Translations under genes and position numbers: made by a program
Notes under the pieces: model-generated
The model's input: only the letters and a program-made list of their open reading frames with translations
The model's database searches: none
Told to the model about the DNA's origin: nothing
Part shown: positions 1 to 64,000 of the stretch, piece by piece
Numbering within the stretch: position 1 is the stretch's first letter
Layout of the letters: each line of letters starts with the position of its first letter
NCBI RefSeq assembly: GCF_965276855.1
Contig: NZ_OZ255700.1
Coordinates: 2,912,971 to 2,976,970 of the forward strand
Length of the DNA stretch: 64,000 bases
Reading direction: 5' to 3'
Source of the DNA: Roseibium sp.
GTDB lineage: Bacteria; Pseudomonadota; Alphaproteobacteria; Rhizobiales; Stappiaceae

Positions 1-2943
1 AAAGGACTTCTGACCTGCGCGCCCCTTGTTCGGGCCACTTTTGCCAGGTTTGCCGTGGCGACGTTCACCAGGAGCGCCTTTGGGACCTTGCTGCTTGCGA
101 TTGTCACCGCCCCGGCGTTGGTCCTGACGGCCGCGCGGGCGGCGGTCGTGACGGCCTGGGCGCCAGATTTCGATGGTAACAGTTTCCATTTCCGGTTCGC
201 TGGCCGGTGTTGGTTCTGCCGTCTGGGCATCCTCGGTTTCTGGAGTTGGTGCCTCTGCGGACGTTTCAGCGTCGGCAGTCGCAGGCGCTTCTTCGGCAGC
301 TTGTTCTACTGCAGAAGTGTCAGAGGCTTCAGCTGTTTCCGTTGCGGCAGCTTCGGTCTCAGCACTTTCGGCAGGCGCCTCTTCCTCAGTCGCAGGTGTG
401 TCCTCAACTGCAGCGGGTTCGGCTGTGTTTGGCGTCACTTCTGTCGCGTCGGTTTTTGGTGCTGCCGGACGCTGCACTTCCTTGGTCTCAAGACGGTAGC
501 CGAGGGACTTCAGAACAGCGGAAAAATCTTCGCCTGCGCAGCCCAGCAAAGACGTCATGGCAACCGTCACGGTAAAGCCGCCACCGGTTTCGATTGCCCC
601 TTCTGGCGGAGCGACTTCGCTGTCGAGCGGTTTCCAGGCAATCAGCGGCCGAATGAGATCGGCAAGACGCTCCAGAATGTCAACGCGTACGGCCCGCGGG
701 CCGCACACGCGGAACCCGACAACCTTGTAAAGTGCCGGTTGGATCTCCGGATTGACCGGTATGGATGTGCGGCCTGAGGCGGACAATTGCGGCAGTTCTT
801 CCATGCCGTTCATGTCCAACTCGCCGTGCTTCAGCGCCCAAAGCTGGGCCAGCAACTGGCTTGGAGCCGGTTTCAGAAGTGCCGGAACAAAAATCGTGTA
901 AGCGCCGAAGCGGACACCGTGCTTGCGCAAGGATGCGCGCATATCCTGGTCCAGCTGACGGATTTCATCGGATGCTTCCTGACGTTCCAGGATGCCGAGG
1001 CCTTCGACGATCCGGAATGCAATGCCGCGCGCGAGGCCCTCGAGCCCTTCACCGGATTTCAGGTCCATCAGCGGTTTCAAAAGAGTATCAACCTGGGCCT
1101 TGACCCAAAGATCAAGACGGTTCTGCACGGTGTCGCGCGCTGGACCGGTCAGGTGCTCGTCGGCCAAAAGCAGAGCTGCCGGGGCCAGAACGTCGTCGGT
1201 CGGGGACAGTTTTGCCACCGGTTCACCGCGCCAGCGGATGGCGCCATCCGATGTCAGGACAAAATCACTGTTCTCTGATTTGCCAAGCTTTTCCGCACGG
1301 GATTCGATTTCCGTGGTCAGGGCTTTTTGTGCGGCAGCACGGACCGTTTTTCCGTCCGGGCCTTCGGCCGCCGCATCAGGGGCAAACCGGAAGCCAAGCA
1401 GATTCCCGATGTGCTGACCTTCGACGAGCACATCCCCACTCGATGTAATTTCCGCTTCCAGCATTGCGTTCTCTCTCAAACGTCGCATCAATACACTTGT
1501 CCGCCGATCCACGAACCGCTGTGTCAGCCGGTCGTGAAGGGCGTCAGATAGTTTGTCTTCTATGCCGCGGGTCACGTCCTGCCAATGGGCCGGATCGGCC
1601 AGCCAGTTAGGGCGGTTCGCGACATATGTCCAGGTCCGGATGTGAGCGATCCGGTTCGCGAGTGTGTCGATATCACCATCTACACGGTCTGCGAAGGCTA
1701 ATTGACGGGCGAACCAGTCATCTTCAATCGCATTGTGGCGCATCAGGTGATTGTAAATGGTTGCCAGAAGGTCCCCATGATTGGCTGGGGCTATCTTCCG
1801 GTAATCGGGGACCTGACACACATCCCATAGCAGTTCTACTGATTTTGCGCCCTTTGCCATGTCAGAAATTGCGCTATCGCGCAATAAATGTTCAAGCGCC
1901 GTGATGTCGTCGCCTGTAGGCGCGCGGGCCAAACCCTCTTCCCGAGGCGGCAAATCAAGGCTGCGGCGCAATGCATTGGTGGATGAAAAATCCAAAGCAC
2001 TGTTGCGCCATTGCAGCACTTTCAGGCTGTCAAAATGGTGGCTTTCGATCTGTTCGATCAAATCATCGTCCAGCGGATCGACGCGGCCGGTGACCCCGAA
2101 GGTGCCGTCTTTAGTGTGGCGTCCGGCCCGTCCGGCGATCTGACCCATCTCCGAAGGCGTCAGTTGGCGGTACTGATACCCGTCATATTTCCGGTTGCCG
2201 GCAAAGGCGATGTGATGGACATCCAGATTAAGGCCCATGCCGATTGCGTCAGTGGCTACCAGATGATCGACATCGCCGTTCTGGAACAGGTCGACCTGGG
2301 CATTCCGGGTTCTTGGGCTCAGCGAGCCAAGGACCACCGCCGCCCCGCCCCGCTGGCGGCGCAAGAGTTCGGCGATCGAGTAAACCTCATCGGATGAAAA
2401 TGCGACGATGGCTGACCGTGCAGGCAGGCGGGAGACCTTTTTCGAACCAGCATAAGAGAGGATCGACATGCGCGGACGGGTGACGACATTCAGGCCCGGG
2501 ATCAGCTTTTCAAGAAGCGGGCGTGCTGTGGCAGACCCCAAAAGGAGTGTTTCAGAGCGGCCGCGCAAGTTCAGGATCCTGTCCGTGAAGACGTGGCCGC
2601 GGTCGAGATTTCCGGCCAGCTGCACTTCGTCGATGGCGACAAACTCGGTGTTCAGATCGAGCGGCATGGCCTCAACCGTGGACACCCAGAACCGCGGCTG
2701 TTTCGGAATGATCTTCTCTTCGCCGGTGATCAAGGCAACGGCGTCAGTCCCGGCGCGTTCAGCAATCCGTCCATAAACCTCCCGTGCCAAGAGCCGCAAC
2801 GGCAGCCCGATCAAGCCCGACGGCTGCGCCAGCATGCGCTCGATCGCAAGGTGCGTCTTGCCGGTGTTGGTTGGCCCGAGCACGGCCGTAACCGTGCGTG
2901 AGCGGGCGCTCGGCGGTAATTGCAGGGTTTGGGGGCGGGACAT
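1..2943 (-). CDS. MgpS/SUV3-like superfamily 2 helicase (3' end beyond window)
   Basis: Absent from ORF track (open at the edge). Manual translation from ATG 2943: MSRPQTLQLPPSARSRTVTAVLGPTNTGKTHL (Walker A), AIDEVQL (Walker B), ATDAIGMGLNL, QIAGRAGR (motif VI), then an acidic Ala/Glu/Thr linker and a basic tail. Confidence 0.9.
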   Translation of the reverse strand, partial: MSRPQTLQLPPSARSRTVTAVLGPTNTGKTHLAIERMLAQPSGLIGLPLRLLAREVYGRIAERAGTDAVALITGEEKIIPKQPRFWVSTVEAMPLDLNTEFVAIDEVQLAGNLDRGHVFTDRILNLRGRSETLLLGSATARPLLEKLIPGLNVVTRPRMSILSYAGSKKVSRLPARSAIVAFSSDEVYSIAELLRRQRGGAAVVLGSLSPRTRNAQVDLFQNGDVDHLVATDAIGMGLNLDVHHIAFAGNRKYDGYQYRQLTPSEMGQIAGRAGRHTKDGTFGVTGRVDPLDDDLIEQIESHHFDSLKVLQWRNSALDFSSTNALRRSLDLPPREEGLARAPTGDDITALEHLLRDSAISDMAKGAKSVELLWDVCQVPDYRKIAPANHGDLLATIYNHLMRHNAIEDDWFARQLAFADRVDGDIDTLANRIAHIRTWTYVANRPNWLADPAHWQDVTRGIEDKLSDALHDRLTQRFVDRRTSVLMRRLRENAMLEAEITSSGDVLVEGQHIGNLLGFRFAPDAAAEGPDGKTVRAAAQKALTTEIESRAEKLGKSENSDFVLTSDGAIRWRGEPVAKLSPTDDVLAPAALLLADEHLTGPARDTVQNRLDLWVKAQVDTLLKPLMDLKSGEGLEGLARGIAFRIVEGLGILERQEASDEIRQLDQDMRASLRKHGVRFGAYTIFVPALLKPAPSQLLAQLWALKHGELDMNGMEELPQLSASGRTSIPVNPEIQPALYKVVGFRVCGPRAVRVDILERLADLIRPLIAWKPLDSEVAPPEGAIETGGGFTVTVAMTSLLGCAGEDFSAVLKSLGYRLETKEVQRPAAPKTDATEVTPNTAEPAAVEDTPATEEEAPAESAETEAAATETAEASDTSAVEQAAEEAPATADAETSAEAPTPETEDAQTAEPTPASEPEMETVTIEIWRPGRHDRRPRGRQDQRRGGDNRKQQGPKGAPGERRHGKPGKSGPNKGRAGQKSF

Positions 2944-3126
2944 AGAGGTGATGCGGTCAGAAATCTCAGTGTTTGGCGCGCCGTTCCGGCGGCCTGCTCT
3001 CCCAAGGCACGTGCCCTGAACTCGGATGCGCGTGTCTAGCATAGGCGTTGTGGCTCTGTCCTGCCCTTTTTCGACGCGCTCTCGCTATTCCTTTGTTGGA
3101 TCAATGTGTATCCAGAAAGTTGTGGA

Positions 3127-3141
3127 GAACGACTCTGGAAC
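3127..3141. promoter_or_regulatory. Alphaproteobacterial LexA (SOS) box GAAC-N7-GAAC
   Basis: GAAC-GACTCTG-GAAC(AAA), about 185 bp upstream of the helicase. One-mismatch copies at 3172-3186 and 3400-3414. Confidence 0.5.
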
Positions 3142-3767
3142 AAACCGAAACCGAATCGCGGACTCTTGGGGATTCAGGATTTGTTCCCTACGAAATGTGG
3201 ATTTGAATCCATCTTTTAGTACGAAATGCTGAGTCTGGTCAGGGATTTGCGCCAAATCACCCTGAGGCTGAAGTTCAGGGCAAAAAACCTGTCAATCTCC
3301 AAATCAAAAAAAGATTCGTTTTTCGGGCATGCTGCGCCTTTCGCCATTAACCATGGACACATGCAGAACGAATCGCTGACGAATCGGTGTTTTGATCATG
3401 TTTTTGATTTGTTCCTACCCGATCTGGTAGGTTGTCTTCTCGAAAGACCAATTGGGCGCCTAAAAAATTTCCCGTGTGTTTACGATTTTCCGCGTCGGTG
3501 ACGGGAGAGTGTTTCAGATTGGGGCGTGGTTTGGCGTTCGCACTGCGAAGTGAAACGGGCCGACAGCAGAAAAATCTCCCATAAGTGCTCATCCCCTGGC
3601 GTAGGATTTGTGCCCATTTTTCCAAGGTTTATCGCCGTCAGAGCAAAAATATTTCACTTTCTGGAAAAAGGACAAGCATGCTGCCCCTTTTCAATTGGCT
3701 TCGACGTAAGTAGAAATCTTGCCGAAATGTGCCTTGCATGTTGCGGATTATTAGGGGGAGTGGGCGT

Positions 3768-6700
3768 TTGGCGATAAGAAAAATTCTCGTTGCGAACCGG
3801 TCTGAAATTGCAATCCGGGTTTTCCGGGCTGCCAACGAACTCGGTCTGAAGACCGTTGCGATCTATGCCGAGCAAGACAAACTGGCTCTGCATCGGTTCA
3901 AGGCTGATGAGGCGTATCAGGTCGGCAAGGGGCTTGGCCCGATCGAGGCCTATTTGTCCATCGACGAGATTATTCGTGTTGCCAAACATTCCAACGCTGA
4001 TGCCATCCACCCGGGCTACGGCCTGTTATCGGAAAGCCCGGAATTCGTGGACGCCTGCGAAACGGCCGGGATCACCTTTATCGGACCGAAATCCGAGACA
4101 ATGCGCCGTTTGGGCAACAAGGTGGCCGCACGGAACCTGGCAATTGAGGCTGGCGTACCCGTCATGCCGGCAACGGACCCGCTTCCTGATGATCTGAATG
4201 AGATCAAGAAGCAGGCTCTGGAGATCGGCTACCCGGTGATGTTGAAAGCGTCCTGGGGCGGCGGTGGCCGTGGCATGCGGGTCATTCCGGATGAAGCGAC
4301 CCTTGAAAAGGAAGTGCTGGCTGCCAAGCGGGAAGCCAAGGCCGCCTTCGGCAAGGACGAGATTTATCTGGAGAAACTGGTTCAACGGGCGCGCCACGTC
4401 GAAGTCCAGATCCTTGGGGACGGTGAAACCGTTGTCCATCTCTTCGAGCGGGATTGCTCGATCCAGCGGCGCCACCAAAAGGTGGTCGAGCGGGCCCCGG
4501 CACCTTATCTCGATGAGGCCAAGCGCGCCGAGCTTTGCGAGTACGGTCTGAAAATCGGTCGGGCGGTGAACTATCGCGGCGCGGGCACTGTCGAGTTCTT
4601 GATGGATGCAGACACGGGCGCGATTTACTTCATCGAGGTCAACCCTCGGGTCCAGGTCGAGCACACGGTGACCGAAGAAGTCACCGGCATCGATATCGTC
4701 CAGGCACAGATCCACATCGCAGATGGAGAAAAGATCGGAACGCCGGAAAGCGGTGTGCCGGCGCAGGAGAACATCCGCCTTAACGGTCATGCGCTGCAAT
4801 GCCGGATCACCACGGAAGATCCGGAGCAGAATTTCATTCCGGATTATGGCCGCATCACCGCGTATCGCGGCGCGACCGGTTTCGGTATTCGTCTCGATGG
4901 CGGGACCGCCTATTCAGGGGCGGTGATCACCCGGTTCTATGATCCGCTTCTTGAAAAAGTGACGGCCTGGGCGCCGACGGCCGAAGATGCGCGCAAACGC
5001 ATGGACCGCGCCTTGCGCGAGTTCCGGATCCGCGGAGTTGCGACCAATCTGGTGTTTTTGGAAAACATCATCGATCATGCCGATTTCCGCGCCCAGACCT
5101 ATACCACCCGCTTCATCGACGACACGCCCGCGCTGTTTGAACAGACAAAACGCCAGGATCGTGCAACCAAGCTGCTCACCTATATCGCCGATGTCTCGGT
5201 GAACGGGCATCCGGAAACCAAAGACCGGGTCCGTCCGCCGAAGGATGCTGCTGCGCCGGTCGTGCCGGATTTCGGTGATGAGAAACCGAAGGGAACGCGG
5301 CAGCTTCTGGATGAGCTCGGTCCGAAAGGTTTCGCTGACTGGATGAAGTCGGAAAAAAGAGCGCTTCTCACCGACACGACCATGCGTGACGGCCACCAGT
5401 CTTTGCTGGCGACCCGCATGCGCTCCCACGACATCGTCAACATCGCAGATGCTTATGCGACCGGTCTGCCGACGCTCTTTTCCCTGGAATGCTGGGGCGG
5501 TGCCACATTCGACGTGTCTATGCGTTTCTTGACGGAAAGCCCCTGGGAGCGGCTGCATCAGATCCGCGAGCGTGCGCCGAATATCCTGCTTCAGATGCTG
5601 TTGCGGGGCTCGAACGGGGTTGGTTACACCAACTATCCGGACAATGTGGTCAAGTTCTTCGTCCATCAGGCGGCCGAAAACGGCGTGGATCTTTTCCGCG
5701 TCTTTGACTGTCTGAACTGGGTTGAGAATATGCGCGTTTCCATGGATGCGGTCCAGGAAACCGGCAAACTCTGCGAGGGTGTGCTCTGCTACACCGGCGA
5801 CATGCTGGATAGTGCGCGCCCGAAGTATGATCTGAAATACTACATCAATCTGGCCAAGGAACTGGAGGCAGCCGGTGCCCATATCCTTGGCATCAAGGAC
5901 ATGGCAGGGTTGTTGAAGCCGCAGGCTGCCAAGATCCTGGTGAAAGCACTGAAAGAAGAGGTCGGCCTGCCGATCCACTTCCACACCCATGACACCTCCG
6001 GCATTGCGGCCTCCACCATTTTGGCAGCCGTCGAAGCCGGGGTCGATGCAGTCGATGCGGCCATGGATGCCTTGTCCGGTCTGACGTCGCAGCCGTGCCT
6101 TGGATCTATTGTCGAGGCGCTGCGGGGCACGGACCGGGATACCGGACTTGATGCAGCGACAATCCGCCAGATTTCCTTCTATTGGGAAGCTGTTCGCGCG
6201 CAATACAGGGCCTTTGAGAGCGACCTTCGCTCAGGAGCCTCAGAGGTTTATTTGCACGAAATGCCGGGCGGCCAGTTCACCAACCTGAAGGAACAGGCGC
6301 GGTCCCTCGGTCTTGAAACCCGTTGGCACGAAGTTGCTCAGGCTTATGCCGATGCCAACCAGATGTTTGGCGACATCGTCAAAGTGACGCCGTCCTCCAA
6401 GGTGGTTGGCGATATGGCGCTGATGATGGTGAGTCAGGGTCTGAGCGTTGCCGATGTCGAAGATCCTGCCAAGGACGTTGCCTTCCCGGACAGCGTCGTG
6501 AAGATGCTGCACGGTGACCTCGGTCAGTCTCCTGGCGGATGGCCACAAGCGCTCCAGGACAAGGCGCTTAAAGGCGAAAAGCCGATTACGGTGCGGCCGG
6601 GCTCGTTGCTGGATGATTCAGACCTTGAAGCGGAACGGGCCGCTGCCGCTGCCGCGACGGGTCATGACATCGATGACGCTGAGCTCGCGTCCTATCTGAT

Positions 6701-7208
6701 GTACCCGAAGGTCTTCACCGATTTCGACAAGGCGCAGCAGCAATATGGACCAACCTCCGTGCTGCCGACGCCGGTCTATTTCTACGGTCTCGAAGCAGGC
6801 GACGAGATTTTTGTTGACCTGGAACCCGGCAAGACACTCGTGGTGCGCTGTCAGGCGATTGGCGAAACCGATGAGAAGGGCGAGAAGAAGGTTTTCTTCG
6901 AGCTCAACGGTCAGCCGCGCAACGTCAAGGTTCCGGACCGGGCGCATGGTGCTGTCGGCGCCGCCGCCATGAGGAAGGCGGAAGACGGCAATGCGGCCCA
7001 TGTTGGCGCGCCAATGCCGGGCGTTATCTCCACGGTTGCGATTGCTGCCGGACAGGAGGTCAAGGCCGGTGATGTGCTCGTCTCGATCGAAGCCATGAAG
7101 ATGGAAACCGCCCTTCACGCCGAGCGCGACGGCAAGGTCTCCGAAGTGCTGGTAAGTCCGGGCGCCCAGATCGACGCCAAGGATCTTCTGGTGGTCTTCG
7201 AGGCATAA
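3768..7208 (+). CDS. pyc: Pyruvate carboxylase
   Basis: Biotin carboxylase N-terminus (KILVANRSEIA, IHPGYGLLSE, KASWGGGGRGMR), carboxyltransferase domain (RDGHQSL, HFHTHD), biotinyl domain IEAMKME. Likely TTG start at 3768 after GGGGAG. Confidence 0.98.
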   Translation: MAIRKILVANRSEIAIRVFRAANELGLKTVAIYAEQDKLALHRFKADEAYQVGKGLGPIEAYLSIDEIIRVAKHSNADAIHPGYGLLSESPEFVDACETAGITFIGPKSETMRRLGNKVAARNLAIEAGVPVMPATDPLPDDLNEIKKQALEIGYPVMLKASWGGGGRGMRVIPDEATLEKEVLAAKREAKAAFGKDEIYLEKLVQRARHVEVQILGDGETVVHLFERDCSIQRRHQKVVERAPAPYLDEAKRAELCEYGLKIGRAVNYRGAGTVEFLMDADTGAIYFIEVNPRVQVEHTVTEEVTGIDIVQAQIHIADGEKIGTPESGVPAQENIRLNGHALQCRITTEDPEQNFIPDYGRITAYRGATGFGIRLDGGTAYSGAVITRFYDPLLEKVTAWAPTAEDARKRMDRALREFRIRGVATNLVFLENIIDHADFRAQTYTTRFIDDTPALFEQTKRQDRATKLLTYIADVSVNGHPETKDRVRPPKDAAAPVVPDFGDEKPKGTRQLLDELGPKGFADWMKSEKRALLTDTTMRDGHQSLLATRMRSHDIVNIADAYATGLPTLFSLECWGGATFDVSMRFLTESPWERLHQIRERAPNILLQMLLRGSNGVGYTNYPDNVVKFFVHQAAENGVDLFRVFDCLNWVENMRVSMDAVQETGKLCEGVLCYTGDMLDSARPKYDLKYYINLAKELEAAGAHILGIKDMAGLLKPQAAKILVKALKEEVGLPIHFHTHDTSGIAASTILAAVEAGVDAVDAAMDALSGLTSQPCLGSIVEALRGTDRDTGLDAATIRQISFYWEAVRAQYRAFESDLRSGASEVYLHEMPGGQFTNLKEQARSLGLETRWHEVAQAYADANQMFGDIVKVTPSSKVVGDMALMMVSQGLSVADVEDPAKDVAFPDSVVKMLHGDLGQSPGGWPQALQDKALKGEKPITVRPGSLLDDSDLEAERAAAAAATGHDIDDAELASYLMYPKVFTDFDKAQQQYGPTSVLPTPVYFYGLEAGDEIFVDLEPGKTLVVRCQAIGETDEKGEKKVFFELNGQPRNVKVPDRAHGAVGAAAMRKAEDGNAAHVGAPMPGVISTVAIAAGQEVKAGDVLVSIEAMKMETALHAERDGKVSEVLVSPGAQIDAKDLLVVFEA

Positions 7209-7210
7209 AT

Positions 7211-7235
7211 AAAGGGCCGCGCAAGCGGCCCTTTT
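7211..7235. terminator. Bidirectional intrinsic terminator
   Basis: AAAGGGCCGC-GCAA-GCGGCCCTTTT between convergent pyc and the amidotransferase gene. Confidence 0.85.
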
Positions 7236-7262
7236 ACTACACTAAGCGATGCAAAGAGCGGC

Positions 7263-8018
7263 TTACTCGGCTGCTTTCAAGCGGTTGTGCTGAACAGGGG
7301 CTTCGGCGGTGCCGATCCAAAGGTCCAGAAATCGGTCCAGCCAGGCACGAACCGCGGTGTCGTAGACGAACCGCCCGGCAAAATGATCGCGGCGCTGCTG
7401 CGCGCCGGGCAGTTCCATCCGCGGGGCACCCTTGGTGGTCCATTTCACCATCATCTGGTGGGTGAGTTCCGGGTGGAACTGGATCCCGTAAGCTGCCGGT
7501 CCAACGCGAATGGCCTGGTTGGGGTAGGTTGGGCTGGTTGCCAGCAAGTCCGCGCCCGACGGCAGATCGAACCCTTCCCGGTGCCACTGGTACACTTTCT
7601 TGGGCCAATCCATCAGGTCTTTGCCCGCATTGGTTGGTTTCAGCGGGTAATAGCCGATTTCGACCAGTTCATCCCTGTGGCCGGAAACTGTGCCGCCAAG
7701 CTGCTTCACCATCATCTGCGCCCCAAGGCAAATGCCGAGAAACGGCGCTTGTTCCTGGAGTGGCACCTTGATCCAGTCGATTTCCTTGTGAACGAAGCCG
7801 TCCGGGTCGTTGGCGCTCATCGGGCCGCCAAAGATAACGGCACCGGCATGGCCGCTCATGGTGTCCGGCAGGCTGTCACCGAAGCGGGGTTTGCGAATGT
7901 CGAGTGCAAAGCCGCGTTTCACCAGCTCGTGCCCCACCCGTCCGGGCGAGGAATGCTCCTGGTGAAGAACAATGAGCACTTTGGGGCGATACGTTCCGTG
8001 GTTCGAAGAAAAATCCAT
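7263..8018 (-). CDS. Class I glutamine amidotransferase-like protein
   Basis: FGGPMSAND, LGICLGAQ (catalytic Cys), YQWHREG, GIQFHPE (His-x-Glu). Confidence 0.9.
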   Translation of the reverse strand: MDFSSNHGTYRPKVLIVLHQEHSSPGRVGHELVKRGFALDIRKPRFGDSLPDTMSGHAGAVIFGGPMSANDPDGFVHKEIDWIKVPLQEQAPFLGICLGAQMMVKQLGGTVSGHRDELVEIGYYPLKPTNAGKDLMDWPKKVYQWHREGFDLPSGADLLATSPTYPNQAIRVGPAAYGIQFHPELTHQMMVKWTTKGAPRMELPGAQQRRDHFAGRFVYDTAVRAWLDRFLDLWIGTAEAPVQHNRLKAAE

Positions 8019-8111
8019 AGATCCAATATTAGCGAGCGGCTTGAAAAAATCGAGTCTCTTGCGCGGGTTGGTTGCGTCTCAATTGTGATAAAGCCTCAAG
8101 ATTTCTGAGCA

Positions 8112-8585
8112 TCAAGCCTCATCGGCTTCCGGCGCGGTTTTGGCCACCTTGTGGCGCAGTGTCATGCGGTCCCGGGACGAAACCCCCAACAGCTCGGCAA
8201 CGCGCCAAATGGTGTTGTCTTCAAATTCATGAACATGACCGTCCGCATAAACGATTTCCCACATCATTTCGATAATGGCGAGGCGTTCTGCTTCGTCTGT
8301 CGTGCGTTTCAAAACGGACGTGAAGCCGTAAAGATCGACCGCCTCTTCATCGCGCTGTTTGGCCGCTGCGATTAACTCACTGGTCTCTTCGTCCGTGAGT
8401 TCGTAGCGCACCTGCAGGATATGCCGAAGTTTTTCGCTTTCGCTGTCTTCGATGATGCCGTCGATATCAACCAGGTGAAACAGCAGTGCAGCGGCTGCCA
8501 GCCGCTTGTCGTCCTCGGCGAATGTTTTCTTGCCACTGTCTCCGAATGTGATCTCCCGGACGAAGCTTTTCAGCGCGTTCAGCAT
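8112..8585 (-). CDS. TerB family (tellurite-resistance/co-chaperone-like) protein
   Basis: AAAALLFHLVDIDG...E.E and WEIVYADGHVHEFE..IWRVAELLGV, typical of TerB-like proteins. Confidence 0.85.
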   Translation of the reverse strand: MLNALKSFVREITFGDSGKKTFAEDDKRLAAAALLFHLVDIDGIIEDSESEKLRHILQVRYELTDEETSELIAAAKQRDEEAVDLYGFTSVLKRTTDEAERLAIIEMMWEIVYADGHVHEFEDNTIWRVAELLGVSSRDRMTLRHKVAKTAPEADEA

Positions 8586-8766
8586 ACGGTCAGTCCCTAT
8601 TGTTTGGCCGAAGGGTCAGCCATTTGGCAGTGCACTTAGGTGTACTACGTAGTCTCGAACTCTTCTCTTGCCCATTTAGGCTCATTCCATGTTTAGCATC
8701 AAACAGTTGGGAAGCGGTTTAAAACTTTTGAATAGTGCAGAAAAGTGGGTTTTGACCTTCAACTTT

Positions 8767-8783
8767 TTTGGAATCATTCTAAT
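8767..8783. promoter_or_regulatory. Irr box (iron control element)
   Basis: TTTGGAA-TCA-TTCTAAT versus ICE consensus TTTRGAA-N3-TTCYAAA (one mismatch), upstream of irpA. Confidence 0.75.
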
Positions 8784-8808
8784 CAATTGATTTTTCTCAA
8801 GTTTATAA

Positions 8809-8827
8809 CTTGACTTTTTTATTCATG
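8809..8827. promoter_or_regulatory. RirA-type IRO motif (TGA-N9-TCA)
   Basis: CT-TGA-CTTTTTTAT-TCA-TG, AT-rich spacer, upstream of the iron uptake operon. Confidence 0.5.
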
Positions 8828-8937
8828 AAATGTTTTTCACTGTCCGAGCGGCGCAGGATTGCGCTGCGGATTTTTCAAAAAAGCATGCAGATCGGGTCTC
8901 CGGCCGGCTGCATTGCCCCGGATTTAGGAACACTCCA

Positions 8938-10200
8938 ATGAAATCCTTCACGCGCGCGCTTCTTGCGGCAACAACCCTTCTGGCAACGCCTGCAATGGCC
9001 GCAGCGCCTGCCGATGTTCTCGGCACATACAGCGATATTGCCTTTGCCAAGTATTCCGATTCTCTTGAAACAGCGAAAACGCTCCAGAGCGCAATCGACA
9101 AGCTGATTGCCGAACCGACCGACGCCAATCTAGCTGCGGCGCGCAAAGCGTGGATCGAGGCCCGTAACCCGTATCAACAGACAGAGGCCTACCGCTTCGG
9201 CAATGCCATTGTCGATGATTGGGAAGGCAAGGTGAACGCCTGGCCGCTGGATGAGGGACTGATCGATTATGTCGACGTTTCCTATGGCGAAGATTCCGAA
9301 GAGAACGCGTTTTATGCAGCCAACGTAATCGCCAATCCGACCCTGAAAGTCGGGGGTGAGACCATCGATGCCAGCGTGATCACGCCGGCTCTTCTGGCCG
9401 AATCCCTGCAGGAAGCAGGCGAAGTTGAAGCCAACGTGGCCACCGGTTACCACGCAATCGAATTCCTGCTTTGGGGACAAGATCTCAACGGTACGGATGC
9501 GGGTGCCGGCAATCGTCCGGCCAGTGATTTCGATGCAGCCAACTGCACGGGTGGCAATTGCGAGCGCCGGGCGCAATACCTCAAAGCTGCCACGGATCTT
9601 CTGATTACAGATCTTGAGGAAATGGTTGCTGCCTGGGCACCGGGCGGAGCTGCGCGCGAAGAACTGGGCGGCAAGGGGGAAGCCGGCGGTCTGGCGACCA
9701 TCCTGACCGGAATGGGCTCTCTTTCTTATGGCGAGCTGGCGGGTGAGCGGATGAAGCTTGGCCTCATGCTTCATGATCCGGAGGAGGAGCATGATTGCTT
9801 CTCAGACAACACGCACATGTCTCACTACAACGATGTTGTCGGCATCCGGAACGTCTATTTCGGTGAGTACAAGAGCCCGCTCGGCAACGATGTGAAGGGC
9901 GCATCCCTTGCAGAGATGGTCGCCGCGAAAGATCCGGCTCTGGCCGAAGAAATGCAAACCAAGCTGGATGCCACGCTGGCCGCATTCGAGGCGATGAAAG
10001 CGCGCGCCGAAGCCGGTGAAGCGTATGACCAGATGATCGGCGAAGGCAACGACGAGGGCAACGCTGTTGTTCAGGCTGCTGTTGATGCGCTGGTTGACCA
10101 GACCACGTCGATCGAGCGTGTCGTCAAAACGCTTGAGCTCGACGAGATTGCTTTCGAAGGCTCCGACAGCCTTGACAATCCGTCCGCTGTTTTTGAGTAA
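8938..10200 (+). CDS. irpA: Imelysin family iron-regulated protein A (IrpA/IcmP-like)
   Basis: Signal peptide MKSFTRALLAATTLLATPAMA, VNAWPLDEGLIDY, TGYHAIEFLLWGQD (GxHxxE), EHDCFSDNT. ATG at 8938. Confidence 0.92.
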   Translation: MKSFTRALLAATTLLATPAMAAAPADVLGTYSDIAFAKYSDSLETAKTLQSAIDKLIAEPTDANLAAARKAWIEARNPYQQTEAYRFGNAIVDDWEGKVNAWPLDEGLIDYVDVSYGEDSEENAFYAANVIANPTLKVGGETIDASVITPALLAESLQEAGEVEANVATGYHAIEFLLWGQDLNGTDAGAGNRPASDFDAANCTGGNCERRAQYLKAATDLLITDLEEMVAAWAPGGAAREELGGKGEAGGLATILTGMGSLSYGELAGERMKLGLMLHDPEEEHDCFSDNTHMSHYNDVVGIRNVYFGEYKSPLGNDVKGASLAEMVAAKDPALAEEMQTKLDATLAAFEAMKARAEAGEAYDQMIGEGNDEGNAVVQAAVDALVDQTTSIERVVKTLELDEIAFEGSDSLDNPSAVFE

Positions 10201-10207
10201 GACCCAT

Positions 10208-10234
10208 GTGGCGGGTGGCTCTGCTACCCGCCAT
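10208..10234 (+). other. Intercistronic stem-loop after irpA
   Basis: GTGGCGGGTGGC-TCT-GCTACCCGCCAT with no U-tract; could stabilise the irpA part of the transcript. Confidence 0.45.
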
Positions 10235-10287
10235 TATTCCCCGCCGGAATTGGGGCTCGGGCGGGCGTAAATCAGGATGCGAACCTT

Positions 10288-11817
10288 ATGACTGTCCCAG
10301 GACAAAGCGCCATTTTGGGCGCTGCTGTTTTATGTGCGGGCCTGATTGGCCAGACCGCCTTGGCCGATGGGCTGTTGAGCCATCGCGATGATCTGTCAGA
10401 GCAGGACCGGGCCAAGGTTGTAAGCGTCCTCCCGCTCGCCGATGATTTTTCCAAGGCAGAAACCTTTGAACAGATGCAGGGCGGTGCCGGTACGTCCCGC
10501 AAGCGCATCAACCGCGATGCTTTTTCTCATGCCACTGCAAATCTGACGTTCGAGCAAGAGCAAAATTTCAAGGTTGGCAACGGGCTTTTCAAGAAGCTCT
10601 GGGCCTCGTCGCCCGCATCCACCAAAGCGTCCGACGGGTTGGGCCCACTTTACAACGCACGCTCCTGCCAGGGGTGCCACCTGAAGGATGGCCGCGGGCG
10701 GCCGCCGCGTCCGGGCGATGAGGCGGTTTCTCTCTTCCTGCGCCTTTCCATTCCGCCACAATCGGACGAAGACCGGGCGGCCCTTCAGGACAAAAGACTG
10801 CTCCGCATTCCGGAGCCCACATATGGCGGGCAGTTTCAGGCATTTGCTGTCCCAGGCCTTGCAGGGGAAGGGCGTTTCGACATTGAACACGAAGAGATCG
10901 TGGTCCCGCTGAATGGCGGCGAGACGGTTATCTTGCAAAAGCCCGTCTACAAGATCCGGGATCTTGGATTTGGCGACATGCATCCCGAAGCCTTGATCTC
11001 GCCGCGGGTCGCACCGCCGATGATTGGTCTCGGATTGCTGCAGGCGATTCACCCCGGGGATATTGAAGCCTTGGCGGATCCGGATGATCTCAATGGCGAC
11101 GGGATCTCCGGCAAAGTCAGCCGGGTCCGGGACGGCCGGACGGGTGAGCTGACCATCGGCCGGTTCGGCTGGAAGGCCTCCAACCCGAACATCCGCGATC
11201 AAACGGCCGGTGCCTTTTCCGGTGATATCGGCATCAGTTCACCGGACAAGCCGGACAATTATGGCGATTGCACACAACGCCAGACCGAATGCCGAGTCTT
11301 GCCGCACGGCGAACAGGCGCATCTTGGGGTGTCGGAAGCGCCTGATCCGGTCATGGAATTGGTAACATTCTATTCGGAGAACCTGGCAGTTCCAGCCCGG
11401 CGCGATGTATCTGATCCGCAAGTTCTGCGTGGCAAAAAGCTGTTTTACGAAGTGGGCTGCGCCAAGTGCCATCAGCCGAAGTTTGTCACGCGCCGGGATG
11501 CGGAAACTGAGGCGCATCAGTTTCAGCTGATCTGGCCCTATACGGATCTCTTGCTGCACGACATGGGCGAAGATCTGGCCGACAACCGCCCGGTTGGCGA
11601 TGCGACCGGCCGCGAATGGCGGACCCCGCCGCTTTGGGGCATTGGCTTGACCGAAACGGTCAACAATCATACCCGTTTCCTGCACGATGGCCGGGCGAGC
11701 AATTTGCTCGAAGCGGTCCTGTGGCACGGCGGGGAAGCGAAAGCTGCCCGCAATCAGGTGGTCGCCATGGAGCCGGACGACCGCGTCTCTCTTATCCGGT
11801 TTCTGGAGTCCCTTTGA
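10288..11817 (+). CDS. Di-heme oxidoreductase (DHOR) family c-type cytochrome
   Basis: Two heme motifs CQGCH and CAKCH, DGLGPLYNA, WRTPPLWGIGL, LHDGRA; export signal at the N-terminus. Confidence 0.92.
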   Translation: MTVPGQSAILGAAVLCAGLIGQTALADGLLSHRDDLSEQDRAKVVSVLPLADDFSKAETFEQMQGGAGTSRKRINRDAFSHATANLTFEQEQNFKVGNGLFKKLWASSPASTKASDGLGPLYNARSCQGCHLKDGRGRPPRPGDEAVSLFLRLSIPPQSDEDRAALQDKRLLRIPEPTYGGQFQAFAVPGLAGEGRFDIEHEEIVVPLNGGETVILQKPVYKIRDLGFGDMHPEALISPRVAPPMIGLGLLQAIHPGDIEALADPDDLNGDGISGKVSRVRDGRTGELTIGRFGWKASNPNIRDQTAGAFSGDIGISSPDKPDNYGDCTQRQTECRVLPHGEQAHLGVSEAPDPVMELVTFYSENLAVPARRDVSDPQVLRGKKLFYEVGCAKCHQPKFVTRRDAETEAHQFQLIWPYTDLLLHDMGEDLADNRPVGDATGREWRTPPLWGIGLTETVNNHTRFLHDGRASNLLEAVLWHGGEAKAARNQVVAMEPDDRVSLIRFLESL

Positions 11818-12890
11818 TGAAGCGAATTCTTGTCTCCGCGGCTGCGGCCCTGATGACATGGCCGGCAGTTGCAGCTGATCTCACGCAGCCCGTCGAGAAG
11901 ATGATTGCCGGTTACATTCAGCCTGAAACCAGAATTTTTGCTGATGTTGCAGCCCGCTTGCCTGAGGCGGTCAAAGAGGTCTGCCAAGAACCGACGGATG
12001 AGGCAAAGGCTGATTTCAGGGTTGTTTTCTCAGATGCTGTTGGTCAGTTTGCCCGCATCCATTTCCTGCGGCTTGGCCCCCTGATTGAAGAAGATCGCAT
12101 CAGCCGTCTCGCTTTCCAGCCGGATCCACGTGGCATTGCACAAAGGCAGATCCGCAAGCTCTATGGGGCTCAAGATGAGAGCGTAAGGACGGCGGAAAGC
12201 CTGTCCGAAAAAAGTGTGGCTTTGCAAGGGCTGACAGCGCTTCAGTTGATTGCATTCGACAAGACCGGCGCCGTCGTGCTTGGCGAAGAGGGGGAGCGCG
12301 GGGACTTCACGTGTTCTTATGCGCTGGCGATCTCTGAGAATGTTGCCGGCATTGCCCGGGACGTCATGCGCTCCTGGCTCGATGCGGATGGTTTTTCGAA
12401 AACTCTTCTGGAAACAGGCGGCAACAACGTCCGTTATCAGACCGACCAGGAAGCCTTGGAAGATGTGTTTCAAACGCTGTCCACGGCGCTGATCGTCGTT
12501 CGGGACCAAAACATTGCGCCAGCGCTTGGAAGCTCGAAAGAGAAGGCGAGGCCAAACCGGATTCCGTTCTCCCGGTCCGGCAATGGCGTTGTATTTCTGA
12601 CATCCGAAATGAACGGCATTCTGGACGCGATCCAGAGCATGGATCTCGAACCCATGATGCCGGAGGAACACGCCTGGCTGATCGGGTCGATGACCTTTGA
12701 GTTCGAAAACGCCTTGAAAACACTCAATCAGCTCCAGTCGCCTTTGCGGGAGACGTTTGAAGCATCTGGTGCCCATAGCCAGTTGTCGCTCTTGGTCATC
12801 TCTTTGAATTCCCTTCAGCGGCTTGTTGGTGAGCGGGTCGCGGGCGCGTTGGGACTGGCCGGAGGGTTCAATGCCCTTGATGGTGACTAG
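11817..12890 (+). CDS. Second imelysin-like protein
   Basis: ATG overlaps the DHOR stop (TGATG). Signal peptide, RISRLAFQPDPRG, QGLTALQ, LGLAGGFNALDGD C-terminus typical of this family. Confidence 0.85.
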   Translation: MKRILVSAAAALMTWPAVAADLTQPVEKMIAGYIQPETRIFADVAARLPEAVKEVCQEPTDEAKADFRVVFSDAVGQFARIHFLRLGPLIEEDRISRLAFQPDPRGIAQRQIRKLYGAQDESVRTAESLSEKSVALQGLTALQLIAFDKTGAVVLGEEGERGDFTCSYALAISENVAGIARDVMRSWLDADGFSKTLLETGGNNVRYQTDQEALEDVFQTLSTALIVVRDQNIAPALGSSKEKARPNRIPFSRSGNGVVFLTSEMNGILDAIQSMDLEPMMPEEHAWLIGSMTFEFENALKTLNQLQSPLRETFEASGAHSQLSLLVISLNSLQRLVGERVAGALGLAGGFNALDGD

Positions 12891-14022
12891 GCCGGTCGAG
12901 TTTACCAGGCGTGGGTTTTTGTCCGCGTTGGGCGGACTGGCTGCACTGCCGGCTTTTGCGGGATCCGGTCTCGGGGCGAGTTTGCTGAGCTCATCAGATG
13001 CACCGCTCTTTGCCAGCGCTTTCAAAAAGTCTGCAGGCGGATATGGCATAGCTGTGTTCGACGATCTGGGTCAGATCCAGGCGGAAATCACACTGCCCGG
13101 GCGCGGTCACGGCATTGCGGTATCCGATACGGGAGATTGCCTAGCCGCTTTTGCCCGCCGCCCGGGAACATTTGCGATCGTTGCCTGGCCATATTCCGGC
13201 AAGCCAATGCAGACCATCGTTGCCGCCCTCGGCCGGCATTTTTACGGGCACGGCTGTTTTTCAAAGGACGGGCGAATTCTCTTCGCGGTGGAGAATGATT
13301 TTGCGTCTGCTCGCGGTGTTGTCGGCGTCTATGACGTGAGTGGAGAGACCATCACCCGGCTGGGCGAACTCGACAGTCACGGCATCGGTCCGCATGAGGT
13401 TCTGTTGAGACCGGATGGCAATGTCCTGATCGTTGCGAACGGCGGGATTGAAACGCACCCCGATCACGGGCGGGAAAAGCTCAATCTGGAGACAATGTCG
13501 CCATCCGTGGTGTTCCTGGATGTCAAAACCGGAGACCTGCTGGCAGAGCATCGTTTGGATAAATCCCTGCACCAGTTGTCTTTGCGTCACATGGCTTTGG
13601 ACGGGGCAGGCCGGGCCTGGGTTGGTGGGCAGTTTGAAGGCTCGAAGACAGACACTCCGCCGCTGGTTGCCGTCATTTCAAGGGATGAAACGCCGGTTTT
13701 GTTGGACCTGCCCGGGAAGCTTATGGGCCAGCTTGAAAACTATATCGGGTCTGTGACGGCCACCATAGATCAAAGTGTGATTGCAACGTCCGCGCCGCGT
13801 GGCGGCAAGACCTTGTTCTGGAATGCGGAGACCGGGGACTATCTTGACCACCAAAACATCTCTGATGGGTGCGGTGTTGCCCCTATTGATCAGGGAAGTT
13901 TTCTGATCTCCGACGGAAATGGTGGCGTTTCCTATCTCTCAGAGCCAGGAGAGCGGGCGGAAATACTGGCCCGACCCGCAGGTTTTGCGTGGGACAATCA
14001 CATGACGGCTCTTCGGATCTAA
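12880..14022 (+). CDS. DUF1513 family Tat-exported beta-propeller protein
   Basis: Tat motif TRRGFL, RGHG, FARRPG, RHFYGHG, GIGPHE, ANGGIETHPD, WDNH C-terminus. Confidence 0.88.
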   Translation: MVTRPVEFTRRGFLSALGGLAALPAFAGSGLGASLLSSSDAPLFASAFKKSAGGYGIAVFDDLGQIQAEITLPGRGHGIAVSDTGDCLAAFARRPGTFAIVAWPYSGKPMQTIVAALGRHFYGHGCFSKDGRILFAVENDFASARGVVGVYDVSGETITRLGELDSHGIGPHEVLLRPDGNVLIVANGGIETHPDHGREKLNLETMSPSVVFLDVKTGDLLAEHRLDKSLHQLSLRHMALDGAGRAWVGGQFEGSKTDTPPLVAVISRDETPVLLDLPGKLMGQLENYIGSVTATIDQSVIATSAPRGGKTLFWNAETGDYLDHQNISDGCGVAPIDQGSFLISDGNGGVSYLSEPGERAEILARPAGFAWDNHMTALRI

Positions 14023-14167
14023 GCTTACCAAATCGGTCCAGCCGAACTTGCCTTGCAACGGAAATTCCTGATAAACCGCCGTTTTTCCACCTTTTGTCAA
14101 AATCTACCGGCATGTTGCTGGTCGGTTTGGTCTACATTGTGGCGATTCGCCACGAGGAGACATTGAT

Positions 14168-17086
14168 ATGCAACGGCTTTTGATCGGTCTGGGCAGCTTC
14201 CTGTTTCTGGTTGTCACCGCTCTTCTTGTGGTTCCGTTTTTCCTGCCCAAGGATCAGATCAAGCAGCAGGTGGTCCAACAGATCGACAACCGCTTCGGTT
14301 GGCGTGTCCGGCTCGATGGCCCTGTTTCATTGTCACTGTTTCCCGGCTTTCAATTGACAGCTGAAGATATCGGTATCTCCGGTGCCGCTGGCGCGGACGG
14401 TATTGAGTTCGCCAAAGCCAAACGCATGGACTTCGGTCTTGCCTGGTCTGGGCTACTGTCGGGCAATGTGAAAGTTACCGGCATCGCACTCGACGAACCG
14501 CTGATCTATCTCGAGAAAAACGCAAACGGCGCCACCAGTTGGGCACCGCGCCGGTCATTGGAAGTTCTGACCGGCGAGGCAGAAGAAAGCAGCGCTCCGG
14601 CAGGTGATAGCGCGCAGTCCACGCCGGACAGCGGTGCAGATAACGCTGCGGCTGATGCCGGCGAGGGATACCTGGAGAGCATTGGTGTCGACAGTCTCCA
14701 GATCACCAACGGCGAGCTGACCTACATTGATGCCACAGCAGATCAGAACTTTGTCATTCAGGCCCTCAATCTGTCCCTGACTGCCCCGGATTTGACCGGA
14801 GATGTCCAGCTTACTTCCGATTTCCAATTTCAGGACGTTCCTCTCGAGGTTTCGGGCACGTTGTCCAACCCGCTGGGATTGGCATCCGGCGACCAGGTGC
14901 CCGTCGATTTGGCTCTGACTTCGTCAGAAAACTCCATCACGATCAAGGGGACCACAGGACTGGAGCCGGTCCGTGCTGAACTCGCGATCGCTGCGTCAGG
15001 ACCGTCGTTAAAAACTCTAGCCGCGCTGGGCGGACAGTCGCTCGATGCAGATCCAGGCGCTTACCAGTTTGATGCACAAGTGCGGGGCTCTGAAGCAGCG
15101 GTCTCAGTGTCAGATCTCCATCTGGTATTGGGCCAACTTTCCCTTGGCGGTGCGGCCGATGCGGATCTCTCTGGGTTGGTGCCGGAAGTCTCCGGTCGGC
15201 TTGTCCTGAAAGACGGGTCGATTGCGGATTTGTTGCTTCTCGCCGGTCAGGAGCTGCCGGCAAGCGGGCTGTTGAGCGCCGATCTGGCATTTGAAACGGT
15301 TGGCCTGACAGGTGAAGAAATGCTGGCCGGACTAGACGTCAACGGATCGGTCAACATCTCCGAAGGTGAAATTGGCGGATTGGGCCTCGCAGATGCTGTC
15401 GGCGGCGACCCGGAAGCCGACCGGATTACCGGACTGTCTCTTGCTCTAGAGATGCAAGGACTTGAAGCCCCACTGTCTGCAAGCGGTGCACTGACCTGGC
15501 GCGGAGAACGGTTCAGTCTGACTGGTGAAGCCGATACGTCCGAACTGTTGGCAGGCCAATCCGGCGGAGTTTCTGTCTCTCTCAAGGGCAATCGGCTGAG
15601 CGTTGGATTTGATGGATCAGCTCAACTGCCAAGCACTGTGGATGGCGCAGCTCGGGTACAAACGGCCGACCTTCGAGGTTTGATGGCCTGGATGGGCCAA
15701 CCCTTGGCCGCCGGTGGTGGCTTGGGTGCGTTTAGTGCCTCCGGGATTTTCGGGTTCCAGGGGGACACGATTTCGTTCGAGGAGACACGCTTCACGCTGG
15801 ATGAAACCTCCGGCGAAGCCAATGGCCGTGTGACCCTGGGCGGTAAGCCGACGGTGACGGCGCGTCTTGATTTGCGCGAGCTCGTTTTGGATCCCTACCT
15901 TGCCGGCGGGCCATCCAGTCGCCAACCGGGCGGTCAGTCTGGAGGCGAGGGCGGTTCGGCTCCGGAAACAGTGGCGTCAGCTGCACCTCCTGCCGGCGGC
16001 ACATTCTGGAGTGCAGCGCCAATCGACTTTTCGGGTCTTAGAGCTGCGAATGTCGACTTCAAGGCAACTGCAAACGAGATCCGTATGGACAAGATCCGGA
16101 TTGGACAAAGCGCGCTCTCGGTTGCGATCCAGGATGGCGTTCTGACGGCGGATCTTGAGAAACTGTCGCTTTACGAAGGCACAGGCACGGGCTCCGTCAG
16201 GCTGAATGGCGCAGCTGCAACACCTGCAGTGTCGGCAAAGTTTGATCTCTCCGGCTTGAATGCCTATCCGCTTCTACGGGATGCGGCGGACTTCACCTGG
16301 ATCGAAGGCAAAACGCTCATTGGCCTGGATGTAACAACGTCAGGAGCCAGCGAGCAGCAAATGGTTCAGAACCTCAAAGGCACCGCCAGCTACATGTTTG
16401 AAGACGGCGCAATCCGCGGGATCAATATTCCGCAGATGGTGCGCAGCCTCTCAGTTGAGACCTTGCTTGGATGGCAGGCGAGCCCCTCCGAGAAGACGGA
16501 CTTTTCGTCGCTCGGGGCTTCTTTTCAGATCGAAAACGGAATTGCGACCACCAGTGACCTGTCTCTGATCGGGCCGTTGATCCGCATGAGCGGCGGCGGC
16601 ACCACGGATATGCCCAATCAACGGCTGTCCTGGCGGGTGGAGCCGAGAATTGTGGCGACACTGGAAGGCCAGGCTCCGATGCCGCGCCCGAAAGGCACCG
16701 ACAAGAAAATGGCCGGTCTGGGTGTACCTATTGTAGTGGATGGGTCCTGGAGTGATCCGCGTATCTATCCGGATATTGCAGGCATTCTGGAAAATCCGCA
16801 GGCGGCCTACGAGCAGCTTGAGCAAGTCGGTGGTGAACTAATTTCGATCCTGAAGGGCGAGGCGGATGTGCCGGAAAGCCTGACCGACACCGCCAATCAG
16901 GTGATCCAACGTGCCACTGGTGGTCAAACCCAGATCGACATCGAAAAGGTGATCGAAGGGGACGTCAACGACGAAGACGTCCTGAAGGCCGTGGAAGAGG
17001 GCTTTGGTTTGCCTCCTGGTTTGCTCGGCAACGTCTTTGGCCGCCAGAAGGCGCAAGAGCCGGAGCAAGCCCAGGACCAAAACTAA
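14168..17086 (+). CDS. asmA: AsmA family protein
   Basis: N-terminal TM anchor, beta-taco repeats, LYEGTGTG, GAIRGINIP, KTDFSSLGASFQIENGIATTSDL (AsmA C-terminus). Confidence 0.88.
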   Translation: MQRLLIGLGSFLFLVVTALLVVPFFLPKDQIKQQVVQQIDNRFGWRVRLDGPVSLSLFPGFQLTAEDIGISGAAGADGIEFAKAKRMDFGLAWSGLLSGNVKVTGIALDEPLIYLEKNANGATSWAPRRSLEVLTGEAEESSAPAGDSAQSTPDSGADNAAADAGEGYLESIGVDSLQITNGELTYIDATADQNFVIQALNLSLTAPDLTGDVQLTSDFQFQDVPLEVSGTLSNPLGLASGDQVPVDLALTSSENSITIKGTTGLEPVRAELAIAASGPSLKTLAALGGQSLDADPGAYQFDAQVRGSEAAVSVSDLHLVLGQLSLGGAADADLSGLVPEVSGRLVLKDGSIADLLLLAGQELPASGLLSADLAFETVGLTGEEMLAGLDVNGSVNISEGEIGGLGLADAVGGDPEADRITGLSLALEMQGLEAPLSASGALTWRGERFSLTGEADTSELLAGQSGGVSVSLKGNRLSVGFDGSAQLPSTVDGAARVQTADLRGLMAWMGQPLAAGGGLGAFSASGIFGFQGDTISFEETRFTLDETSGEANGRVTLGGKPTVTARLDLRELVLDPYLAGGPSSRQPGGQSGGEGGSAPETVASAAPPAGGTFWSAAPIDFSGLRAANVDFKATANEIRMDKIRIGQSALSVAIQDGVLTADLEKLSLYEGTGTGSVRLNGAAATPAVSAKFDLSGLNAYPLLRDAADFTWIEGKTLIGLDVTTSGASEQQMVQNLKGTASYMFEDGAIRGINIPQMVRSLSVETLLGWQASPSEKTDFSSLGASFQIENGIATTSDLSLIGPLIRMSGGGTTDMPNQRLSWRVEPRIVATLEGQAPMPRPKGTDKKMAGLGVPIVVDGSWSDPRIYPDIAGILENPQAAYEQLEQVGGELISILKGEADVPESLTDTANQVIQRATGGQTQIDIEKVIEGDVNDEDVLKAVEEGFGLPPGLLGNVFGRQKAQEPEQAQDQN

Positions 17087-17197
17087 CTCTGGATCAATTC
17101 CGCCTCCACAACCGCTACGCAACCTCCGATGAATATAGCGGATAGAACTAAACTATGATTAGAATTTCCCGGAAATCAACTTCTGGGGGAAAATTAT

Positions 17198-18742
17198 ATG
17201 ACTAATCTCATAGTTTGTTGTGACGGTACCTGGAACACACCTGATGATGAGGCCGACGGCGTCCCAACACCAACAAATGTTGTCAAGATAGCCGGTTGTG
17301 TTGCTTCAGTAGATGCATCGGGAAAAGAGCAAAAGAAATACTACCACCCAGGTGTTGGAACAGACGGCGGAGTTATCGATAGTCTTGCTGGTGGTGGGTT
17401 GGGTGTTGGTCTGGGGGATAATGTAAAAAGCGCCTACAAATGGCTTTCCGTCAATTATCAACCAAACGATAAGATCTTCCTCTTCGGTTTTAGTAGAGGT
17501 GCATTCACTGTTCGAAGCTTGGCAGGCATGATTGGCGCATGTGGCTTGCTGGATCTAAGTAGCCCTCAATTGACAGAGGCGAAACTGTGGCGGCGGGTCG
17601 ACAAGGTGTTTGCCAATTACCGCCGGAAAAAACCGGATCCGAGCAAATTGAAGGGAATGGACTTTCATAATGCCGGTTCTGATAGGATTGGAGCTGGGAA
17701 AACACCTATTCATTTTCTTGGGGTTTGGGATACCGTCGGAGCTTTAGGTATTCCGGATGAAGTGGCGTTTTTGAATCTGCTGGACAATCCGAAAAAACAT
17801 GGTTTCCACGATACCAAACTCAGCAATCTGGTAATGCATGCTCGGCATGCGGTGGCGATGGATGAGCAGCGGCGGAGTTTTACACCGACCCTTTGGACAA
17901 ACCAGACTGCACACAATGACATAAAGCAGATTTGGTTCCCAGGAGTACACTCTGATGTTGGGGGTGGCTACCCGCAAACCGGGCTTTCAGATGGTGCTTT
18001 GCTGTGGATGTTAAAGGAAGCGGAGGCTAGCGGTCTAGTTTTCCGGGAGGGAGCGGTAGCCCAAATTGATCCCAATCCTCTCGATGTCCTGCATGACTCA
18101 TTGTCCGGCGCATTTAAAGCCCTGACAACACGGCCTCGCAGTGTTCCATGTATTAGTGGAGTTAAGGCACCGAAAAATTTTCATGTCTCGGCCTTGGAAC
18201 GGCAGGCCAATCCCCCGCTTGCACAACCTGATTATTGGCCGTCGAAGACCCTTTCAGTCAGGGAAATGACGACGGTTGATGTTTTCGCTAGAGAAAAATG
18301 GAACTCGACAGGACTATACCTGGAAAAAGGAAAGACATACGAGTTTTCTGCACTTGGAGAGTGGGTCGACAGGTCGATCAAATGCGGACCGAGTGGAACG
18401 AAAGACGGCAAATTTTCACCGGGGGAAGTGTTCCACGTGGCGGGAGCAGCGCTTGGTTCGATCGAGACTATCTTTAAAAAGGTTACTGGGAATGATGAGG
18501 CCAACTTTTGGTTGACCCGGAGGTATGAGGACGTCGATTGGTTTGCTCTGGTAGGTGTGATTGCGAATGGAAAGGGAATTGGGAAAAACAGCAGGTTAAT
18601 TGAGCATGAAGTTTTTGTTATAGGCAATGGCGTGACTTATACTCCGAAGTCGGGTGGATACCTGTATGCCTTCGCCAACGATGCTTGGCAGATGTATTTC
18701 AACAACAAGGGTAGTGTGAGGCTTTCCGTCAAACGGGCGTAA
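17198..18742 (+). CDS. DUF2235/Tle1-like alpha/beta hydrolase with C-terminal LecA(PA-IL)-like domain
   Basis: VCCDGTWN, GFSRGA (nucleophile Ser), VWDTV, HAVAMDEQRRSF, FPGVHSDVGGGY. C-terminus ends YAFANDAWQMYFNNKGSVRLSV. Visibly more AT-rich than its flanks. Confidence 0.85.
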   Translation: MTNLIVCCDGTWNTPDDEADGVPTPTNVVKIAGCVASVDASGKEQKKYYHPGVGTDGGVIDSLAGGGLGVGLGDNVKSAYKWLSVNYQPNDKIFLFGFSRGAFTVRSLAGMIGACGLLDLSSPQLTEAKLWRRVDKVFANYRRKKPDPSKLKGMDFHNAGSDRIGAGKTPIHFLGVWDTVGALGIPDEVAFLNLLDNPKKHGFHDTKLSNLVMHARHAVAMDEQRRSFTPTLWTNQTAHNDIKQIWFPGVHSDVGGGYPQTGLSDGALLWMLKEAEASGLVFREGAVAQIDPNPLDVLHDSLSGAFKALTTRPRSVPCISGVKAPKNFHVSALERQANPPLAQPDYWPSKTLSVREMTTVDVFAREKWNSTGLYLEKGKTYEFSALGEWVDRSIKCGPSGTKDGKFSPGEVFHVAGAALGSIETIFKKVTGNDEANFWLTRRYEDVDWFALVGVIANGKGIGKNSRLIEHEVFVIGNGVTYTPKSGGYLYAFANDAWQMYFNNKGSVRLSVKRA

Positions 18743-18773
18743 GCGAAAAGCCGGAGGATACTATGTCGGGCGT

Positions 18774-19337
18774 TTAAAGGTGCAAGGCAGTCATCATTGC
18801 GGAAACCGCCGTCTCTATGGTGCCGGTGTTTTCAATCCGGATGAGGTTCGGAACGTTCTGCGGTTCCAGATCCGCCCGTTTCAAACGGGCTTCGATGTCC
18901 TCGCGGGTTTCCCGGCCCCGGGCGGCGAGGCGTTCTGCTAAGATCTCGATCGGGGCGGTGATCAAAAGGACGATCGCCGTTTCATATTTGTCTGAGGCTT
19001 CTTGCAGCACCTTGCGGGAGCCGTTGGCGATGACCGTTTTGCCGTCCCGAATTACGCGGTCATATGATTGGGGCACAACATACCCCAATCCATGGGCTTC
19101 CCAGGAAAGGGCCACGTTTCCGGCCGAGACAAGGGTCTCGAAGTCCGACCGGCTCAGCGTGTCGTGATCTTCAGAACTGGCATCGGCATCCCGGGTGACC
19201 GCGCGCCGGGCAAAAACAACGCTGTCGTTGCCTTCCAGGCGGTCTTTCAAGGCGGCCATAAGCGTGTCTTTACCGGCCCCGCTGGGACCGACAACGAGAA
19301 CCATCCGTCCCGGGCCGATTTTGTCCTGCGCATGCAT
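18774..19337 (-). CDS. phnN: Ribose 1,5-bisphosphokinase PhnN
   Basis: VVGPSGAGKDTL, WEAHGLGY, IANGSR, RLAARGRE. Likely ATG at 19337. Confidence 0.93.
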   Translation of the reverse strand: MHAQDKIGPGRMVLVVGPSGAGKDTLMAALKDRLEGNDSVVFARRAVTRDADASSEDHDTLSRSDFETLVSAGNVALSWEAHGLGYVVPQSYDRVIRDGKTVIANGSRKVLQEASDKYETAIVLLITAPIEILAERLAARGRETREDIEARLKRADLEPQNVPNLIRIENTGTIETAVSAMMTALHL

Positions 19338-19344
19338 TTGAGCG

Positions 19345-20502
19345 TCAGGCAACACGGCGGCCTTCGCGCCAGACACCGCGCACGATCGGTACATTGCCAA
19401 CCAGCTTGACCTGAATGAGATCCGCCCGTTTGCCGGGCTCCAGTACACCGCGGTCGGAAAGACCAATGGCAGTTGCCGGTGTTGAAGTCACTGTTGAAAC
19501 CGCCTTTGGCAGAGTGATGCCATCGATCTCGTCTGCAAGCTGGAACGCAGCCTGGAGGAGGGATGCCGGGATATAGTCCGACGACAGAACATCAAGGTAT
19601 CCGGCTTCGGCGAGTTCACGGGCCGATACGTTGCCGGAGTGGGAGCCACCGCGCACGACGTTCGGTGCGCCCATCAAAACGGCCATGCCGGCCTCATGCG
19701 AGGCTTTGGCAGCTTCCACTGTGGTCGGGAATTCGGCAATCTTGGTGTTCAGCGCAATCGCTTCATCAACATGGGCAATGGTCGCGTCATCATGGCTGGC
19801 AATTGCGATTGTGTTTTTGTCCGCATGTGCGGCAATCGCCTCGCGGTTGCCCGGGGTGTTCTTGTCGGCCCTGGCTTTGCGCATTTCAATGAATTCGGCC
19901 ATCTGCTCATCGGTGAAGCCGCGCTTGCCCTGATAGTAGCTGATGTAGGAATCGAGCGACACGAATTGGCGCTGACCGGGTGTGTGGTCCATCAGGGAGA
20001 CGAGCCGGACGCGGTCATCCCCATCAAAGTAATTGTAGGCCCGGATGACATCCGGCGCGGAGACTTCGCAGCGCAGGTGGATATAGTGATCTGCGCGCAG
20101 TCGGTTTTCCTTTTGACCCGTTTCAATCGCATCTGCGAGGGCCCGCATGTCCGCGACCTTCATGGTGTCGTTGCTGTCGTCATCCTCATCCATGCCAACG
20201 CGAAGGGCGTCAAACACGGTTGTTATGCCGGCACAGGCGATCTGGGCATCATGTGCCTGAACGGCCGCAACAGGGTTCCACCGGACCTTTGGCCTTGGAG
20301 CATAATGAACTTCGAGGTGATCGGTGTGCAGCTCGATCAGGCCCGGTAGAAGGAAATCGCCTTCACAGTCGTGCCCCGCGGCCTCAGTTGCTGATCCGAT
20401 ATCGGAAATCAGGCCGTCAGGATCGACGGTCAGAGAGCCGTTGATCACGTCTTCCGCCAGAACCAGCTTGGCATTTTTGAAGAGTTTCGGATGCGTGCTC
20501 AT
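19345..20502 (-). CDS. phnM: Alpha-D-ribose 1-methylphosphonate 5-triphosphate diphosphatase PhnM
   Basis: PGLIELHTDHLE, HLRCE, SLMDHTPGQRQF, ASHDD, AEFP, GAPNVVRGGSHSGN, LSSDY. Confidence 0.97.
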   Translation of the reverse strand: MSTHPKLFKNAKLVLAEDVINGSLTVDPDGLISDIGSATEAAGHDCEGDFLLPGLIELHTDHLEVHYAPRPKVRWNPVAAVQAHDAQIACAGITTVFDALRVGMDEDDDSNDTMKVADMRALADAIETGQKENRLRADHYIHLRCEVSAPDVIRAYNYFDGDDRVRLVSLMDHTPGQRQFVSLDSYISYYQGKRGFTDEQMAEFIEMRKARADKNTPGNREAIAAHADKNTIAIASHDDATIAHVDEAIALNTKIAEFPTTVEAAKASHEAGMAVLMGAPNVVRGGSHSGNVSARELAEAGYLDVLSSDYIPASLLQAAFQLADEIDGITLPKAVSTVTSTPATAIGLSDRGVLEPGKRADLIQVKLVGNVPIVRGVWREGRRVA

Positions 20503-21248
20503 GAGACTTCCTCGTTGGAGTTTGCCAGCGTGTTTTTAAGCGCAGCGGTAGGGCTTTGCGGGCCCGTCAGTTCAAATATGCGGTCGACGTCAAACGCGGC
20601 GCCGCGCTCTGGTTCGACATAAAGACCGAAGTAGCGGCAGGTAAGCGCTGAATTGGTGACGGCTTCAAAATGCGTTTCCGCGCTCCGAGCCAGGAGTGCA
20701 GCCTCTTCGTCGTCCTCCAGCTTGTTGGACAGCGTCATGTGGAAGCGGAACTCGTCGAAAACATATGGATAGCCCCAGGTCTCGACATATGCGTCCTGTT
20801 TGGGCGTGAGATTTGCCTGCCGGCGCCGGTCCAGATCCTTGGTACTCAAAGGCGCGCGGAACGGTTCAAACTGGCGCACGCAAAGAGACGCAAAGGCTTC
20901 CAGATCCGGCTCTGTCTGAGCCGGGGTCAGCGCGAGGAACTTGCCAAGTTGATTGACACTGAGTCCCTTCAGGTCGAAGGGAGACACTGTTTTTGCAAAA
21001 CCGGTGCAGGCAGCGATGAAGGCTTCTTCGGTTGCATCGTTTGCAAGCGAGAATGGGGCTTTCAACGTGCCATGAAATCCGTACCGCCGGGGGCTGGTAG
21101 TCAAATCTTCAAAGCGAGCGGGATCCAGGCCCGGAATGGAAGGTTGCTGCAGGCGTGATCCGGTGAAGGGATCACGGCCCAACCAGGTGTTGCCCAGCTG
21201 CATGAGCGGTGCGTCAGCGTCGGCTGCGAAATAGATGGCGTAGCGCAT
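20499..21248 (-). CDS. DUF1045 2H-phosphoesterase-like protein
   Basis: MRYAIYF, RRYGFHGTLKAPF and FRFHMTLS (two HxT motifs), WGYPYVFDEF; overlaps the phnM start. Confidence 0.88.
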   Translation of the reverse strand: MRYAIYFAADADAPLMQLGNTWLGRDPFTGSRLQQPSIPGLDPARFEDLTTSPRRYGFHGTLKAPFSLANDATEEAFIAACTGFAKTVSPFDLKGLSVNQLGKFLALTPAQTEPDLEAFASLCVRQFEPFRAPLSTKDLDRRRQANLTPKQDAYVETWGYPYVFDEFRFHMTLSNKLEDDEEAALLARSAETHFEAVTNSALTCRYFGLYVEPERGAAFDVDRIFELTGPQSPTAALKNTLANSNEEVS

Positions 21249-21308
21249 GGAAAAAGTCGCGAATTAGGAGACCGGACTTGGCAGAAGCAAAGCCCATAAC
21301 CAGAAGCG

Positions 21309-21326
21309 ATGACTGTTCTGTGACAT
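21309..21326 (-). promoter_or_regulatory. Pho box, internal promoter upstream of DUF1045-phnMN
   Basis: Minus strand ATGTCAC-AGAA-CAGTCAT (7-4-7), followed 10 nt later by TATGGG (-10-like). Confidence 0.6.
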
Positions 21327-21353
21327 GCCACCGCTCCCGGCAAGTTATTTCGG

Positions 21354-22058
21354 TTAAGCAGCCACGTCGGCGCTGAAGCTGGTGACGTCGATGATGCGGT
21401 CGGCGATTTCCTGCCGGACATCCTCATCGTGCAAGATTCCTACCATGGCAACGCCTTTGGCTTTCTTCTCTTCCACCAGGCGAACGACAACAGCGCGGTT
21501 CGCGGCGTCCAGCGAGGCGGTGGGTTCGTCAAGGAGCAGGATCGGGTAGTGCGCGATGAAACCGCGGGCAATGTTCACCCGCTGTTGTTCACCGCCCGAA
21601 AAGGTTGCCGGTGGGAGCTTCCAGAGCCGCTCTGGAACATTCAGCCGGGAGAGCAGGCTGCGCGCCGTATCGAGTCCTTCGGCTTCGCTTGTGCCTTGGG
21701 CAATCAGTGGTTCAGCGACCACTTCCTCGGCAGACACACGCGGGATCGTGCGGAGGAACTGGCTGACATAACCGATTGTGTTGTCTCGTAGCTGCAAGAC
21801 CTGGCGCGGCTCCGCATCTGCAACGTTGATGATCTCATCACCAACAGTTACCAGGATCTGACCCTGGTCGCAGCGGTAGTTGCCGTAAATCATTTTCAGG
21901 ATTGAGCTCTTGCCCGCTCCTGACGGGCCGCCAAGGACCACGCATTCGCCGACCTCGACAGAGAATTCAACGTTTTCGACAACCGGGATCACCGTGCCGC
22001 CCTGAAGGTGCATGGTGAAGGACTTGCCGACACTGTTCAGATAAAGACGCACTGGCAT
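21354..22058 (-). CDS. phnL: C-P lyase ATP-binding subunit PhnL
   Basis: KSFTMHLQGG, GPSGAGKS, YVSQFLRTIPRV, PATFSGGEQQRVNIARGF, LLLDEPTASLD. Confidence 0.96.
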   Translation of the reverse strand: MPVRLYLNSVGKSFTMHLQGGTVIPVVENVEFSVEVGECVVLGGPSGAGKSSILKMIYGNYRCDQGQILVTVGDEIINVADAEPRQVLQLRDNTIGYVSQFLRTIPRVSAEEVVAEPLIAQGTSEAEGLDTARSLLSRLNVPERLWKLPPATFSGGEQQRVNIARGFIAHYPILLLDEPTASLDAANRAVVVRLVEEKKAKGVAMVGILHDEDVRQEIADRIIDVTSFSADVAA

Positions 22059-22060
22059 GA

Positions 22061-22849
22061 TCAGACCTGCAAAATTGAGGAGACAAGCAACTGGGTGTAA
22101 GGCTCGCGCGGATCGTCCAGCACCTGATCGGTCAATCCCGCTTCTATCACCCGGCCGTGGCGCATCACCATAATCCGGTGCGACAGCAGACGGGCGACCG
22201 CCAGATCGTGTGTCACGATCACGACTGACAAGCCGAGATCCGCCACAAGACGGCGCAGAAGATCGAGTAGACGCGCCTGGACCGAAACGTCCAGACCGCC
22301 GGTCGGTTCGTCCATGAAGACCAGCCGCGGATGGGTTACGAGATTTCGGGCAATTTGCAGCCGTTGCCGCATGCCGCCTGAGAACGAGCGCGGATCATCG
22401 TCGATCCGGTCACTGGCGATCTCAACCCGGCCCAGCCAATCATCTGCCGTCTCGCGGATCTTGCCGTAGTGCCGATCGCCGACCGCCATCAGCCGTTCGC
22501 CGACATTGGCGCCGGCAGAGACGTTCATGCGCAGGCCGTCTGCAGCATTTTGATGGACAAATCCCCAGTCTGTGCGCATCAGCAAGCGGCGTTCGGCTTC
22601 TGAAAGCTGATAGAGGTTGCGCATCGATCCATCGCGCATGCGGTATTCGATAGCGCCTGCAGTTGGGGCCAGGCGTGTCGACAGGCAGTTCAAAAGAGTT
22701 GTTTTGCCTGAACCGCTTTCCCCAACAATGGCCAGTACTTCGCCGGGCCAAAGATCGAAGGAGACGTCGGTACATCCGATCCGGTCTCCGTAATAGCGGG
22801 TTACATTATGGACCTGCAGCAGCGGGTCGTCAGCTTGAAAGACGTTCAT
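22061..22849 (-). CDS. phnK: C-P lyase ATP-binding subunit PhnK
   Basis: GESGSGKTTLL, RTDWGFVHQ, VSAGANVGERLM, FSGGMRQRLQIARNLVT, DEPTGGLDVSVQA. ATG at 22849. Confidence 0.96.
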   Translation of the reverse strand: MNVFQADDPLLQVHNVTRYYGDRIGCTDVSFDLWPGEVLAIVGESGSGKTTLLNCLSTRLAPTAGAIEYRMRDGSMRNLYQLSEAERRLLMRTDWGFVHQNAADGLRMNVSAGANVGERLMAVGDRHYGKIRETADDWLGRVEIASDRIDDDPRSFSGGMRQRLQIARNLVTHPRLVFMDEPTGGLDVSVQARLLDLLRRLVADLGLSVVIVTHDLAVARLLSHRIMVMRHGRVIEAGLTDQVLDDPREPYTQLLVSSILQV

Positions 22850-23781
22850 CGGGACGCCTCCTCTGCGTTTGTGTCGTGTCCGCCGATTTGCTGGGCCGCC
22901 GGGTTTGCAGCCATCGGTCCGACATGCCCTGCGGCGCGCCGTTCTTCGCAATAGTCGCTGTCTGAGCAAACGAACATGCGCCCGCCCTTGTCATCGAGAA
23001 TGACCTCGTCGAGATAGACATGCTCTGCGCCGCAAAGGCCGCACGGCTTGTCAAACTTCTGGACCTCGAACGGATAGTCCTCAAAGTCGAGGCTCTTTAC
23101 CTTGGTGTAGGGCGGGATTGCGTAGATGCGTTTTTCCCGGCCCGCGCCATAGAGCTGCAGCGCGGCCATTTCGTCGATCTTCGGATTGTCGAATTTTGGT
23201 GTTGGCGAGGGGTCCATCACATACCGGTCATTGACCATCACCGGATAGGCGTATGTGGTGGCGATGTGGCCGTTCTTGGCGATGTCCTCGTAAAGCTTCA
23301 CATGCATGAGACCGTAGTCTTCGAGGGCATGCATCTTGCGGGTTTCCGTTTCCCGCGGCTCCAGAAACCGGAGCGGTTCAGGGATCGGGACCTGGAACAC
23401 CAAGACCTGGTCCTCGCGCAGTTTCTTTTCCGGGATCCTGTGGCGGGTCTGGATGACGGTTGCCTCAGACGTTTCGTAAGTCGTGCGCACATTTGCCGTC
23501 TTTTCGAAGAACCCGCGCAAGGAAACGGCGTTGGTCGTGTCATCAGAGCCTTGGTCGATCATCTTCAGGCAATCATCCTTGCCAAGGATCGAGGCGGTGA
23601 CCTGAACCCCGCCGGTGCCCCAGCCGTAGGGCATCGGCATTTCTCGCGAGGCAAACGGTACCTGGTATCCCGGGATCGCGATGCCCTTCAGGATCGCGCG
23701 GCGGATCATGCGTTTGGTTTGTTCATCGAGATAGGCGAAATTGTATTCGCCCTGATCGAAAATCTGAGCCGTTGCGTTCAT
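22846..23781 (-). CDS. phnJ: C-P lyase radical SAM subunit PhnJ
   Basis: YNFAYLDEQTKRMIRR, REMPMPYGWGTGG, GAGREKRIYA, C-terminal CGLC...VCSDSDYC cluster ligands. Confidence 0.97.
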   Translation of the reverse strand: MNATAQIFDQGEYNFAYLDEQTKRMIRRAILKGIAIPGYQVPFASREMPMPYGWGTGGVQVTASILGKDDCLKMIDQGSDDTTNAVSLRGFFEKTANVRTTYETSEATVIQTRHRIPEKKLREDQVLVFQVPIPEPLRFLEPRETETRKMHALEDYGLMHVKLYEDIAKNGHIATTYAYPVMVNDRYVMDPSPTPKFDNPKIDEMAALQLYGAGREKRIYAIPPYTKVKSLDFEDYPFEVQKFDKPCGLCGAEHVYLDEVILDDKGGRMFVCSDSDYCEERRAAGHVGPMAANPAAQQIGGHDTNAEEASR

Positions 23782-24206
23782 TGTGCGGCCCTCCGTTCAT
23801 CGAGTATTTTGCGGTAGCTTTCGAGCCGCATCTCCAGTGTTCCGGTGTGCAGCTCGAACAAATGATTGTCGGCGTCGTAGAAGTAGATGGATCGGCCTTC
23901 GCCTTCGACGCGGTCGCGCGGCGGCTTAAACTCAAGGCCGAGGGACTTGATCGCGGCAAGCCGGGCCTCAAAGTCCTGTTCTTTGATCTTGAACGCAACG
24001 TGATTGTAGGTGCGCTCGGAAAGTGACGCGCCTTTCATGATCGCAATCCAGACATCACCGACCAGAAAGAACTTTTCCTCCGACAAGGAGAAGGTGTCCT
24101 GGCCGCTGTCATAGACTTCTTGCGCTTTCAAGACATCCGTCAGGATCCGGGTCATCTTGTCCAGATCACTGACGATGAAGGTCATATGGCTGAGGCCGCT
24201 GCTCAT
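23778..24206 (-). CDS. fosX: FosX family fosfomycin hydrolase (VOC fold)
   Basis: GLSHMTFIV, EKFFLVGDVWIAIM, RTYNHVAFKI, R.RVEGEGRSIYFYDADNHLFELHTGTLE.RL. ATGA overlaps with both phnI and phnJ. Confidence 0.92.
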   Translation of the reverse strand: MSSGLSHMTFIVSDLDKMTRILTDVLKAQEVYDSGQDTFSLSEEKFFLVGDVWIAIMKGASLSERTYNHVAFKIKEQDFEARLAAIKSLGLEFKPPRDRVEGEGRSIYFYDADNHLFELHTGTLEMRLESYRKILDERRAAQ

Positions 24207-25324
24207 TCTGCAGCCTCTTTGGCAGCAGTTTCGGCGTCTTCGCGCGCCCGTTTTTCGAACCACTCGCCGCGCATGCGGCGCACCAGATCGAGTTCGGCCT
24301 GGAAGTCGACATAGTGCGGGAGTTTCAGGTGTTCGACGAAGCCGGTCGCCTGAATGTTGTCGGAATGGGAGAGAACGAACTCACCGTCCTGGGCCGGGGC
24401 AACCTGTTCTTCGCCGAGTTCTTCCCAGCGCAGAGACCGGTCAACCATGGCCATGGACATGGCCTTGCGTTCAACCTGTCCGAAGACGAGGCCGTAGCCG
24501 CGCGTAAAGGCGGGCGGAGCCTTCGCCGATCCAGCAAACTGGTTGATCATCTGGCACTCGGTCACCTTGATTGTGCCAAGGGTGACGGCAAAGCCGAGTT
24601 CTTCCGCGAAAAACTCCACTTCGACCTCACCGTACCGAATTTCACCGGCAAAAGGGTGCGTGCGGCCGTAACCGCGCTGCGTGGAGTACGCGAGCGCGAG
24701 CAAGAAGCCCTCGTCGCCCCGTGCGAGATTTTGCAGGCGCAGATCCCGGTCTGCCGGGAAAGACAGCGGGTCGCGGGTGAGATCGCCCACCGGAGCGTTT
24801 TCATCGGCTGCCGGGTCCGATTCAATGAGGCCTTCATCCCCAAGGAGATCGGTGACGCGCGGCATCGGTTCGTTTTCGACCGGAGCCGTTTCTGCATCAA
24901 GGTCCCCGCCTTCCCCTTCAGCGGCCAGCGCAAAATCCAGAAGCCTGTGGCTGTAGTCGAATGTCGGACCCAGCATTTGGCCGCCGGGCAAGTCCTTGTA
25001 CGTCGCCGAGATCCGGCGTTCGACAAGCATCTTGGCCGTATCGACAGGCTGGCTGTAGCCGAACCGCGGCAGCGTTGTCCGGTAGGCGCGCATCAGGAAA
25101 GCGGCCTCGATCAGGTCGCCGCGCGATTGCTTGATTGCAAGAGCAGCGAGCGTTTCATCGTAGAGCGAACCCTCTCCCATCACCCGCGCCACCGCGTGTG
25201 ACAGCTGTTCGGCGATTTGCTCCAATGTAAGTGCGGGAACGGAGGTATCACCGCGGCGCCGCTTGGCGGTTAGCTTGTGGGCATTGCGGATGGCCTTTTC
25301 GCCACCCTTTACAGCAACATACAT
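24203..25324 (-). CDS. phnI: C-P lyase subunit PhnI
   Basis: MYVAVKGGEKAI, EGSLYD, ERRISATYKD.PGGQ.LGPT.DY, HPFAGEIR, GFVEHLKLPHYVDFQAEL. Confidence 0.97.
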   Translation of the reverse strand: MYVAVKGGEKAIRNAHKLTAKRRRGDTSVPALTLEQIAEQLSHAVARVMGEGSLYDETLAALAIKQSRGDLIEAAFLMRAYRTTLPRFGYSQPVDTAKMLVERRISATYKDLPGGQMLGPTFDYSHRLLDFALAAEGEGGDLDAETAPVENEPMPRVTDLLGDEGLIESDPAADENAPVGDLTRDPLSFPADRDLRLQNLARGDEGFLLALAYSTQRGYGRTHPFAGEIRYGEVEVEFFAEELGFAVTLGTIKVTECQMINQFAGSAKAPPAFTRGYGLVFGQVERKAMSMAMVDRSLRWEELGEEQVAPAQDGEFVLSHSDNIQATGFVEHLKLPHYVDFQAELDLVRRMRGEWFEKRAREDAETAAKEAAE

Positions 25325-25328
25325 GGGC

Positions 25329-25940
25329 TCAGGCCTCCTTTAGAGTGACTGAGGTGGAGCGGGGAAGGGCTGCAATGGTGTCTTTGCCTGCGAAGATCAG
25401 ATCAACCCCGCGTGGGAATTGGGCGTTGTTGGAAATGACCTGATCCCAGAACACTTGCGGCACTGGACCTGTTTCAAAAGTCTGCGTGTCTTTTATGCCG
25501 GGTCCTTCGAGCACAACACCGTCTGTGTTGTTCAGGTTTTGGCCTGTCAGGATGAGTGTCGTGGACGTGTCCGGGTATTCCGCCGAGCCCTGATTGAAGC
25601 TTGCAAGCGGCAACATGTTGGCCGGATCTGCGATCAGGGCAAAGGCTGCCTCGACGGGCTCGCTGACAATTGGTGCGCCGGTGTGAAACCGAAGGAAGGC
25701 CTTTACGCTCTCGGATTGTGCAAGCTGTTTGTCGAGCCACACAGGTGTGTCATAGTCGAACAGGGTGAGCGCGATGGCCGCGGCTGCTGGTGTCAGCGGC
25801 GCTGGTGGTGTGAGATGGGTTTGACCAAGGACCTGAAGCGTTCCCGGTCGCGCCATAGCGTTCATAATGGTCCGGAAACACCCTTGTGCGTCGTGAACAG
25901 GATCTGCAAATCCGGCGGCAAGTGCAGCGGTTGCGGTCAT
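25329..25940 (-). CDS. phnH: C-P lyase subunit PhnH
   Basis: GFADPVHDAQGCFR, MARPG, LTLFDYDTPVWLD, GSAEYPDTS, GPGI, FPRGVD. Confidence 0.95.
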   Translation of the reverse strand: MTATAALAAGFADPVHDAQGCFRTIMNAMARPGTLQVLGQTHLTPPAPLTPAAAAIALTLFDYDTPVWLDKQLAQSESVKAFLRFHTGAPIVSEPVEAAFALIADPANMLPLASFNQGSAEYPDTSTTLILTGQNLNNTDGVVLEGPGIKDTQTFETGPVPQVFWDQVISNNAQFPRGVDLIFAGKDTIAALPRSTSVTLKEA

Positions 25941-26413
25941 CAGTTGTCTCCCCGCACCATCGTGAAGAAATTGACCCGCGTTGCTTCGGTTTCCTCGCGG
26001 ACGGTGGTTTTGCGCTCTGTCTGGCTGTTCGAAAGTGGGCCGAGGATGTCCGCCTCGATTTGTGCCCGCGTCTCACCGCGCTGCCATAGGGCGTCAATGA
26101 CGGCCGATTGCAGAGCCTTGGTTTTGTCGCGGCCAAGTGCGTAGGCGCTGCCGGTTTCTCCGCTGTCGAGGCGGACAACGCAGCGGGTCACGGTCACTTC
26201 TCCAAGGTTGAACGGGCTGCCGGTCCCGCCCATTCGGCCACGGACCATCACCAGACCCGTCTCCGGCTGGCGCACAAGTTCGTAAGATGGTGGCGTCAGG
26301 TTTTTGAACTTCTGGTCCAGGATTTCGGCTGGAGCCTGGGCGAGAATGGCAAGGTTCTTCTGCCGGGCGGCTTGGTCGCCGGCAATTGTGGAAGACGGTG
26401 TGGTCTCGGTCAT
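25940..26413 (-). CDS. phnG: C-P lyase subunit PhnG
   Basis: PETGLVMVRGRMGGTGSPFNLGEVTVTRC, TRVNFFTMVRGD. Confidence 0.96.
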   Translation of the reverse strand: MTETTPSSTIAGDQAARQKNLAILAQAPAEILDQKFKNLTPPSYELVRQPETGLVMVRGRMGGTGSPFNLGEVTVTRCVVRLDSGETGSAYALGRDKTKALQSAVIDALWQRGETRAQIEADILGPLSNSQTERKTTVREETEATRVNFFTMVRGDN

Positions 26414-26482
26414 GAACACGCCTTTGTGTTTGTTGGCCGCTTTGAGAGTTTGAGGCCGGTGCGTGAGCGGGTTGTAGACTCA

Positions 26483-26506
26483 ATTTGTCTATTTGTATAG
26501 ACAAAT
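26483..26506. promoter_or_regulatory. Palindromic PhnF (GntR/HutC) operator
   Basis: Perfect inverted repeat ATTTGTCTAT-TTGT-ATAGACAAAT between divergent phnG and phnF; contains the GTATAGAC core typical of HutC/PhnF sites. Confidence 0.7.
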
Positions 26507-26537
26507 AAACTTATTGACTCTTGAGTAGCGAAATTTG

Positions 26538-26555
26538 ATGACGGGCGCATGACAG
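26538..26555 (-). promoter_or_regulatory. Pho box of the phnG promoter, overlapping the phnF start codon
   Basis: Minus strand CTGTCAT-GCGC-CCGTCAT, followed 10 nt later by TACTCA. The distal repeat is the reverse complement of the phnF ATG region. Confidence 0.7.
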
Positions 26556-27292
26556 GACAAAGCAAACTGGACCGGGCTGCAGGCATTGCCGTTTGGCGCC
26601 AGATCATGGAAATGCTGAAGGGCGAAATCGCCGCCGGTGGCTACGAGAAAGGCAGCCGCCTTCCACCGGAATCCGAGATAGCATCCCGGTTTGGAGTAAA
26701 TCGGCATACGGTCCGCCGGGCCATCGCTGCGTTAACGGCGGAGGGTCTTTTGCGCGCCGATCAAGGCCGTGGAACGTTTGTGGCGAGCGCTCCGCTGAGC
26801 TACCCCATCAATGCCCGGACACGGTTTTCGGAGATTGTCTCCGGCCAGGACCGCTCGCCAAGCGGCCGCTTGATTGGATCAGAAATCGAAGATGCGGATG
26901 CGTTGTTGGCGCAGCACTTGGAGGTTCCGCTGGGAACACCGTTGATCCGCCTCAAGACCTTACGGGTTGCCGACAGTGTGCCAATGATGGTTGGAACCAG
27001 CTGGCTTCAGCAGGCCCGGGTTCCGAATTTGGTGGCCGACTACGCGGAATGCGGCACCATTACCGAAGCTTTGCGCCGGGGCGGCATCAAGGACTACAGC
27101 CGGCGGGAAAGCCGGATTTCGGCAGAACTGGTCGATACCGAAGATGCTCAGCAGCTTGGCATTGCCTTGGGGCAGCCGGTTGTGGTGATTGAGAGCGTCA
27201 ATGTCGATCTCGATGGCCGACCGCTGCAATACACCCGCACGCGCGCCGCTGCTGACAGGATCCAGCTCGTTGTGAATTGGGGAATGATGTAA
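26549..27292 (+). CDS. phnF: Phosphonate metabolism regulator PhnF (GntR/UTRA)
   Basis: LPPESEIASRFGVNRHTVRRAI (GntR HTH), QGRGTFV, YPINARTRFSE, UTRA C-terminal domain. Confidence 0.95.
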   Translation: MTGQSKLDRAAGIAVWRQIMEMLKGEIAAGGYEKGSRLPPESEIASRFGVNRHTVRRAIAALTAEGLLRADQGRGTFVASAPLSYPINARTRFSEIVSGQDRSPSGRLIGSEIEDADALLAQHLEVPLGTPLIRLKTLRVADSVPMMVGTSWLQQARVPNLVADYAECGTITEALRRGGIKDYSRRESRISAELVDTEDAQQLGIALGQPVVVIESVNVDLDGRPLQYTRTRAAADRIQLVVNWGMM

Positions 27293-27305
27293 GCGGCTGG
27301 CCCGA

Positions 27306-27872
27306 TCAAAAGCGAGACCGTTTTCGTATCGCACGCATCTTGGCCAGATAAAGCGGATAAGCTGCCGTTTCTCGAAGACAGGCATAGAGCCATCTGTTGA
27401 GTGGTGTATTTGAAACGGAACGTCCAGGGCCAGAACCTGCCGCTGAAAATCCGAGCGTTTTGAAACACAAAACCGCCCTGGGAAGATGATACCGGTCGGA
27501 GACGATCAGAATATTTTCAAGCTTCTCCCGCCGCAGGATACGTGCGGAAAAGACAGCATTTTCCAAGGTGGTTCGTGACCGGGTCTCGGTGCGGATCGCG
27601 CTTTCCGGAACACCCAAGGCGACCAACTCACGTTTCATGACCTCAGCTTCTGCCGGGGGATGGTTTCCAAGCCCGCCACATCCAACAATAATTGGCGCCG
27701 CGCCGGCGTGATAAAGCTCGGCTGCGTGTTTGATCCGCCTGAGAAGTGTCGGGCTGGGTCGCCCGCCTGTCCAGACCGCAGCTCCCAGCAGGACAATTGC
27801 GTCGGCTGGCGCCTGTCGATGTTGTCTTGGTTGCATCTTTGTTTGCTTACCTTGCTCGCAAACTATGGGCAA
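27306..27872 (-). CDS. YdcF/ElyC/SanA (DUF218) family protein
   Basis: AIVLLGA, RRIKHAAELY, GCGG, EAEVM, ETRSRTTLENA, VSDRYHLPRA, RETAA. Confidence 0.88.
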   Translation of the reverse strand: MPIVCEQGKQTKMQPRQHRQAPADAIVLLGAAVWTGGRPSPTLLRRIKHAAELYHAGAAPIIVGCGGLGNHPPAEAEVMKRELVALGVPESAIRTETRSRTTLENAVFSARILRREKLENILIVSDRYHLPRAVLCFKTLGFSAAGSGPGRSVSNTPLNRWLYACLRETAAYPLYLAKMRAIRKRSRF

Positions 27873-28078
27873 TTATTTGCGAGCTCAGTCCGCTCACGCT
27901 CTTTCGTTTCCCTGATGTGAAGGGGCTGTTCGACTTTGGTTCACGAAACCGTGAGGCTCAGAAATGGCTCAAGTCTTGGCCGTGGCCTCGGAAATGTCCC
28001 GATCTGCATTATATCCTCCGGTAATGCGCTGCAACAAAGTGCAGCGTCCGACTTTTTCTGACCGATAGGAGGATGTTC

Positions 28079-28564
28079 ATGGCAGTCGATTTCTCCCGCC
28101 GGACTATTCTTGCAGCTGGCGGTATGGCACTGGCGACCGGGGCTTCCGGGCTGATTGTTCCTGCGCAAGCGAAAGGCGTTGCACCGACCCCGTCGATGCG
28201 CGGCGGTGCCAACAACTACCGGCCTGGAGCACCGATCGTGAACCGGATCGGTGGTGGTGGTTTCTGGATGTCAGGCACTGTACGCCGGGCAGGTGACGGC
28301 GCGCCATTGGCCGGGCAACGGATTCAGATTTGGGCTCATACGACGGAAGGACACGAACGTGATCCGGAGAGCCACGGCGCGACCCTGACCGATGAGAATG
28401 GTGTGTTCCGGTTGGAAATGCCCCAGATCGTGCCGGCCTTTGGCCAGCCCCATGGGCACCTTGCCTATGACAGTGGCGACTTTGAAACCGTGTTTTTGCG
28501 CCCCGTGATGCCAAGCTCTCAAGACAAGAGCCTTGAAGCCCATTTCGTTTTGAACCCGGCATAA
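28079..28564 (+). CDS. Tat-exported intradiol-dioxygenase-like protein
   Basis: SRRTILAAGG Tat signal, GTVRRAGDGAPLAG..I.IWAH, TLTDENGVFR, QPHGH. Short, with degenerate iron ligands. Confidence 0.75.
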   Translation: MAVDFSRRTILAAGGMALATGASGLIVPAQAKGVAPTPSMRGGANNYRPGAPIVNRIGGGGFWMSGTVRRAGDGAPLAGQRIQIWAHTTEGHERDPESHGATLTDENGVFRLEMPQIVPAFGQPHGHLAYDSGDFETVFLRPVMPSSQDKSLEAHFVLNPA

Positions 28565-28580
28565 GCAGGTCGCGTTTGGA

Positions 28581-29216
28581 ATGAGACCATCCCAAAAGGC
28601 CATTCTTTGGGGTCTCATCGGTGCGGTCGTGATTGCTCCACTGGTGGCGGCCGCTTTGAGCCCTTTGCTGGCATGGCGTGATCCCGTTTACATTGTCGCA
28701 GGTTTTGCCGGCATCCTGGCAATGGCCTTGATGGTTTTGCAGCCGCTCCTGGCAAGCGGATGGTTGCCAGGGGTGTCTCTTGCAAAGAGCAGGTCAGTCC
28801 ATCGCTGGGTTGGCGGACTGCTGGTCTTGATGGTGGTCCTTCACGTTGGCGGATTATGGGTCACCAGCCCTCCAGATGTTGTCGATGCGCTTTTATTCAG
28901 ATCCCCGACACCCTTTTCCGCATGGGGTGTCATCGCCATGTGGTGCATCTTTGCAGCCGCGCTCGTTGCGGTGCTGCGGCGGGGCCTTCGTTGGCGTCCG
29001 AAAACCTGGCAGAAGATCCATTCGACCCTTGCATTGGGTGTTGTGGTGGGCGGCTCGGCTCATGCGTTTCTGATTGAAGGGACCATGGAGCCCGTCACCA
29101 AGGCAATCCTCTGTGTTGCCGCGGTTGTCGCCACCCTCAAGGCAATCTGGGATCTCAGGATCTGGTCCGGGCGCGCGGTTGCCAATCCCAAGACACAGAC
29201 CGGGCGCGTCAGATGA
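28581..29216 (+). CDS. Ferric reductase-like transmembrane (heme b) protein
   Basis: About 6 TM helices, four His (HRWVG, LHVGG, KIHST, AHAFL); no FAD/NAD domain. Confidence 0.82.
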   Translation: MRPSQKAILWGLIGAVVIAPLVAAALSPLLAWRDPVYIVAGFAGILAMALMVLQPLLASGWLPGVSLAKSRSVHRWVGGLLVLMVVLHVGGLWVTSPPDVVDALLFRSPTPFSAWGVIAMWCIFAAALVAVLRRGLRWRPKTWQKIHSTLALGVVVGGSAHAFLIEGTMEPVTKAILCVAAVVATLKAIWDLRIWSGRAVANPKTQTGRVR

Positions 29217-29736
29217 TCCGGTAGAGCGTGTCGTCCTTGCGGATGACATGATGCATCAGGACTGCACCAATATGGACGGCGAACAATCCAAGCAGTATCC
29301 AGGCGCACCATTCGTGGACTGCTGAAAAGATTGGTGCGATATCCGGGCTTTTGCCGATCGGGCTCCATACCTCAACAATACCGAACCACTTCAGCGGAAA
29401 ACCATGCGCATTGGTCGCAAGAAAACCCGACACCGGCATGAGGACCAAAAACAGATACAAGAGACTGTGGACCGCTTCGGCGGCATATTTCTCAAGCGGG
29501 GGAGCCTCGTGGCGCGGCGGTCTGTTCAGCCAGCGGTTTCCGACCCGGATCAGCATGAGCCACAGGACGATAAATCCGATGCTTTCGTGTAAGAGATAGA
29601 AATCGAGCACGACATCTTTCTTGGCAAACCCAATCATCAGCCCCAACGGCCAGGTCAACAGCACAAGCAGCGCGATTGCCCAGTGCAGCAACCTGGAGGG
29701 TGCCGCATAGCGGTTTTGGGTGCCAATGGCTGCCAT
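29209..29736 (-). CDS. Cytochrome b561 (CybB/YceJ family)
   Basis: RYAAPSRLLHW, LHESIG, VHSLLY, PVSGFL, VHEW, HIGAVLMHHVIRKDDTLYRI. Confidence 0.9.
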   Translation of the reverse strand: MAAIGTQNRYAAPSRLLHWAIALLVLLTWPLGLMIGFAKKDVVLDFYLLHESIGFIVLWLMLIRVGNRWLNRPPRHEAPPLEKYAAEAVHSLLYLFLVLMPVSGFLATNAHGFPLKWFGIVEVWSPIGKSPDIAPIFSAVHEWCAWILLGLFAVHIGAVLMHHVIRKDDTLYRII

Positions 29737-29861
29737 GTTTCATCAATCCCGTGTTTTGAAAATGCCTATCAAGTCTGGTGTTTGCATATCAGGCCGAATG
29801 CAACACAAATGTGATAGACAACACGTTCACGGGACATGCCCGCCGATTTGCGGATGATACT

Positions 29862-31427
29862 CTACGACCAGAACTTCGGCACATCCTTGGTCGCATCCCA
29901 ATAACCCCGGGCGTGCTGCCACATGGCTTGGCTCTGGGCTTCATGCCAGCCGATCGTGAATCCGATGGCTTGTCCGGCGGTCAACGCATCCTTGCCGGTC
30001 ACATTGCTCATTTCGGGAAGGCGTTCTGCCATGGCGACATCATTGAGATAGCCGAAGATATCCTGTAGCCGTTTCATCCGCTTCAGAAGCGGTTTGACCG
30101 TATCTTTCGGGTAAAGGCTCCCGAAAAACTCAATGCCATAGCGCAGTTTTTTCATGGCCTTGCGCATCTCGTGACGCTCCGGGATGGTCAACTCGTCCAG
30201 ACGCTTGCCGTACTTGTTGACCTTTTTCCATTGTTTGGCGAGGGCTTGAGCTGCAAAATCCTCGATTGGCTGCGCCAAGAGGCGGCTTTGGTCAAAGTTT
30301 TCCGGATCGAGCCATCCCCGGCCTTCTGTGTAAGCCGCCAGATCCAGCAGGAACGCGTTCACCTCCGCTGATTTCAGATGGGTCACCAGTGCGGTGCGGG
30401 TGTCCTTGCCGCGGGATGCATGAAGATCGGCGAGCAGGGCGTCGAAGGAAATGCTTTCCGGTGCTTTGTCCACGACCGGTTCGACGATCTCGTCAATCAG
30501 AACATCGAAATCGCGTAAGGCACCGGCTTCGGCCGCGATGGTTCTGGCCAGTTGGTCCAGCGGCGTCATGGTCGCCGGATTAAGGGCTGGCTTGAACAGC
30601 CGGAATGCACTGCGGAGCCGGCGCAGGCCAACCCTCAGCTGATGCGGCCCTTCCGGGTCTTCACTGGCGAGAACTGCTAGGCGGTTTTCTGCAATCTGAG
30701 TGAGGCAGGAGCGCAGCACATCTCGGAAGGCATGTTCCACGGTGATGCCTTGCTCAAAGACCACGTTTTCAGCAAAGAAGGGAACGGCTTTTCCGTCCGG
30801 TTGGCCTTCGGCGAACCGGTAGCCGCGTTCGGCCTTGCTGTAGGGTGAAAAGCGGAACGGCACATCATTTAGAAGCTGTTTGGCAACTTCGAAGAGCGCG
30901 GCGCTTGGTCCAGCCTTTAGTTCCATCTCCAGCTCGACCAGCGGATGGCTTTCCGGCCCGGCGAGAATGTTACCCGTGTCGAAGGCAAGTTCGATATGGG
31001 CACCGTCGGTTTCCCGCGTCAATTGCCGCGTGGTGCGCTTCATGACCGTTTCAAAGCACTCGGAAACACCGGCGTCGCCGATCGTCTCGACAAGTTTTGC
31101 GCGCACGTCAGCATCTTCAATGACAGAAAAATCGAGTGCACGTCCGGAAACGGCATGTTCGGCTTCTACTGGGGAGGACAGGCCACCCATGACACCGGTT
31201 CCAAGCTTAGCGGTTTGCACCCAGCTGCGCCCGGATTTACGCACACGCAAGGAGATCTTGGCCTGGCGGAGGGCCTGGTCCGGCGTATCGAAATAGATGG
31301 ATTGCAGGGTCTTGGTGACCGATCGGGAGGCGGCAAAATCCTTGAGTGCGCCAGACCGCTTGATCTCGTCCTGCGCTGCCGGGTCCAGTTCGAGTTTGAG
31401 CTCGATTTCACGTACTGATTTGGTCAT
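29862..31427 (-). CDS. CYTH and CHAD domain protein (YgiF-like triphosphatase/polyP-binding)
   Basis: EIELKL (ExExK), SIYFDTPD, LRVRK, ELEMELK; CHAD motifs HQLRVGLRRLRS, HEMRKAMKKLRY, QDIFGYLND. ATG at 31427. Confidence 0.92.
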   Translation of the reverse strand: MTKSVREIELKLELDPAAQDEIKRSGALKDFAASRSVTKTLQSIYFDTPDQALRQAKISLRVRKSGRSWVQTAKLGTGVMGGLSSPVEAEHAVSGRALDFSVIEDADVRAKLVETIGDAGVSECFETVMKRTTRQLTRETDGAHIELAFDTGNILAGPESHPLVELEMELKAGPSAALFEVAKQLLNDVPFRFSPYSKAERGYRFAEGQPDGKAVPFFAENVVFEQGITVEHAFRDVLRSCLTQIAENRLAVLASEDPEGPHQLRVGLRRLRSAFRLFKPALNPATMTPLDQLARTIAAEAGALRDFDVLIDEIVEPVVDKAPESISFDALLADLHASRGKDTRTALVTHLKSAEVNAFLLDLAAYTEGRGWLDPENFDQSRLLAQPIEDFAAQALAKQWKKVNKYGKRLDELTIPERHEMRKAMKKLRYGIEFFGSLYPKDTVKPLLKRMKRLQDIFGYLNDVAMAERLPEMSNVTGKDALTAGQAIGFTIGWHEAQSQAMWQHARGYWDATKDVPKFWS

Positions 31428-31825
31428 GGTGAAGATGTATCGAAAGCCAAAAAGCTTGTCTAGAAAAAGCGCACAATTTGCGCCTTTCTTCGCCGGCAAA
31501 TTTTCTAGAGTTTTCTCAAGCCGATAACATTGCAGCGTTGACCTGCGCACTGCTGGATTACCTTGAGGCACATAATTGCGGTGCGAGTGCCAGCGTCAGA
31601 GCCTATGCTTATGTCTGCCTCCATATCGGATCTCCGCTGAAGCCTATCTTGTGCCCTTTCGCTTCAGATCTAAAGTTCAAACGGTGCACTGATGCCGCTG
31701 CCGGGCAGGTTACTGCTGACTTCAGACAGCCTGTCGAAATGATCGTGGATAGTTTGCGGATTTGAGGCGTATCTCTGCTTGCATCGGCACGGGGGCGGTG
31801 ATATTCACGCACCTCGGTGTCAGTT

Positions 31826-31910
31826 GCCCCTCTGGCGGAACTGGTAGACGCGCGGGATTCAAAATCCCGTTCCTTCGGGAGTGCCGGTTCGATTCCGGCG
31901 GGGGGCACCA
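31826..31910 (+). tRNA. tRNA-Leu(CAA)
   Basis: GCCCCTC...GGGGGC-A-CCA acceptor stem, D-loop TGGTAGAC, anticodon arm CGGGA-TTCAAAA-TCCCG, long variable arm, GGTTCGATTCC T-loop; 85 nt. Confidence 0.98.
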
Positions 31911-32120
31911 CTTTTTTCTTTTAGCTTCTATTTCTTGAATAAGCCCGGGTGCCGTTAGGTTGATCTGACTGGATTGCAACAAACAACGGGTTTCGCCGAA
32001 TCTCTACTCAGTCCTTGCCAAAAATGTATGGGCTAGCTGACAACCTTCTGAAGTGCCGTTCAGCCCCCTCTGGTGCCTTCTCGAGCCATGACGTGTGCAG
32101 CATTTTGCTGGTCCTCAACC

Positions 32121-32154
32121 AAAAAACGAAAAGGCCGGGCTGTGCCCGGCCTTT
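32121..32154 (-). terminator. Intrinsic terminator (downstream one)
   Basis: Minus strand AAAGGCCGGGC-ACA-GCCCGGCCTTT followed by TCGTTTTTT. Confidence 0.8.
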
Positions 32155-32178
32155 CCTGTTTGCAGCATCAAGGACCTA

Positions 32179-32277
32179 TCAGAGGATAGATGTTCCATCG
32201 CTGAACCGCAGTTGTTTGATACCAATTAGGGTATCGTTGCCCTCATCACCTACAGTGTCCGTGATGGTTTGAAAGAG
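32179..32277 (-). pseudogene. Orphan C-terminal fragment of an RTX-type protein
   Basis: Manual translation LFQTITDTVGDEGNDTLIGIKQLRFSDGTSIL*. No start codon; out of frame with the upstream gene; lies between two terminators. Confidence 0.65.
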
Positions 32278-32297
32278 GCCCGAAAAAATACGGGCCT
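32272..32297 (-). terminator. Intrinsic terminator of the large secreted protein gene
   Basis: Minus strand AGGCCCG-TATTTTTT-CGGGCCT-CTTT, about 25 nt after the stop at 32321. Confidence 0.65.
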
Positions 32298-32320
32298 GTT
32301 TCTTGGTTGATGGTTCTACA

Positions 32321-35110
32321 TTACGGCACTACTGGGGCTTCTGTGACCATGTTAATTGACACCACGTTCACGAGATCACCCCCGTCATAAGCAGACAGCT
32401 TAATGGTATAGATGCCCTCATCTGTTGGGTCGAACGTTGCAAGCGGATTGTCAGCACCGTCATTGAAGAACTCATAATTCCACGACTGCTGAGCGACGTT
32501 GTTTGCATCTATGAGCTGCTGATAAAGATCGGCGTCTATTACGGTTGCGACCCTTGCAGTTTGCCCAGCTCCGTTTCCTGTTGAATTGTCACCAATTGCA
32601 TGATCAGCGCCCAGGTCGGTGATAATCGGATCGAAGGTCAGGAAGTTGGTGTCGATTGTAGGATCACTATCCAACTCCAACACGTATGTGTAGTCACTGA
32701 GTACTTTCCCTGACCCGCCATCAAGGTCAGTGTTTACAGCAAATTCAAAGTTCCAGACCGGTGTGGTCGGAGAATTAGCATCAAAACTAAACCCACCCGG
32801 GGCAATTGCCGCATCAAACGTAAAGGTGCCATCGCCATTGGAGTTGTAAATGCCAGCCGGTTGGTTGTTTGAATCAAATCGCAACTTCCCGCGAATCCCA
32901 AGCTCAAGGCTGTGGTCGGTATTGTCTACGATGGACGTGGTAAAGCTGCCATTTGCGTTCCCGCTTCCGAAAATAATCTCAGGTGTAACGTCCTGATCGT
33001 ATCTGGTCAGCGCTTCCAGTTCCAAGTTGTACACTGCATCCGCAAAAACCAGGTTTTCAACGTCCGTCAGCGTATTGACACCGTTGGCGTCCTCGACATG
33101 AAAGTTGCCATTCGCTAGCAAATCGGTTGTGTAATCCTGAAAGTTCCCAGAAAAAACGGCAACGTCGATACCGACTCCACCGTTGAGTTGATTGTTTCCA
33201 TCACCGCCAATCAGGATATCGTTTCCGTCGCCGCCGTTGAGGATATCGTTGCCTTCTTTGCCGTTCAGCTGGTCGCTGGACGACGTCCCGGTAATGGTTG
33301 AGTCAACAGTGCCCTGATTGGCAGACTTCTCGCCCTGGAATTCGGCGACAACGTCTGTCGTATTCGGGAACGTGATGCCATATGAAGAGCCGTCGATGTT
33401 AGTTTCTGTCACACCATCGATGTTGAACAGTTTCCATGAGGAAACCGCGCCAGAGAGATCCAGACCAGTGATCGACAGTCCATCGAGTTCACCAAAGTTG
33501 AAGATCGCAATCGGGTTCTTGTCATACTCGCCGCTGACGGACACACCGTTGAAGACAACAGTTCCAATGTCCGGAGAGCTTGCCGGAGCTGGATTTGCTG
33601 AGTTGGGAGCATTCAACCCGCCGATCAATTCGATCGCATTGTCTGGTCGAGACCCAATCACCGGACCTCCGGGGTGACCAACGATATTGATGTTTTCAAA
33701 TGTGGCATTTCCGTTGAAGCCGAACAACTTGATATGAGCCGTATTCCCGCCGCCATCTCCATTGTCTGAGAGCGTCGAATTACTGACAACCAATGCGCCC
33801 ATGGCCAGAAGATTTGTCGGGTCCGCATCGTCGGTCGAGAAGATGCCGCGTTCAGTGAACCCATTGATTTCACCATTGGTAAAGGTCAGCGTCCCAATAT
33901 TTGCGCCCGGAGTGACATCGATACCTCGCGTGCTGGTGCCGTTGCCGACAAGATCCAATCCGTCGAGGGTCACGTCACCGTCCACACCGGTCGCAAAGGT
34001 AACCGCCACGCCGGATGCCGGGGCGATGTTGACGTCCCCACCGTTTAACGCTTTGATCGTGATCGCTTTGTCGATGACAAGATTTTCGGCGTATGATCCC
34101 GCAGCTACATAGATAGTGTCACCTGCGGTCGCGGCATTAATCGCAGCCTGGATCGAACCGCCATTAACTTCCGCTGCGTCTACAACGGTGACTGTGATTG
34201 CCGCCGTTGAAGTATTGCCGCTGGCGTCCTGAGCCTCAACCTCGACCTCATAGACGTTGTTTGAGCCTGCATCCTGAGGGATTTCAAAATCAGGAGCAGC
34301 CGCGAACGTCAGGTCACCGGTGTTGGCGTCTATCTGGAAAAGCGCCTGGTCAACGCCACCAACAAGCGAAAACGTCGACGCTTCGTTGGCTATTATCGTG
34401 CCTACGTCGGTCTCGTTTTCATTGATCTCGAAGGTTGATGAAGACGTGATCGTGGGTGGAGTAGTATCTGGCGCTCCGCCGCCGCCGACAGGCGCATCTG
34501 GATCCGCGGGCGAATCGTCCGGATTATCGCTCGGAGTGCCGCTGTTGTTGGGTTGATCGATCGGGTTGCCGGCGGCGTTTTGCGCGCCAGAACGGCCTTC
34601 GTCAAAGCCGAACAGCAGCCAATGCTCAAAACCGCTGGAAAGGGTGCCGTTCGCGACGGCATCAGCAATATCCGGGTTTGCGGCCAAATAGGCGGCTTCA
34701 TCGAAACCTTCGCTGGTCTGTGAGGCGACGGATGCATTCGGAGACCGGCCTTCGCCGGCACCGTGATTGATGAAATGCAGGAACGGACTGATGCCGGATG
34801 CGGCGACGTCCGGGTTTTGTTCCAGATAATAGGTGGGATTGAAGATCGCGTTCGGGCTGCGGCCTTCCGTTTCACCAAACTGGTTGAAGTGGTTGAGCGG
34901 ATTGATGCCGGCAGCAGCAACGTCCGGGTTTTGTTCCAGATAGAACGACGTGTCGAAGTATGGGTTTGGATCCCTGCCTTCTGAAAAGCCAAATTGATTG
35001 AAGTGTTGTTCCGCACTCTCAAATAAACCTGCCTCAATTGCTGCCGCAACGTCAGGATTTTGTGAGAGATAGTACGCAGGATCAAATGATGATGTAATAG
35101 AAAAAGCCAT
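32321..35110 (-). CDS. Large RTX/T1SS-type mosaic surface protein (N-terminal repeats, cadherin, beta-helix, RTX, extra C-terminal domain)
   Basis: 4x FDxxYYLxxNPDVAA...HFxxFGxxEGR; cadherin (INENE...FQID..TG.L.F..APDFE.P.D...NVYEVEV.A.D); SIQAAINAA..GDTIYVAAGSY.E beta-helix start; GGDGND nonapeptides; no Sec signal. Confidence 0.85.
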   Translation of the reverse strand: MAFSITSSFDPAYYLSQNPDVAAAIEAGLFESAEQHFNQFGFSEGRDPNPYFDTSFYLEQNPDVAAAGINPLNHFNQFGETEGRSPNAIFNPTYYLEQNPDVAASGISPFLHFINHGAGEGRSPNASVASQTSEGFDEAAYLAANPDIADAVANGTLSSGFEHWLLFGFDEGRSGAQNAAGNPIDQPNNSGTPSDNPDDSPADPDAPVGGGGAPDTTPPTITSSSTFEINENETDVGTIIANEASTFSLVGGVDQALFQIDANTGDLTFAAAPDFEIPQDAGSNNVYEVEVEAQDASGNTSTAAITVTVVDAAEVNGGSIQAAINAATAGDTIYVAAGSYAENLVIDKAITIKALNGGDVNIAPASGVAVTFATGVDGDVTLDGLDLVGNGTSTRGIDVTPGANIGTLTFTNGEINGFTERGIFSTDDADPTNLLAMGALVVSNSTLSDNGDGGGNTAHIKLFGFNGNATFENINIVGHPGGPVIGSRPDNAIELIGGLNAPNSANPAPASSPDIGTVVFNGVSVSGEYDKNPIAIFNFGELDGLSITGLDLSGAVSSWKLFNIDGVTETNIDGSSYGITFPNTTDVVAEFQGEKSANQGTVDSTITGTSSSDQLNGKEGNDILNGGDGNDILIGGDGNNQLNGGVGIDVAVFSGNFQDYTTDLLANGNFHVEDANGVNTLTDVENLVFADAVYNLELEALTRYDQDVTPEIIFGSGNANGSFTTSIVDNTDHSLELGIRGKLRFDSNNQPAGIYNSNGDGTFTFDAAIAPGGFSFDANSPTTPVWNFEFAVNTDLDGGSGKVLSDYTYVLELDSDPTIDTNFLTFDPIITDLGADHAIGDNSTGNGAGQTARVATVIDADLYQQLIDANNVAQQSWNYEFFNDGADNPLATFDPTDEGIYTIKLSAYDGGDLVNVVSINMVTEAPVVP

Positions 35111-35769
35111 AAATACCCCCTACTAGCTTTCGCTTGCGTTTTAATCTCCGAATTAAGCGGGATGGTTGCGCATTGGGAAACCTAAATATTTTATTTAATT
35201 TATCAATAGGATTATTAACGTGAAGAAAATCGAAAATTCCCCGGAAATCTATAAGGTAATGAATTTAAAGCAATTAATTCTCATTAGTCTGCGAATTAAT
35301 TGCTTGTAAAGGTTAACGCGGCGCCTCGATTAAGTCCAGTTTGGAAGTAAAGAATGTCAATTTTATCGGTAAAAGATACAATCCGATTGTTACAATAAAG
35401 CCTTATCTTATTACTTGGTTTTAAATGAATATAATTACCCGGCAAAGAAACCTCTATCTTTGGCTGCATAGACTGCCAAAATTCTCCTTTTGAATGCCTA
35501 TAAAGCTGATGTCCTGAGAGAGGCAATATGAAGCGGAGCTCTTGCTTGCGCTTTGGATTGGTCCGGACGCAACCCGTTTCCCCAATGGTTGTCCGCCGGA
35601 CGCAATTGCGCGCTCAACGACACGCCAAGACACTGAATTACAGGCAGCGTTGGTATGGCTGGCGATGGTTCTTTTGTTTTTCCGTGGGTCGAAGCCTGGC
35701 TAAAAACCTTCATGCCTGTCGGTTTGCTATGCCTAAGCAATCGTAAATGTAAATAACGAAATTTTAGTA

Positions 35770-35784
35770 TTAATTTCAAGTTAA
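35770..35784. promoter_or_regulatory. CtrA-type site TTAA-N7-TTAA
   Basis: TTAA-TTTCAAG-TTAA, about 175 bp upstream of the protease. The surrounding DNA is AT-rich, so a chance match is possible. Confidence 0.35.
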
Positions 35785-35957
35785 TTGCATGTTCAAAAAA
35801 TATTAATGACGTTCCAACAAACAAAAAATACTAGAATTTCGATTCAATAATTTTTACCACCTGCCGCGCATACTGCCCTCACAAGCAAATAACAAGCTAA
35901 TGCGTCAAACATTCAAATAAACAGGGGCGGTGTATTCATTTCACCGAATGAAAACCT

Positions 35958-37478
35958 ATGTGCGGACTTTGTCACAGTGCTCTTTGTGACGGGATTGAGC
36001 ATGCCCAAGACGGTACATTTTCAGCCGCAGCTGCGTCGGGTCCCGGTGGCACCACATCCCTCAACTATATCATCGGGCAGTTGAACCGCGGCGACTACAG
36101 CTGGGGCGGCATTGCTGTTGTGACTTATTCTTTCGCCAAGGTCCTCCCAAGCTATGCGAAGGGCCTGGATGAGTACGACGGGTTCAACAGTTTCAACAGC
36201 CAGCAAATGGACATGGCGCGACTGGCCCTGGAGGCATGGTCTGATGTCGCCGACATCACTTTTCAGGAGAGCAATTCGTACTTTGCACCGATCCGCTTCT
36301 CCAACTCCGATACTTTGGCGGATTACTCCGCGGCGCATGCTTACCTGCCAGGCTTTTCATCTTGGGCAGGAGATGTCTGGGTCAACAGCAACTACGCGTA
36401 CAACACTGCCCCGGACGTTGGAAACTATGGCTTCAAGGTTCTTGTTCATGAAATCGGCCATGCGATCGGCCAGCCGCATCCGGGCGACTACAACGCTGAC
36501 GGCGGTAAGCTGAGCTATCAAAACAACGCCGCTTATGCCGAAGACAGCGCCCAGTATTCGATCATGTCATATTGGGATGAGAGCCATACGGGCGCTGATT
36601 TCGGCGATGCATATGCCCAGACCCCGATGCTTCACGATATCTTGGCCATCCAAGCAAAGTACGGCGTGAACATGTCGACGCGGACTGATGACACGGTTTA
36701 TGGCTTCAATTCCAACACAAACTCACCGATCTACGATTTTGGTCTGAATACGACGCCGGTGTTTTCGATCTGGGATGCCGGCGGGACAGACACGATCGAT
36801 TTCTCAGGATATGTCGTCAACACGGTCATCAATCTCAATGAAGGCGGTTTTTCCAGCGCGGCCGGCCTGACAAACAACATTTCAATCGCTTACGGTGCTG
36901 TCATCGAAAACGCAATCGGTGGTGCGGGCGATGATGTGGTCTTTGGCAATCAGTGGGACAACGTGATTGATGCGGGTGCCGGAAGTGATGTGTTCGCTGT
37001 TAATCAAAGCCGCACCGCCGCTGACACATACATCTTTGATAATGGCGAGACGATCGTGTTCAGCGCCCACGGGATCGATCGACTCACCAATGTCGAAACC
37101 ATTGCTTATTCTGATGCCGATCTGCAGGTCTTGGCGCAAACACAGCTGTCAATCCTGGAGTATGCCGCGAGTTATCAGGACATCGAAGCTGCATTCGCCA
37201 CGGATCAGGACTTGCTCTTTGACCACTTTGTCGAGTTTGGTTTGACCGAGGGCCGCACGATCGATTTCTCTGCGCTCGATTACATTGCCTCGCATCAGGA
37301 CCTGATCGAGGTCTTCGGGGCAGATGCTGAAGCTGGCGCCCGGCACTACATTGAGTTTGGCCGTGCTGAAAACCGGGAAATCACCTTTGACAGCGCGGCG
37401 TTCCTTGAGGCGAACCCGGAGTTGGTTCAGCTTCAGGGGCAGGAGGTCAACGCAGCGAAAATGTTCATAGAGCTGTAA
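35958..37478 (+). CDS. Serralysin-like M10B zinc metalloprotease with C-terminal repeats
   Basis: HEIGHAIGQPH (HExxHxxGxxH), SIMSY Met-turn, TPMLHDILAIQ..YG, TVYGFNSN, WDAGGTDTIDFS, IENAIGGAGDD. Confidence 0.93.
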   Translation: MCGLCHSALCDGIEHAQDGTFSAAAASGPGGTTSLNYIIGQLNRGDYSWGGIAVVTYSFAKVLPSYAKGLDEYDGFNSFNSQQMDMARLALEAWSDVADITFQESNSYFAPIRFSNSDTLADYSAAHAYLPGFSSWAGDVWVNSNYAYNTAPDVGNYGFKVLVHEIGHAIGQPHPGDYNADGGKLSYQNNAAYAEDSAQYSIMSYWDESHTGADFGDAYAQTPMLHDILAIQAKYGVNMSTRTDDTVYGFNSNTNSPIYDFGLNTTPVFSIWDAGGTDTIDFSGYVVNTVINLNEGGFSSAAGLTNNISIAYGAVIENAIGGAGDDVVFGNQWDNVIDAGAGSDVFAVNQSRTAADTYIFDNGETIVFSAHGIDRLTNVETIAYSDADLQVLAQTQLSILEYAASYQDIEAAFATDQDLLFDHFVEFGLTEGRTIDFSALDYIASHQDLIEVFGADAEAGARHYIEFGRAENREITFDSAAFLEANPELVQLQGQEVNAAKMFIEL

Positions 37479-37629
37479 TCACCAGACTGGTGCCGCAGTT
37501 GGCATTTGTTGAGATCCATAACGCAGCTCGCACCATGTCGGTGCTGGTTTGTTTACCCTTGATTTCGAACCCTTCGCGGACTGAATTTCGTTAGGTGACT
37601 TTTTGCGTTGCAACAGGTATGGAGGCGTC

Positions 37630-38208
37630 ATGATCAGACGTCTCTATGACTGGACCCTGTCCCTTGCTGCCGGACCCCGTGCGCCAACTGCGCTCGGTTC
37701 GGTTTCGTTTGTCGAAAGCTCGTTCTTTCCGATCCCGCCGGACATCCTGTTGATCCCGATGGTCATCGCCCGGCGCGAGAAGGCCTGGTGGTATGCCCTG
37801 CTGTGCACGCTGACCTCTGTGGCCGGTGGTGTATTCGGCTATTTCATCGGAATGTTCCTCTTTGAACAGGTTGCACAGCCTGTGCTCGCCTTTTACGGCA
37901 AGCTCCATTACGTCGAGGAGTTCCGCCATATTTTCGCCGAGTGGGGCTGGTGGTTCGTGTTTATCGCAGGTGTGACCCCGTTTCCCTACAAGGTGATTAC
38001 AGTTGCCTCCGGGGCTGCAGGCCTAAGCCTGCCGATCTTTATTCTTGCAAGCATTGTCTCCCGGGGGATCCGGTTCTTCATCGTCGCCGGGCTTTTGTAT
38101 TTCTTTGGTCCGCCGATCAAGGACTTTATCGAAAAACGCCTCGGTCTTATGTTCACCCTGTTTGTGGTGCTTCTTGTCGGTGGTTTTGCGGCCCTGAAGT
38201 TTATCTAG
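37630..38208 (+). CDS. YqaA family (DedA/VTT) membrane protein
   Basis: RRLYDW, SFVESSFFPIPPD, TPFPYKVIT, SRGIRFF. Confidence 0.92.
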   Translation: MIRRLYDWTLSLAAGPRAPTALGSVSFVESSFFPIPPDILLIPMVIARREKAWWYALLCTLTSVAGGVFGYFIGMFLFEQVAQPVLAFYGKLHYVEEFRHIFAEWGWWFVFIAGVTPFPYKVITVASGAAGLSLPIFILASIVSRGIRFFIVAGLLYFFGPPIKDFIEKRLGLMFTLFVVLLVGGFAALKFI

Positions 38209-38222
38209 GCAAAGAGGATCAT

Positions 38223-38747
38223 ATGTCCGCTGAAAAACTGGCTCAGTCGGTGACACTTCTTATATTGGCCGGTGGCCTTGTGGTGATTGGAACGGCTTGG
38301 GGGTTTCAGCTGATTGGCGGCTATGTTCCCTGCAAGCTGTGCCTGGAACAGCGCGTCCCTTATTACATCGGTCTGCCGATGGCTCTGGTGGCGTTGGGAG
38401 CCTTGGTGTCGGGGCGCAAAGGGTTGGCCGCGCTCATGTTGCTGGGTGTTGCGGTTGTGTTCGCATATGGAGCTGGTCTCGGGATCTATCAGGCCGGTGC
38501 GGAGTGGCAGTTCTGGGATGGCCCGAATGATTGCGGCGGGGGCACCGCGGCTCCGGCATCTGCTGCCAACATGCTGCAAGCGTTGCAGACGACACGGGTG
38601 GTCAGCTGCACGGAAGCCAGCTGGCGGATGCTGGGCCTGTCCTTTGCCGGGTGGAATGCTGTTGCATCTGCCGGGTTGGCCGGACTTGGGCTCCTTGCTG
38701 CCGGGATTTTGAAATTCCGGGTTCCCATGGCAAAGTCTCCGGCATGA
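38223..38747 (+). CDS. dsbB: DsbB family disulfide bond formation protein
   Basis: GYVPCKLCLEQRVPY (CxxC), GIYQAGAEW..W.GP..C, VVSCTEASWRMLGLSFAGWN. Confidence 0.88.
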   Translation: MSAEKLAQSVTLLILAGGLVVIGTAWGFQLIGGYVPCKLCLEQRVPYYIGLPMALVALGALVSGRKGLAALMLLGVAVVFAYGAGLGIYQAGAEWQFWDGPNDCGGGTAAPASAANMLQALQTTRVVSCTEASWRMLGLSFAGWNAVASAGLAGLGLLAAGILKFRVPMAKSPA

Positions 38748-39001
38748 GCACGTCAAAACACAAGGCCGATCAGGAAAGGCGCGACGAGGCGCTGAGAGCA
38801 ATCGATCGCGCGCAAGCGGAAAGCGAAACGGTTGTTGGCTCGACCTTTGTTCGCATGGCCGATCGTGCGCGGGACCATATGAGCGCGGCCGATAAGGATG
38901 CCGATGACCACATCGAAGTCTGGGGTACGCGCATCGGCCGGTCGCTTGGGTTGATGTTTGCAATTGGTCTGGTGATTTACCTTGCCGTTACCTACCTCTA
39001 G
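38744..39001 (+). CDS. Small conserved-looking membrane protein
   Basis: ATGA overlap with dsbB; DHMSAADKD..D.IEVWGTRIGR.L followed by one TM helix. Confidence 0.7.
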   Translation: MSTSKHKADQERRDEALRAIDRAQAESETVVGSTFVRMADRARDHMSAADKDADDHIEVWGTRIGRSLGLMFAIGLVIYLAVTYL

Positions 39002-39072
39002 GTAATCTTCCAACTGAGTTGGGAGGCTCGCGAAAAAGGAAATACAGCGCTCACTGGAGCCTGGAACAAAAT

Positions 39073-39507
39073 ATGGCGTCAATTCATCCAATCAGCCGAA
39101 GCCACTGGACCGACCTCAAAGCGCCGGACCTGAAAGACTTTGAGGCAATGGCCAGCGAGACTCTGGCCACCATGCCGGACGATCTGTTGCTTCGCTGTGG
39201 CAATTTGCAGATCACACTTGCCGAATATGCACCTGATGATGTTCTCGATGCACTGTCGATCGAAGATCCGCACGATCTGCTTGGATTGTTTGAAGGTGTC
39301 GGCTTGGACGAGGGCGAAGAGTTGTCCCATACCGGGCAAATGCCAAATCGTATCTGGCTCTTCCGCCGGCCCATTCTGGATTATTGGGCCGCAATGGACG
39401 AAACGCTCGGAGATGTGGTCGCCCATGTGCTTATCCATGAGATCGGTCACCATTTCGGTTTGAGCGATCAGGACATGGAGCGTCTCGAGGCCGCTGCCGA
39501 CAGGTGA
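39073..39507 (+). CDS. Minimal zincin (Zincin_1/DUF1025) metallopeptidase family protein
   Basis: LLGLFEG, IWLFRRPILDYW, HVLIHEIGHHFGLSD. Confidence 0.9.
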   Translation: MASIHPISRSHWTDLKAPDLKDFEAMASETLATMPDDLLLRCGNLQITLAEYAPDDVLDALSIEDPHDLLGLFEGVGLDEGEELSHTGQMPNRIWLFRRPILDYWAAMDETLGDVVAHVLIHEIGHHFGLSDQDMERLEAAADR

Positions 39508-39541
39508 TGCGGCGGCAGCCTCAAGGAAATTGGGCCTTAGC

Positions 39542-40081
39542 TTATTCGGCAGCTTCCGTCTTGGCGCGTTCGATGGATTCCACAATCATGCGTTTTGCAG
39601 CTTCTGCACCTTCAACACCCGTCACTTTTACCCATTTGCCAGGCTCCAGATCCTTGTAGTGCTCGAAGAAGTGCTTGACCTGATCGATCGTGATTTGCGG
39701 CAGATCGGTAATGTCCGAAACATTATCGTAGCGCTTGGTGATCTTGTGGCTCGGCACCGCAATGATCTTCTCATCCTGGCCGGACTCGTCTTCCATCAGG
39801 AGAACGCCAATCGGACGGCAGGTCATGATGGCGCCAGGTACAACAGGGCGCTGGTTGACGACAACCACGTCGATCGGATCGCCATCGCCGCAAAGTGTGT
39901 GCGGGACGAAGCCGTAGTTCCCCGGATAACGCATGGGCGTGTAGAGGAAGCGGTCGACATACATCGCGCCTGCTTCTTTATCCATCTCATACTTGATCGG
40001 TTCACCGCCAACGGGAACCTCAACAATCACGTTGATGTCTTCCGGCGGGTTTTTGCCAATCGGCACGGCGTCAATACGCAT
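39542..40081 (-). CDS. ppa: Inorganic pyrophosphatase (family I)
   Basis: [47 protein letters not shown]. Confidence 0.98.
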
Positions 40082-40233
40082 CTGTGAACTCCTGTTGGAT
40101 CGTTGCGCCGTCTATCGCAATCCGACGGCAGAAGTTCAAGTCTTTAGTTTTGCATTGCACCTAATTGATTAATGGCCCGGAAGTGGCGCAGGCGCGCCAG
40201 ATCCTTGTCTTGGAAGGCATAACGGTGAAGCTG

Positions 40234-40752
40234 TCAGAGCGTTTGCCTCGGCCAGATGTAGATGAGCAATTCGAGCCGTCTCCCGCCGATCCGGTGCCAT
40301 GATTTCCCGGCGATTTGGCCTCCCACCGCACGATAGAACTCCCGGGCAGGCGTGTTGTCGCTGAGCACCTGGACGGCTAGCCCTGAGCCATGTTGCTCGA
40401 GGAATGATGCCCGGATGTCTTCAAAAAGCCTGCGGCCGAATCCCAGGCCCTGATATTCCGGTTTGAGATAAAGTTCATATATCTCGCCATCCATGCTGGT
40501 ATTCGTTAACCGGCACGGGCCAAAGGTGGCATATCCGGCCGGAACATCAGCAACGGATAGGATCTTGATGTTGACGCCGCGCGCCAGAGCTCCGCGCCAC
40601 CAGTTTTCACCCCGCCTTGAGACCATTCGCTGAAGGTCAAGGCCATGTAACACGCCGCGATAAGCGCCGAGCCAGGCTTCGCTATGGATGCTGGCGAGCG
40701 CTTCGCAGTCTGCCGGTCTCGCCGCACGAAGATCAATCAGGTCAAGAGTCAT
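40234..40752 (-). CDS. GNAT family N-acetyltransferase
   Basis: EAWLGAYRG, GEIYELYLKPEYQGLGFGRRLF, N..AREFY...GG. Confidence 0.9.
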   Translation of the reverse strand: MTLDLIDLRAARPADCEALASIHSEAWLGAYRGVLHGLDLQRMVSRRGENWWRGALARGVNIKILSVADVPAGYATFGPCRLTNTSMDGEIYELYLKPEYQGLGFGRRLFEDIRASFLEQHGSGLAVQVLSDNTPAREFYRAVGGQIAGKSWHRIGGRRLELLIYIWPRQTL

Positions 40753-40857
40753 CTTGGGAAAAGAATACTACAAGGCGTTCGCAGGGGAAGCTTGAAACGT
40801 TTTCGGTTCGGGAAAACTGCCGGAATTCTTGAGACTGGCCGCCAAAGGTGTCCGGTA

Positions 40858-41000
40858 ATGAAAAGGGCCGGCGTGTTGCCGGCCCTTCAGTTGCCCTGAT
40901 GTTTGACTCAAAAAATCTGGTCGCTCTACATTCACCACGGGGGGCTGGGGGGCTATTGCATACCGCGGTGCCCGTAGACCGTTCCCATCAAGGTATGATG
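40858..41000 (-). ncRNA. Candidate small RNA (~140 nt)
   Basis: Minus-strand CTTGGC-N17-CATATT promoter (41031-41003), 5' stem CATACC/GGTATG, CCCCCC-AG-CCCCCC tract, terminator AAGGGCCGGC-AACAC-GCCGGCCCTT-TT. Confidence 0.5.
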
Positions 41001-41269
41001 CTAATATGGGTGTGCTTTTTGGCTGGCCAAGGGCTGGAATGCGGCGAAAACATGAAAATTTTGGTATTCTTTCTTGAAAAGTTGCCCAAGCGTCAGTTTT
41101 TGATGTTTTTCGGTCACGATTGATGAATGAAAGCAACAGTTTCTCAGCTTTCTACCGGCCTGCACTTGCAATTCGCGGCGAACCACGACCATCATGACAT
41201 CTGGATGACATGCGCCAAGCAAATGCTGACGGCAGCGCAAGGTGCAAGGCGGTTCAAGAGGGAGGCGGA

Positions 41270-41659
41270 ATGAGCGAAGCCGATGATAGCGCATCTCAGC
41301 ACAGCCGGAGCTTGAGCCTCAACGGACCTGGGCATAAAGCTCCTCCCTCCTTACCAGTGGTGTCCTTCAACCGCCGGGAACTCGATGTCATCCTCAGGCT
41401 CTATGGCCGCATGGTCGCCGATGGTGAGTGGCGGGACTATGCAATTGACATTCTGAATGACAGGGCTGTTTTCTCAATTTTCCGCCGCGCCTCTGAAATG
41501 CCTCTTTATCGCATCGAAAAGGATCCTAAACTTGCGCGGCGGCAGGGCGCATATTCGGTCGTCGCGACTGGTGGCATGATCCTGAAACGTGGCCACGATT
41601 TGGCGCAGGTCCTAAGGGTTCTGGAAAAGAAAAAGCATCTTCGGGTCGTCGACGCCTGA
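41270..41659 (+). CDS. DUF2794 family protein
   Basis: FNRRELDVILRLYGRMVADGEWRDYAID, AVFSIFRR, PLYRIEKDPKLARRQG.Y.V, ILKRGHDL. Confidence 0.9.
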   Translation: MSEADDSASQHSRSLSLNGPGHKAPPSLPVVSFNRRELDVILRLYGRMVADGEWRDYAIDILNDRAVFSIFRRASEMPLYRIEKDPKLARRQGAYSVVATGGMILKRGHDLAQVLRVLEKKKHLRVVDA

Positions 41660-41761
41660 CACAGGGCGCACGGATCGAAACCCGGAGGGGTCTCCACTTA
41701 CCCGTTTTTCACGTGCTGACCATCTGAGATTTGGAAGCGACGTCTTTTGTTGGAAGACAAC

Positions 41762-41789
41762 AAAAAGCCCGGCGCGATGGCCGGGCTTT
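41762..41789. terminator. Intrinsic terminator between convergent genes
   Basis: AAAAAGCCCGGC-GCGATG-GCCGGGCTTT. Confidence 0.75.
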
Positions 41790-41812
41790 CTACGTTTATG
41801 ATGGCGCGCAGA

Positions 41813-42577
41813 CTATTCGCGGTTGCCGAAAAGCTGCAGCAGCATCAGGAACATGTTGATGAAGTCGAGGTAGAGACGCAGAGCGCCCATCACGGACTTC
41901 TTGGTGGCAACTTCACCGGAGTCGCCCTCGTAGTACATTTCCTTGATCTGCTGCGTGTCGTAGGCAGTCAACCCAGCGAACACCAGAACACCAATCACGG
42001 AAATCGCGAACTGAAGTGCGGAAGATCCGAGGAAGATGTTCACCAGGGAGGCGATCACGATACCGATCAGGCCCATGAACAGGAACGAACCCCAAGCGGA
42101 CAGGTCCTTCTTCGTGGTGTAGCCGAAGATGCTCAGCGCACCGAAGGACGCTGCGGTGATGAAGAACACGCGCGCGATCGATCCGCCGGTATAGACCATG
42201 AAGATCGAGGATAGGGATACACCCATCAGGGCGGAGTAGACGAGGAACATCGTCCGAGCGGTTGACGCGCTCATGGACTGGATCCGGAACGAGAGCCAAA
42301 GCACCATGCCGAGCGGCGCCAGCATGACCACCCATTTGAGCGGTGAGGCAAAGATGGCGTTGCCGAGCGGTGTCAATCCTACGATCGAGCCGGCGTCGTT
42401 GGTCACGACGGACATCATGTAGGTACCGATGGCAAAGAAACCGGTCAGCGCGAGGCCGAACGTCATGTAGTTGTATACGCCCAGCATGTAGGCGCGCAGG
42501 CCCTGATCGATGCCGGCCTCGGCACGAGCGCCGGCAACCGAGTAAGCGCCTTGAGATTGGCGATCAAAGGTCGACAT
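41813..42577 (-). CDS. Bax inhibitor-1/YccA family membrane protein
   Basis: IDQGLRAYMLGVYNYM, 7 TM helices, YGYTTKKDL-like SIFGYTTKKDL, LTAYDTQQIK, GALRLYLDFINMF. Confidence 0.93.
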   Translation of the reverse strand: MSTFDRQSQGAYSVAGARAEAGIDQGLRAYMLGVYNYMTFGLALTGFFAIGTYMMSVVTNDAGSIVGLTPLGNAIFASPLKWVVMLAPLGMVLWLSFRIQSMSASTARTMFLVYSALMGVSLSSIFMVYTGGSIARVFFITAASFGALSIFGYTTKKDLSAWGSFLFMGLIGIVIASLVNIFLGSSALQFAISVIGVLVFAGLTAYDTQQIKEMYYEGDSGEVATKKSVMGALRLYLDFINMFLMLLQLFGNRE

Positions 42578-42746
42578 GGTCTAAAGTTTCCCCTTCATTC
42601 AAAACTTGTGCGCGCAGGGATTCCTGCAGCACAGCTCCCTCAACATATGGGAGAATACGGACCCTAGCACAAGATGACTTTCCTGAAAAAATCGCAATCT
42701 TTCTGCTACGGCCCGTAATTCCGACCCTTATGATTAAGAAGGTTAC

Positions 42747-43520
42747 TTATTTCATAGCCTTAAGACGGGATTCGATCTGCCTGTCGCAAGTGCCTTGTGG
42801 CCAGCGGAAAATCTCTTCTGCCTTGAAATCCATGACTTCTTTGGTGGTGTCGCGCATGACTTCCGGCGTTACGCCCGGCTTGAACCACTGAAGAACACCA
42901 TAGTCGCCACCGGCATCTGTGAAAAACGCCAGCGGTTTGCCGTCTTCCATGATGCCGACGCGGCCCACGCGAACATCTTCGACGGTCACATTGCGCGCGT
43001 TTCCATCAATGGTCAGCTTGGATTTGGTCAGGCGGAGCTTTTTACCGGCAGATTGCGGTGTCCCGGTCCAGGTGCCGCCGGTCAGCCGGTTGCCCTTGTT
43101 TTCTACCGATAGGCAGGAATTCTTGTAGTTCGGGATCGACAAGCGGTTTGCGGAAACCTCAATCGGATCTTTGCCCTTTTCGGAGATGGTGTATTTCATC
43201 TCATGTTCACCGGTGCGGTAGACGCGGATGCCGACCGGCGTGAAACCGCTATCTCCGATAGAACGGGTGAAGAAGTCGAATTGGTTGGCGTCATTGGTTC
43301 CCGCGCGGCGGTAAAGCCAGCGCTTCGGCAGGCCGTCTTCCCAAACCAGCCAGTCACTGACAACGAGGCCGCGCTTGCCAGCCGGATCATTCAGCTGCCA
43401 AACGCCTGTGTGAAACGGGCTTTCAGCTTGAGCGGCCGGCACGGCTGACAGCATGGTCAAAGCCGCAATTGAGGCTGCTAGAGTGGTCTTAAACATGGAT
43501 TTCAAACGATAGCCCGGCAT
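42747..43520 (-). CDS. Hypothetical secreted protein
   Basis: Signal peptide (MFKTTLAASIAALTMLSAVPAAQA); coherent ORF filling the gap between known genes; no motif recognised. Confidence 0.7.
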   Translation of the reverse strand: MPGYRLKSMFKTTLAASIAALTMLSAVPAAQAESPFHTGVWQLNDPAGKRGLVVSDWLVWEDGLPKRWLYRRAGTNDANQFDFFTRSIGDSGFTPVGIRVYRTGEHEMKYTISEKGKDPIEVSANRLSIPNYKNSCLSVENKGNRLTGGTWTGTPQSAGKKLRLTKSKLTIDGNARNVTVEDVRVGRVGIMEDGKPLAFFTDAGGDYGVLQWFKPGVTPEVMRDTTKEVMDFKAEEIFRWPQGTCDRQIESRLKAMK

Positions 43521-43664
43521 TTCGGAGTGCCCCTTTAAGAAATAAATCTCTCTTCCGATATCCAAGATAACCGCATGACGCAAGGCGCGCCGGATGCAAT
43601 CCGGCGCACATTTGCGGTATGTTTGATGGAATTTTTCTGACGGTTAACATCGTCTGTAGACGTA

Positions 43665-46247
43665 TCAGAGGTTTCTAAGAACCGGTGCAGGCTTTTCCCC
43701 GAGAACGCGCCAGGTTCCGATCAGACCGAACCCGACAGTCAGGACAAGCGCGATTAGGGCAGCACTGAACGCCGTGACCGGCAGCAGCGTAAAGGTTCCG
43801 CCCATGATTGCAGTGATGACATACCAGGCAGCAATGCCGCCCGCCAAAACGGCAAACACTGCTGTGACAAGGCCAAGGATCGCATATTCGAGGCCATAGG
43901 CCAGGATCAGCCGCGTTCGTGTGGCGCCAATGGTCTTCAAGATGACAGCGTCATAGATGCGGCTGCGATGCCCGGCGGCGAGTGCGCCTGCCAAGACAAG
44001 AATGCTGGCAATCAGCGTGATGGAGGAGGCGCCGCGGATCGCCCATGCGAGCTGAGCCACGATGTTGTTCACCTGGGAGATCGCATCTTTCACGCGGACG
44101 CTAGTGACGGTCGGAAAGCTGCTGGAGACGGTCTTCAACAAGGCTAACTCGGTGTCTGTCTGGACGTTATCATCCCAGCCAAGAGTCATCAGATGCGCAT
44201 GCGGCGCCCCGGCAAATGTGTTTGGCGAGAACACCATGACGAAATTGATGCCAAGCGACTGCCATTCCACGTCCCGCGTATTTGCAATCTCTGCAGAGAT
44301 TTCGCGGCCAAGAACGTTCACAGAAACGGTGTCGCCAATCTTGAGGCCGAGGTCTGTTGCAGCCTCCGCGTCAAAGGAGACCAGTGGAGGCCCGGAATAG
44401 TCTTGCGGCCACCATTCACCGGTCGCCAGTTCCGAGTTCGGCGGGAGCGTAGCCTCGTAAGTGATGCCGCGGTCGCCGCGCAGGACCCAGTCGGACCCTT
44501 CTTGGGCGGGCACGAAATCATCGCTGCTGATGCCGTTGAGGCTGACAATCCGGCCGCGCAACATCGGCACACTTTGAAGGTCTGCCTTTGGAGCTTCTTC
44601 GCGTAGCAGGGTTTCAAATGCGTCCCGCTCATGGCTTTGAATGTCGACAAAGAAGAAGCTTGGCGCTTCACCTGCGATGGTCGCGGTGAGCTCCCGGCGG
44701 AGGTTTCCATCAATCAGGGTCAGGGCGACCAGCAGGGAGAGGCCCAAGCCAAGAGACAGAACGACAGATGGTGTGAGAGCACCAGGGCGGTGAATGTTGG
44801 CAATCGCCAGCCGCAGCTCGGTGGAGCGGACCGGAGGCAGGCGTTTGGCGAGCCACATGATGATCCGCGCCACAACCACCAAAAGCACAAAAGCCCCGGC
44901 GGACGCTGCGATATAGATCGTGGCAATTCGCTTGTCATAGGCCAGCAGGATGGCGATGGACGCAAGGACGACCACGGTGAGAGCCGTGGCGAACAAATAG
45001 CGTTTACGGGGCCATTTGGAGCCCGCCGCAACAATATCGCGGAACAGGGCGGTGGGTGGAACGTCATGAGCCCGGCCAAGCGGCCAAAGCGCGAAAGCCA
45101 GCGCGGTCAAAAGGCCGTACACGAGGCCTAGGCCCAGTTCGCTTGGATAGATGCCGACCGCAAGTTTGACCGGAAGAACATTGGATAGCGCAGCACCAGC
45201 GGCAAAAGGGATCATTGCTCCAATGACCAGCCCGATGCCAATCCCGATCAGGGCAAGCGCCAGCATCTGAACCAGATAAATCTGGAAGACAAATCCACCG
45301 GTTGCGCCCAGGCACTTGAAGCTTGCAATGACTTCCCGCTTCGTTTCCAGGAAGGCCCGGACCGCATTGGCAACGCCAACGCCGCCCACAACGAGAGCTG
45401 TGAGACCAACGAGCGTCAGAAACTGTGCAAACCGGTCGATGCTGCGCTGAAGGCCGGGAGACGCGTTGGCTCTGGAGCGCACCCGCCAACCGGCATCAGC
45501 TTCGGTTTGTTCCGCAACTTCCTCTATCTGTTTGAGCTCGCCGATGCTCGGCGCGGGATCCATACGCACCCGGTAATGCCAGCGCACCAAACTACCGGGC
45601 TGAACGAGATCAGTTGCGCCGATGGCCTCGGTGGAGATCATCAGGCGGGGGCCGAACTCCATTCCGCCCGCGAGTTTGTCGGGTTCAGTTTCAATGACGT
45701 CTGTGATTTCAACACTCGTGCGGCCAAGCTCAAGTGTGTCACCAACTTCAACATCAAGACGGGCCAGCAGGGCCAGTTCGGCCACAGCTCCCCAGCGCCC
45801 ATTACGCTGTTCCAGTGCGTCCACAAGGCTTTGCCCTGATTGCAGCTCGAGCGCGCCATAGAGCGGATAAACATCATCGACCGCCTTAAGCTCTACAAGC
45901 GCCTGGTCCGCCGTGTCTGCGCGCCGGGCCATTGCGCGCAATGTCGCGACTTCCGAAACTGCACCGAGACTGTCGATGTAGCTCCGCTCGTCCTCATTCA
46001 CTTGACGATGAACCAGACGGAAGGACAGATCGCCGCCCAAAATGGCTTGGCCTTCCTGCGAGATCCCTTCGGTCAAGGCTCGGGAAACCGAGGTCACACC
46101 GGAGATTGCGGCCACCCCAAGCGCAATACAGGCAATGAAAATGTAAAAGCCCTTCAAGCCGCCGCGCAGTTCGCGCAGGGCAAACCGGAGGGCGAGGCGG
46201 AAGGTCTGGTTGTTGCGGCCAAGCTCGCCGGACACAAATCCGCTCAT
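43665..46247 (-). CDS. ybbP: YbbP-type ABC permease (two FtsX domains)
   Basis: FALRELRGG, LGGDL, ELKAVD..YPLYG, GGVGVANAV, IASFKCLGA, P.FFFVDIQ, RGDRGITY, AVILKTIGA. Confidence 0.9.
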   Translation of the reverse strand: MSGFVSGELGRNNQTFRLALRFALRELRGGLKGFYIFIACIALGVAAISGVTSVSRALTEGISQEGQAILGGDLSFRLVHRQVNEDERSYIDSLGAVSEVATLRAMARRADTADQALVELKAVDDVYPLYGALELQSGQSLVDALEQRNGRWGAVAELALLARLDVEVGDTLELGRTSVEITDVIETEPDKLAGGMEFGPRLMISTEAIGATDLVQPGSLVRWHYRVRMDPAPSIGELKQIEEVAEQTEADAGWRVRSRANASPGLQRSIDRFAQFLTLVGLTALVVGGVGVANAVRAFLETKREVIASFKCLGATGGFVFQIYLVQMLALALIGIGIGLVIGAMIPFAAGAALSNVLPVKLAVGIYPSELGLGLVYGLLTALAFALWPLGRAHDVPPTALFRDIVAAGSKWPRKRYLFATALTVVVLASIAILLAYDKRIATIYIAASAGAFVLLVVVARIIMWLAKRLPPVRSTELRLAIANIHRPGALTPSVVLSLGLGLSLLVALTLIDGNLRRELTATIAGEAPSFFFVDIQSHERDAFETLLREEAPKADLQSVPMLRGRIVSLNGISSDDFVPAQEGSDWVLRGDRGITYEATLPPNSELATGEWWPQDYSGPPLVSFDAEAATDLGLKIGDTVSVNVLGREISAEIANTRDVEWQSLGINFVMVFSPNTFAGAPHAHLMTLGWDDNVQTDTELALLKTVSSSFPTVTSVRVKDAISQVNNIVAQLAWAIRGASSITLIASILVLAGALAAGHRSRIYDAVILKTIGATRTRLILAYGLEYAILGLVTAVFAVLAGGIAAWYVITAIMGGTFTLLPVTAFSAALIALVLTVGFGLIGTWRVLGEKPAPVLRNL

Positions 46248-46960
46248 GCGGACACCTGTTCTTGCGTTGCGGCCAGGTTCTGGGTGGTTTCTTCGATTTC
46301 GCCCGAGCGTACCCGGATGACCCGGTCACATTTTTCGGCAAGGGCCGGATCGTGCGTCACAAGAACCAGCGTGGTTTTGCGGTCGCGCTGCGCTGAGAAC
46401 ATCAGGTCGACGATCTGTGCGCCGGTGCTTTCGTCTAGGTTCCCTGTCGGCTCATCTGCAATCAGGATTTCCGGCTCCACGACGAGCGCGCGCGCAACGG
46501 CGACCCGTTGTTGCTCTCCGCCGGACATCTGAGCCGGATAGTGGTGCATGCGTTTTCCAAGACCAACAGCCTCAAGCTCTGCCTGGGCCTTCTTGAAGGC
46601 GTCCGCATCGCCGGCGAGTTCAAGCGGTACTGCGACGTTTTCCAGCGCCGTCATATTCGGGACAAGGTGAAATGACTGAAAGATGATGCCGACATTTCGG
46701 CCCCTGAACAGCGCCAGTTGGTCTTCCGATAATCCGCCGAGTTCTGATCCGGCAACAACAACGGATCCCTCATCGGCGCGTTCCAGTCCGGCCATCACCA
46801 TTAGGAGGGTCGATTTGCCCGAGCCGGATGGTCCGACTAGGCCAACGGATGTGCTCTTTCCGATCTCCAGATCAATACCCTTCAGGATGTGAACCTGTCC
46901 GGCCCCTTCTCCAAGGGTCAAGTGGACATTTTTCAGGGCAATGGCTGGTGTCGTCGTCAT
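46244..46960 (-). CDS. ybbA: YbbA-type ABC ATP-binding protein
   Basis: GPSGSGKSTLL, IFQSFHL, HYPAQMSGGEQQRVA, ADEPTGNLD, VTHD. Confidence 0.92.
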   Translation of the reverse strand: MTTTPAIALKNVHLTLGEGAGQVHILKGIDLEIGKSTSVGLVGPSGSGKSTLLMVMAGLERADEGSVVVAGSELGGLSEDQLALFRGRNVGIIFQSFHLVPNMTALENVAVPLELAGDADAFKKAQAELEAVGLGKRMHHYPAQMSGGEQQRVAVARALVVEPEILIADEPTGNLDESTGAQIVDLMFSAQRDRKTTLVLVTHDPALAEKCDRVIRVRSGEIEETTQNLAATQEQVSA

Positions 46961-47083
46961 CTTTGGGCCTTTATAACGGTCATATGTTGGCCGTTATGGC
47001 CATCACATGCCCTCGACAAGTGGTCACTTTGCGACCATATGGGCCTGTTGTGCCAAGTCTTCCAGTCAGGAAAGTGTATTAGA

Positions 47084-47713
47084 GTGTATCGTTTCTTTCT
47101 GTTTTTGATGCTGCCTCTGTTGTGGTTGGGAACCAGCACTGCAAATGCTGCTGATATCAAGCTCGTTGTGCTGGGAGACAGCTTGTCTGCCGGCTATCAG
47201 CTGCAGGCTGGAGACGGCTTTCCAGAACAACTGCAAAAAGCGCTCGATGCACGCGGGCATTCTGTGGAGGTCGTCAATGCCGGTGTTTCCGGTGACACCT
47301 CCTCCGGTGGACTGTCCAGGCTCGACTGGTCGGTAGGGAATGACGCTGACGCGGTCATCGTCGAGCTTGGCGCCAATGATGCCTTGCGTGGCATTCAGCC
47401 AGACCTGACACGCAACAACCTCACACAAATCGTGAAACGCCTGACCGACAAGGACATTGCGGTGCTTGTTGCGGGCATGCTCGCCCCACGCAATCTTGGC
47501 GAGGACTATGCTGCCTCTTTCGACCCGATCTACAAAGACATCGCCGAGGCGCATGGCGCATTGCTCTATCCCTTCTTTCTGGAAGGTGTTGCGCTGAACC
47601 CGGATCTCAATCTCGCCGATGGCATTCACCCGAATGCGGAAGGCGTTGGCGTTATTGTTGAAAACATTCTGCCGACGGTCGAAGAGTTGCTGGTACAAGC
47701 TTCCAAAAAATAG
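47084..47713 (+). CDS. tesA: Arylesterase/acyl-CoA thioesterase I (GDSL)
   Basis: LGDSLSAGY, NAGVSGDT, ELGANDALRG, DGIHPN. Divergent from ybbA, the same order as in E. coli. GTG start at 47084. Confidence 0.92.
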   Translation: MYRFFLFLMLPLLWLGTSTANAADIKLVVLGDSLSAGYQLQAGDGFPEQLQKALDARGHSVEVVNAGVSGDTSSGGLSRLDWSVGNDADAVIVELGANDALRGIQPDLTRNNLTQIVKRLTDKDIAVLVAGMLAPRNLGEDYAASFDPIYKDIAEAHGALLYPFFLEGVALNPDLNLADGIHPNAEGVGVIVENILPTVEELLVQASKK

Positions 47714-47771
47714 CATTCAGACATCTCTGATCCTGCCGAACACAATTTACCTGTAAACAAGGATATCCCTC

Positions 47772-48824
47772 ATGGAACTGCGCACGCTTGGCCGCACGGA
47801 TATAAAGGTCAGCGCATTGTGCCTTGGCACAATGACCTATGGCGAACAAAACACGGAAGCCGAAGGTCATGCTCAAATGGATTATGCCCTGGAGAAGGGG
47901 ATCAATTTTTTCGATACAGCCGAGCTCTATGCAATTCCGCCAAAGAAGGAAACGCAGGGGCGGACGGAACGGATCATCGGCACATGGTTTCAAAAAACCG
48001 GCAACCGGGACAAAGTCGTTTTGGCGACCAAGGTTGTCGGCCGGACCGGCATGGATTGGTTCCGCGAGCACGGCAAAGGCGCCAGCCTGACACGTGCGGA
48101 AATCGAATTTGCGGTCGACCGGAGCCTGAAAAACCTTCAGACCGACTACATCGACCTTTACCAGATCCACTGGCCGGATCGGAACATGAGCAACTTCGGC
48201 GCCAATCCGGCGCGCTGGGCTCCGCCGGAGCTGCATGAAGACGAGAACAGCATCGAAAGCACACTGGAAGTGCTGGCGGACCTGGTGAAAAGCGGTAAAG
48301 TCCGCCACATCGGGATCTCCAATGAGAGCTCCTGGGGCACCATGCGCTATGTTGCGGCCTCCGAGCACCTTGGTTTGCCGCGGGTCGCCTCGATCCAGAA
48401 CACTTATAATATGGTCAACCGCACTTTCGAAACCGGATTGGCAGAGATCGCGCAACGTGAAAACGTTGGTTTGCTTGGATACTCCGCGCTCGCGCAAGGC
48501 TATCTGACGGGCAAGTACAGGAATGGCGCAATGCCGGCAGGCTCCCGCAAAGTGCTGTTTGACCGCCTGCAACGCTATGAGCACCCGCGGTCGATCGAAG
48601 CCTATGACGCCTATTTCAATCTGGCAGATGAAGCCGGTCTCGATCCGGCGCAAATGGCGATTGCCTTTGCCAAGTCCCGTGACTTTATGACGTCCGTTAT
48701 TCTTGGGGCAACGCGCATGGATCAGCTGGAGAATGACATTGCTGCTGCCGATGTGACGTTAAGCAGCGACGTCCTTGAGAAGATCGACGCGATTCATCAG
48801 GAATTCGGCAACACAGCGCCGTAA
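47772..48824 (+). CDS. Aldo/keto reductase (Tas family)
   Basis: LGTMTYGEQN, FFDTAELY, LQTDYIDLYQIHWP, GISNE, SIQN.YN. Confidence 0.93.
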   Translation: MELRTLGRTDIKVSALCLGTMTYGEQNTEAEGHAQMDYALEKGINFFDTAELYAIPPKKETQGRTERIIGTWFQKTGNRDKVVLATKVVGRTGMDWFREHGKGASLTRAEIEFAVDRSLKNLQTDYIDLYQIHWPDRNMSNFGANPARWAPPELHEDENSIESTLEVLADLVKSGKVRHIGISNESSWGTMRYVAASEHLGLPRVASIQNTYNMVNRTFETGLAEIAQRENVGLLGYSALAQGYLTGKYRNGAMPAGSRKVLFDRLQRYEHPRSIEAYDAYFNLADEAGLDPAQMAIAFAKSRDFMTSVILGATRMDQLENDIAAADVTLSSDVLEKIDAIHQEFGNTAP

Positions 48825-48867
48825 CTGACGTTCACGTTTTCAAAAGAATCAAACGACAGTCTCCCCC

Positions 48868-48897
48868 TCGAGCCGGGCAAGGAATTGCCCGGCTCGA
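48868..48897. terminator. 13-bp stem-loop after the AKR gene
   Basis: TCGAGCCGGGCAA-GGAA-TTGCCCGGCTCGA; weak U-tract. Confidence 0.6.
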
Positions 48898-49010
48898 AAT
48901 CTCTCTCCACACAAAAACTACACTGTCTTCAAAGTGTTGGTTTTTTGTCTTGCCAATTTCATCAAGTTGATTCCTGATGGGGACATCAGCGTTTGGCGGA
49001 GGGAACACCT

Positions 49011-49547
49011 ATGCCGCGGCTTTTTACAGGCCTTGAGATTCCGTCTGAGACGGCCCTCATGTTGTCCATGCTCCGGGGAGGCCTTCGGGGCGCCCGCTGG
49101 ATCGATCCGGAAAACTATCACATCACTCTGCGCTTCATTGGCGATATCGATGATCGCACGGCGGATGAAGTGGTTGATGCACTCGACCGGATCCGTCGCG
49201 ATCCCATTGAGATCAGGCTTGATGGCCTTGGGTCCTTCGGCAACGGTAAGCCACACGCGGTCTGGGCCGGTGTGCAGCTGACATCGGCTTTGTCTGAGCT
49301 TCAAAGCGAGCAAGAGCGCATCCTGCAACGGCTTCACTTGCCGGCAGAGCGGCGCAAGTACGTGCCTCATGTCACTCTGGCCCGCTGTAAAACTTCCAAT
49401 AATGAAGATGTTGCCAAGTGGTTGTGTGAGCGCGGTAACTTCCAGGCACCGCCATTTATTGCGGGCCGGTTCGTCTTGTTTTCCGCAAAATCAAGTGTTG
49501 GCGGAGGCCCATACTTGGTGGAAGAGGCTTACCCGCTTGCGGCCTGA
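49011..49547 (+). CDS. thpR: RNA 2',3'-cyclic phosphodiesterase
   Basis: MPRLFTGLEIP, WIDPENYHITLRFIG and YVPHVTLAR (2H motifs). Confidence 0.93.
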   Translation: MPRLFTGLEIPSETALMLSMLRGGLRGARWIDPENYHITLRFIGDIDDRTADEVVDALDRIRRDPIEIRLDGLGSFGNGKPHAVWAGVQLTSALSELQSEQERILQRLHLPAERRKYVPHVTLARCKTSNNEDVAKWLCERGNFQAPPFIAGRFVLFSAKSSVGGGPYLVEEAYPLAA

Positions 49548-49911
49548 GTGAACTCCAGAGCTGCCGTTTGTGGTTTGCGGATCTCATGTCAACAGGGAGC
49601 GTGAGGTTTTGCCTTGACCTTATGAGGTCGCATCAGTGGCAGAACTTCAGGAGGAGCGAATTGTGAGCGTCCGACAATTTCCTATGAGTCTCTGATTGAT
49701 AATGTAGGTTTTTATTAGCCGACTTAGTATTTAACCGTATTTAATCATCCATGGGTTGTATTTCTCAAAAAAACTCAATCAAATTACCTTCAATTTTTAG
49801 GTTTTTTGATATCGGTTGTAAAAGAAAATTAATTCGTTTTGCTTCTTCTGTTCTTACTGTGCGTGAGTTGCGTAATGCATCTCTCGGTAAAAAAGAAGAG
49901 TCTGTGCAACC

Positions 49912-51876
49912 ATGAAGTCACTCACCAATTTATCTATTGCCGCACGGGTAGGCAGCCTGTCGGCTATCACCGTTGTTGCAATCGTTATGCTGTTTTTCGT
50001 CGCGCGGCATAGTCAGCAGCTTGTCAGCGCCGAGAACGACCGTCTCGCTGAGTACTCCCAGATGGATTACTACGTGTCCCAGGTTCTGGCGAAAGCGCAA
50101 GACATGCGGCGATTGGAAAAGGACTTCCTGCTGACAAAGGATGAGACTCTCGTAACCACATATGACGAGAGGTATGGCGAAGCCGTCGAGTTCCTGAAGC
50201 TCACCGCAGAAAAGCCGGAAGCTGCCGATCAGATGCCGGTGATTGAAAGCCTGGAAAGCACTTTGGCGCAGCACAAGGCTGATTTCGCTACGATCGTGAC
50301 TCAATCGACAGAGATGGGGTTGAACGAGAAGGCCGGCCTTAAGGGCGAACTTCGCGGCGCGGTACACAACGTTGAGGAGCGTCTAAAAGCAGCGAACCTC
50401 GATGCACTGACCGTCAAGATGTTGATGATGCGGCGTCACGAGAAGGACTTCATGCTGCGCGGTGCTGATAAATACATTGGCCGGATTGATGACCGGCGCA
50501 GTGAATTTGCAGAGATGCTGCCAGGCAGCGGTCTGCCGGAAGCAGAGCAAAAAGAAATCAGCGCATTGCTCGATGCCTACCAAGCCAGTTTCAAACTGTT
50601 CGCCGAGAAGTCCCAGTTCATCAATGCACAGATCGATGCGGCCGATGCAACATTCGAAAAGATCATGCCGGATTGGTCAAAGCTGTCCGAAGCCGCTTAT
50701 CTTGGCAAACAGGCTGCAAGTGCCGGTCTCGAATCTGCCCGCAACTTCTCGAACAATCTCTTCCTGGTGATCGGAGCGATCAGCTTGGTTCTGGCAATCG
50801 GTCTTGGCTGGCTGATCGGGCGGAGCATCACGCGCCCGATCAACGACCTGACCGAGGTCATGAATGAGCTTGCGGGTGGCAACAATAATGTGACCGTCGC
50901 GTATGCGGACCGCAGCAATGAAATCGGCAGTATTGCGCGCGCCGTGGAAGTCTTCCGGGCAAACGCAATCCGGACGCAGGAGCTTGAGCAAGACCAGCAG
51001 GACCGGACTGCCCGCGCGGAAGAGGAAAAACGCGCGTTCATGGAGAACCTCGCAGGTCAGTTTGAAGCGTCCGTTGGCGCCATCGTTGAACGCGTTTCTA
51101 CGACTGCGACAAACCTGGATCACAGCGCCCAGACTATGGCGCGTGTCTCGGAAAACACCAGCGAACGCGCTGAAGTGGCAGCGTCGGCCTCAGCGCAGAC
51201 AACGGAAAATGTGTCTGTGGTTGCGTCCGCCGCGGAAGAAATGACCGCTTCAATCAGCGAGATCAACGAGCAGATTATCCGGGCGTCGGCTGCTTCAAAA
51301 AGTGCGGCGCAGGATGTGACCGGCACTGCAACGCAGATGGAAACGCTTGCCAACATGGCAGACCGGATCGGCGAAGTCGTTTCGATGATTTCCGATATCG
51401 CCGAACAGACCAATCTGCTCGCATTGAACGCAACCATCGAATCTGCCCGCGCTGGGGAGGCCGGGAAGGGCTTCGCGGTTGTTGCCAGTGAAGTGAAGGC
51501 ACTCGCGAATGAAACCGCCAAGGCAACGGAAAACATTTCGGAGCTGGTGACCGAAATTCAGGCGGAAACAAAAACAGCCGTCGGTTCCATTGCGAAGATC
51601 GGTGATGTCATGCGCGATCTCGAACAGTCCTCGACCGCGATCGCGTCTGCCATGGAAGAGCAAGGTGCAACAACCCAAAGCGTTGCGGAAAACGTTGCTC
51701 AGGCCGCGAATGGTACCCGGGACGTTTCGGACAGTATCAAGGTTGTGAAAGATGCATCTGTGGAATCAAGCCAAGCCACCCATGCGGTTCAGTCCAGCAT
51801 CAACGAACTGACCGAGCAATCCGATCTGCTGCGTGATGAAGTGAACCGCTTCCTCGGTCAGATCAGGGCGGCTTAA
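49912..51876 (+). CDS. Methyl-accepting chemotaxis protein (HBM-like sensor, HAMP)
   Basis: Two TM helices; duplicated MRRxEKDF sensor modules; HAMP domain; [34 protein letters not shown] signalling tip. Confidence 0.96.
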
Positions 51877-51885
51877 ACGGAACGG

Positions 51886-53064
51886 TCAGCGATCCAGCAG
51901 CTTGGCATAAACGGCTAGCGTCTTAGCGCACATCGTCTCGACAGTAAAATTTCGGCTCGCGTGGGTCAGGCCCCGGCCTGTCAGTGCGAGCCGGTCTTCT
52001 GCTGATAGTGCAAGCGCAGTCTTGATCGCCGAGGCCAGCGCATCGCTGTCACCAGGCGGAACGCGCCATCCGGTGCGGTCTTTTTCTGCAGCATCAGGCG
52101 GTGCCAGCACGGTTTCGGGCACGGCGCCAAGGTCAGAAACGATGACTGGAACACGGGCAGCTTGGGCTTCAACAGCGGCTCGGCCGAAGGCTTCCGGTTC
52201 AATCGAGGCAACAACAGCCAGATCAGATAGCGCCATGGCCGCCGGCACGTCCGCGCAATGGCCGACCAATCTGACCTGATCCTGCAGGTTCCAGTCTGCA
52301 ATCAACTGCTTCAACTCAGCCACGTAGCCGTCCCGGCCTTGAGCGTCACCGGCAAGAATAGCGATTGGAGCAGTCATTCCTGACGCTTTGAGCGCGCCCA
52401 TGGCCTCGATCAAAACCTTTTGGCCCTTCCAGCTGGTGAGACGGGCCATGTTCATGATGATCGGGCGGCCTGTGGGAACGCCCCAACTGTCTTTCAAAGC
52501 CTGGCGCCGTAGGGCACTAACGTTTTCCGGCGCGAGACCTTTCAAATCCGAGCCGCGATGGATCACTGTGATGCGATCTTTTGCAAACGGGTGCCGGTCG
52601 GTGATCAGATCGGCAATGTATTTGGAGTTCGCAATCACTGTGTCGCCGCGGGCCATGATTGAATTGTAAATGCCCTTGACCGCATTCGATTGACTGTAGC
52701 TGCCGTGATAGGTGGTGACGAACGGTATATGCATCCGGCGGGCTGCAAAGAGCGCAGACCAAGCTGGTGCCCGGCTCCGTGCGTGAATGATGTCAACGTT
52801 TTGCGCGCGGATGAGATTGCTCAACAGGCCAGCATTTTTCCAGAGCGTGATCGGGTTTTTTGATTTGACCGGCAGTGTGAAATGCTGGGCACCGATATCT
52901 TCCAGCTCGCGTACCATCTGCCCGCCCTGACTAGCTACGAGTGCGGTTCCACCTGCATCGATAAGAGCGCGGGCAATGTCGACAGTGGTGCGTTCCGCGC
53001 CCCCCGAGTTCAGGTCGGGGATCACTTGCAATACGGTTGGGGCGGTGGGCAGGGACACCAGCAA
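51886..53064 (-). CDS. GT4 family glycosyltransferase
   Basis: GGAER, IHARSRAPAW, VIANS, ARLTSWKGQ, EAFGRAAVEAQA. Confidence 0.92.
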   Translation of the reverse strand: MLVSLPTAPTVLQVIPDLNSGGAERTTVDIARALIDAGGTALVASQGGQMVRELEDIGAQHFTLPVKSKNPITLWKNAGLLSNLIRAQNVDIIHARSRAPAWSALFAARRMHIPFVTTYHGSYSQSNAVKGIYNSIMARGDTVIANSKYIADLITDRHPFAKDRITVIHRGSDLKGLAPENVSALRRQALKDSWGVPTGRPIIMNMARLTSWKGQKVLIEAMGALKASGMTAPIAILAGDAQGRDGYVAELKQLIADWNLQDQVRLVGHCADVPAAMALSDLAVVASIEPEAFGRAAVEAQAARVPVIVSDLGAVPETVLAPPDAAEKDRTGWRVPPGDSDALASAIKTALALSAEDRLALTGRGLTHASRNFTVETMCAKTLAVYAKLLDR

Positions 53065-53141
53065 AGCTCCGGGCGGTCTTTCAAATGACGAATGGCTGTG
53101 CCAAAGGACACGAGCTGAAGAAACTGAAAGAGAGCCATAGT

Positions 53142-53924
53142 ATGGGCGCGGCGGAACCGCAATTCATCGAGGTCGGAAAAAACGGTCAGAGGCGGAAAAT
53201 CGCTGTCCGGAAAGATGCGGGAAGATCGCCCGGTCTCATGTGGCTGTCGGGTTTCAAGTCTGACATGAGCGGAACCAAGGCCGAGGCCCTGTCTGCATTT
53301 GCTCGGGAGCGAGGGCAGGAAGCGGTTCGCTTTGATTATTCCGGGCATGGACTTTCGGAAAGCGCATTTGAAGAGGCGTGCGTGTCCGATTGGCTGGAGG
53401 AAGCCGAGGCGGTGTTCGACACCTGCACGAGCGGCTATACGATTCTTGTCGGCTCGTCCATGGGCGGCTGGATTGCTCTTCTCCTGGCTCTCTCACGCAA
53501 GGAAACAAACCGGATAAAGGGGTTGATATTGATCGCGCCAGCGACTGACTTCACAGAAGAGCTGATGTGGAAAGAGCGGTTCTCGGACGACATTCGCGCG
53601 GCAATCCTGCAGGACGGACGCTGGGAGCAGCCGTCCGACTACAGCGATGATCCTTATGTCATCACCCGCAAGTTGATCGAAGACGGGCGGTCTCATTTGC
53701 TGTTCGGCAGCTCTCTTCAGATCGGGGTGCCGGTGACGATCCTGCAAGGTGCGCTGGACCGGGATGTTCCACTTGGTCATGCGGAACGGCTGGTGCAGGC
53801 TCTGCCGCAGGATGATGTGACGTTTACAGTCGTGCCGGATGGTGATCACCGTTTGTCGCGGCCAGAAGATATCGAGTTGCTGATCCGGTCTGCCGCCTCC
53901 ATGAGTGGGTCCGTGTCCTCCTAA
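53142..53924 (+). CDS. Alpha/beta hydrolase (ABHD10-like)
   Basis: GFKSDMSGTKA, RFDYSGHG, VGSSMGGW, D.DVP, GDHRLSR. Confidence 0.92.
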   Translation: MGAAEPQFIEVGKNGQRRKIAVRKDAGRSPGLMWLSGFKSDMSGTKAEALSAFARERGQEAVRFDYSGHGLSESAFEEACVSDWLEEAEAVFDTCTSGYTILVGSSMGGWIALLLALSRKETNRIKGLILIAPATDFTEELMWKERFSDDIRAAILQDGRWEQPSDYSDDPYVITRKLIEDGRSHLLFGSSLQIGVPVTILQGALDRDVPLGHAERLVQALPQDDVTFTVVPDGDHRLSRPEDIELLIRSAASMSGSVSS

Positions 53925-53966
53925 AGGCCCTTGGCAAGCGGCTTGCGGCTTCCGATTGGCTGCGCC

Positions 53967-54494
53967 TCAACGGCCTTGAATGACTTCCTTCTCGCAATCC
54001 AGAAGGTGAATGGTCATCTCTGTGTAGAGGCTGAACTCGCTCACCTTCGATGCACGCCCGCGCAGGAACATTTCAACATCATTGGACGCGTAGTTAGCCG
54101 CGGTGGTTTTTCGCAAGAAACAGCTGCAGCGGGGCGCGTCCATATCGCTTTTGCTCTCACATAAGTCGGTGTGTTCACTTGGCTGAACTGAGCCACCGGC
54201 CGTCCCATCTGTCGTGCAAATTTGACGCAGTTCATCCAACTTGGCGAGTGCCTGCGCAGACAGGCGGCCCGGTTCGTTGGCGTAGTAAAATGAGAGATCG
54301 ACGTTGGAAAGATTTGTGTCCAGTGACTTGGTGAAAATGCAGCCGCATTGGTCTGCCGAAAGGCCCAGTTCAGTCTGGCAGGCGTTCGACATTCGTGCCC
54401 ATCTGTTTTCAGATGCTGAGAGCGGTTCGCTGGCAAAAGCGGATGTCAGGACAAACCCAAATAGAATTGCGAAGAAACAGACAACAGTTCTCAT
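53967..54494 (-). CDS. Small secreted Cys-rich hypothetical protein (two repeats)
   Basis: Signal peptide; C-x10-CxC...C pattern occurs twice. Confidence 0.65.
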   Translation of the reverse strand: MRTVVCFFAILFGFVLTSAFASEPLSASENRWARMSNACQTELGLSADQCGCIFTKSLDTNLSNVDLSFYYANEPGRLSAQALAKLDELRQICTTDGTAGGSVQPSEHTDLCESKSDMDAPRCSCFLRKTTAANYASNDVEMFLRGRASKVSEFSLYTEMTIHLLDCEKEVIQGR

Positions 54495-54584
54495 TGCACC
54501 ACCGAAATCTCACTAGAACCCTTGCCATGAAGCCTTAGCGCAGAAGTCTTTACGGGCGATGTATCCCAGATCGATGGTTTCCGA

Positions 54585-55226
54585 TTAGACCGGCAGGGTT
54601 TCCTTGCCCTGTTTATGTACACGGTACCAGGCCCAGAACAGCCGTGCTGCGACGCCTCTGTTCGGTGCCCAATCCAAGGCAATCCGGTCCAGTGTTTTTA
54701 CGTCCGGCTTTTCACTGAGTTCGAACGCGTCGCGAACAGCGATTTGAAGGGCAAGATCTCCGCTTGGAAAAATGTCCGGGTGACCTGCGCAAAAGAGAAG
54801 AAATATGTCGGCCGTCCATCGCCCGATCCCCTTTATTTCGCACAATTGGGTGTGCGCGTGTTCGGCCGGGGCAGTCGCCAGACCGGCCAAATCGAGGCCG
54901 TTCTCACAGGCTGTTGTTACGGCGCGCAGGGTCCGGATTTTGGGTTTGGACAAGCCAGCCGCGGCCAGATCTTCATCGCCAAAGCTGGACAGATTCTCAG
55001 CGGTCAATGGCGTGACCAAGGTCTGCAAGCGGGCAAAGATTGCGCTCGCGCTGGCAACGGAGACCTGCTGGCCGGTGATGATATGCGCCAGTCCTTCAAA
55101 GTCAGCTGGCCGACGGCGCAGCGGCAGGAGCCCTGCCTTTTCTGAGATGCTCTGTAAGCGCGGATTTGCGGCAAGGAGCTCCGAAAGCCCCCGGTTCAAG
55201 TCATCTTCTGTGTGAATTGGCTTCAT
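54585..55226 (-). CDS. alkA: DNA-3-methyladenine glycosylase II (AlkA/HhH-GPD)
   Basis: QQVSVASA, GLSKPK, IKGIGRWTADIFLLF, D.FP.GDLAL, WAPNRGVAA..W. Confidence 0.9.
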   Translation of the reverse strand: MKPIHTEDDLNRGLSELLAANPRLQSISEKAGLLPLRRRPADFEGLAHIITGQQVSVASASAIFARLQTLVTPLTAENLSSFGDEDLAAAGLSKPKIRTLRAVTTACENGLDLAGLATAPAEHAHTQLCEIKGIGRWTADIFLLFCAGHPDIFPSGDLALQIAVRDAFELSEKPDVKTLDRIALDWAPNRGVAARLFWAWYRVHKQGKETLPV

Positions 55227-55329
55227 CGCGGGACTTCGACGGTCTCCATGCTTGCGCAAGGGCTTCGGAATGATAGGAACGGTTAGCCGTAAAAGACCCG
55301 CAGCTTCCAATCAACCGTTCTCAAGCTTC

Positions 55330-56214
55330 ATGACTGAGCCCGTCTTTCGTTTCGCGCCTTCTCCGAATGGACATCTGCATCTTGGCCATGCCTTGTCGGC
55401 CTTGCTCAATGCCCGGGCGGCTGTGGCGTTGCATGGCCGGTTCCTGGTGCGTGTCGAAGACATTGATCAGACCCGGTGCACGCCTGAGCTGGAACGGGAT
55501 CTGTTTGAGGATCTGGCATGGCTTGGTGTGCCGCTTGATGAGCCGGTGCTGCGTCAGTCGGTAGCCTTTCCGCACTACCGGTCGGCGCTGGAAAAGCTTC
55601 AGGACCTCGGGCTGGTCTATCCGGCCTACCTGACGCGGGCCGAGATCAAGCGCTTCGTCGCGGGTCACGAAGAAAAGGGCAGCCCTTGGCCACGGGATCC
55701 GGATGGCGCGCCGCTTTATCCCGGAGACGATGCGGTCCTTAGCGAAGAGGAAATACAAGAACGGTCTCAGAGCGATGCGCCCTTTGCGCTTCGACTTGAT
55801 ATGACGGCTGCCCTTGACCGAATCGGAGAACCACTCACCTGGCAGGAGTTTGGCGCGGAAGGCCCGGCTTTGTTTGATGCGGATGAATCCATCGCCGTTG
55901 ATGCCGCTGCCTGGGGCGATGTGGTTCTGGCCCGGAAAGACACGCCGACCAGCTATCACCTCTCCGTTGTCGTCGATGACGCGCGCCAGGGAATCACGGA
56001 TGTGCTGCGTGGACGGGATCTCTATGCAGCAACGAGCGTCCACCGCGTGCTTCAGCACCTGTTGGACCTGCCGGAGCCCCGATACCGCCACCACCGGCTG
56101 ATCCTTGGTAACGATGGCCGCAAGTTGTCCAAGTCAAACCAGGACACAAGCCTGCGATCCTTGCGGGACGCCGGCGTGACCCACGCGGATCTTCGCAAAC
56201 GTATTGGGCTCTAA
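55330..56214 (+). CDS. gluQ: Glutamyl-Q tRNA(Asp) synthetase
   Basis: FRFAPSPNGHLHLGH, VRVEDID..R, YHLSVVVDD..QGIT.V.RG.DL, KLSKS; lacks an anticodon-binding domain. Confidence 0.92.
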   Translation: MTEPVFRFAPSPNGHLHLGHALSALLNARAAVALHGRFLVRVEDIDQTRCTPELERDLFEDLAWLGVPLDEPVLRQSVAFPHYRSALEKLQDLGLVYPAYLTRAEIKRFVAGHEEKGSPWPRDPDGAPLYPGDDAVLSEEEIQERSQSDAPFALRLDMTAALDRIGEPLTWQEFGAEGPALFDADESIAVDAAAWGDVVLARKDTPTSYHLSVVVDDARQGITDVLRGRDLYAATSVHRVLQHLLDLPEPRYRHHRLILGNDGRKLSKSNQDTSLRSLRDAGVTHADLRKRIGL

Positions 56215-56230
56215 CGCTCTGCCCTTTTCA

Positions 56231-57196
56231 CTACATCCCGAGGACATATTCCAGGAACCAGATCCAGAGACTTGTCGTCAAAACGGCCAGCGCTGTGGTT
56301 ACGGTGATCGCGTTCGCTGACATGGCGTGACCGGTGCCGTATTTGTTTGCAAAAACATAGGCGTTGATCCCGGTCGGGCAGGCTGCAGTCAGGGTGGAAA
56401 CTGCCACCCACAGCGGCGGCAAGTTGAAGACGAAAAACCCCAGCGAGAATACAGCTGCCGGCATGATGACGATCTTGATGGCTGACAGGACCAGCCCGGG
56501 CAGTATGTTGCCGCGCATGCCATATTGAACAAGGCTCATACCCAGCGAAATCAGGGCGAGGGGCAATGCGGTTGCGCCGATCCGGTTCAGCAGGTCACTG
56601 GCCAAAGACGGCAGGTCAAACCCGGTCATGCGCCAGCAGAACGCGGCGATAATGGTGATCACCAGCGGATTGCGGATCAGGCTTTTCACGGCGCTTTTAA
56701 TCAAGGTCAGTACCGGTGGGCTTTCCCCGCCGCTGTCATGGGCGGCGGCCCGCTCCATCACGATCGCCATCAAAACGGTCATGAAGGCCAGATGGATGGA
56801 AACGATGAGCAGCAAGGGGATCAGGCCGTCATCCCCGTAAACCGCTGCGACCAGCGGCAGGCCGACCAGAATTGTATTTGCAAAGGCCGCCGAGATCGCT
56901 CCGATCGCACCGGCACGGGCATCGCGCCCGAAGCCTTTGCGAATGACGAGAGTTCCAAGTGTCCAGGCGCACGCGATCCCGAGAAAGTAACTCGCCCAAA
57001 GCGCCCATGGCAGTCCTGCCGACAGATCTGCTGTTACAAGCGTCCGGAAAATCAGGATCGGAATGGCGACCACATAGACAAATTCGCCGAGCGCTTCGCT
57101 TACCTTCATGCTGAGGATTTTGGTTCGGGCCAGACCGTATCCAAAACCGATCAGCAGAAAGACAGGGGCAACGATTGTGAGTGTTTGAACAAACAT
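56231..57196 (-). CDS. AEC family transporter
   Basis: 10 TM helices; FANT..VG.P, NPL, A.P.ALISLG, K...MP, A.PTG.NAYVFA. Confidence 0.9.
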   Translation of the reverse strand: MFVQTLTIVAPVFLLIGFGYGLARTKILSMKVSEALGEFVYVVAIPILIFRTLVTADLSAGLPWALWASYFLGIACAWTLGTLVIRKGFGRDARAGAIGAISAAFANTILVGLPLVAAVYGDDGLIPLLLIVSIHLAFMTVLMAIVMERAAAHDSGGESPPVLTLIKSAVKSLIRNPLVITIIAAFCWRMTGFDLPSLASDLLNRIGATALPLALISLGMSLVQYGMRGNILPGLVLSAIKIVIMPAAVFSLGFFVFNLPPLWVAVSTLTAACPTGINAYVFANKYGTGHAMSANAITVTTALAVLTTSLWIWFLEYVLGM

Positions 57197-57329
57197 GCCT
57201 TTGACGGGGCTTGAGCATGGCTGGTGGACACCGGCCAGCGGGGAAGGTAAGCAAGTCTGTCATACTGGTTCGCTGGAGATCGGGACGCAAGCCCCTGATG
57301 CCATCCGTTTTGAATTGGGGTCGCGCCGA

Positions 57330-58508
57330 ATGGCTGAATACGATGAGGACAGTGTCAATCTTGCGCTTCTGGCGCATGATTTGCGCACGCCCTTGGGCGC
57401 CATGCGGCTGACAGCAGAACTGATTGAAACAGGGCCTTTGAACGACGCCCAATCAGAGCAACTGTCCGTGCTCATGAGGGCCATCGACTCTCTCGAGCAG
57501 ATGACAACGGAATTGATTGCGGATGCAGCTCCCGGGAATGCGGGCGAAGATGCAGCCGTTTCAATATCATCCCTTGTTCACGATTGTGCAGATCTGTTCC
57601 GTGTGGCTGCCGAGAAAAAAGGCCTGAAACTCACGGTCCGGCTTCAGGACACGGCTGGCGCGTGCCAGACGGCTGCTGCGGGCCAACTCCGGCGCACTGT
57701 CTCCGCCTTGCTCGACAATGCAATCAAGTACACGGAGAGAGGCGGCATCAGTCTTGAGGTGATCTCTTGTCCGTTTCCTGAAAAGCAGCTTGGATCCTCC
57801 GAGCAGTCGAGTGCGAGTGCTGCAGACGCCTATTGGGTCAGTCTCTCAATTACTGATACAGGGCCCGGCATTGATCCAACGGAACGGGACGATCTGTTCC
57901 GTCCTTTTGTGAGAGGGCGCAGAGCTCAGGAAAAAACACCGGGCAGCGGTCTTGGCCTTTGGGGAATTGCCCAAACGGTTCGGCAAATGGGCGGCGTCTT
58001 GAACCACTCCTCCCCGGAGGCGGGCGGCAGCCGCTTCGAAGTGCAAATCCCTGTAGAGCCGGCCGCGCCCGGGATTAAAGGCGGTAAGACTGCTTCAAAG
58101 GCGGGCGCAGAAGACAATGAACTTCCTGACCATGTCCTGATCGTAGACGACAATGAAACCAATTGCCGCCTCTTGGCCGCCTTGTTGGAATCCTTTGGCG
58201 TGACCTCCGACATTGCTCATTCGGGCGAGGATGCGATTAGACTGGCTCTGGAAAAGGAATTCGGGGCCGTTCTCCTGGATCTTCATATGCCCGGCATGGG
58301 GGGTCTTGAAGTTGCCCAGGAGCTGCGCCGGATCCGACCGGCCGAGGAGTTGCCGCTCATAGCGGTTACTGCTGCTCTGGAAGCTTTTGGCGACAATTTG
58401 CTTCGAAAGGCTGGATTTATGGAGGGGTTGGGCAAGCCGCTGGCGCCGTCTGCTCTTTACGATGTCCTTGTAAGAGCGCAGCAACTCAAGAGTGTTCACT
58501 GGATCTAG
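57330..58508 (+). CDS. Hybrid histidine kinase/response regulator lacking an input domain
   Basis: LAHDLRTPL (H-box), LLDNAIKYT, DTGPGI, GSGLGL; receiver LIVDDN, LLDLHMP, KP. No TM or PAS domain upstream. Confidence 0.88.
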   Translation: MAEYDEDSVNLALLAHDLRTPLGAMRLTAELIETGPLNDAQSEQLSVLMRAIDSLEQMTTELIADAAPGNAGEDAAVSISSLVHDCADLFRVAAEKKGLKLTVRLQDTAGACQTAAAGQLRRTVSALLDNAIKYTERGGISLEVISCPFPEKQLGSSEQSSASAADAYWVSLSITDTGPGIDPTERDDLFRPFVRGRRAQEKTPGSGLGLWGIAQTVRQMGGVLNHSSPEAGGSRFEVQIPVEPAAPGIKGGKTASKAGAEDNELPDHVLIVDDNETNCRLLAALLESFGVTSDIAHSGEDAIRLALEKEFGAVLLDLHMPGMGGLEVAQELRRIRPAEELPLIAVTAALEAFGDNLLRKAGFMEGLGKPLAPSALYDVLVRAQQLKSVHWI

Positions 58509-58539
58509 TCAGTCGTCGAGACGGGCAGCGGGGTCGCAA

Positions 58540-59199
58540 TTAGGCTGTTGCGATCTCTATTGCCATTTCGAGCGCATCGGCGAGGCGATCATCGCCCCAG
58601 AACAGTTCGCCATTTTGAAGCACGAAACTGGGTGCACCGAAAATACCTTTTTCTTCCGCTTCGCCGACAGATGCGCGCAAAGCGTCCTTTACTTCTGGCG
58701 ATTTAGCAGCCTCGAGAACGTCCTTGGCAGGAGCGCCTGCCTCCAGGAGGAGGTGCGCCAAAAAGGCTTCATCGGAAATGTCCTCACCGCTGCCGAACTC
58801 GGCAACAAAAACGGCGCGCGTGAAGTCGCCGATCCAAGGCTGTGTCCGCCCTGCCTGAGCAATCCGCGCGGCCAGCAATCCGGCCTGAGGAAATGGATCC
58901 GGGATGGTCAATGGCAGGCCATAGCGGGCGCATTGGCGCTCCATATCCCGCCACATGTAACGGCCTTTGGCCGGATAGAGGTTGAACGGCGACGTGTCCC
59001 AGCCGCTTTTCTTGAAAATCGGGCCAAGCAGGAACGGTCTCCAAGACAAGCTGACACCGGCATCCCGCGCCTGTGTTTCAATCCGCATTGCGGACAAGTA
59101 GCTGTAAGTAGAGCCGAATTCGTACCAGAACTCGATCGATGGCTGCGTCGTTGCGTGTAGTTGGACGACGTTGGACTGGAGTTTTGGGTCAGTGGTCAT
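58540..59199 (-). CDS. DsbA/HCCA isomerase (GST-kappa) family protein
   Basis: IEFWYEFGSTYSYL, WRPFLLG, KGRYMWRD, GIFGAPSF, ELFWGDDRL. ATG at 59199. Confidence 0.92.
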   Translation of the reverse strand: MTTDPKLQSNVVQLHATTQPSIEFWYEFGSTYSYLSAMRIETQARDAGVSLSWRPFLLGPIFKKSGWDTSPFNLYPAKGRYMWRDMERQCARYGLPLTIPDPFPQAGLLAARIAQAGRTQPWIGDFTRAVFVAEFGSGEDISDEAFLAHLLLEAGAPAKDVLEAAKSPEVKDALRASVGEAEEKGIFGAPSFVLQNGELFWGDDRLADALEMAIEIATA

Positions 59200-59286
59200 G
59201 GAGCGATCGAGTTTTTCATGAAGCACGCCGGAGAAAACCGGCAGGAAAGGATTGGATGGGCAACAGGGATGCGCTAAACAGCGGCC

Positions 59287-60144
59287 ATGATCGACACGCG
59301 TTTGACAAAGCATATCCAGAACATTGCCACAAGCAAAGCTGTTGCCTGGTGCATCGCACATCCGTTCTTGGCCACCATCGCCTATGTCGCGCTGGTGTCT
59401 GCGTTTTTTCTGGCCTTTCCCCAAACCGATTTGTGGGTAAGCGGTCTTTTCTACAGTCAAACGGATGGCTTTTGGGCGCAACACAATCCGTTCCTGCAAA
59501 AAGTCCGGCACCTTGGACCGTATCTGGTTCAAACGATCGCCATCTGTTCGGTGGCCATTTTGGTGATCAAGTTGTTGCTGCCAGGCCGGCCTCCAATCTT
59601 GCCGCTTCGAAAGCCGGTGTTTCTCATCTCCACATTGATCCTGGGACCGGGGATCTTGGTGAACTCGATCCTGAAGGATAACTGGGGCCGCCCACGGCCG
59701 CGCTCGATTGAAGAGTTTGGCGGGGAGTTGCCGTTTCAACCAGTCTGGAAAATGACTGATTATTGCGAACGGAATTGCTCGTTTACGTCCGGCGAAGGGG
59801 CTGCAGGTATCTGGCTTGTGACGATGGCGTTTCTGGTTCCAGCTTCTTGGCGGAAGGCGGTTCTTGCGTTTGTGCTGCCGCTGTGTCTGATCCTGTCAAT
59901 CAATCGGGTTGCCTTTGGCGGGCATTTCTTCTCCGACACCATGTTGTCTTGGGGGCTGACGTTCCTTGTAATCCTGAGCGTCTATTGGCTGCTTTATTTG
60001 AAAAAACCGCCCCTCATGACGGATCAGGGGCTGGACGAATGGTTCACGCGAAACGGCCGGCGGCTGCATCGTTTGGCAAAACGGCTTCTTGTCCGGCTGC
60101 GGCAAGCCCTTCGCGGTTCCGGGAGCGCACAGTCAGAGAACTAA
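59287..60144 (+). CDS. PAP2 family phosphatase (lipid A phosphatase-like)
   Basis: KDNWGRPRP, C..NCSFTSGE, NRVAFGGHFFSD; multiple TM helices. Confidence 0.88.
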   Translation: MIDTRLTKHIQNIATSKAVAWCIAHPFLATIAYVALVSAFFLAFPQTDLWVSGLFYSQTDGFWAQHNPFLQKVRHLGPYLVQTIAICSVAILVIKLLLPGRPPILPLRKPVFLISTLILGPGILVNSILKDNWGRPRPRSIEEFGGELPFQPVWKMTDYCERNCSFTSGEGAAGIWLVTMAFLVPASWRKAVLAFVLPLCLILSINRVAFGGHFFSDTMLSWGLTFLVILSVYWLLYLKKPPLMTDQGLDEWFTRNGRRLHRLAKRLLVRLRQALRGSGSAQSEN

Positions 60145-60157
60145 AGAACCTAACGGG

Positions 60158-60418
60158 TCACTTTTTTCTCGGCCGTGTGCGTTTGAGGATCCGGGCAAAT
60201 CGTAATGGCGACCGGTCCTCCACCCAGGTGATCATGTCATTCAGTTGCGGTGCTGACTTGCGGCGTTTGCGCAAGTGGCGGGCGGCGCTCCGGCTTGTGC
60301 CGATGATGACCACACTGCCGAGCGCTAAGAGCGGCACGCCAGTCGGGATCGGCAACCATACGGTCGCCAGGCCGAGCAGGATGAGAACAGCGGCCAACGA
60401 CCACCACAGGATTTTCAT
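60158..60418 (-). CDS. Small membrane protein (PGPGW-like)
   Basis: LGL...WLPIPTG.PLL.LG hairpin followed by a basic tail. Confidence 0.65.
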   Translation of the reverse strand: MKILWWSLAAVLILLGLATVWLPIPTGVPLLALGSVVIIGTSRSAARHLRKRRKSAPQLNDMITWVEDRSPLRFARILKRTRPRKK

Positions 60419-60498
60419 TTCAGCGCCAGAAATTGAAACGATCAACTTCTGATTAGCGCAGCGACTGAGACGGATTTATGAACCTCTTGGTTCGAACG

Positions 60499-60954
60499 TC
60501 ACAAATGCGCCTTCAAAGCGGTCAGCAAGGATCGGCTGCCACCATCAATCATTTGGTAGACCCGTTCGAAACCATCATCGCCGCCATAATAAGGATCCGG
60601 CACATCGGTTGGTGGTGAGTTCAGGAACAGACGCAGGCCGGGATGGTCTTTCTTGGTGCGTGATTTCAATGTGCTCAGGTTGTTTGAGTCCATCGCCAAG
60701 ATGAAATCAAACTGCGTGAAATCGCGATCGGTCACCTGACGGGCCCGTTGTGCGGTCAAGTCAATTCCGTGCCGTGCGGCGATCTCAATCGATCGGGGAT
60801 CTGGCGGGTCTCCTGCGTGCCAAGCGCCCGTTCCGGCTGAATCGATTAAGAAGCGATCGCTCAATCCGGCATTTCCCACTGTGGCGCGAAAAACCCCTTC
60901 GGCGAGCGGTGAACGGCAGATGTTGCCAAGGCAGACGAAAAGTACTGAAGTCAT
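60499..60954 (-). CDS. Low molecular weight protein-tyrosine phosphatase
   Basis: VCLGNICRSPLAEG, DSAGTG.WH, DVPDPYYG. Confidence 0.95.
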   Translation of the reverse strand: MTSVLFVCLGNICRSPLAEGVFRATVGNAGLSDRFLIDSAGTGAWHAGDPPDPRSIEIAARHGIDLTAQRARQVTDRDFTQFDFILAMDSNNLSTLKSRTKKDHPGLRLFLNSPPTDVPDPYYGGDDGFERVYQMIDGGSRSLLTALKAHL

Positions 60955-61102
60955 AAGCCTATCAACCGGGCACTGACGCTGCTGTCAAGCGGATCGGCTG
61001 CGGTCCTGACATTTGCTGTCGGAAACACGTTTTGAAGAACATCCCTCAGAGTACAGGGTGGCGTTTTTTGTGCCACCGGCACAAAGATCGATAAGGGACA
61101 AA

Positions 61103-62377
61103 ATGAAGGCGTCGGTTTTGCCGGTGATTGAAAGACTACGCAAGGTCAGGTGGCCCGTTTGGCTTAAGGGGCTGGCGTCTGCTGGCATCACGTCAACGGA
61201 TCCCTATGTCCGGCGCCGGCAGATGGTCGTGAACGTTTCGGCGCTGGTTGGCATTGCCGACAACGTGTTTCATACGATCCAGAACCTGACCTATGCATTT
61301 CATGAACTGATGCCGCTCAGCATTTATGGGATCATCATGATCTGCCTGTTTGCCGCGACTTCGCGATTGCATCGCTTTGGCGACAACGTTGCGGCGATCT
61401 ATTTCGTAGTGGTGATCGCGGCCGGAAACACGTTCGTCGTTTGGTCGCTGGGTTTGGAAAGCGGGACGCAGGCCTATTTTGCCTTGGGCGGAGCAGCGTT
61501 CATCTTCTTCGGAGTGGGCCACTGGCGCCTTTTTGCGGGCTGTTTCTGTCTTGCCCTGGCTCTTCTGGTCTCCGCGTATGTCTTTGCGCCGAACGTTGGG
61601 CCTGTAATGCCTCACGACCTTGCCTTTCGAAAGCAATTGGCAGCGCAGGTCATGGTCAATGTTCTGATCATCTCCAGCGTTTTGATTGTGTATGCTTTGA
61701 CGGCGTTGCATCGCGCTGAGGCTGCCTTGGCAGCCGAACACGAGCGAGCTGAAACCTTGATCGAAACCATCATGCCCCGGCCAATCGCAGATCGGCTAAA
61801 AAAGGCGCCAGAAACACGAATTGCTGACCGGCATGAAGCTGTGACAGTGCTCTTTGCGGATCTCGTTGGGTTCACTCCGGCAGCGCGGAACCTTCAACCG
61901 GATGAGGTGGTCGGGTTTCTTGATGGCCTGTTTCGGGATTTCGATCATCTGGTCGAAGAGTTTGGCGTTGAAAAAATTAAAACGATCGGGGATGCGTACA
62001 TGGTGGTTGGAGGGCTGCAGAGACCGCCCCACGAGGCTGCAGTCGCGGTCGGTCATCTGGCGCTCAAGATGATGAGTGTGATCCAGTCCAGTGAACCGCT
62101 CAGCGGCGTGCATTTGAACTTGCGGATTGGTATTCATACCGGTCCAGCCATTGCCGGTGTGATCGGAAAGCGGCGGTTTTCCTACGATGTCTGGGGAGAT
62201 GCCGTGAACGTCGCGAGCCGCATGGAATCGCATTCTGTGGCTGGTGAGATCCAGGTGACAGACGCATTTCGTAGTATGGCCAAGACTAATTTCGACTTTC
62301 AAGAGCGAGGCGCTGTTGAAATCAAGGGTGTCGGCAAGATGCAGACAGCCTTTCTAAAGGGAGTGAAGCATGGTTGA
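61103..62377 (+). CDS. Membrane-bound class III adenylate cyclase
   Basis: 6-TM N-terminus; [42 protein letters not shown] (K/D purine specificity indicates ATP). Confidence 0.93.
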
Positions 62378-62663
62378 AAAACTGACGCCGGAGGAGCGCA
62401 CTGCTGGTTTGGAGAGCCTGGCGAATTGGCAACTCGTCAGTGGCCGGGATGCAATCACCGCGACTTTCAAATTCGGTGATTTTTTGGAAGCTTTTGGGTT
62501 CATGACCCAGGTTGCCCTAGCCGCAGAGAAGATGAACCACCATCCAGAGTGGGCGAACGTTTACAGCACCGTCGATATCACTTTGGCGACACATGACGTT
62601 GGTGGGCTAAGTGAGTTGGATCTGAAGCTCGCCAGGAAGATTGATCGGATTGCAGGAAAATAA
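62370..62663 (+). CDS. phhB: Pterin-4-alpha-carbinolamine dehydratase
   Basis: [39 protein letters not shown]. Confidence 0.95.
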
Positions 62664-62754
62664 TCGCGCCGTGACGAATGTTCCGGAGTTCGGGTGCAGC
62701 CGAAGTGCCTGCTACGAACTCAGAGATTCGTTACTGTTCATCCAGTAAAACGGC

Positions 62755-62979
62755 TCAGCCTTTCCGGATCACGAAGCTGTGCCCCGTTTCGGTCTTTTCC
62801 TTGTTTACCAGTGTATGGCCCTGTTCCTGACAGAAGTGCGGGATGTCAATCTCTGCCATTGGATCCGTTGTTTGGACTGTGAGTTCCGCGCCAGTGTTCA
62901 GTCTTGAGAGTGCCTTTTTTGTTTTAAGAACCGGAAGCGGGCATTTCAGGCCCATCAAATCCAGGGTGTTTTCGGTCAC
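62755..62979 (-). CDS. tusA: TusA family sulfurtransferase
   Basis: LDLMGLKCPLPVLKTKKAL, TTDP.A.IDIPHFC. GTG start at 62979 with GGAG RBS. Confidence 0.9.
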   Translation of the reverse strand: MTENTLDLMGLKCPLPVLKTKKALSRLNTGAELTVQTTDPMAEIDIPHFCQEQGHTLVNKEKTETGHSFVIRKG

Positions 62980-63076
62980 GCGCAGAACTCCATTCACAGC
63001 ATCTTGCTTTCCTTGCATATATATCCTGGAAACAGGCGCCGAGAATACCCTGGTGGTGCCGTGAAAAGAGGATCCT

Positions 63077-63631
63077 TTGATGAGCGACGGTCTGGTAAGT
63101 CCGATAGACGTCCTGGACTTTTGGTGGGAAGCGGGCGCGGAGAAATGGTTTGCGCGCGATGACGGTTTTGATGCGCGTTGCCGGGACACGTTCCTTGCTA
63201 CGATCAAGGCGGCGCAACAGGGCGATCTGGATGAATGGGCTGAAACGCCGAGCGGCGCGCTGGCACTGATTCTTCTGCTGGACCAGTTCACCCGGAACGT
63301 CTTCCGGGGATCTGCGGAAGCATTTGCCGCTGATCCAAAAGCTGTTGCCATTGCAGAGGCGGCCGTCGCGCGCGGATATGACAAGGCCTTCCCGAAGCCG
63401 GTGCGGGTGTTCTTTTATCTGCCCTTTGAGCATGCTGAAGATATGCAGCTTCAGGAGCGTGCGGTGGATTTATGCCAGCCGCTTGGAAACATGGAGTTTT
63501 ATCACTACGCTTTGATCCACATGGATGTCATCCGCCGTTTCGGCCGGTTCCCGCACCGAAATGACGTTCTGGGCCGGACATCGACGGACGCCGAGATCGC
63601 TTTCTTAAAGGGGGGGGGATTTTCCGCCTGA
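63077..63631 (+). CDS. DUF924 family protein
   Basis: VLDFW, KWF..D, LALILLLDQFTRN.FR, FFYLPFEHAED, H..VI.RFGRFPHRN..LGR.ST..E. Confidence 0.92.
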   Translation: MMSDGLVSPIDVLDFWWEAGAEKWFARDDGFDARCRDTFLATIKAAQQGDLDEWAETPSGALALILLLDQFTRNVFRGSAEAFAADPKAVAIAEAAVARGYDKAFPKPVRVFFYLPFEHAEDMQLQERAVDLCQPLGNMEFYHYALIHMDVIRRFGRFPHRNDVLGRTSTDAEIAFLKGGGFSA

Positions 63632-64000
63632 CTCGGCTGCCTTCCAGGTTTTTCCGCGGCAGATCTTCGGGTCTGCCGTTTTTTTATGCTTGTGTGCGCC
63701 GCACAAAATAGTTGCCTATTTTTTCGACAAAAGTCAGGCATCTGTACAATTAATGTGCAATTCTATTGCCTGAAAAACCATCACCGTTCGGCTGGAGAGT
63801 CGGCTTCCTGCGGAGTGTTCGGCTCTGTAAACGCCGGAAAACAGCCGTTTCTCGAATCAAATCCTCAAGTTGGCACAGTCCTTGAAAAGGATGGGGCAAC
63901 ACCGGTTCGTGTGCCGATTGTCGGCGCCAGCAAGATCCAAGGCCCATCCAGAGGGGAACAACGGACAAACAGGCGGATCGGTTTCGGAGCTTCTTCGCCG

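Follow-up and report, generated by a model that had tools for sequence, protein, structure and literature searches.

In the window analysed here, a stretch of 64,000 nucleotides from Roseibium sp., positions 17198..18742 of the forward strand constitute a complete open reading frame (ORF) of 514 codons plus stop, whose product combines a DUF2235 hydrolase with a PA-IL/LecA-fold domain. The frame is intact and begins with ATG; by direct reading of the sequence, a Shine-Dalgarno-like GGGGGA (17185..17190, +) was located 7 nt 5' of this codon. A promoter and terminator scan at the ORF performed no better than on shuffled sequence. Neither a signal peptide nor a transmembrane segment was found in the protein. 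The AlphaFold2 model of the full-length chain reached a pLDDT of 87.3 and a pTM of 0.89; the latter value suggests that the two modelled domains adopt a fixed mutual arrangement. All features described below lie on the forward strand.

The gene sits between asmA and phnN, the latter belonging to the phn operon. It is a low-GC accessory insertion at this site, because its GC content is 49.2% (GC3 48%) as compared with 58–60% (GC3 62–70%) in the adjoining genes, it occurs in only 3 of 25 genomes of the genus, and a DUF805 gene occupies the same slot in the nearest relative. Most probably, the gene was acquired horizontally. A repeat search around it gave short chance matches only, and neither insertion scars nor mobile-element ends. 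A link to phosphate starvation via the adjacent phn operon was considered and dropped: no Pho box was seen by eye 5' of the ORF, and the adjacency to phn is not conserved in other genera.

Catalytic module and LecA-fold domain

Residues 1–340 (17198..18217) form an alpha/beta-hydrolase module of the DUF2235/Tle1 family with an intact Ser99-Asp178-His251 triad, as shown by profile match, fold comparison and invariant alignment columns. The Pfam profile PF09994 (T6SS_Tle1-like_cat) matches residues 3–274 with 276.9 bits (cut-off 27; E-value 2.5e-82) and is covered from position 2 to position 287 of its 287 positions; beyond this core, a conserved extension contributes H299, P313, R314, P317, and R335. 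A Foldseek search with the full-length model retrieved Tle1 (4o5p, E 7.6e-12), TleB (9j3f, E 4.4e-9), and Tle1 of EAEC (6sjl, E 5.3e-9). The alignment with 6sjl assigns the catalytic residues: The nucleophile elbow GFSRG (residues 97–101; 17486..17500), with Ser99 encoded at 17492–17494, pairs with FGFSRGA (Ser position 197); WDTV (residues 177–180; 17726..17737), which contains Asp178 (17729–17731), pairs with FDTV (Asp position 245); and GVHSDVGG (residues 249–256; 17942..17965), which contains His251 (17948–17950), pairs with GAHSDIGG (His position 310). The three motifs are invariant among 43 homologues, and 103 of 106 full-length homologues possess each of them in intact form.

Residues 357–514 (18266..18739) form a beta-sandwich; its fold and a profile bridge show that it belongs to the PA-IL/LecA lectin superfamily, though in diverged form. 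Direct sequence comparison gave little indication of this relationship. The Pfam PA-IL model PF07828 matched neither the protein nor the C-terminal domain, even at E ≤ 10, and Pfam and NCBIfam scans of the domain yielded no PA-IL match but only a sub-threshold hit to M60-like_N. Searches of PDB sequences with the single sequence and with the family profile returned PllA as top match at marginal E-values (0.077 and 0.054, respectively). As these matches are insufficient on their own, the question was settled by the fold search and a bridging profile. For an AlphaFold2 model of residues 340–514 (pLDDT 84, pTM 0.80), the top 11 PDB matches found by Foldseek were exclusively LecA, PllA, and EclA's N-terminal domain (EclA-N), with E-values between 2e-6 and 2e-5 and TM-scores of 0.68–0.82 normalised on the lectin; the next match had an E-value of 5e-3. 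The same lectins were the best matches of the C-terminal domain in the second, full-length model, again with E-values of about 2e-6 and TM-scores of about 0.8. The bridge is protein P0153, which matches the C-terminal domain at E 4e-20 and passes the Pfam gathering cut-off for PA-IL with 53 versus 22.5 bits; the bridge profile in turn matches the LecA, PllA, and EclA-N chains in the PDB. Finally, an hhalign comparison of the domain family (A2) with the PA-IL repeats gave a probability of 98.9% and an E-value of 2.2e-17.

These findings agree with a preliminary description of the locus, which had proposed a DUF2235/Tle1-like hydrolase fused to a LecA/PA-IL homologue: The Pfam score, the fold matches, and the profile bridge all point to this composition, the three catalytic motifs and the quoted C-terminal strings are all present, and the similarity to LecA is far beyond chance according to the AlphaFold model and the 11 top-ranking lectins. 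The domain start given there, 18266, corresponds to residue 357, but the string TVDVFA named as its beginning is found at residue 359 (nt 18272).

Calcium loop and ligand loop

The segment D495-A-W-Q-M-Y-F-N502-N503-K-G505 (18680..18712) is predicted to bind Ca2+, judged by ligand spacing and conservation. In LecA, the ligands of the ion are the side chains of D100, N107, and N108 and main-chain atoms of Y36 and T104; the three side-chain ligands are kept as D495, N502, and N503. The spacing, i. e. an aspartate followed by ligands at +4 (main chain), +7, and +8, is the same as that of D114/Q118/D121/N122 in EclA-N and of D100/T104/N107/N108 in LecA. Across the family, the residue at D+8 is asparagine in 150 of 150 cases and the residue at D+7 is asparagine or aspartate in 139 of 150; the aromatic residues W497 and Y500 of the loop are invariant. 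The sites of the catalytic triad and of the Ca2+ loop are both under purifying selection.

The situation differs for the neighbouring ligand loop. Past a shared G-P-x-G, the LecA segment D47–G54 is swapped for T-K-D-G-K-F-S-P-G-E and a family-specific insert of about 45 residues (402–445; 18401..18532), which was delimited by means of DSSP and pLDDT values of the models and by alignments with PA-IL repeats and LecA. In the models, it consists of a long helix (residues 411–430) with low-confidence flanks. The insert stands where LecA possesses a short loop making the galactose contacts H50, P51, and Q53, for which no counterpart was identifiable in the alignments of the C-terminal domain; the replacement sequence is conserved within the fusion family. 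At the level of the alignments, the domain is thus shown to keep the aspartate and the Asn-Asn pair of the putative Ca2+ site, whereas the adjoining ligand loop has been rebuilt. The Ca2+/galactose signature claimed earlier stands only in its first half: YxFANDxWxxYxNNxG corresponds to the Ca2+ loop of the lectins, but the segment with H50/P51/Q53 has given way to the insert, so that a sugar specificity is not inferable.

Distribution and relation to known systems

The C-terminal domain is present in at least 386 species genomes. In a sample of 301 Pseudomonadota genomes, 76 were DUF2235-positive, and at least 16 of these have the domain alongside DUF2235; 16 of 20 genomes with the domain carry DUF2235 in the same frame; at 75 of 80 loci, the full fusion lies within one ORF. 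In hundreds of species, the two domains are passed on jointly. Three architectures carry the pair of hydrolase and LecA-like domain. One of them, about 780 residues long, has membrane helices between the two and a Cys-rich LecA-like domain; the positive-inside rule indicates an N-in/C-out orientation, and in these membrane-spanning variants the LecA-like domain and the hydrolase are probably located on opposite sides of the membrane. The fusion is widespread in bacteria and not rare: the preliminary description had named routine occurrence in the DUF2235 family as a point against it, and the numbers given above show that this is partly the case. In line with the preliminary description, our literature search found no paper describing a fusion of DUF2235 with a LecA fold.

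The genomic neighbourhood is heterogeneous. After clustering the neighbours in 80 related loci, none recurred in more than 12, and 147 flanking genes of homologues, scanned with Pfam and PADLOC, gave a similarly mixed picture; they represent 109 Pfam families, among which there are no T6SS or immunity families. Neither at the Roseibium locus nor at the 80 homologous ones does a VgrG, PAAR, DUF4123 adaptor, or immunity gene adjoin. The T6SS sheath gene of the Roseibium genome itself, tssC, is located 2.1 Mb from the fusion gene, and 20 of 40 carrier genomes, complete ones included, have no TssC/VipB match. The carriers are mostly free-living bacteria of soil, water, and sludge.

With the Tle1 effectors of P. 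aeruginosa (PA3290, 4O5P), EAEC (6SJL), and Xanthomonas (TleB, 9J3F), the 514-residue protein has in common the PF09994 profile, the Ser-Asp-His triad motifs, and the fold. These effectors comprise 560–890 residues and possess helical C-terminal domains, which anchor them to the membrane or act as a "shovel"; their genes accompany those of VgrG, of a DUF4123 chaperone, and of immunity proteins of the periplasm, and their site of action is the periplasm of the target (PMC12421835). In contrast, the C-terminal domain studied here is a beta-sandwich of lectin fold, such partners are missing, and the family also occurs in genomes lacking a T6SS. LecA of P. aeruginosa and PllA of Photorhabdus resemble the domain in their jelly-roll fold (TM about 0.8), in the Ca2+-loop motif D-x3-x-x2-N-N-x-G with a conserved tyrosine, and in the N-terminal strands W-x-x-[ST]-G...G-x-W. 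They are, however, stand-alone tetrameric alpha-galactoside lectins of about 121 residues, whereas our domain is fused to an enzyme, carries the insert of about 45 residues in place of the galactose loop H50-P51-x-Q53, and is only 15–23% identical in sequence; PF07828 gives no direct match.

The closest precedent is EclA of Enterobacter cloacae, which consists of a LecA-like N-terminal domain and a fucose-binding domain, and which was named the first LecA-domain fusion in 2024; EclA-N has kept the Ca2+ site but lost the galactose-binding residues, and has no known ligand (PMC11875179). It thus shares with the domain described here the retained Ca2+ site, the lost galactose residues, and the fused second domain; in EclA, however, the partner is another lectin and the PA-IL domain is N-terminal, whereas here the partner is an enzyme and the LecA-fold domain is C-terminal. 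Chimeras of jacalin-related lectins and DUF2235 are listed, without functional data, in the domain table of a review on jacalin-like lectins (PMC5536079). The pairing of DUF2235 with a lectin is alike, but these proteins are eukaryotic and their lectin has the beta-prism fold of jacalin. Cytosolic phospholipase A2, which combines a C2 domain with a lipase, and carbohydrate esterases bearing carbohydrate-binding modules (CBMs) are functional analogues only. In these, a Ca2+- or glycan-binding beta-sandwich positions or activates a hydrolase, as may be the case here; their folds and families are unrelated to those of the 514-residue protein.

Possible function

With moderate confidence, we favour a non-exported esterase equipped with a Ca2+-dependent, ligand-recognising LecA-like module, and not a T6SS toxin. 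The protein would be a soluble two-domain enzyme and most likely an intracellular esterase or lipase, most probably an acyl-hydrolase of (phospho/glyco)lipids akin to the characterised Tle1 proteins. Its probable place of action is the interior of the producing cell, where it would work either at the inner membrane, on the cytoplasmic side, or on an ester in solution. The ligand which the LecA-like module probably recognises via its Ca2+ site would be rich in hydroxyl groups, e. g. a sugar, a polyol, or a lipid head-group; through this recognition, either the substrate would be chosen or the hydrolase activated. Two pieces of background complicate this proposal. Free Ca2+ is low in the bacterial cytoplasm, which is awkward for a Ca2+-dependent lectin acting there. 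Moreover, LecA is found at the cell surface although it has no signal peptide; an absent signal is therefore no proof of cytoplasmic action.

The preliminary description had seen in the protein a glycan- or glycolipid-targeted phospholipase or esterase acting on membranes of a host (alga, coral, sponge) or a competitor. Spelled out, this would be a lectin-guided phospholipase which is secreted by the T6SS or another route, binds galactosylated glycans or glycolipids on such membranes, and hydrolyses them. The protein shares its catalytic family with the Tle1 effectors of the T6SS, the Roseibium genome does have a T6SS, the gene is of low GC content and accessory like many effectors, and LecA-type lectins bind host-cell glycolipids (PMC8350385). 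Our data nevertheless argue against this proposal and make it improbable: The protein has neither an export signal nor a membrane segment, no neighbour is conserved, and the adjoining genes, in Roseibium as well as at the homologous loci, include none of the partners which characterised Tle1 effectors have in their VgrG-chaperone-immunity operons (PMC12421835); in addition, tssC is distant here and missing from half of the carriers tested, the carriers are mostly free-living, and the galactose contacts of LecA are not kept. The lack of an export signal, the heterogeneous neighbourhood, and the tssC data are also the grounds on which we infer that the protein is not a T6SS toxin. The patchy distribution reminiscent of horizontal transfer, the low GC content, and the variable slot would suit a single-gene sensor-effector against phages or stress, whose LecA-like domain senses an infection-associated molecule and frees a membrane-degrading lipase to abort the infection. 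The coupling of the domains resembles such a pair, the membrane-spanning variants suggest signalling, and a few homologous loci have defence genes beside them, such as SspH, MADS, and AriA. Nevertheless, the protein itself matched nothing in PADLOC or PHROGs, only a handful of the 147 flanking genes are defence genes, and the Roseibium neighbours asmA and the phn operon are housekeeping genes; we consider this role highly improbable.

Two further proposals concern the task of the LecA-fold domain itself. It may have the lectin fold and the Ca2+ site and yet bind no carbohydrate, but serve, comparable to the C2 domain in cytosolic phospholipase A2, as a module for Ca2+-triggered membrane docking or oligomerisation, thereby recruiting the hydrolase to anionic phospholipids upon Ca2+ entry, e. 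g. after envelope damage. This would explain why the Ca2+ ligands are conserved and the residues for sugar specificity are not; an amphipathic-looking helical insert lies beside the Ca2+ loop, the catalytic family acts on phospholipids, and LecA-family proteins oligomerise via the lectin fold. We rate it as unlikely, because every characterised PA-IL-family domain with a known ligand binds sugar, BACON modules, which are associated with glycans, accompany relatives of the domain, and the invariant W497 and Y500 are, judged from their residue type, suggestive of sugar stacking. Alternatively, the module could be a ligand sensor gating the lipase and not a targeting lectin, which would make the protein a previously unrecognised one-protein signalling device. 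The probable opposite-side placement of the domains in the membrane-spanning variants argues for a sensor role over substrate binding: In the relatives of about 780 residues, a periplasmic LecA-like domain would face a cytoplasmic hydrolase, and a Ca2+- or glycan-type signal at the envelope (an intracellular one for the soluble 514-residue form) would directly cause lipids of the cell's own membranes, or a lipid-like messenger, to be hydrolysed. We deem this idea doubtful; if it were true, the device could serve in envelope remodelling, in the response to stress, or in abortive defence.

As a drug target, LecA has been studied extensively; to our knowledge, its fold has so far been regarded as limited to a few stand-alone lectins. 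The present results show that this fold has a much broader use, as the dedicated partner of an alpha/beta-hydrolase family hitherto known only via the Tle1 toxins of the T6SS. Fusions of LecA domains are far more common in genomes than the designation of EclA as the "first" implies. Likewise, genome annotation and T6SS-effector predictors routinely give DUF2235 proteins the label of T6SS effectors, which a considerable part of them are not. Ser99 on the one hand and D495/N502/N503 on the other constitute a testable pair of sites, by means of which the substrate and the ligand of this new branch of the PA-IL superfamily may be approached.

The gene and its catalytic half

The gene is one unbroken reading frame at 17198-18742 (+ strand), which, according to the ORF listing and the translation of the window, encodes 514 amino acids; a GGGGGA run is located 7 nt upstream of the ATG start codon. 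All catalytic motifs quoted in the preliminary description were found (GFSRG, residues 97-101; WDTV, 177-180; GVHSDVGG, 249-256), as were its C-terminal strings, which begin near residue 357 and continue up to the C-terminus. The Pfam family PF09994 (T6SS_Tle1-like_cat, formerly DUF2235) matches residues 3-274 end to end with 276.9 bits at a cut-off of 27; Pfam and NCBIfam scans gave no match in the last ~170 residues. A HMMER alignment with the EAEC Tle1 chain 6sjl places S99, D178 and H251 opposite positions 197, 245 and 310, which we take to be the published triad of EAEC Tle1. The same Ser-Asp-His arrangement is given for the Tle1-like family in the TleB paper (PMC12421835). These three residues are invariant across 43 aligned full-length homologues, and motifs of the GFSRG, WDTV and GVHSDVGG type are all intact in 103 of the 106 homologues of at least 440 aa. 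The best PDB matches of the full-length AlphaFold2 model (pLDDT 87.3, pTM 0.89) were P. aeruginosa Tle1 (4o5p, E 7.6e-12), TleB (9j3f) and EAEC Tle1 (6sjl). Because the triad is kept in the homologues and the fold matches are Tle1 and TleB, the protein is a bona fide member of the DUF2235 hydrolase family and is probably active as such.

The LecA-like C-terminal domain

When the C-terminal domain was searched against PDB sequences, PllA, the Photorhabdus homologue of LecA, was on top with an E-value of 0.077 for the single sequence and of 0.054 for a 35-sequence profile. By itself, this sequence evidence is a hint at LecA kinship; it became a result through three independent lines, namely the fold of a domain model, the fold of the full-length model and a sequence bridge. 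For the AlphaFold2 model of residues 340-514 (pLDDT 84, pTM 0.80), the top 11 Foldseek matches were all LecA (2vxj, 1l7l, 4cp9), PllA (5ofz, 5odu) or the N-terminal domain of Enterobacter cloacae EclA (EclA-N; 6ygq), with E-values of 2e-6 to 2e-5 and TM values of 0.68-0.82 on lectin length; the match ranked after these lectins is weaker by three orders of magnitude. The full-length model, which has a different alignment behind it, recovered the same lectins (TM 0.72-0.82). The bridge stems from an exhaustive phmmer search against 1.84 billion representatives, which gave 831 clusters with the C-terminal domain. One of the proteins found, P0153, matches the domain with E 4e-20 and is above the Pfam PA-IL threshold (53 vs 22.5 bits). 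Using hhalign, the family profile of the domain was aligned with the P0153 repeats over its whole length (98.9 % probability, E 2.2e-17), and the P0153 repeat profile led to PDB chains of the PA-IL family with E-values of 4.5e-4 to 0.17. The LecA-like domain postulated in the preliminary description is thus borne out by the two-model fold search and the profile bridge.

In EclA-N, D114, D121 and N122 bind Ca2+ with their side chains, whereas N54 and Q118 do so with their main-chain oxygens (PMC11875179), from which the loop spacing D, +4, +7, +8 follows. The same loop is numbered D100, T104, N107 and N108 in the LecA alignment, and its counterparts in our protein (D495, M499, N502, N503) are spaced identically. 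Conservation was counted in 150 family members whose C-terminus is complete: all 150 have Asn at D+8, 139 have Asn or Asp at D+7, 141 have Trp at D+2 and 146 have Tyr at D+5. Both proteins have a G-P-x-G motif (G43-G46 in LecA, G398-G401 here), past which LecA reads D47-R-E-H50-P51-D-Q53-G54, whereas our protein reads T-K-D-G-K-F-S-P-G-E. There follows a predicted long helix (residues 411-430) with low-confidence flanks; in total, ~45 residues are extra compared with LecA. The numbering is that of the LecA alignment; the galactose contacts, like all LecA residue roles other than the Ca2+ ligands, are those of the LecA literature. Of the Ca2+/galactose signature originally read into the domain, the Ca2+ half holds by ligand spacing and conservation in the 150 members, whereas the galactose half does not, the LecA segment D47-G54 being replaced. 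EclA-N is alike in that the calcium residue is conserved and the galactose residues are not (PMC11875179); for this reason the sequence cannot give the sugar specificity. Fold, profile bridge and Ca2+ site indicate that the domain belongs to the PA-IL superfamily. It constitutes a new, diverged branch and is not a LecA orthologue, since the direct Pfam PA-IL model gave no match to it and the galactose contacts are missing.

The fusion had been put forward as one for which no characterisation was known, and a full-text literature search likewise retrieved no paper connecting DUF2235 or Tle1 with LecA or PA-IL. EclA has been described as the first fusion of a LecA domain with a second domain (PMC11875179), and a review table lists DUF2235 among the partners of jacalin-type lectins (PMC5536079). 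A label for the domain may already exist in structure-based domain databases.

Distribution, architectures and genomic context

A pattern scan detected relatives of the C-terminal domain in at least 386 of 185,579 species genomes, a lower bound owing to the specific patterns used. Carriers among the Alpha-, Beta- and Gammaproteobacteria are Roseibium/Labrenzia, Rhizobium, Sinorhizobium, Methylopila, Accumulibacter, Dechloromonas, Pseudomonas, Mangrovibacter and Rouxiella; beyond these classes, the domain occurs in Campylobacterota, Planctomycetota, Acidobacteriota and Sumerlaeota. In an even phylum sample of 301 genomes, DUF2235 was present in 76 and the C-terminal domain in 20, in 16 of these in the same frame as DUF2235. 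The complete fusion is contained in a single ORF at 75 of 80 homologous loci from named genomes; hydrolase and LecA-fold domain are obligatorily coupled.

Reading of the ORFs distinguished three architectures, of which type A (~515 aa) is that of the gene under study. In type B (420-505 aa), the hydrolase is more divergent and the insert shorter; in type C (~780 aa), about three hydrophobic helices separate the hydrolase from a LecA-like domain rich in Cys. Examples of type C, with 4-6 Cys in the domain, are the loci L094 (genome and contig G118:C17), L095 (G256:C22) and L101 (G186:C204). As the loops of L094 carry 1 K/R and then 14 K/R, hydropathy and charge counts predict, by the positive-inside rule, an N-in/C-out topology that places the hydrolase in the cytoplasm and the lectin-like domain in the periplasm. 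A further undescribed LecA-fold fusion is encoded at locus L102 (G322:C38:1127-3277), whose 716-aa product has a membrane anchor at the N-terminus and combines a PA-IL-like domain and TPR repeats with a caspase domain (Peptidase_C14). P0153 is secreted and consists of four PA-IL repeats in tandem; P0162, from the same phmmer search, is secreted as well and alternates BACON domains with PA-IL-like repeats over 1591 aa.

The gene follows an AsmA-family gene and converges with the phn C-P lyase operon (phnN, phnM, DUF1045, two ABC ATPases and more; 18774-~26400, - strand), an adjacency not conserved outside this genome. Upstream of asmA, an imelysin - di-haem oxidoreductase (DHOR) - imelysin - DUF1513 cluster (8830-14022, + strand) constitutes a putative iron-uptake system. 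About 25 nt before the start codon, the AT-rich intergenic region contains a palindrome (TTCCCGGAAA, 17160-17180) that could be an operator; a promoter scan upstream of the gene gave nothing above chance. PhnN matches in three same-genus genomes (G015:C24, G017:C5, G012:C1) were listed with 1-2 in-frame TGA codons, perhaps an artefact that arose when the alignments were extended.

GC and GC3 contents are 49.2 % and 48 % in the gene versus 58-60 % and 62-70 % in its neighbours, and within the genus the gene occurs in only 3 of 25 genomes, at just ~55 % identity. In the closest relative (locus L092), the flanks are 92-93 % identical to those of the window, and the asmA/phnN slot (4468-5039, compared with 17085-18819 in the window) contains a 134-aa DUF805 membrane gene and no trace of the DUF2235-LecA gene. 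Low GC and GC3, sparse occurrence and a slot lacking the gene identify it as an acquired accessory gene, and the asmA/phnN intergenic slot is a variable site. At window positions 32001-36000, GC is 0.48-0.51 compared with 0.56 on average in the window; this stretch, too, may have been acquired as an island.

Localisation and possible role

The N-terminus (MTNLIVCCDGTWN) leads directly into the first core strand of the hydrolase, and a hydropathy scan gave neither a signal peptide nor a TM segment in this protein or the other ~500-aa homologues. The genome has one T6SS sheath gene, 2.1 Mb away, and no DUF2235 gene besides this one. Neighbour clustering of the 80 loci yielded no neighbour common to more than 12; the 147 immediate flanking genes belong to 109 different Pfam families, of which FTHFS (6), TonB receptors (5) and GntR (5) are the most frequent, and include none of VgrG, Hcp, PAAR, DUF4123 or the immunity families. 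TssC is absent from 20 of 40 carrier genomes, among them the complete chromosome of Rouxiella badensis and a Dechloromonas MAG chromosome, and for this reason the LecA-fold DUF2235 family is not a T6SS effector family. The protein is a DUF2235 member yet no T6SS Tle1 effector, since three defining contextual features that were tested do not hold. Features of export or of a T6SS are lacking; the secreted lipase aimed at host or competitor, as originally envisaged, is therefore improbable, given the missing signal peptide, the neighbours devoid of T6SS and immunity genes, and the TssC-less carriers.

Judging from alignments and models, the hydrolase site and the Ca2+ site of the LecA-fold domain are both intact and conserved. 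We give an even chance to a composite function, in which the enzyme would hydrolyse acyl esters within the producing cell, or at any rate unaided by a delivery system of its own. The LecA-like module would hold a hydroxyl-rich ligand through Ca2+, and binding of this ligand would select the substrate or gate the enzyme. The main rival, a C2-like role in which the domain would dock to membranes or oligomerise in dependence on Ca2+ but bind no sugar, appears rather unlikely. A defence-type sensor-effector seems slightly less probable even than the secreted lipase; PADLOC matches around the homologous loci were scattered only. The predicted type-C topology favours a sensor over a substrate-binding role for the LecA-like domain. 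The DUF2235-LecA architecture itself is solid and widespread, and it offers a clear experimental handle.

Follow-up and report, generated by a model that had tools for sequence, protein, structure and literature searches.

The closest described counterpart to the locus reported here comes from Caulobacter crescentus, where the C-terminal half of the S-layer protease Sap resembles the N-terminus of the surface protein RsaA (PMC3034196), a likeness proposed to serve in delivering the protease to its substrate (Umelo-Njaka et al., 2002; see the summary in PMC3034196). By analogy, this published pair, rather than LapA/LapG, is the closest precedent for the Roseibium genes, as in both cases an RTX/serralysin-type catalytic N-terminal half is joined to a C-terminal part akin to the N-terminus of an RTX surface protein that is exported by type I secretion. 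With LapA/LapG of Pseudomonas fluorescens the Roseibium pair has in common a large RTX adhesin that is controlled at its N-terminal part, together with a dedicated protease for which a role in releasing the adhesin is proposed. LapG itself is a C93 cysteine protease of the periplasm under the control of LapD and c-di-GMP, whereas the neighbor of the Roseibium adhesin is a metzincin.

Two further groups of proteins are relevant for comparison. The anchoring repeats of Gram-positive bacteria, such as CWB2 (Clostridioides difficile Cwp84/SlpA), SLH domains and choline-binding repeats, have known ligands and likewise consist of one short module placed at either terminus and common to many surface proteins, among them a protease and the surface protein that it processes. 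They show no kinship in sequence or fold with the Roseibium repeat, belong to another cell envelope and, unlike them, the Roseibium repeat family is also found on cytoplasmic enzymes. Polysaccharide assembly enzymes may carry non-catalytic arms, for example the coiled-coil ruler of WbdD, and most members of the repeat family are fused to glycan-synthesis glycosyltransferases or methyltransferases; the two proteins described here, in contrast, are of the secreted type and have no glycan-synthesis domain.

Organization of the locus

The window analyzed is a stretch of 64,000 nucleotides of a Roseibium sp. genome, for which an earlier note had described divergent adhesin and protease genes sharing a repeat; the gene pair and both open reading frames were confirmed (Table 1). 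The repeat modules of the adhesin and the protease are called the handle and the tail, respectively. GC content is about 0.57 but falls to 0.48-0.51 between 32 and 36 kb, and synteny with relatives picks up again at about 31910, next to the tRNA gene. Within the intergenic region, positions 35219-35728 could not be aligned with relatives, an Rfam search matched no family, and promoter-like matches were no commoner than in shuffled sequence. Genes of a type I secretion system (T1SS; ABC exporter, membrane-fusion protein, outer-membrane factor) do not adjoin the pair in the window neighborhood, and candidate pairs of ABC exporter and membrane-fusion protein genes lie elsewhere in this genome (at 3365227-3370595 and at 1344269-1347678), none of them reaching the PrtD cut-off.

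Table 1. Features of the adhesin/protease locus (positions in the window)
Feature	Position	Strand	Residues and remarks	Basis
tRNA gene	31826..31907	+	edge of low-GC, strain-variable adhesin segment	Rfam tRNA, 54.3 bits
RTX/cadherin-like surface protein (adhesin)	32321..35110	-	929 aa	ORF
Pro/Asp/Gly-rich linker	34406..34576	-	after handle, conserved (GAQNAAGNPIDQPNNSGTPSDNPDDSPADPDAPVGGGG...)	orthologue alignment
N-terminal repeat module (handle)	34577..35086	-	aa 9-178	joint HMM
R4	34577-34705	-	aa 136-178, 43-aa long form	
R3	34730-34843	-	aa 90-127, 38-aa form	
R2	34844-34957	-	aa 52-89, 38-aa form	
R1	34958-35086	-	aa 9-51, 43-aa long form	
Divergent intergenic region common to both genes	35111..35957		847 bp	
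Serralysin-family zinc metalloprotease	35958..37478	+	506 aa	ORF
N-terminal Cys/His motif of protease	35961..36002	+	CGLCHSALCDGIEH; holds the protein's only cysteines	
C-terminal repeat module (tail)	37149..37475	+	aa 398-506	HMM, AlphaFold2
P1	37149-37265	+	aa 398-436	
P2	37266-37385	+	aa 437-476	
P3	37386-37475	+	aa 477-506, degenerate, stops inside third helix at protein C-terminus	

The repeat unit

A loose regular expression for the repeat unit found only eight ORFs when the six-frame translation of the genome (5.69 million residues) was scanned, and an HMM built from six copies recovered the same eight (E 1e-29 to 1e-77), so that the repeat is far beyond chance. Two sub-types can be distinguished, with YLxxNPDV in the adhesin copies and YxASxQDL in the protease copies. 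Compared with each other as profiles, the sub-types match over the whole unit (96% probability, E 1.7e-9) and single proteins carry a mix of both, for which reasons we consider them homologous. A profile made only from glycosyltransferase-type copies, on the other hand, scores the protease weakly (15 bits), and given this difference in sub-type the sequence does not imply that the two proteins share a ligand.

Structural modeling had been suggested in the earlier note, and AlphaFold2 confidently predicts a unit of three short helices (pLDDT 87-95) in both the handle (pLDDT 87, pTM 0.75) and the tail (about 95). The most conserved positions look structural (helix caps and core) and surface positions vary, hence no conserved ligand site is evident. 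Neither a profile search of the PDB (best E 0.39) nor Foldseek against the PDB (best E 3.6, TM 0.11) returned a match, and the copies in the two proteins are not covered by any model of Pfam or NCBIfam; TPR, Sel1, HEAT, ankyrin, PG_binding and DUF4214 were rejected as identities on these grounds. The repeat thus matches no catalytic or other known fold. As read from the sequences, it is non-catalytic and under purifying selection in both proteins.

The protease and its tail

The catalytic domain (aa 41-237) contains the zinc site HEIGHAIGQPH (aa 164-174; HEXXHXXGXXH) and the Met-turn SIMSY (aa 201-205), which includes the fifth-ligand Tyr (SxMSY) of the M10B serralysins. Across 50 homologues, residues H164, E165, H168, H174 and M203 do not vary, and the active-site residues are intact. 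A calcium beta-roll follows at about aa 238-397 (Pfam Peptidase_M10_C, 118 bits; aa 246-390 in the AlphaFold2 model), completing the two-domain M10B fold, and the AlphaFold2 model of the whole protease (pLDDT 88) matches PrtC in Foldseek (1k7q, E 4.5e-33), with AprA also at about 1e-33. The NCBIfam model Zn_serralysin gives 340 bits, below its cut-off of 500, and its match stops at aa 347. On sequence evidence, the protease is a divergent serralysin branch with an added tail.

With AprA, PrtC and serralysin the enzyme shares the zinc motif, Met-turn, beta-roll, overall fold and the absence of a signal peptide (its start, MCGLCHSAL, was judged by reading the sequence). It differs from these proteins in carrying three helical repeats behind a short beta-roll and an N-terminal CxxC...C...H motif, in lacking the classical acidic-hydrophobic C-terminal end, and in having no inhibitor and T1SS genes alongside.

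The two full tail units were recognized by the HMM with E 1.9e-17 and 1.1e-16. About 2.5 copies had been counted before; the AlphaFold2 model contains nine helices in three triplets and raises the number to three, because the ...AAKMFIEL of P3 aligns with ...GARHYIEFG and is truncated within helix 3. Among orthologues the tail (65-90%) matches the catalytic domain (65-96%) in conservation. With regard to a C-terminal secretion signal, the end of the protease (hYIEh) is conserved but belongs to helix 3 of the repeat.

Tail and handle belong to the same repeat family by the joint HMM and the sub-type comparison, and the locus in this respect resembles Sap/RsaA, where protease and surface protein also have a region in common. 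The shared domain itself is a different one. The NCBIfam SapA model matches the protease over positions 30-409 of 644 with 294 bits, far under the equivalog cut-off of 1200, its positions 410-644 are unmatched, and RsaA does not appear among the Foldseek PDB matches; orthology with SapA and identity of the repeat with the N-terminal (LPS-binding) domain of RsaA were therefore rejected. Other differences from Sap/RsaA are that the Roseibium genes are adjacent and that the surface protein, with its swappable passengers, resembles an adhesin rather than a lattice-forming S-layer protein.

The surface protein and its handle

From its N-terminus, the adhesin consists of the four-repeat handle, the Pro/Asp-rich linker, a cadherin-like domain (about aa 240-310; Pfam Cadherin, 26.4 bits), a beta-helix-like region (NCBIfam NosD-like match at aa 320-395), RTX nonapeptides (aa 590-660; Pfam HemolysinCabind, PF00353, 47.5 bits vs a cut-off of 23) and a C-terminal domain of 270 aa. 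Read by eye, its N-terminus (MAFSITSSFD) is not a signal peptide; adhesin and protease thus both show the features of RTX substrates, namely RTX nonapeptides (in the protease, the beta-roll) and no Sec signal peptide. All four repeat copies claimed for the handle were located, each of 38-43 aa (E 1.6e-16 to 1.9e-20), and the duplication at the DNA level with a 114-bp period was also confirmed, the 22-nt word CGTCCGGGTTTTGTTCCAGATA occurring exactly twice, at 34807 and 34921 (a match in 0 of 100 shuffles).

The handle is by far the best-conserved part of the adhesin, being 94-98% identical among strains in which the rest of the protein (the passenger) is 24-39% identical. With its DNA identity at 75-85%, most changes in the handle are synonymous. 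Between strains the passengers are not similar in DNA at all, and similarity stops at 34487-34491, placing the recombination breakpoint at about 34487. A constant handle and linker with a passenger exchanged between strains agrees with a protein whose conserved end serves anchoring or processing and whose variable end carries the function.

Another reading makes the handle a retention plug of the LapA type, which would fold before export ends and stay on the inner side of the outer-membrane channel while the Pro/Asp-rich linker threads the channel and tethers the passenger; in that case the repeats of the protease would serve a different purpose. T1SS adhesins do export their N-terminus last, the conserved extended linker measures about 45 aa, and the repeat evidently folds in the cytoplasm, to judge from its presence on cytoplasmic glycosyltransferases. 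We nevertheless regard this reading as very unlikely. In four paralogues the module is C-terminal, at the end that leaves the cell first, and the neighboring protease is a secreted-type metzincin and not a periplasmic LapG, the sole match to PF06035 (C93, LapG-type) in the genome lying at 4576024-4576500, 1.6 Mb from the pair. The NAAG that follows the handle (aa 179-182) and could be taken for a di-alanine site of the form [T/A/P]AA[G/V] is replaced by NTGG, NTSG or NLAG in orthologues. Given the metzincin partner, the distant C93 homologue and the unconserved NAAG, the LapA/LapG logic invoked in the earlier note fits poorly, and membership of the pair in that system was rejected.

Linkage of the two genes

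Among 72 Roseibium genomes, nine have the protease, ten have the handle and nine have both (Fisher p 1e-10, without correction for phylogeny and inflated by shared ancestry). The genes are adjacent in six of the nine, in three different genomic contexts and two relative orientations (divergent in the window, convergent in locus L026). The same pair is found in R. alexandrii (GCA_000158095). Co-occurrence together with adjacency in three independent genomic contexts upholds the earlier claim that the genes are linked, and the shared repeat probably brings the two proteins together.

The explanation that we favor, tentatively, is that the repeat is a shared targeting module that co-localizes the protease with its substrate surface protein, which the protease may trim, mature or release. 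The repeat would place both proteins at one site outside the cell, where processing might proceed by the Sap/RsaA logic. Counting against shared targeting, the repeat-bearing serralysins of Niveispirillum, Aureimonas and one Roseibium lineage have no repeat-bearing neighbor, the more distant of them standing alone among housekeeping genes. The lack of T1SS genes next to the pair is likewise unfavorable.

Such lone proteases also weigh against a direct protein-protein coupling, in which the handle binds the tail in a complex without a glycan ligand. In two genomes, the pair forms a three-gene module with a small 260-aa repeat/RTX protein, which might take part in this complex, and a structural core with varying surface positions is what would be expected of partner-matched solenoids. 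The eight different carriers in the genome, however, are more readily explained by a common receptor than by pairwise matching, and we consider the coupling unlikely.

It is similarly improbable, in our view, that the repeat is purely structural, a rigid helical spacer or an element for folding or solubility, and that adjacency reflects no more than co-transfer on a mobile island. The low-GC locus beside a tRNA gene and the integrases flanking the L026 locus point to such an island, and arrays of up to 34 units and conservation mainly of caps and core are in line with rods or spacers. A terminal array of just three to four units would however make a poor spacer, the handle is conserved far above all else in the surface protein, and adjacency has outlasted the rearrangement between divergent and convergent orientations.

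Distribution of the repeat family and its possible ligand

The family comprises 31,001 clusters at 50% identity in proteobacteria, cyanobacteria, planctomycete-type secreted proteins and giant viruses. A listing of domain partners by HMM, as the earlier note had advised, shows that the commonest family-wide are cytoplasmic GT2/GT4/RgpF/WsaF glycosyltransferases and FkbM/SAM methyltransferases, and giant-virus glycosyltransferases are among the carriers. RTX proteins show an enrichment of a 40-aa variant (YIASYxDL...). The eight carriers of this genome all resemble secreted proteins (RTX, FG-GAP, DUF4347, cadherin-like), none being a glycosyltransferase; the module is N-terminal in three, C-terminal in four and internal in one, in agreement with a portable module working at either terminus. 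As the family also occurs on cytoplasmic glycosyltransferases, surface anchoring cannot be its general role. Of the earlier reading, the portable, non-catalytic and uncharacterized module and the linked genes thus stand, while docking specific to T1SS cargo and the LapA/LapG analogy do not.

With regard to the favored explanation, a shared targeting module, a polysaccharide of the cell surface or matrix would be the most likely target, given that in other settings the family is found mainly on enzymes that build such polymers; the repeat may bind either a surface glycan or the partner protein. A broader proposal, speculative and on balance unlikely, is that FDxxxYLxxNPDV...HYxxxGxxEGR is an undescribed three-helix solenoid recognizing bacterial glycan polymers, which would hold the nascent chain on cytoplasmic and giant-virus synthases and anchor exported proteins to the finished polymer. 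In Roseibium it would be common to the protease and to surface proteins with swappable passengers, and the protease could then edit or release any passenger on the conserved handle.

A literature search found no description of this very large family (about 31,000 clusters), which is also without a covering Pfam/NCBIfam model or a PDB relative, as its designation as uncharacterized in the earlier note implied. Most members are awkward multi-domain glycan synthases, and the Roseibium locus offers a small, tractable case: two genes in a culturable marine alphaproteobacterium, with a clear readout in the size of one protein, its retention at the surface and its release. If the repeat were a glycan anchor or coupling device, this would aid the annotation of thousands of polysaccharide-assembly and T1SS proteins and generalize the Sap/RsaA idea of a surface protease that borrows the anchoring domain of its substrate.

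Pfam DUF5338 (PF17273; cut-off 25.9) gave no match on the two proteins of the window. It matches one unit of a paralogue below cut-off (19.7 bits by hmmscan, 13.5 bits in the six-frame genome search) and 3 of 59 strong members of the repeat family, and may model a narrow variant of it.

Gene Pair and Encoded Proteins

The RTX-type surface protein (adhesin) and the protease are encoded by divergent ORFs with an 847-bp spacer between them, for which a search of Rfam matched no riboswitch or other RNA element and in which promoter-like sites were not commoner than in shuffled sequence. The adhesin contains RTX nonapeptides (Pfam PF00353, 47.5 bits), and it also matches cadherin weakly and a NosD-like beta-helix (Pfam, NCBIfam). 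We refer to its N-terminal repeat module as the handle, to the remainder after the linker as the passenger, and to the C-terminal repeat module of the protease as the tail. The protease is a serralysin-type metzincin (Pfam Peptidase_M10_C, 118 bits) with an intact active site, both HEIGHAIGQPH and the SIMSY Met-turn being present, and its AlphaFold2 model (pLDDT 88, pTM 0.83) resembles PrtC and AprA (E ~1e-33). It scores 340 bits against the NCBIfam Zn_serralysin model, under the model cut-off of 500. By motif and fold it belongs to the serralysin family, yet to a divergent branch with an extra tail. Many alternative C-terminal add-ons, namely DUF4214, FG-GAP, PPC, and PF19198, were observed in alphaproteobacterial serralysins (the homologues P0295, P0370, and others), and given this variety it seems that adding a targeting module behind the beta-roll is a general habit of the family.

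The sole cysteines of the protease lie in its N-terminal motif, MCGLCHSALCDGIEH. Of 120 serralysin homologues, 37 have a CxxC among their first 50 residues, and those bearing the repeat are enriched for it (19/27 vs 18/93 others, Fisher p 1.4e-6). AlphaFold2 gives no confident structure at this motif, which may latch onto the catalytic zinc in the manner of a cysteine switch.

Locations of the gene pair, its sequence features and related loci (window positions unless a genome or locus is named; G000, the window's own genome; L021, a locus in the more distant genome G025; L026, a metagenomic contig)
Feature	Location	Strand	Length	Remark
tRNA gene	31826-31907	+		at boundary of low-GC stretch
Low-GC stretch	31826-36000			adhesin and spacer; GC 0.48-0.51 vs ~0.57 elsewhere
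Adhesin ORF	32321..35110	-	929 aa	
Exchanged passenger	32321-34487			adhesin aa >208
Adhesin repeat units	aa 9-51, 52-89, 90-127, 136-178			N-terminus, four copies
Duplicated DNA word	34807 and 34921		22 nt	exact, 114 bp apart
Protease ORF	35958..37478	+	506 aa	
Protease N-terminal Cys motif	35961-36002			aa 2-15
Small repeat and RTX protein	L021 14252-15037; L026 8575-9351		258-261 aa	three repeat units; follows adhesin
Homologue of the small protein	G000 2181498-2182583		362 aa	unlinked to pair
Pel-like genes	L021 54-7689			directly beside pair
T1SS-like set	G000 3365227-3382115			beside 3793-aa adhesin
LapG-type C93 peptidase	G000 4576024-4576500			

Copies, Fold, and Family of the Repeat

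Handle and tail are built from a common unit of 38-43 aa. The duplicated DNA word and the four adhesin copies described in the earlier note were recovered, the word occurring zero times in shuffles; its count of about 2.5 copies in the protease has to be raised. The motif appears there twice in full and then in a degenerate copy, and AlphaFold2 places three full three-helix units in the tail (pLDDT ~95), the last of which stops within its third helix at the C-terminus of the protein, with MFIEL in the place of HYIEF. The copies thus number three. The handle (aa 1-185) was modelled from a 47-row alignment with three short helices per unit (pLDDT 87, pTM 0.75); Foldseek returned no PDB match for this fold (best E 3.6, TM 0.11), and a profile search of PDB sequences found nothing. 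No Pfam or NCBIfam model covers the repeat, whether in the two window proteins or among 93 strong members of the family, and no description of the motif or family was found in the literature. DUF5338, Form-deh_trans, and DUF6782 were rejected as its identity, their matches being sub-threshold and partial; DUF5338 reaches 3/59 strong family members and not the window's copies. As a folded helical module, the repeat is portable and non-catalytic, and in both proteins purifying selection acts on it. A Ca-only domain is unlikely, because cytoplasmic enzymes carry the module and a confident model of it was obtained in the absence of ions.

Among representatives of 50%-identity clusters, the family profile matched 31,001 at E<=1e-3; tightening the threshold to E<=1e-10 left 16,837. 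A single protein contained as many as 34 matched stretches. When the 5.23-Mb genome was searched with an HMM built from six copies, eight ORFs emerged and otherwise nothing of note, and a loose regular expression found the same eight among 5.7 million six-frame residues. Besides the adhesin and the protease, these carriers comprise an FG-GAP protein (689 aa), a protein without Pfam match (809 aa), a DUF4347/RTX protein (1190 aa), an RTX protein (362 aa), and proteins of 1386 and 346 aa; there is no glycosyltransferase among the eight. Three of them carry the module at the N-terminus, four at the C-terminus, and one internally, as expected from the earlier proposal that it is portable and found at either terminus. 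Its C-terminal position in four paralogues argues against the repeat being a LapA-type retention plug, an explanation that we consider very improbable. The suggested analogy with LapA/LapG is a poor one, as the pair lacks the defining features of that system and a LapG-type C93 peptidase is encoded elsewhere in the genome. The pair may share this genome with a classical Lap-like system. Candidate T1SS ABC and membrane-fusion pairs (G000 3365227-3370595 and 1344269-1347678) are distant from the two genes, and one T1SS-like set, a membrane-fusion protein with two ABC exporters, adjoins a 3793-aa cadherin-repeat RTX adhesin.

Domain Partners and Sub-types

Secreted-type partners among the 93 strong family members include RTX (26/93), the serralysin C-terminal domain (10), and DUF4347 (7), as well as Ig-like and cadherin-like domains, lectins, and signal-peptide proteins. 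The repeat is not, as first supposed, specific to T1SS-secreted proteins: it is also carried by glycan-building cytoplasmic enzymes, namely glycosyltransferases (GT2, GT4, GT8, RgpF, WsaF) and SAM/FkbM methyltransferases, and handle-like proteins of 511-1626 aa are for the most part glycosyltransferases. In the viral structure library BFVD, the handle model matched giant-virus glycosyltransferases and an FkbM methyltransferase of the same fold (E down to 9e-5), the carriers being Fadolivirus, Hyperionvirus, and Harvfovirus (24-39% identity).

A split of the repeat into sub-types between RTX and non-RTX carriers is a new observation. The 38-aa sub-type, YLxxNPDVAAAGxNPLxHY, prevails in proteins without RTX (733 vs 132 units) and includes the adhesin units, whereas the 40-aa sub-type, YIASYxDLIxAFGxDxxxAxxHY, prevails in RTX proteins (194 vs 82 units) and includes those of the protease. 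A profile made from glycosyltransferase-type units alone scores weakly on the protease (15 bits). Both sub-types coexist within single proteins and their profiles align across the whole unit (96% probability, E 1.7e-9), and by this sequence comparison they are homologous. Handle and tail might bind each other directly, which we regard as unlikely.

Conservation of the Pair and Exchange of Passengers

The conserved pairing of protease and adhesin is also new. A handle homologue was present in 10 of 72 genomes from the genus and a protease orthologue in 9, and nine genomes had both (Fisher p 1e-10, an upper bound on significance given that the genomes are related); the two genes are adjacent in six of these nine and not in two, with one genome unscored. 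Locus L024 breaks off at a contig end. Close relatives carry at the same chromosomal position, bounded by DedA/DsbB on one side and tRNA/CYTH-CHAD on the other and with flanks of ~91% DNA identity, a 506-aa protease ~91% identical to that of the window, together with a surface protein that bears the handle and measures 703, 749, 763, or 1470 aa. Across relatives, DNA identity of the handle is 75-85% and its protein identity 79-98%. Compared with loci L022, L023, L028, and L029 of these relatives, the N-terminal 208 aa of the adhesin are 79-98% identical, while DNA similarity ends at ~34487 and returns at ~31910-32268; beyond ~34487 it is absent in three of the four, and unrelated passengers take the place of the remainder, so that protein length varies from 703 to 1470 aa. 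The constant N-terminus and the dissimilar passenger DNA indicate that handle and linker are conserved and passengers exchanged. The adhesin gene is a cassette locus, and a constant handle with swapped passengers is a further new finding.

In G025 the pair occurs in a different context, adjoining Pel-like exopolysaccharide genes (a GT4 with DUF3492, PelG, and GH114), and is joined by a third gene encoding a 261-aa repeat and RTX protein. On the metagenomic contig, integrases flank the same trio, in which the protease is convergent, not divergent. No similarity was found between the small proteins of these two loci and the sequence that lies downstream of the adhesin in the window. From the low GC, the tRNA gene at the boundary, and the integrases around it in L026, the module looks horizontally mobile. 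A purely structural role for the repeat, with adjacency arising from co-mobility, would be compatible with such mobility; we nevertheless find it rather improbable.

A C-terminal repeat was found in 36/129 homologues when searches with the C-terminal region and the full-length protease were taken together, and in 27/120 from the full-length search alone. The protease lineage at L027 (62-63% identity) stands alone, and no repeat-bearing neighbour was found beside the repeat-bearing serralysins of Niveispirillum and Aureimonas. The linkage is frequent and survives rearrangement, and because such lone proteases exist it is not obligatory.

Proposed Role of the Repeat

Our leading, if tentative, reading is that handle and tail would target both proteins to the same place and that the protease would act there on the surface protein. 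The repeat module would bring the two together, and the protease, once co-located, would act on the surface protein. Our preferred guess for the putative ligand is a surface or matrix glycan, since the repeat family otherwise resides on glycan synthases. Co-targeting of a protease and a surface protein has a precedent in Sap and RsaA of Caulobacter (PMC3034196). The working logic proposed here would be similar, but the systems are not orthologous: the SapA model matches the window protease in the catalytic and RTX part only, and the shared domain differs.
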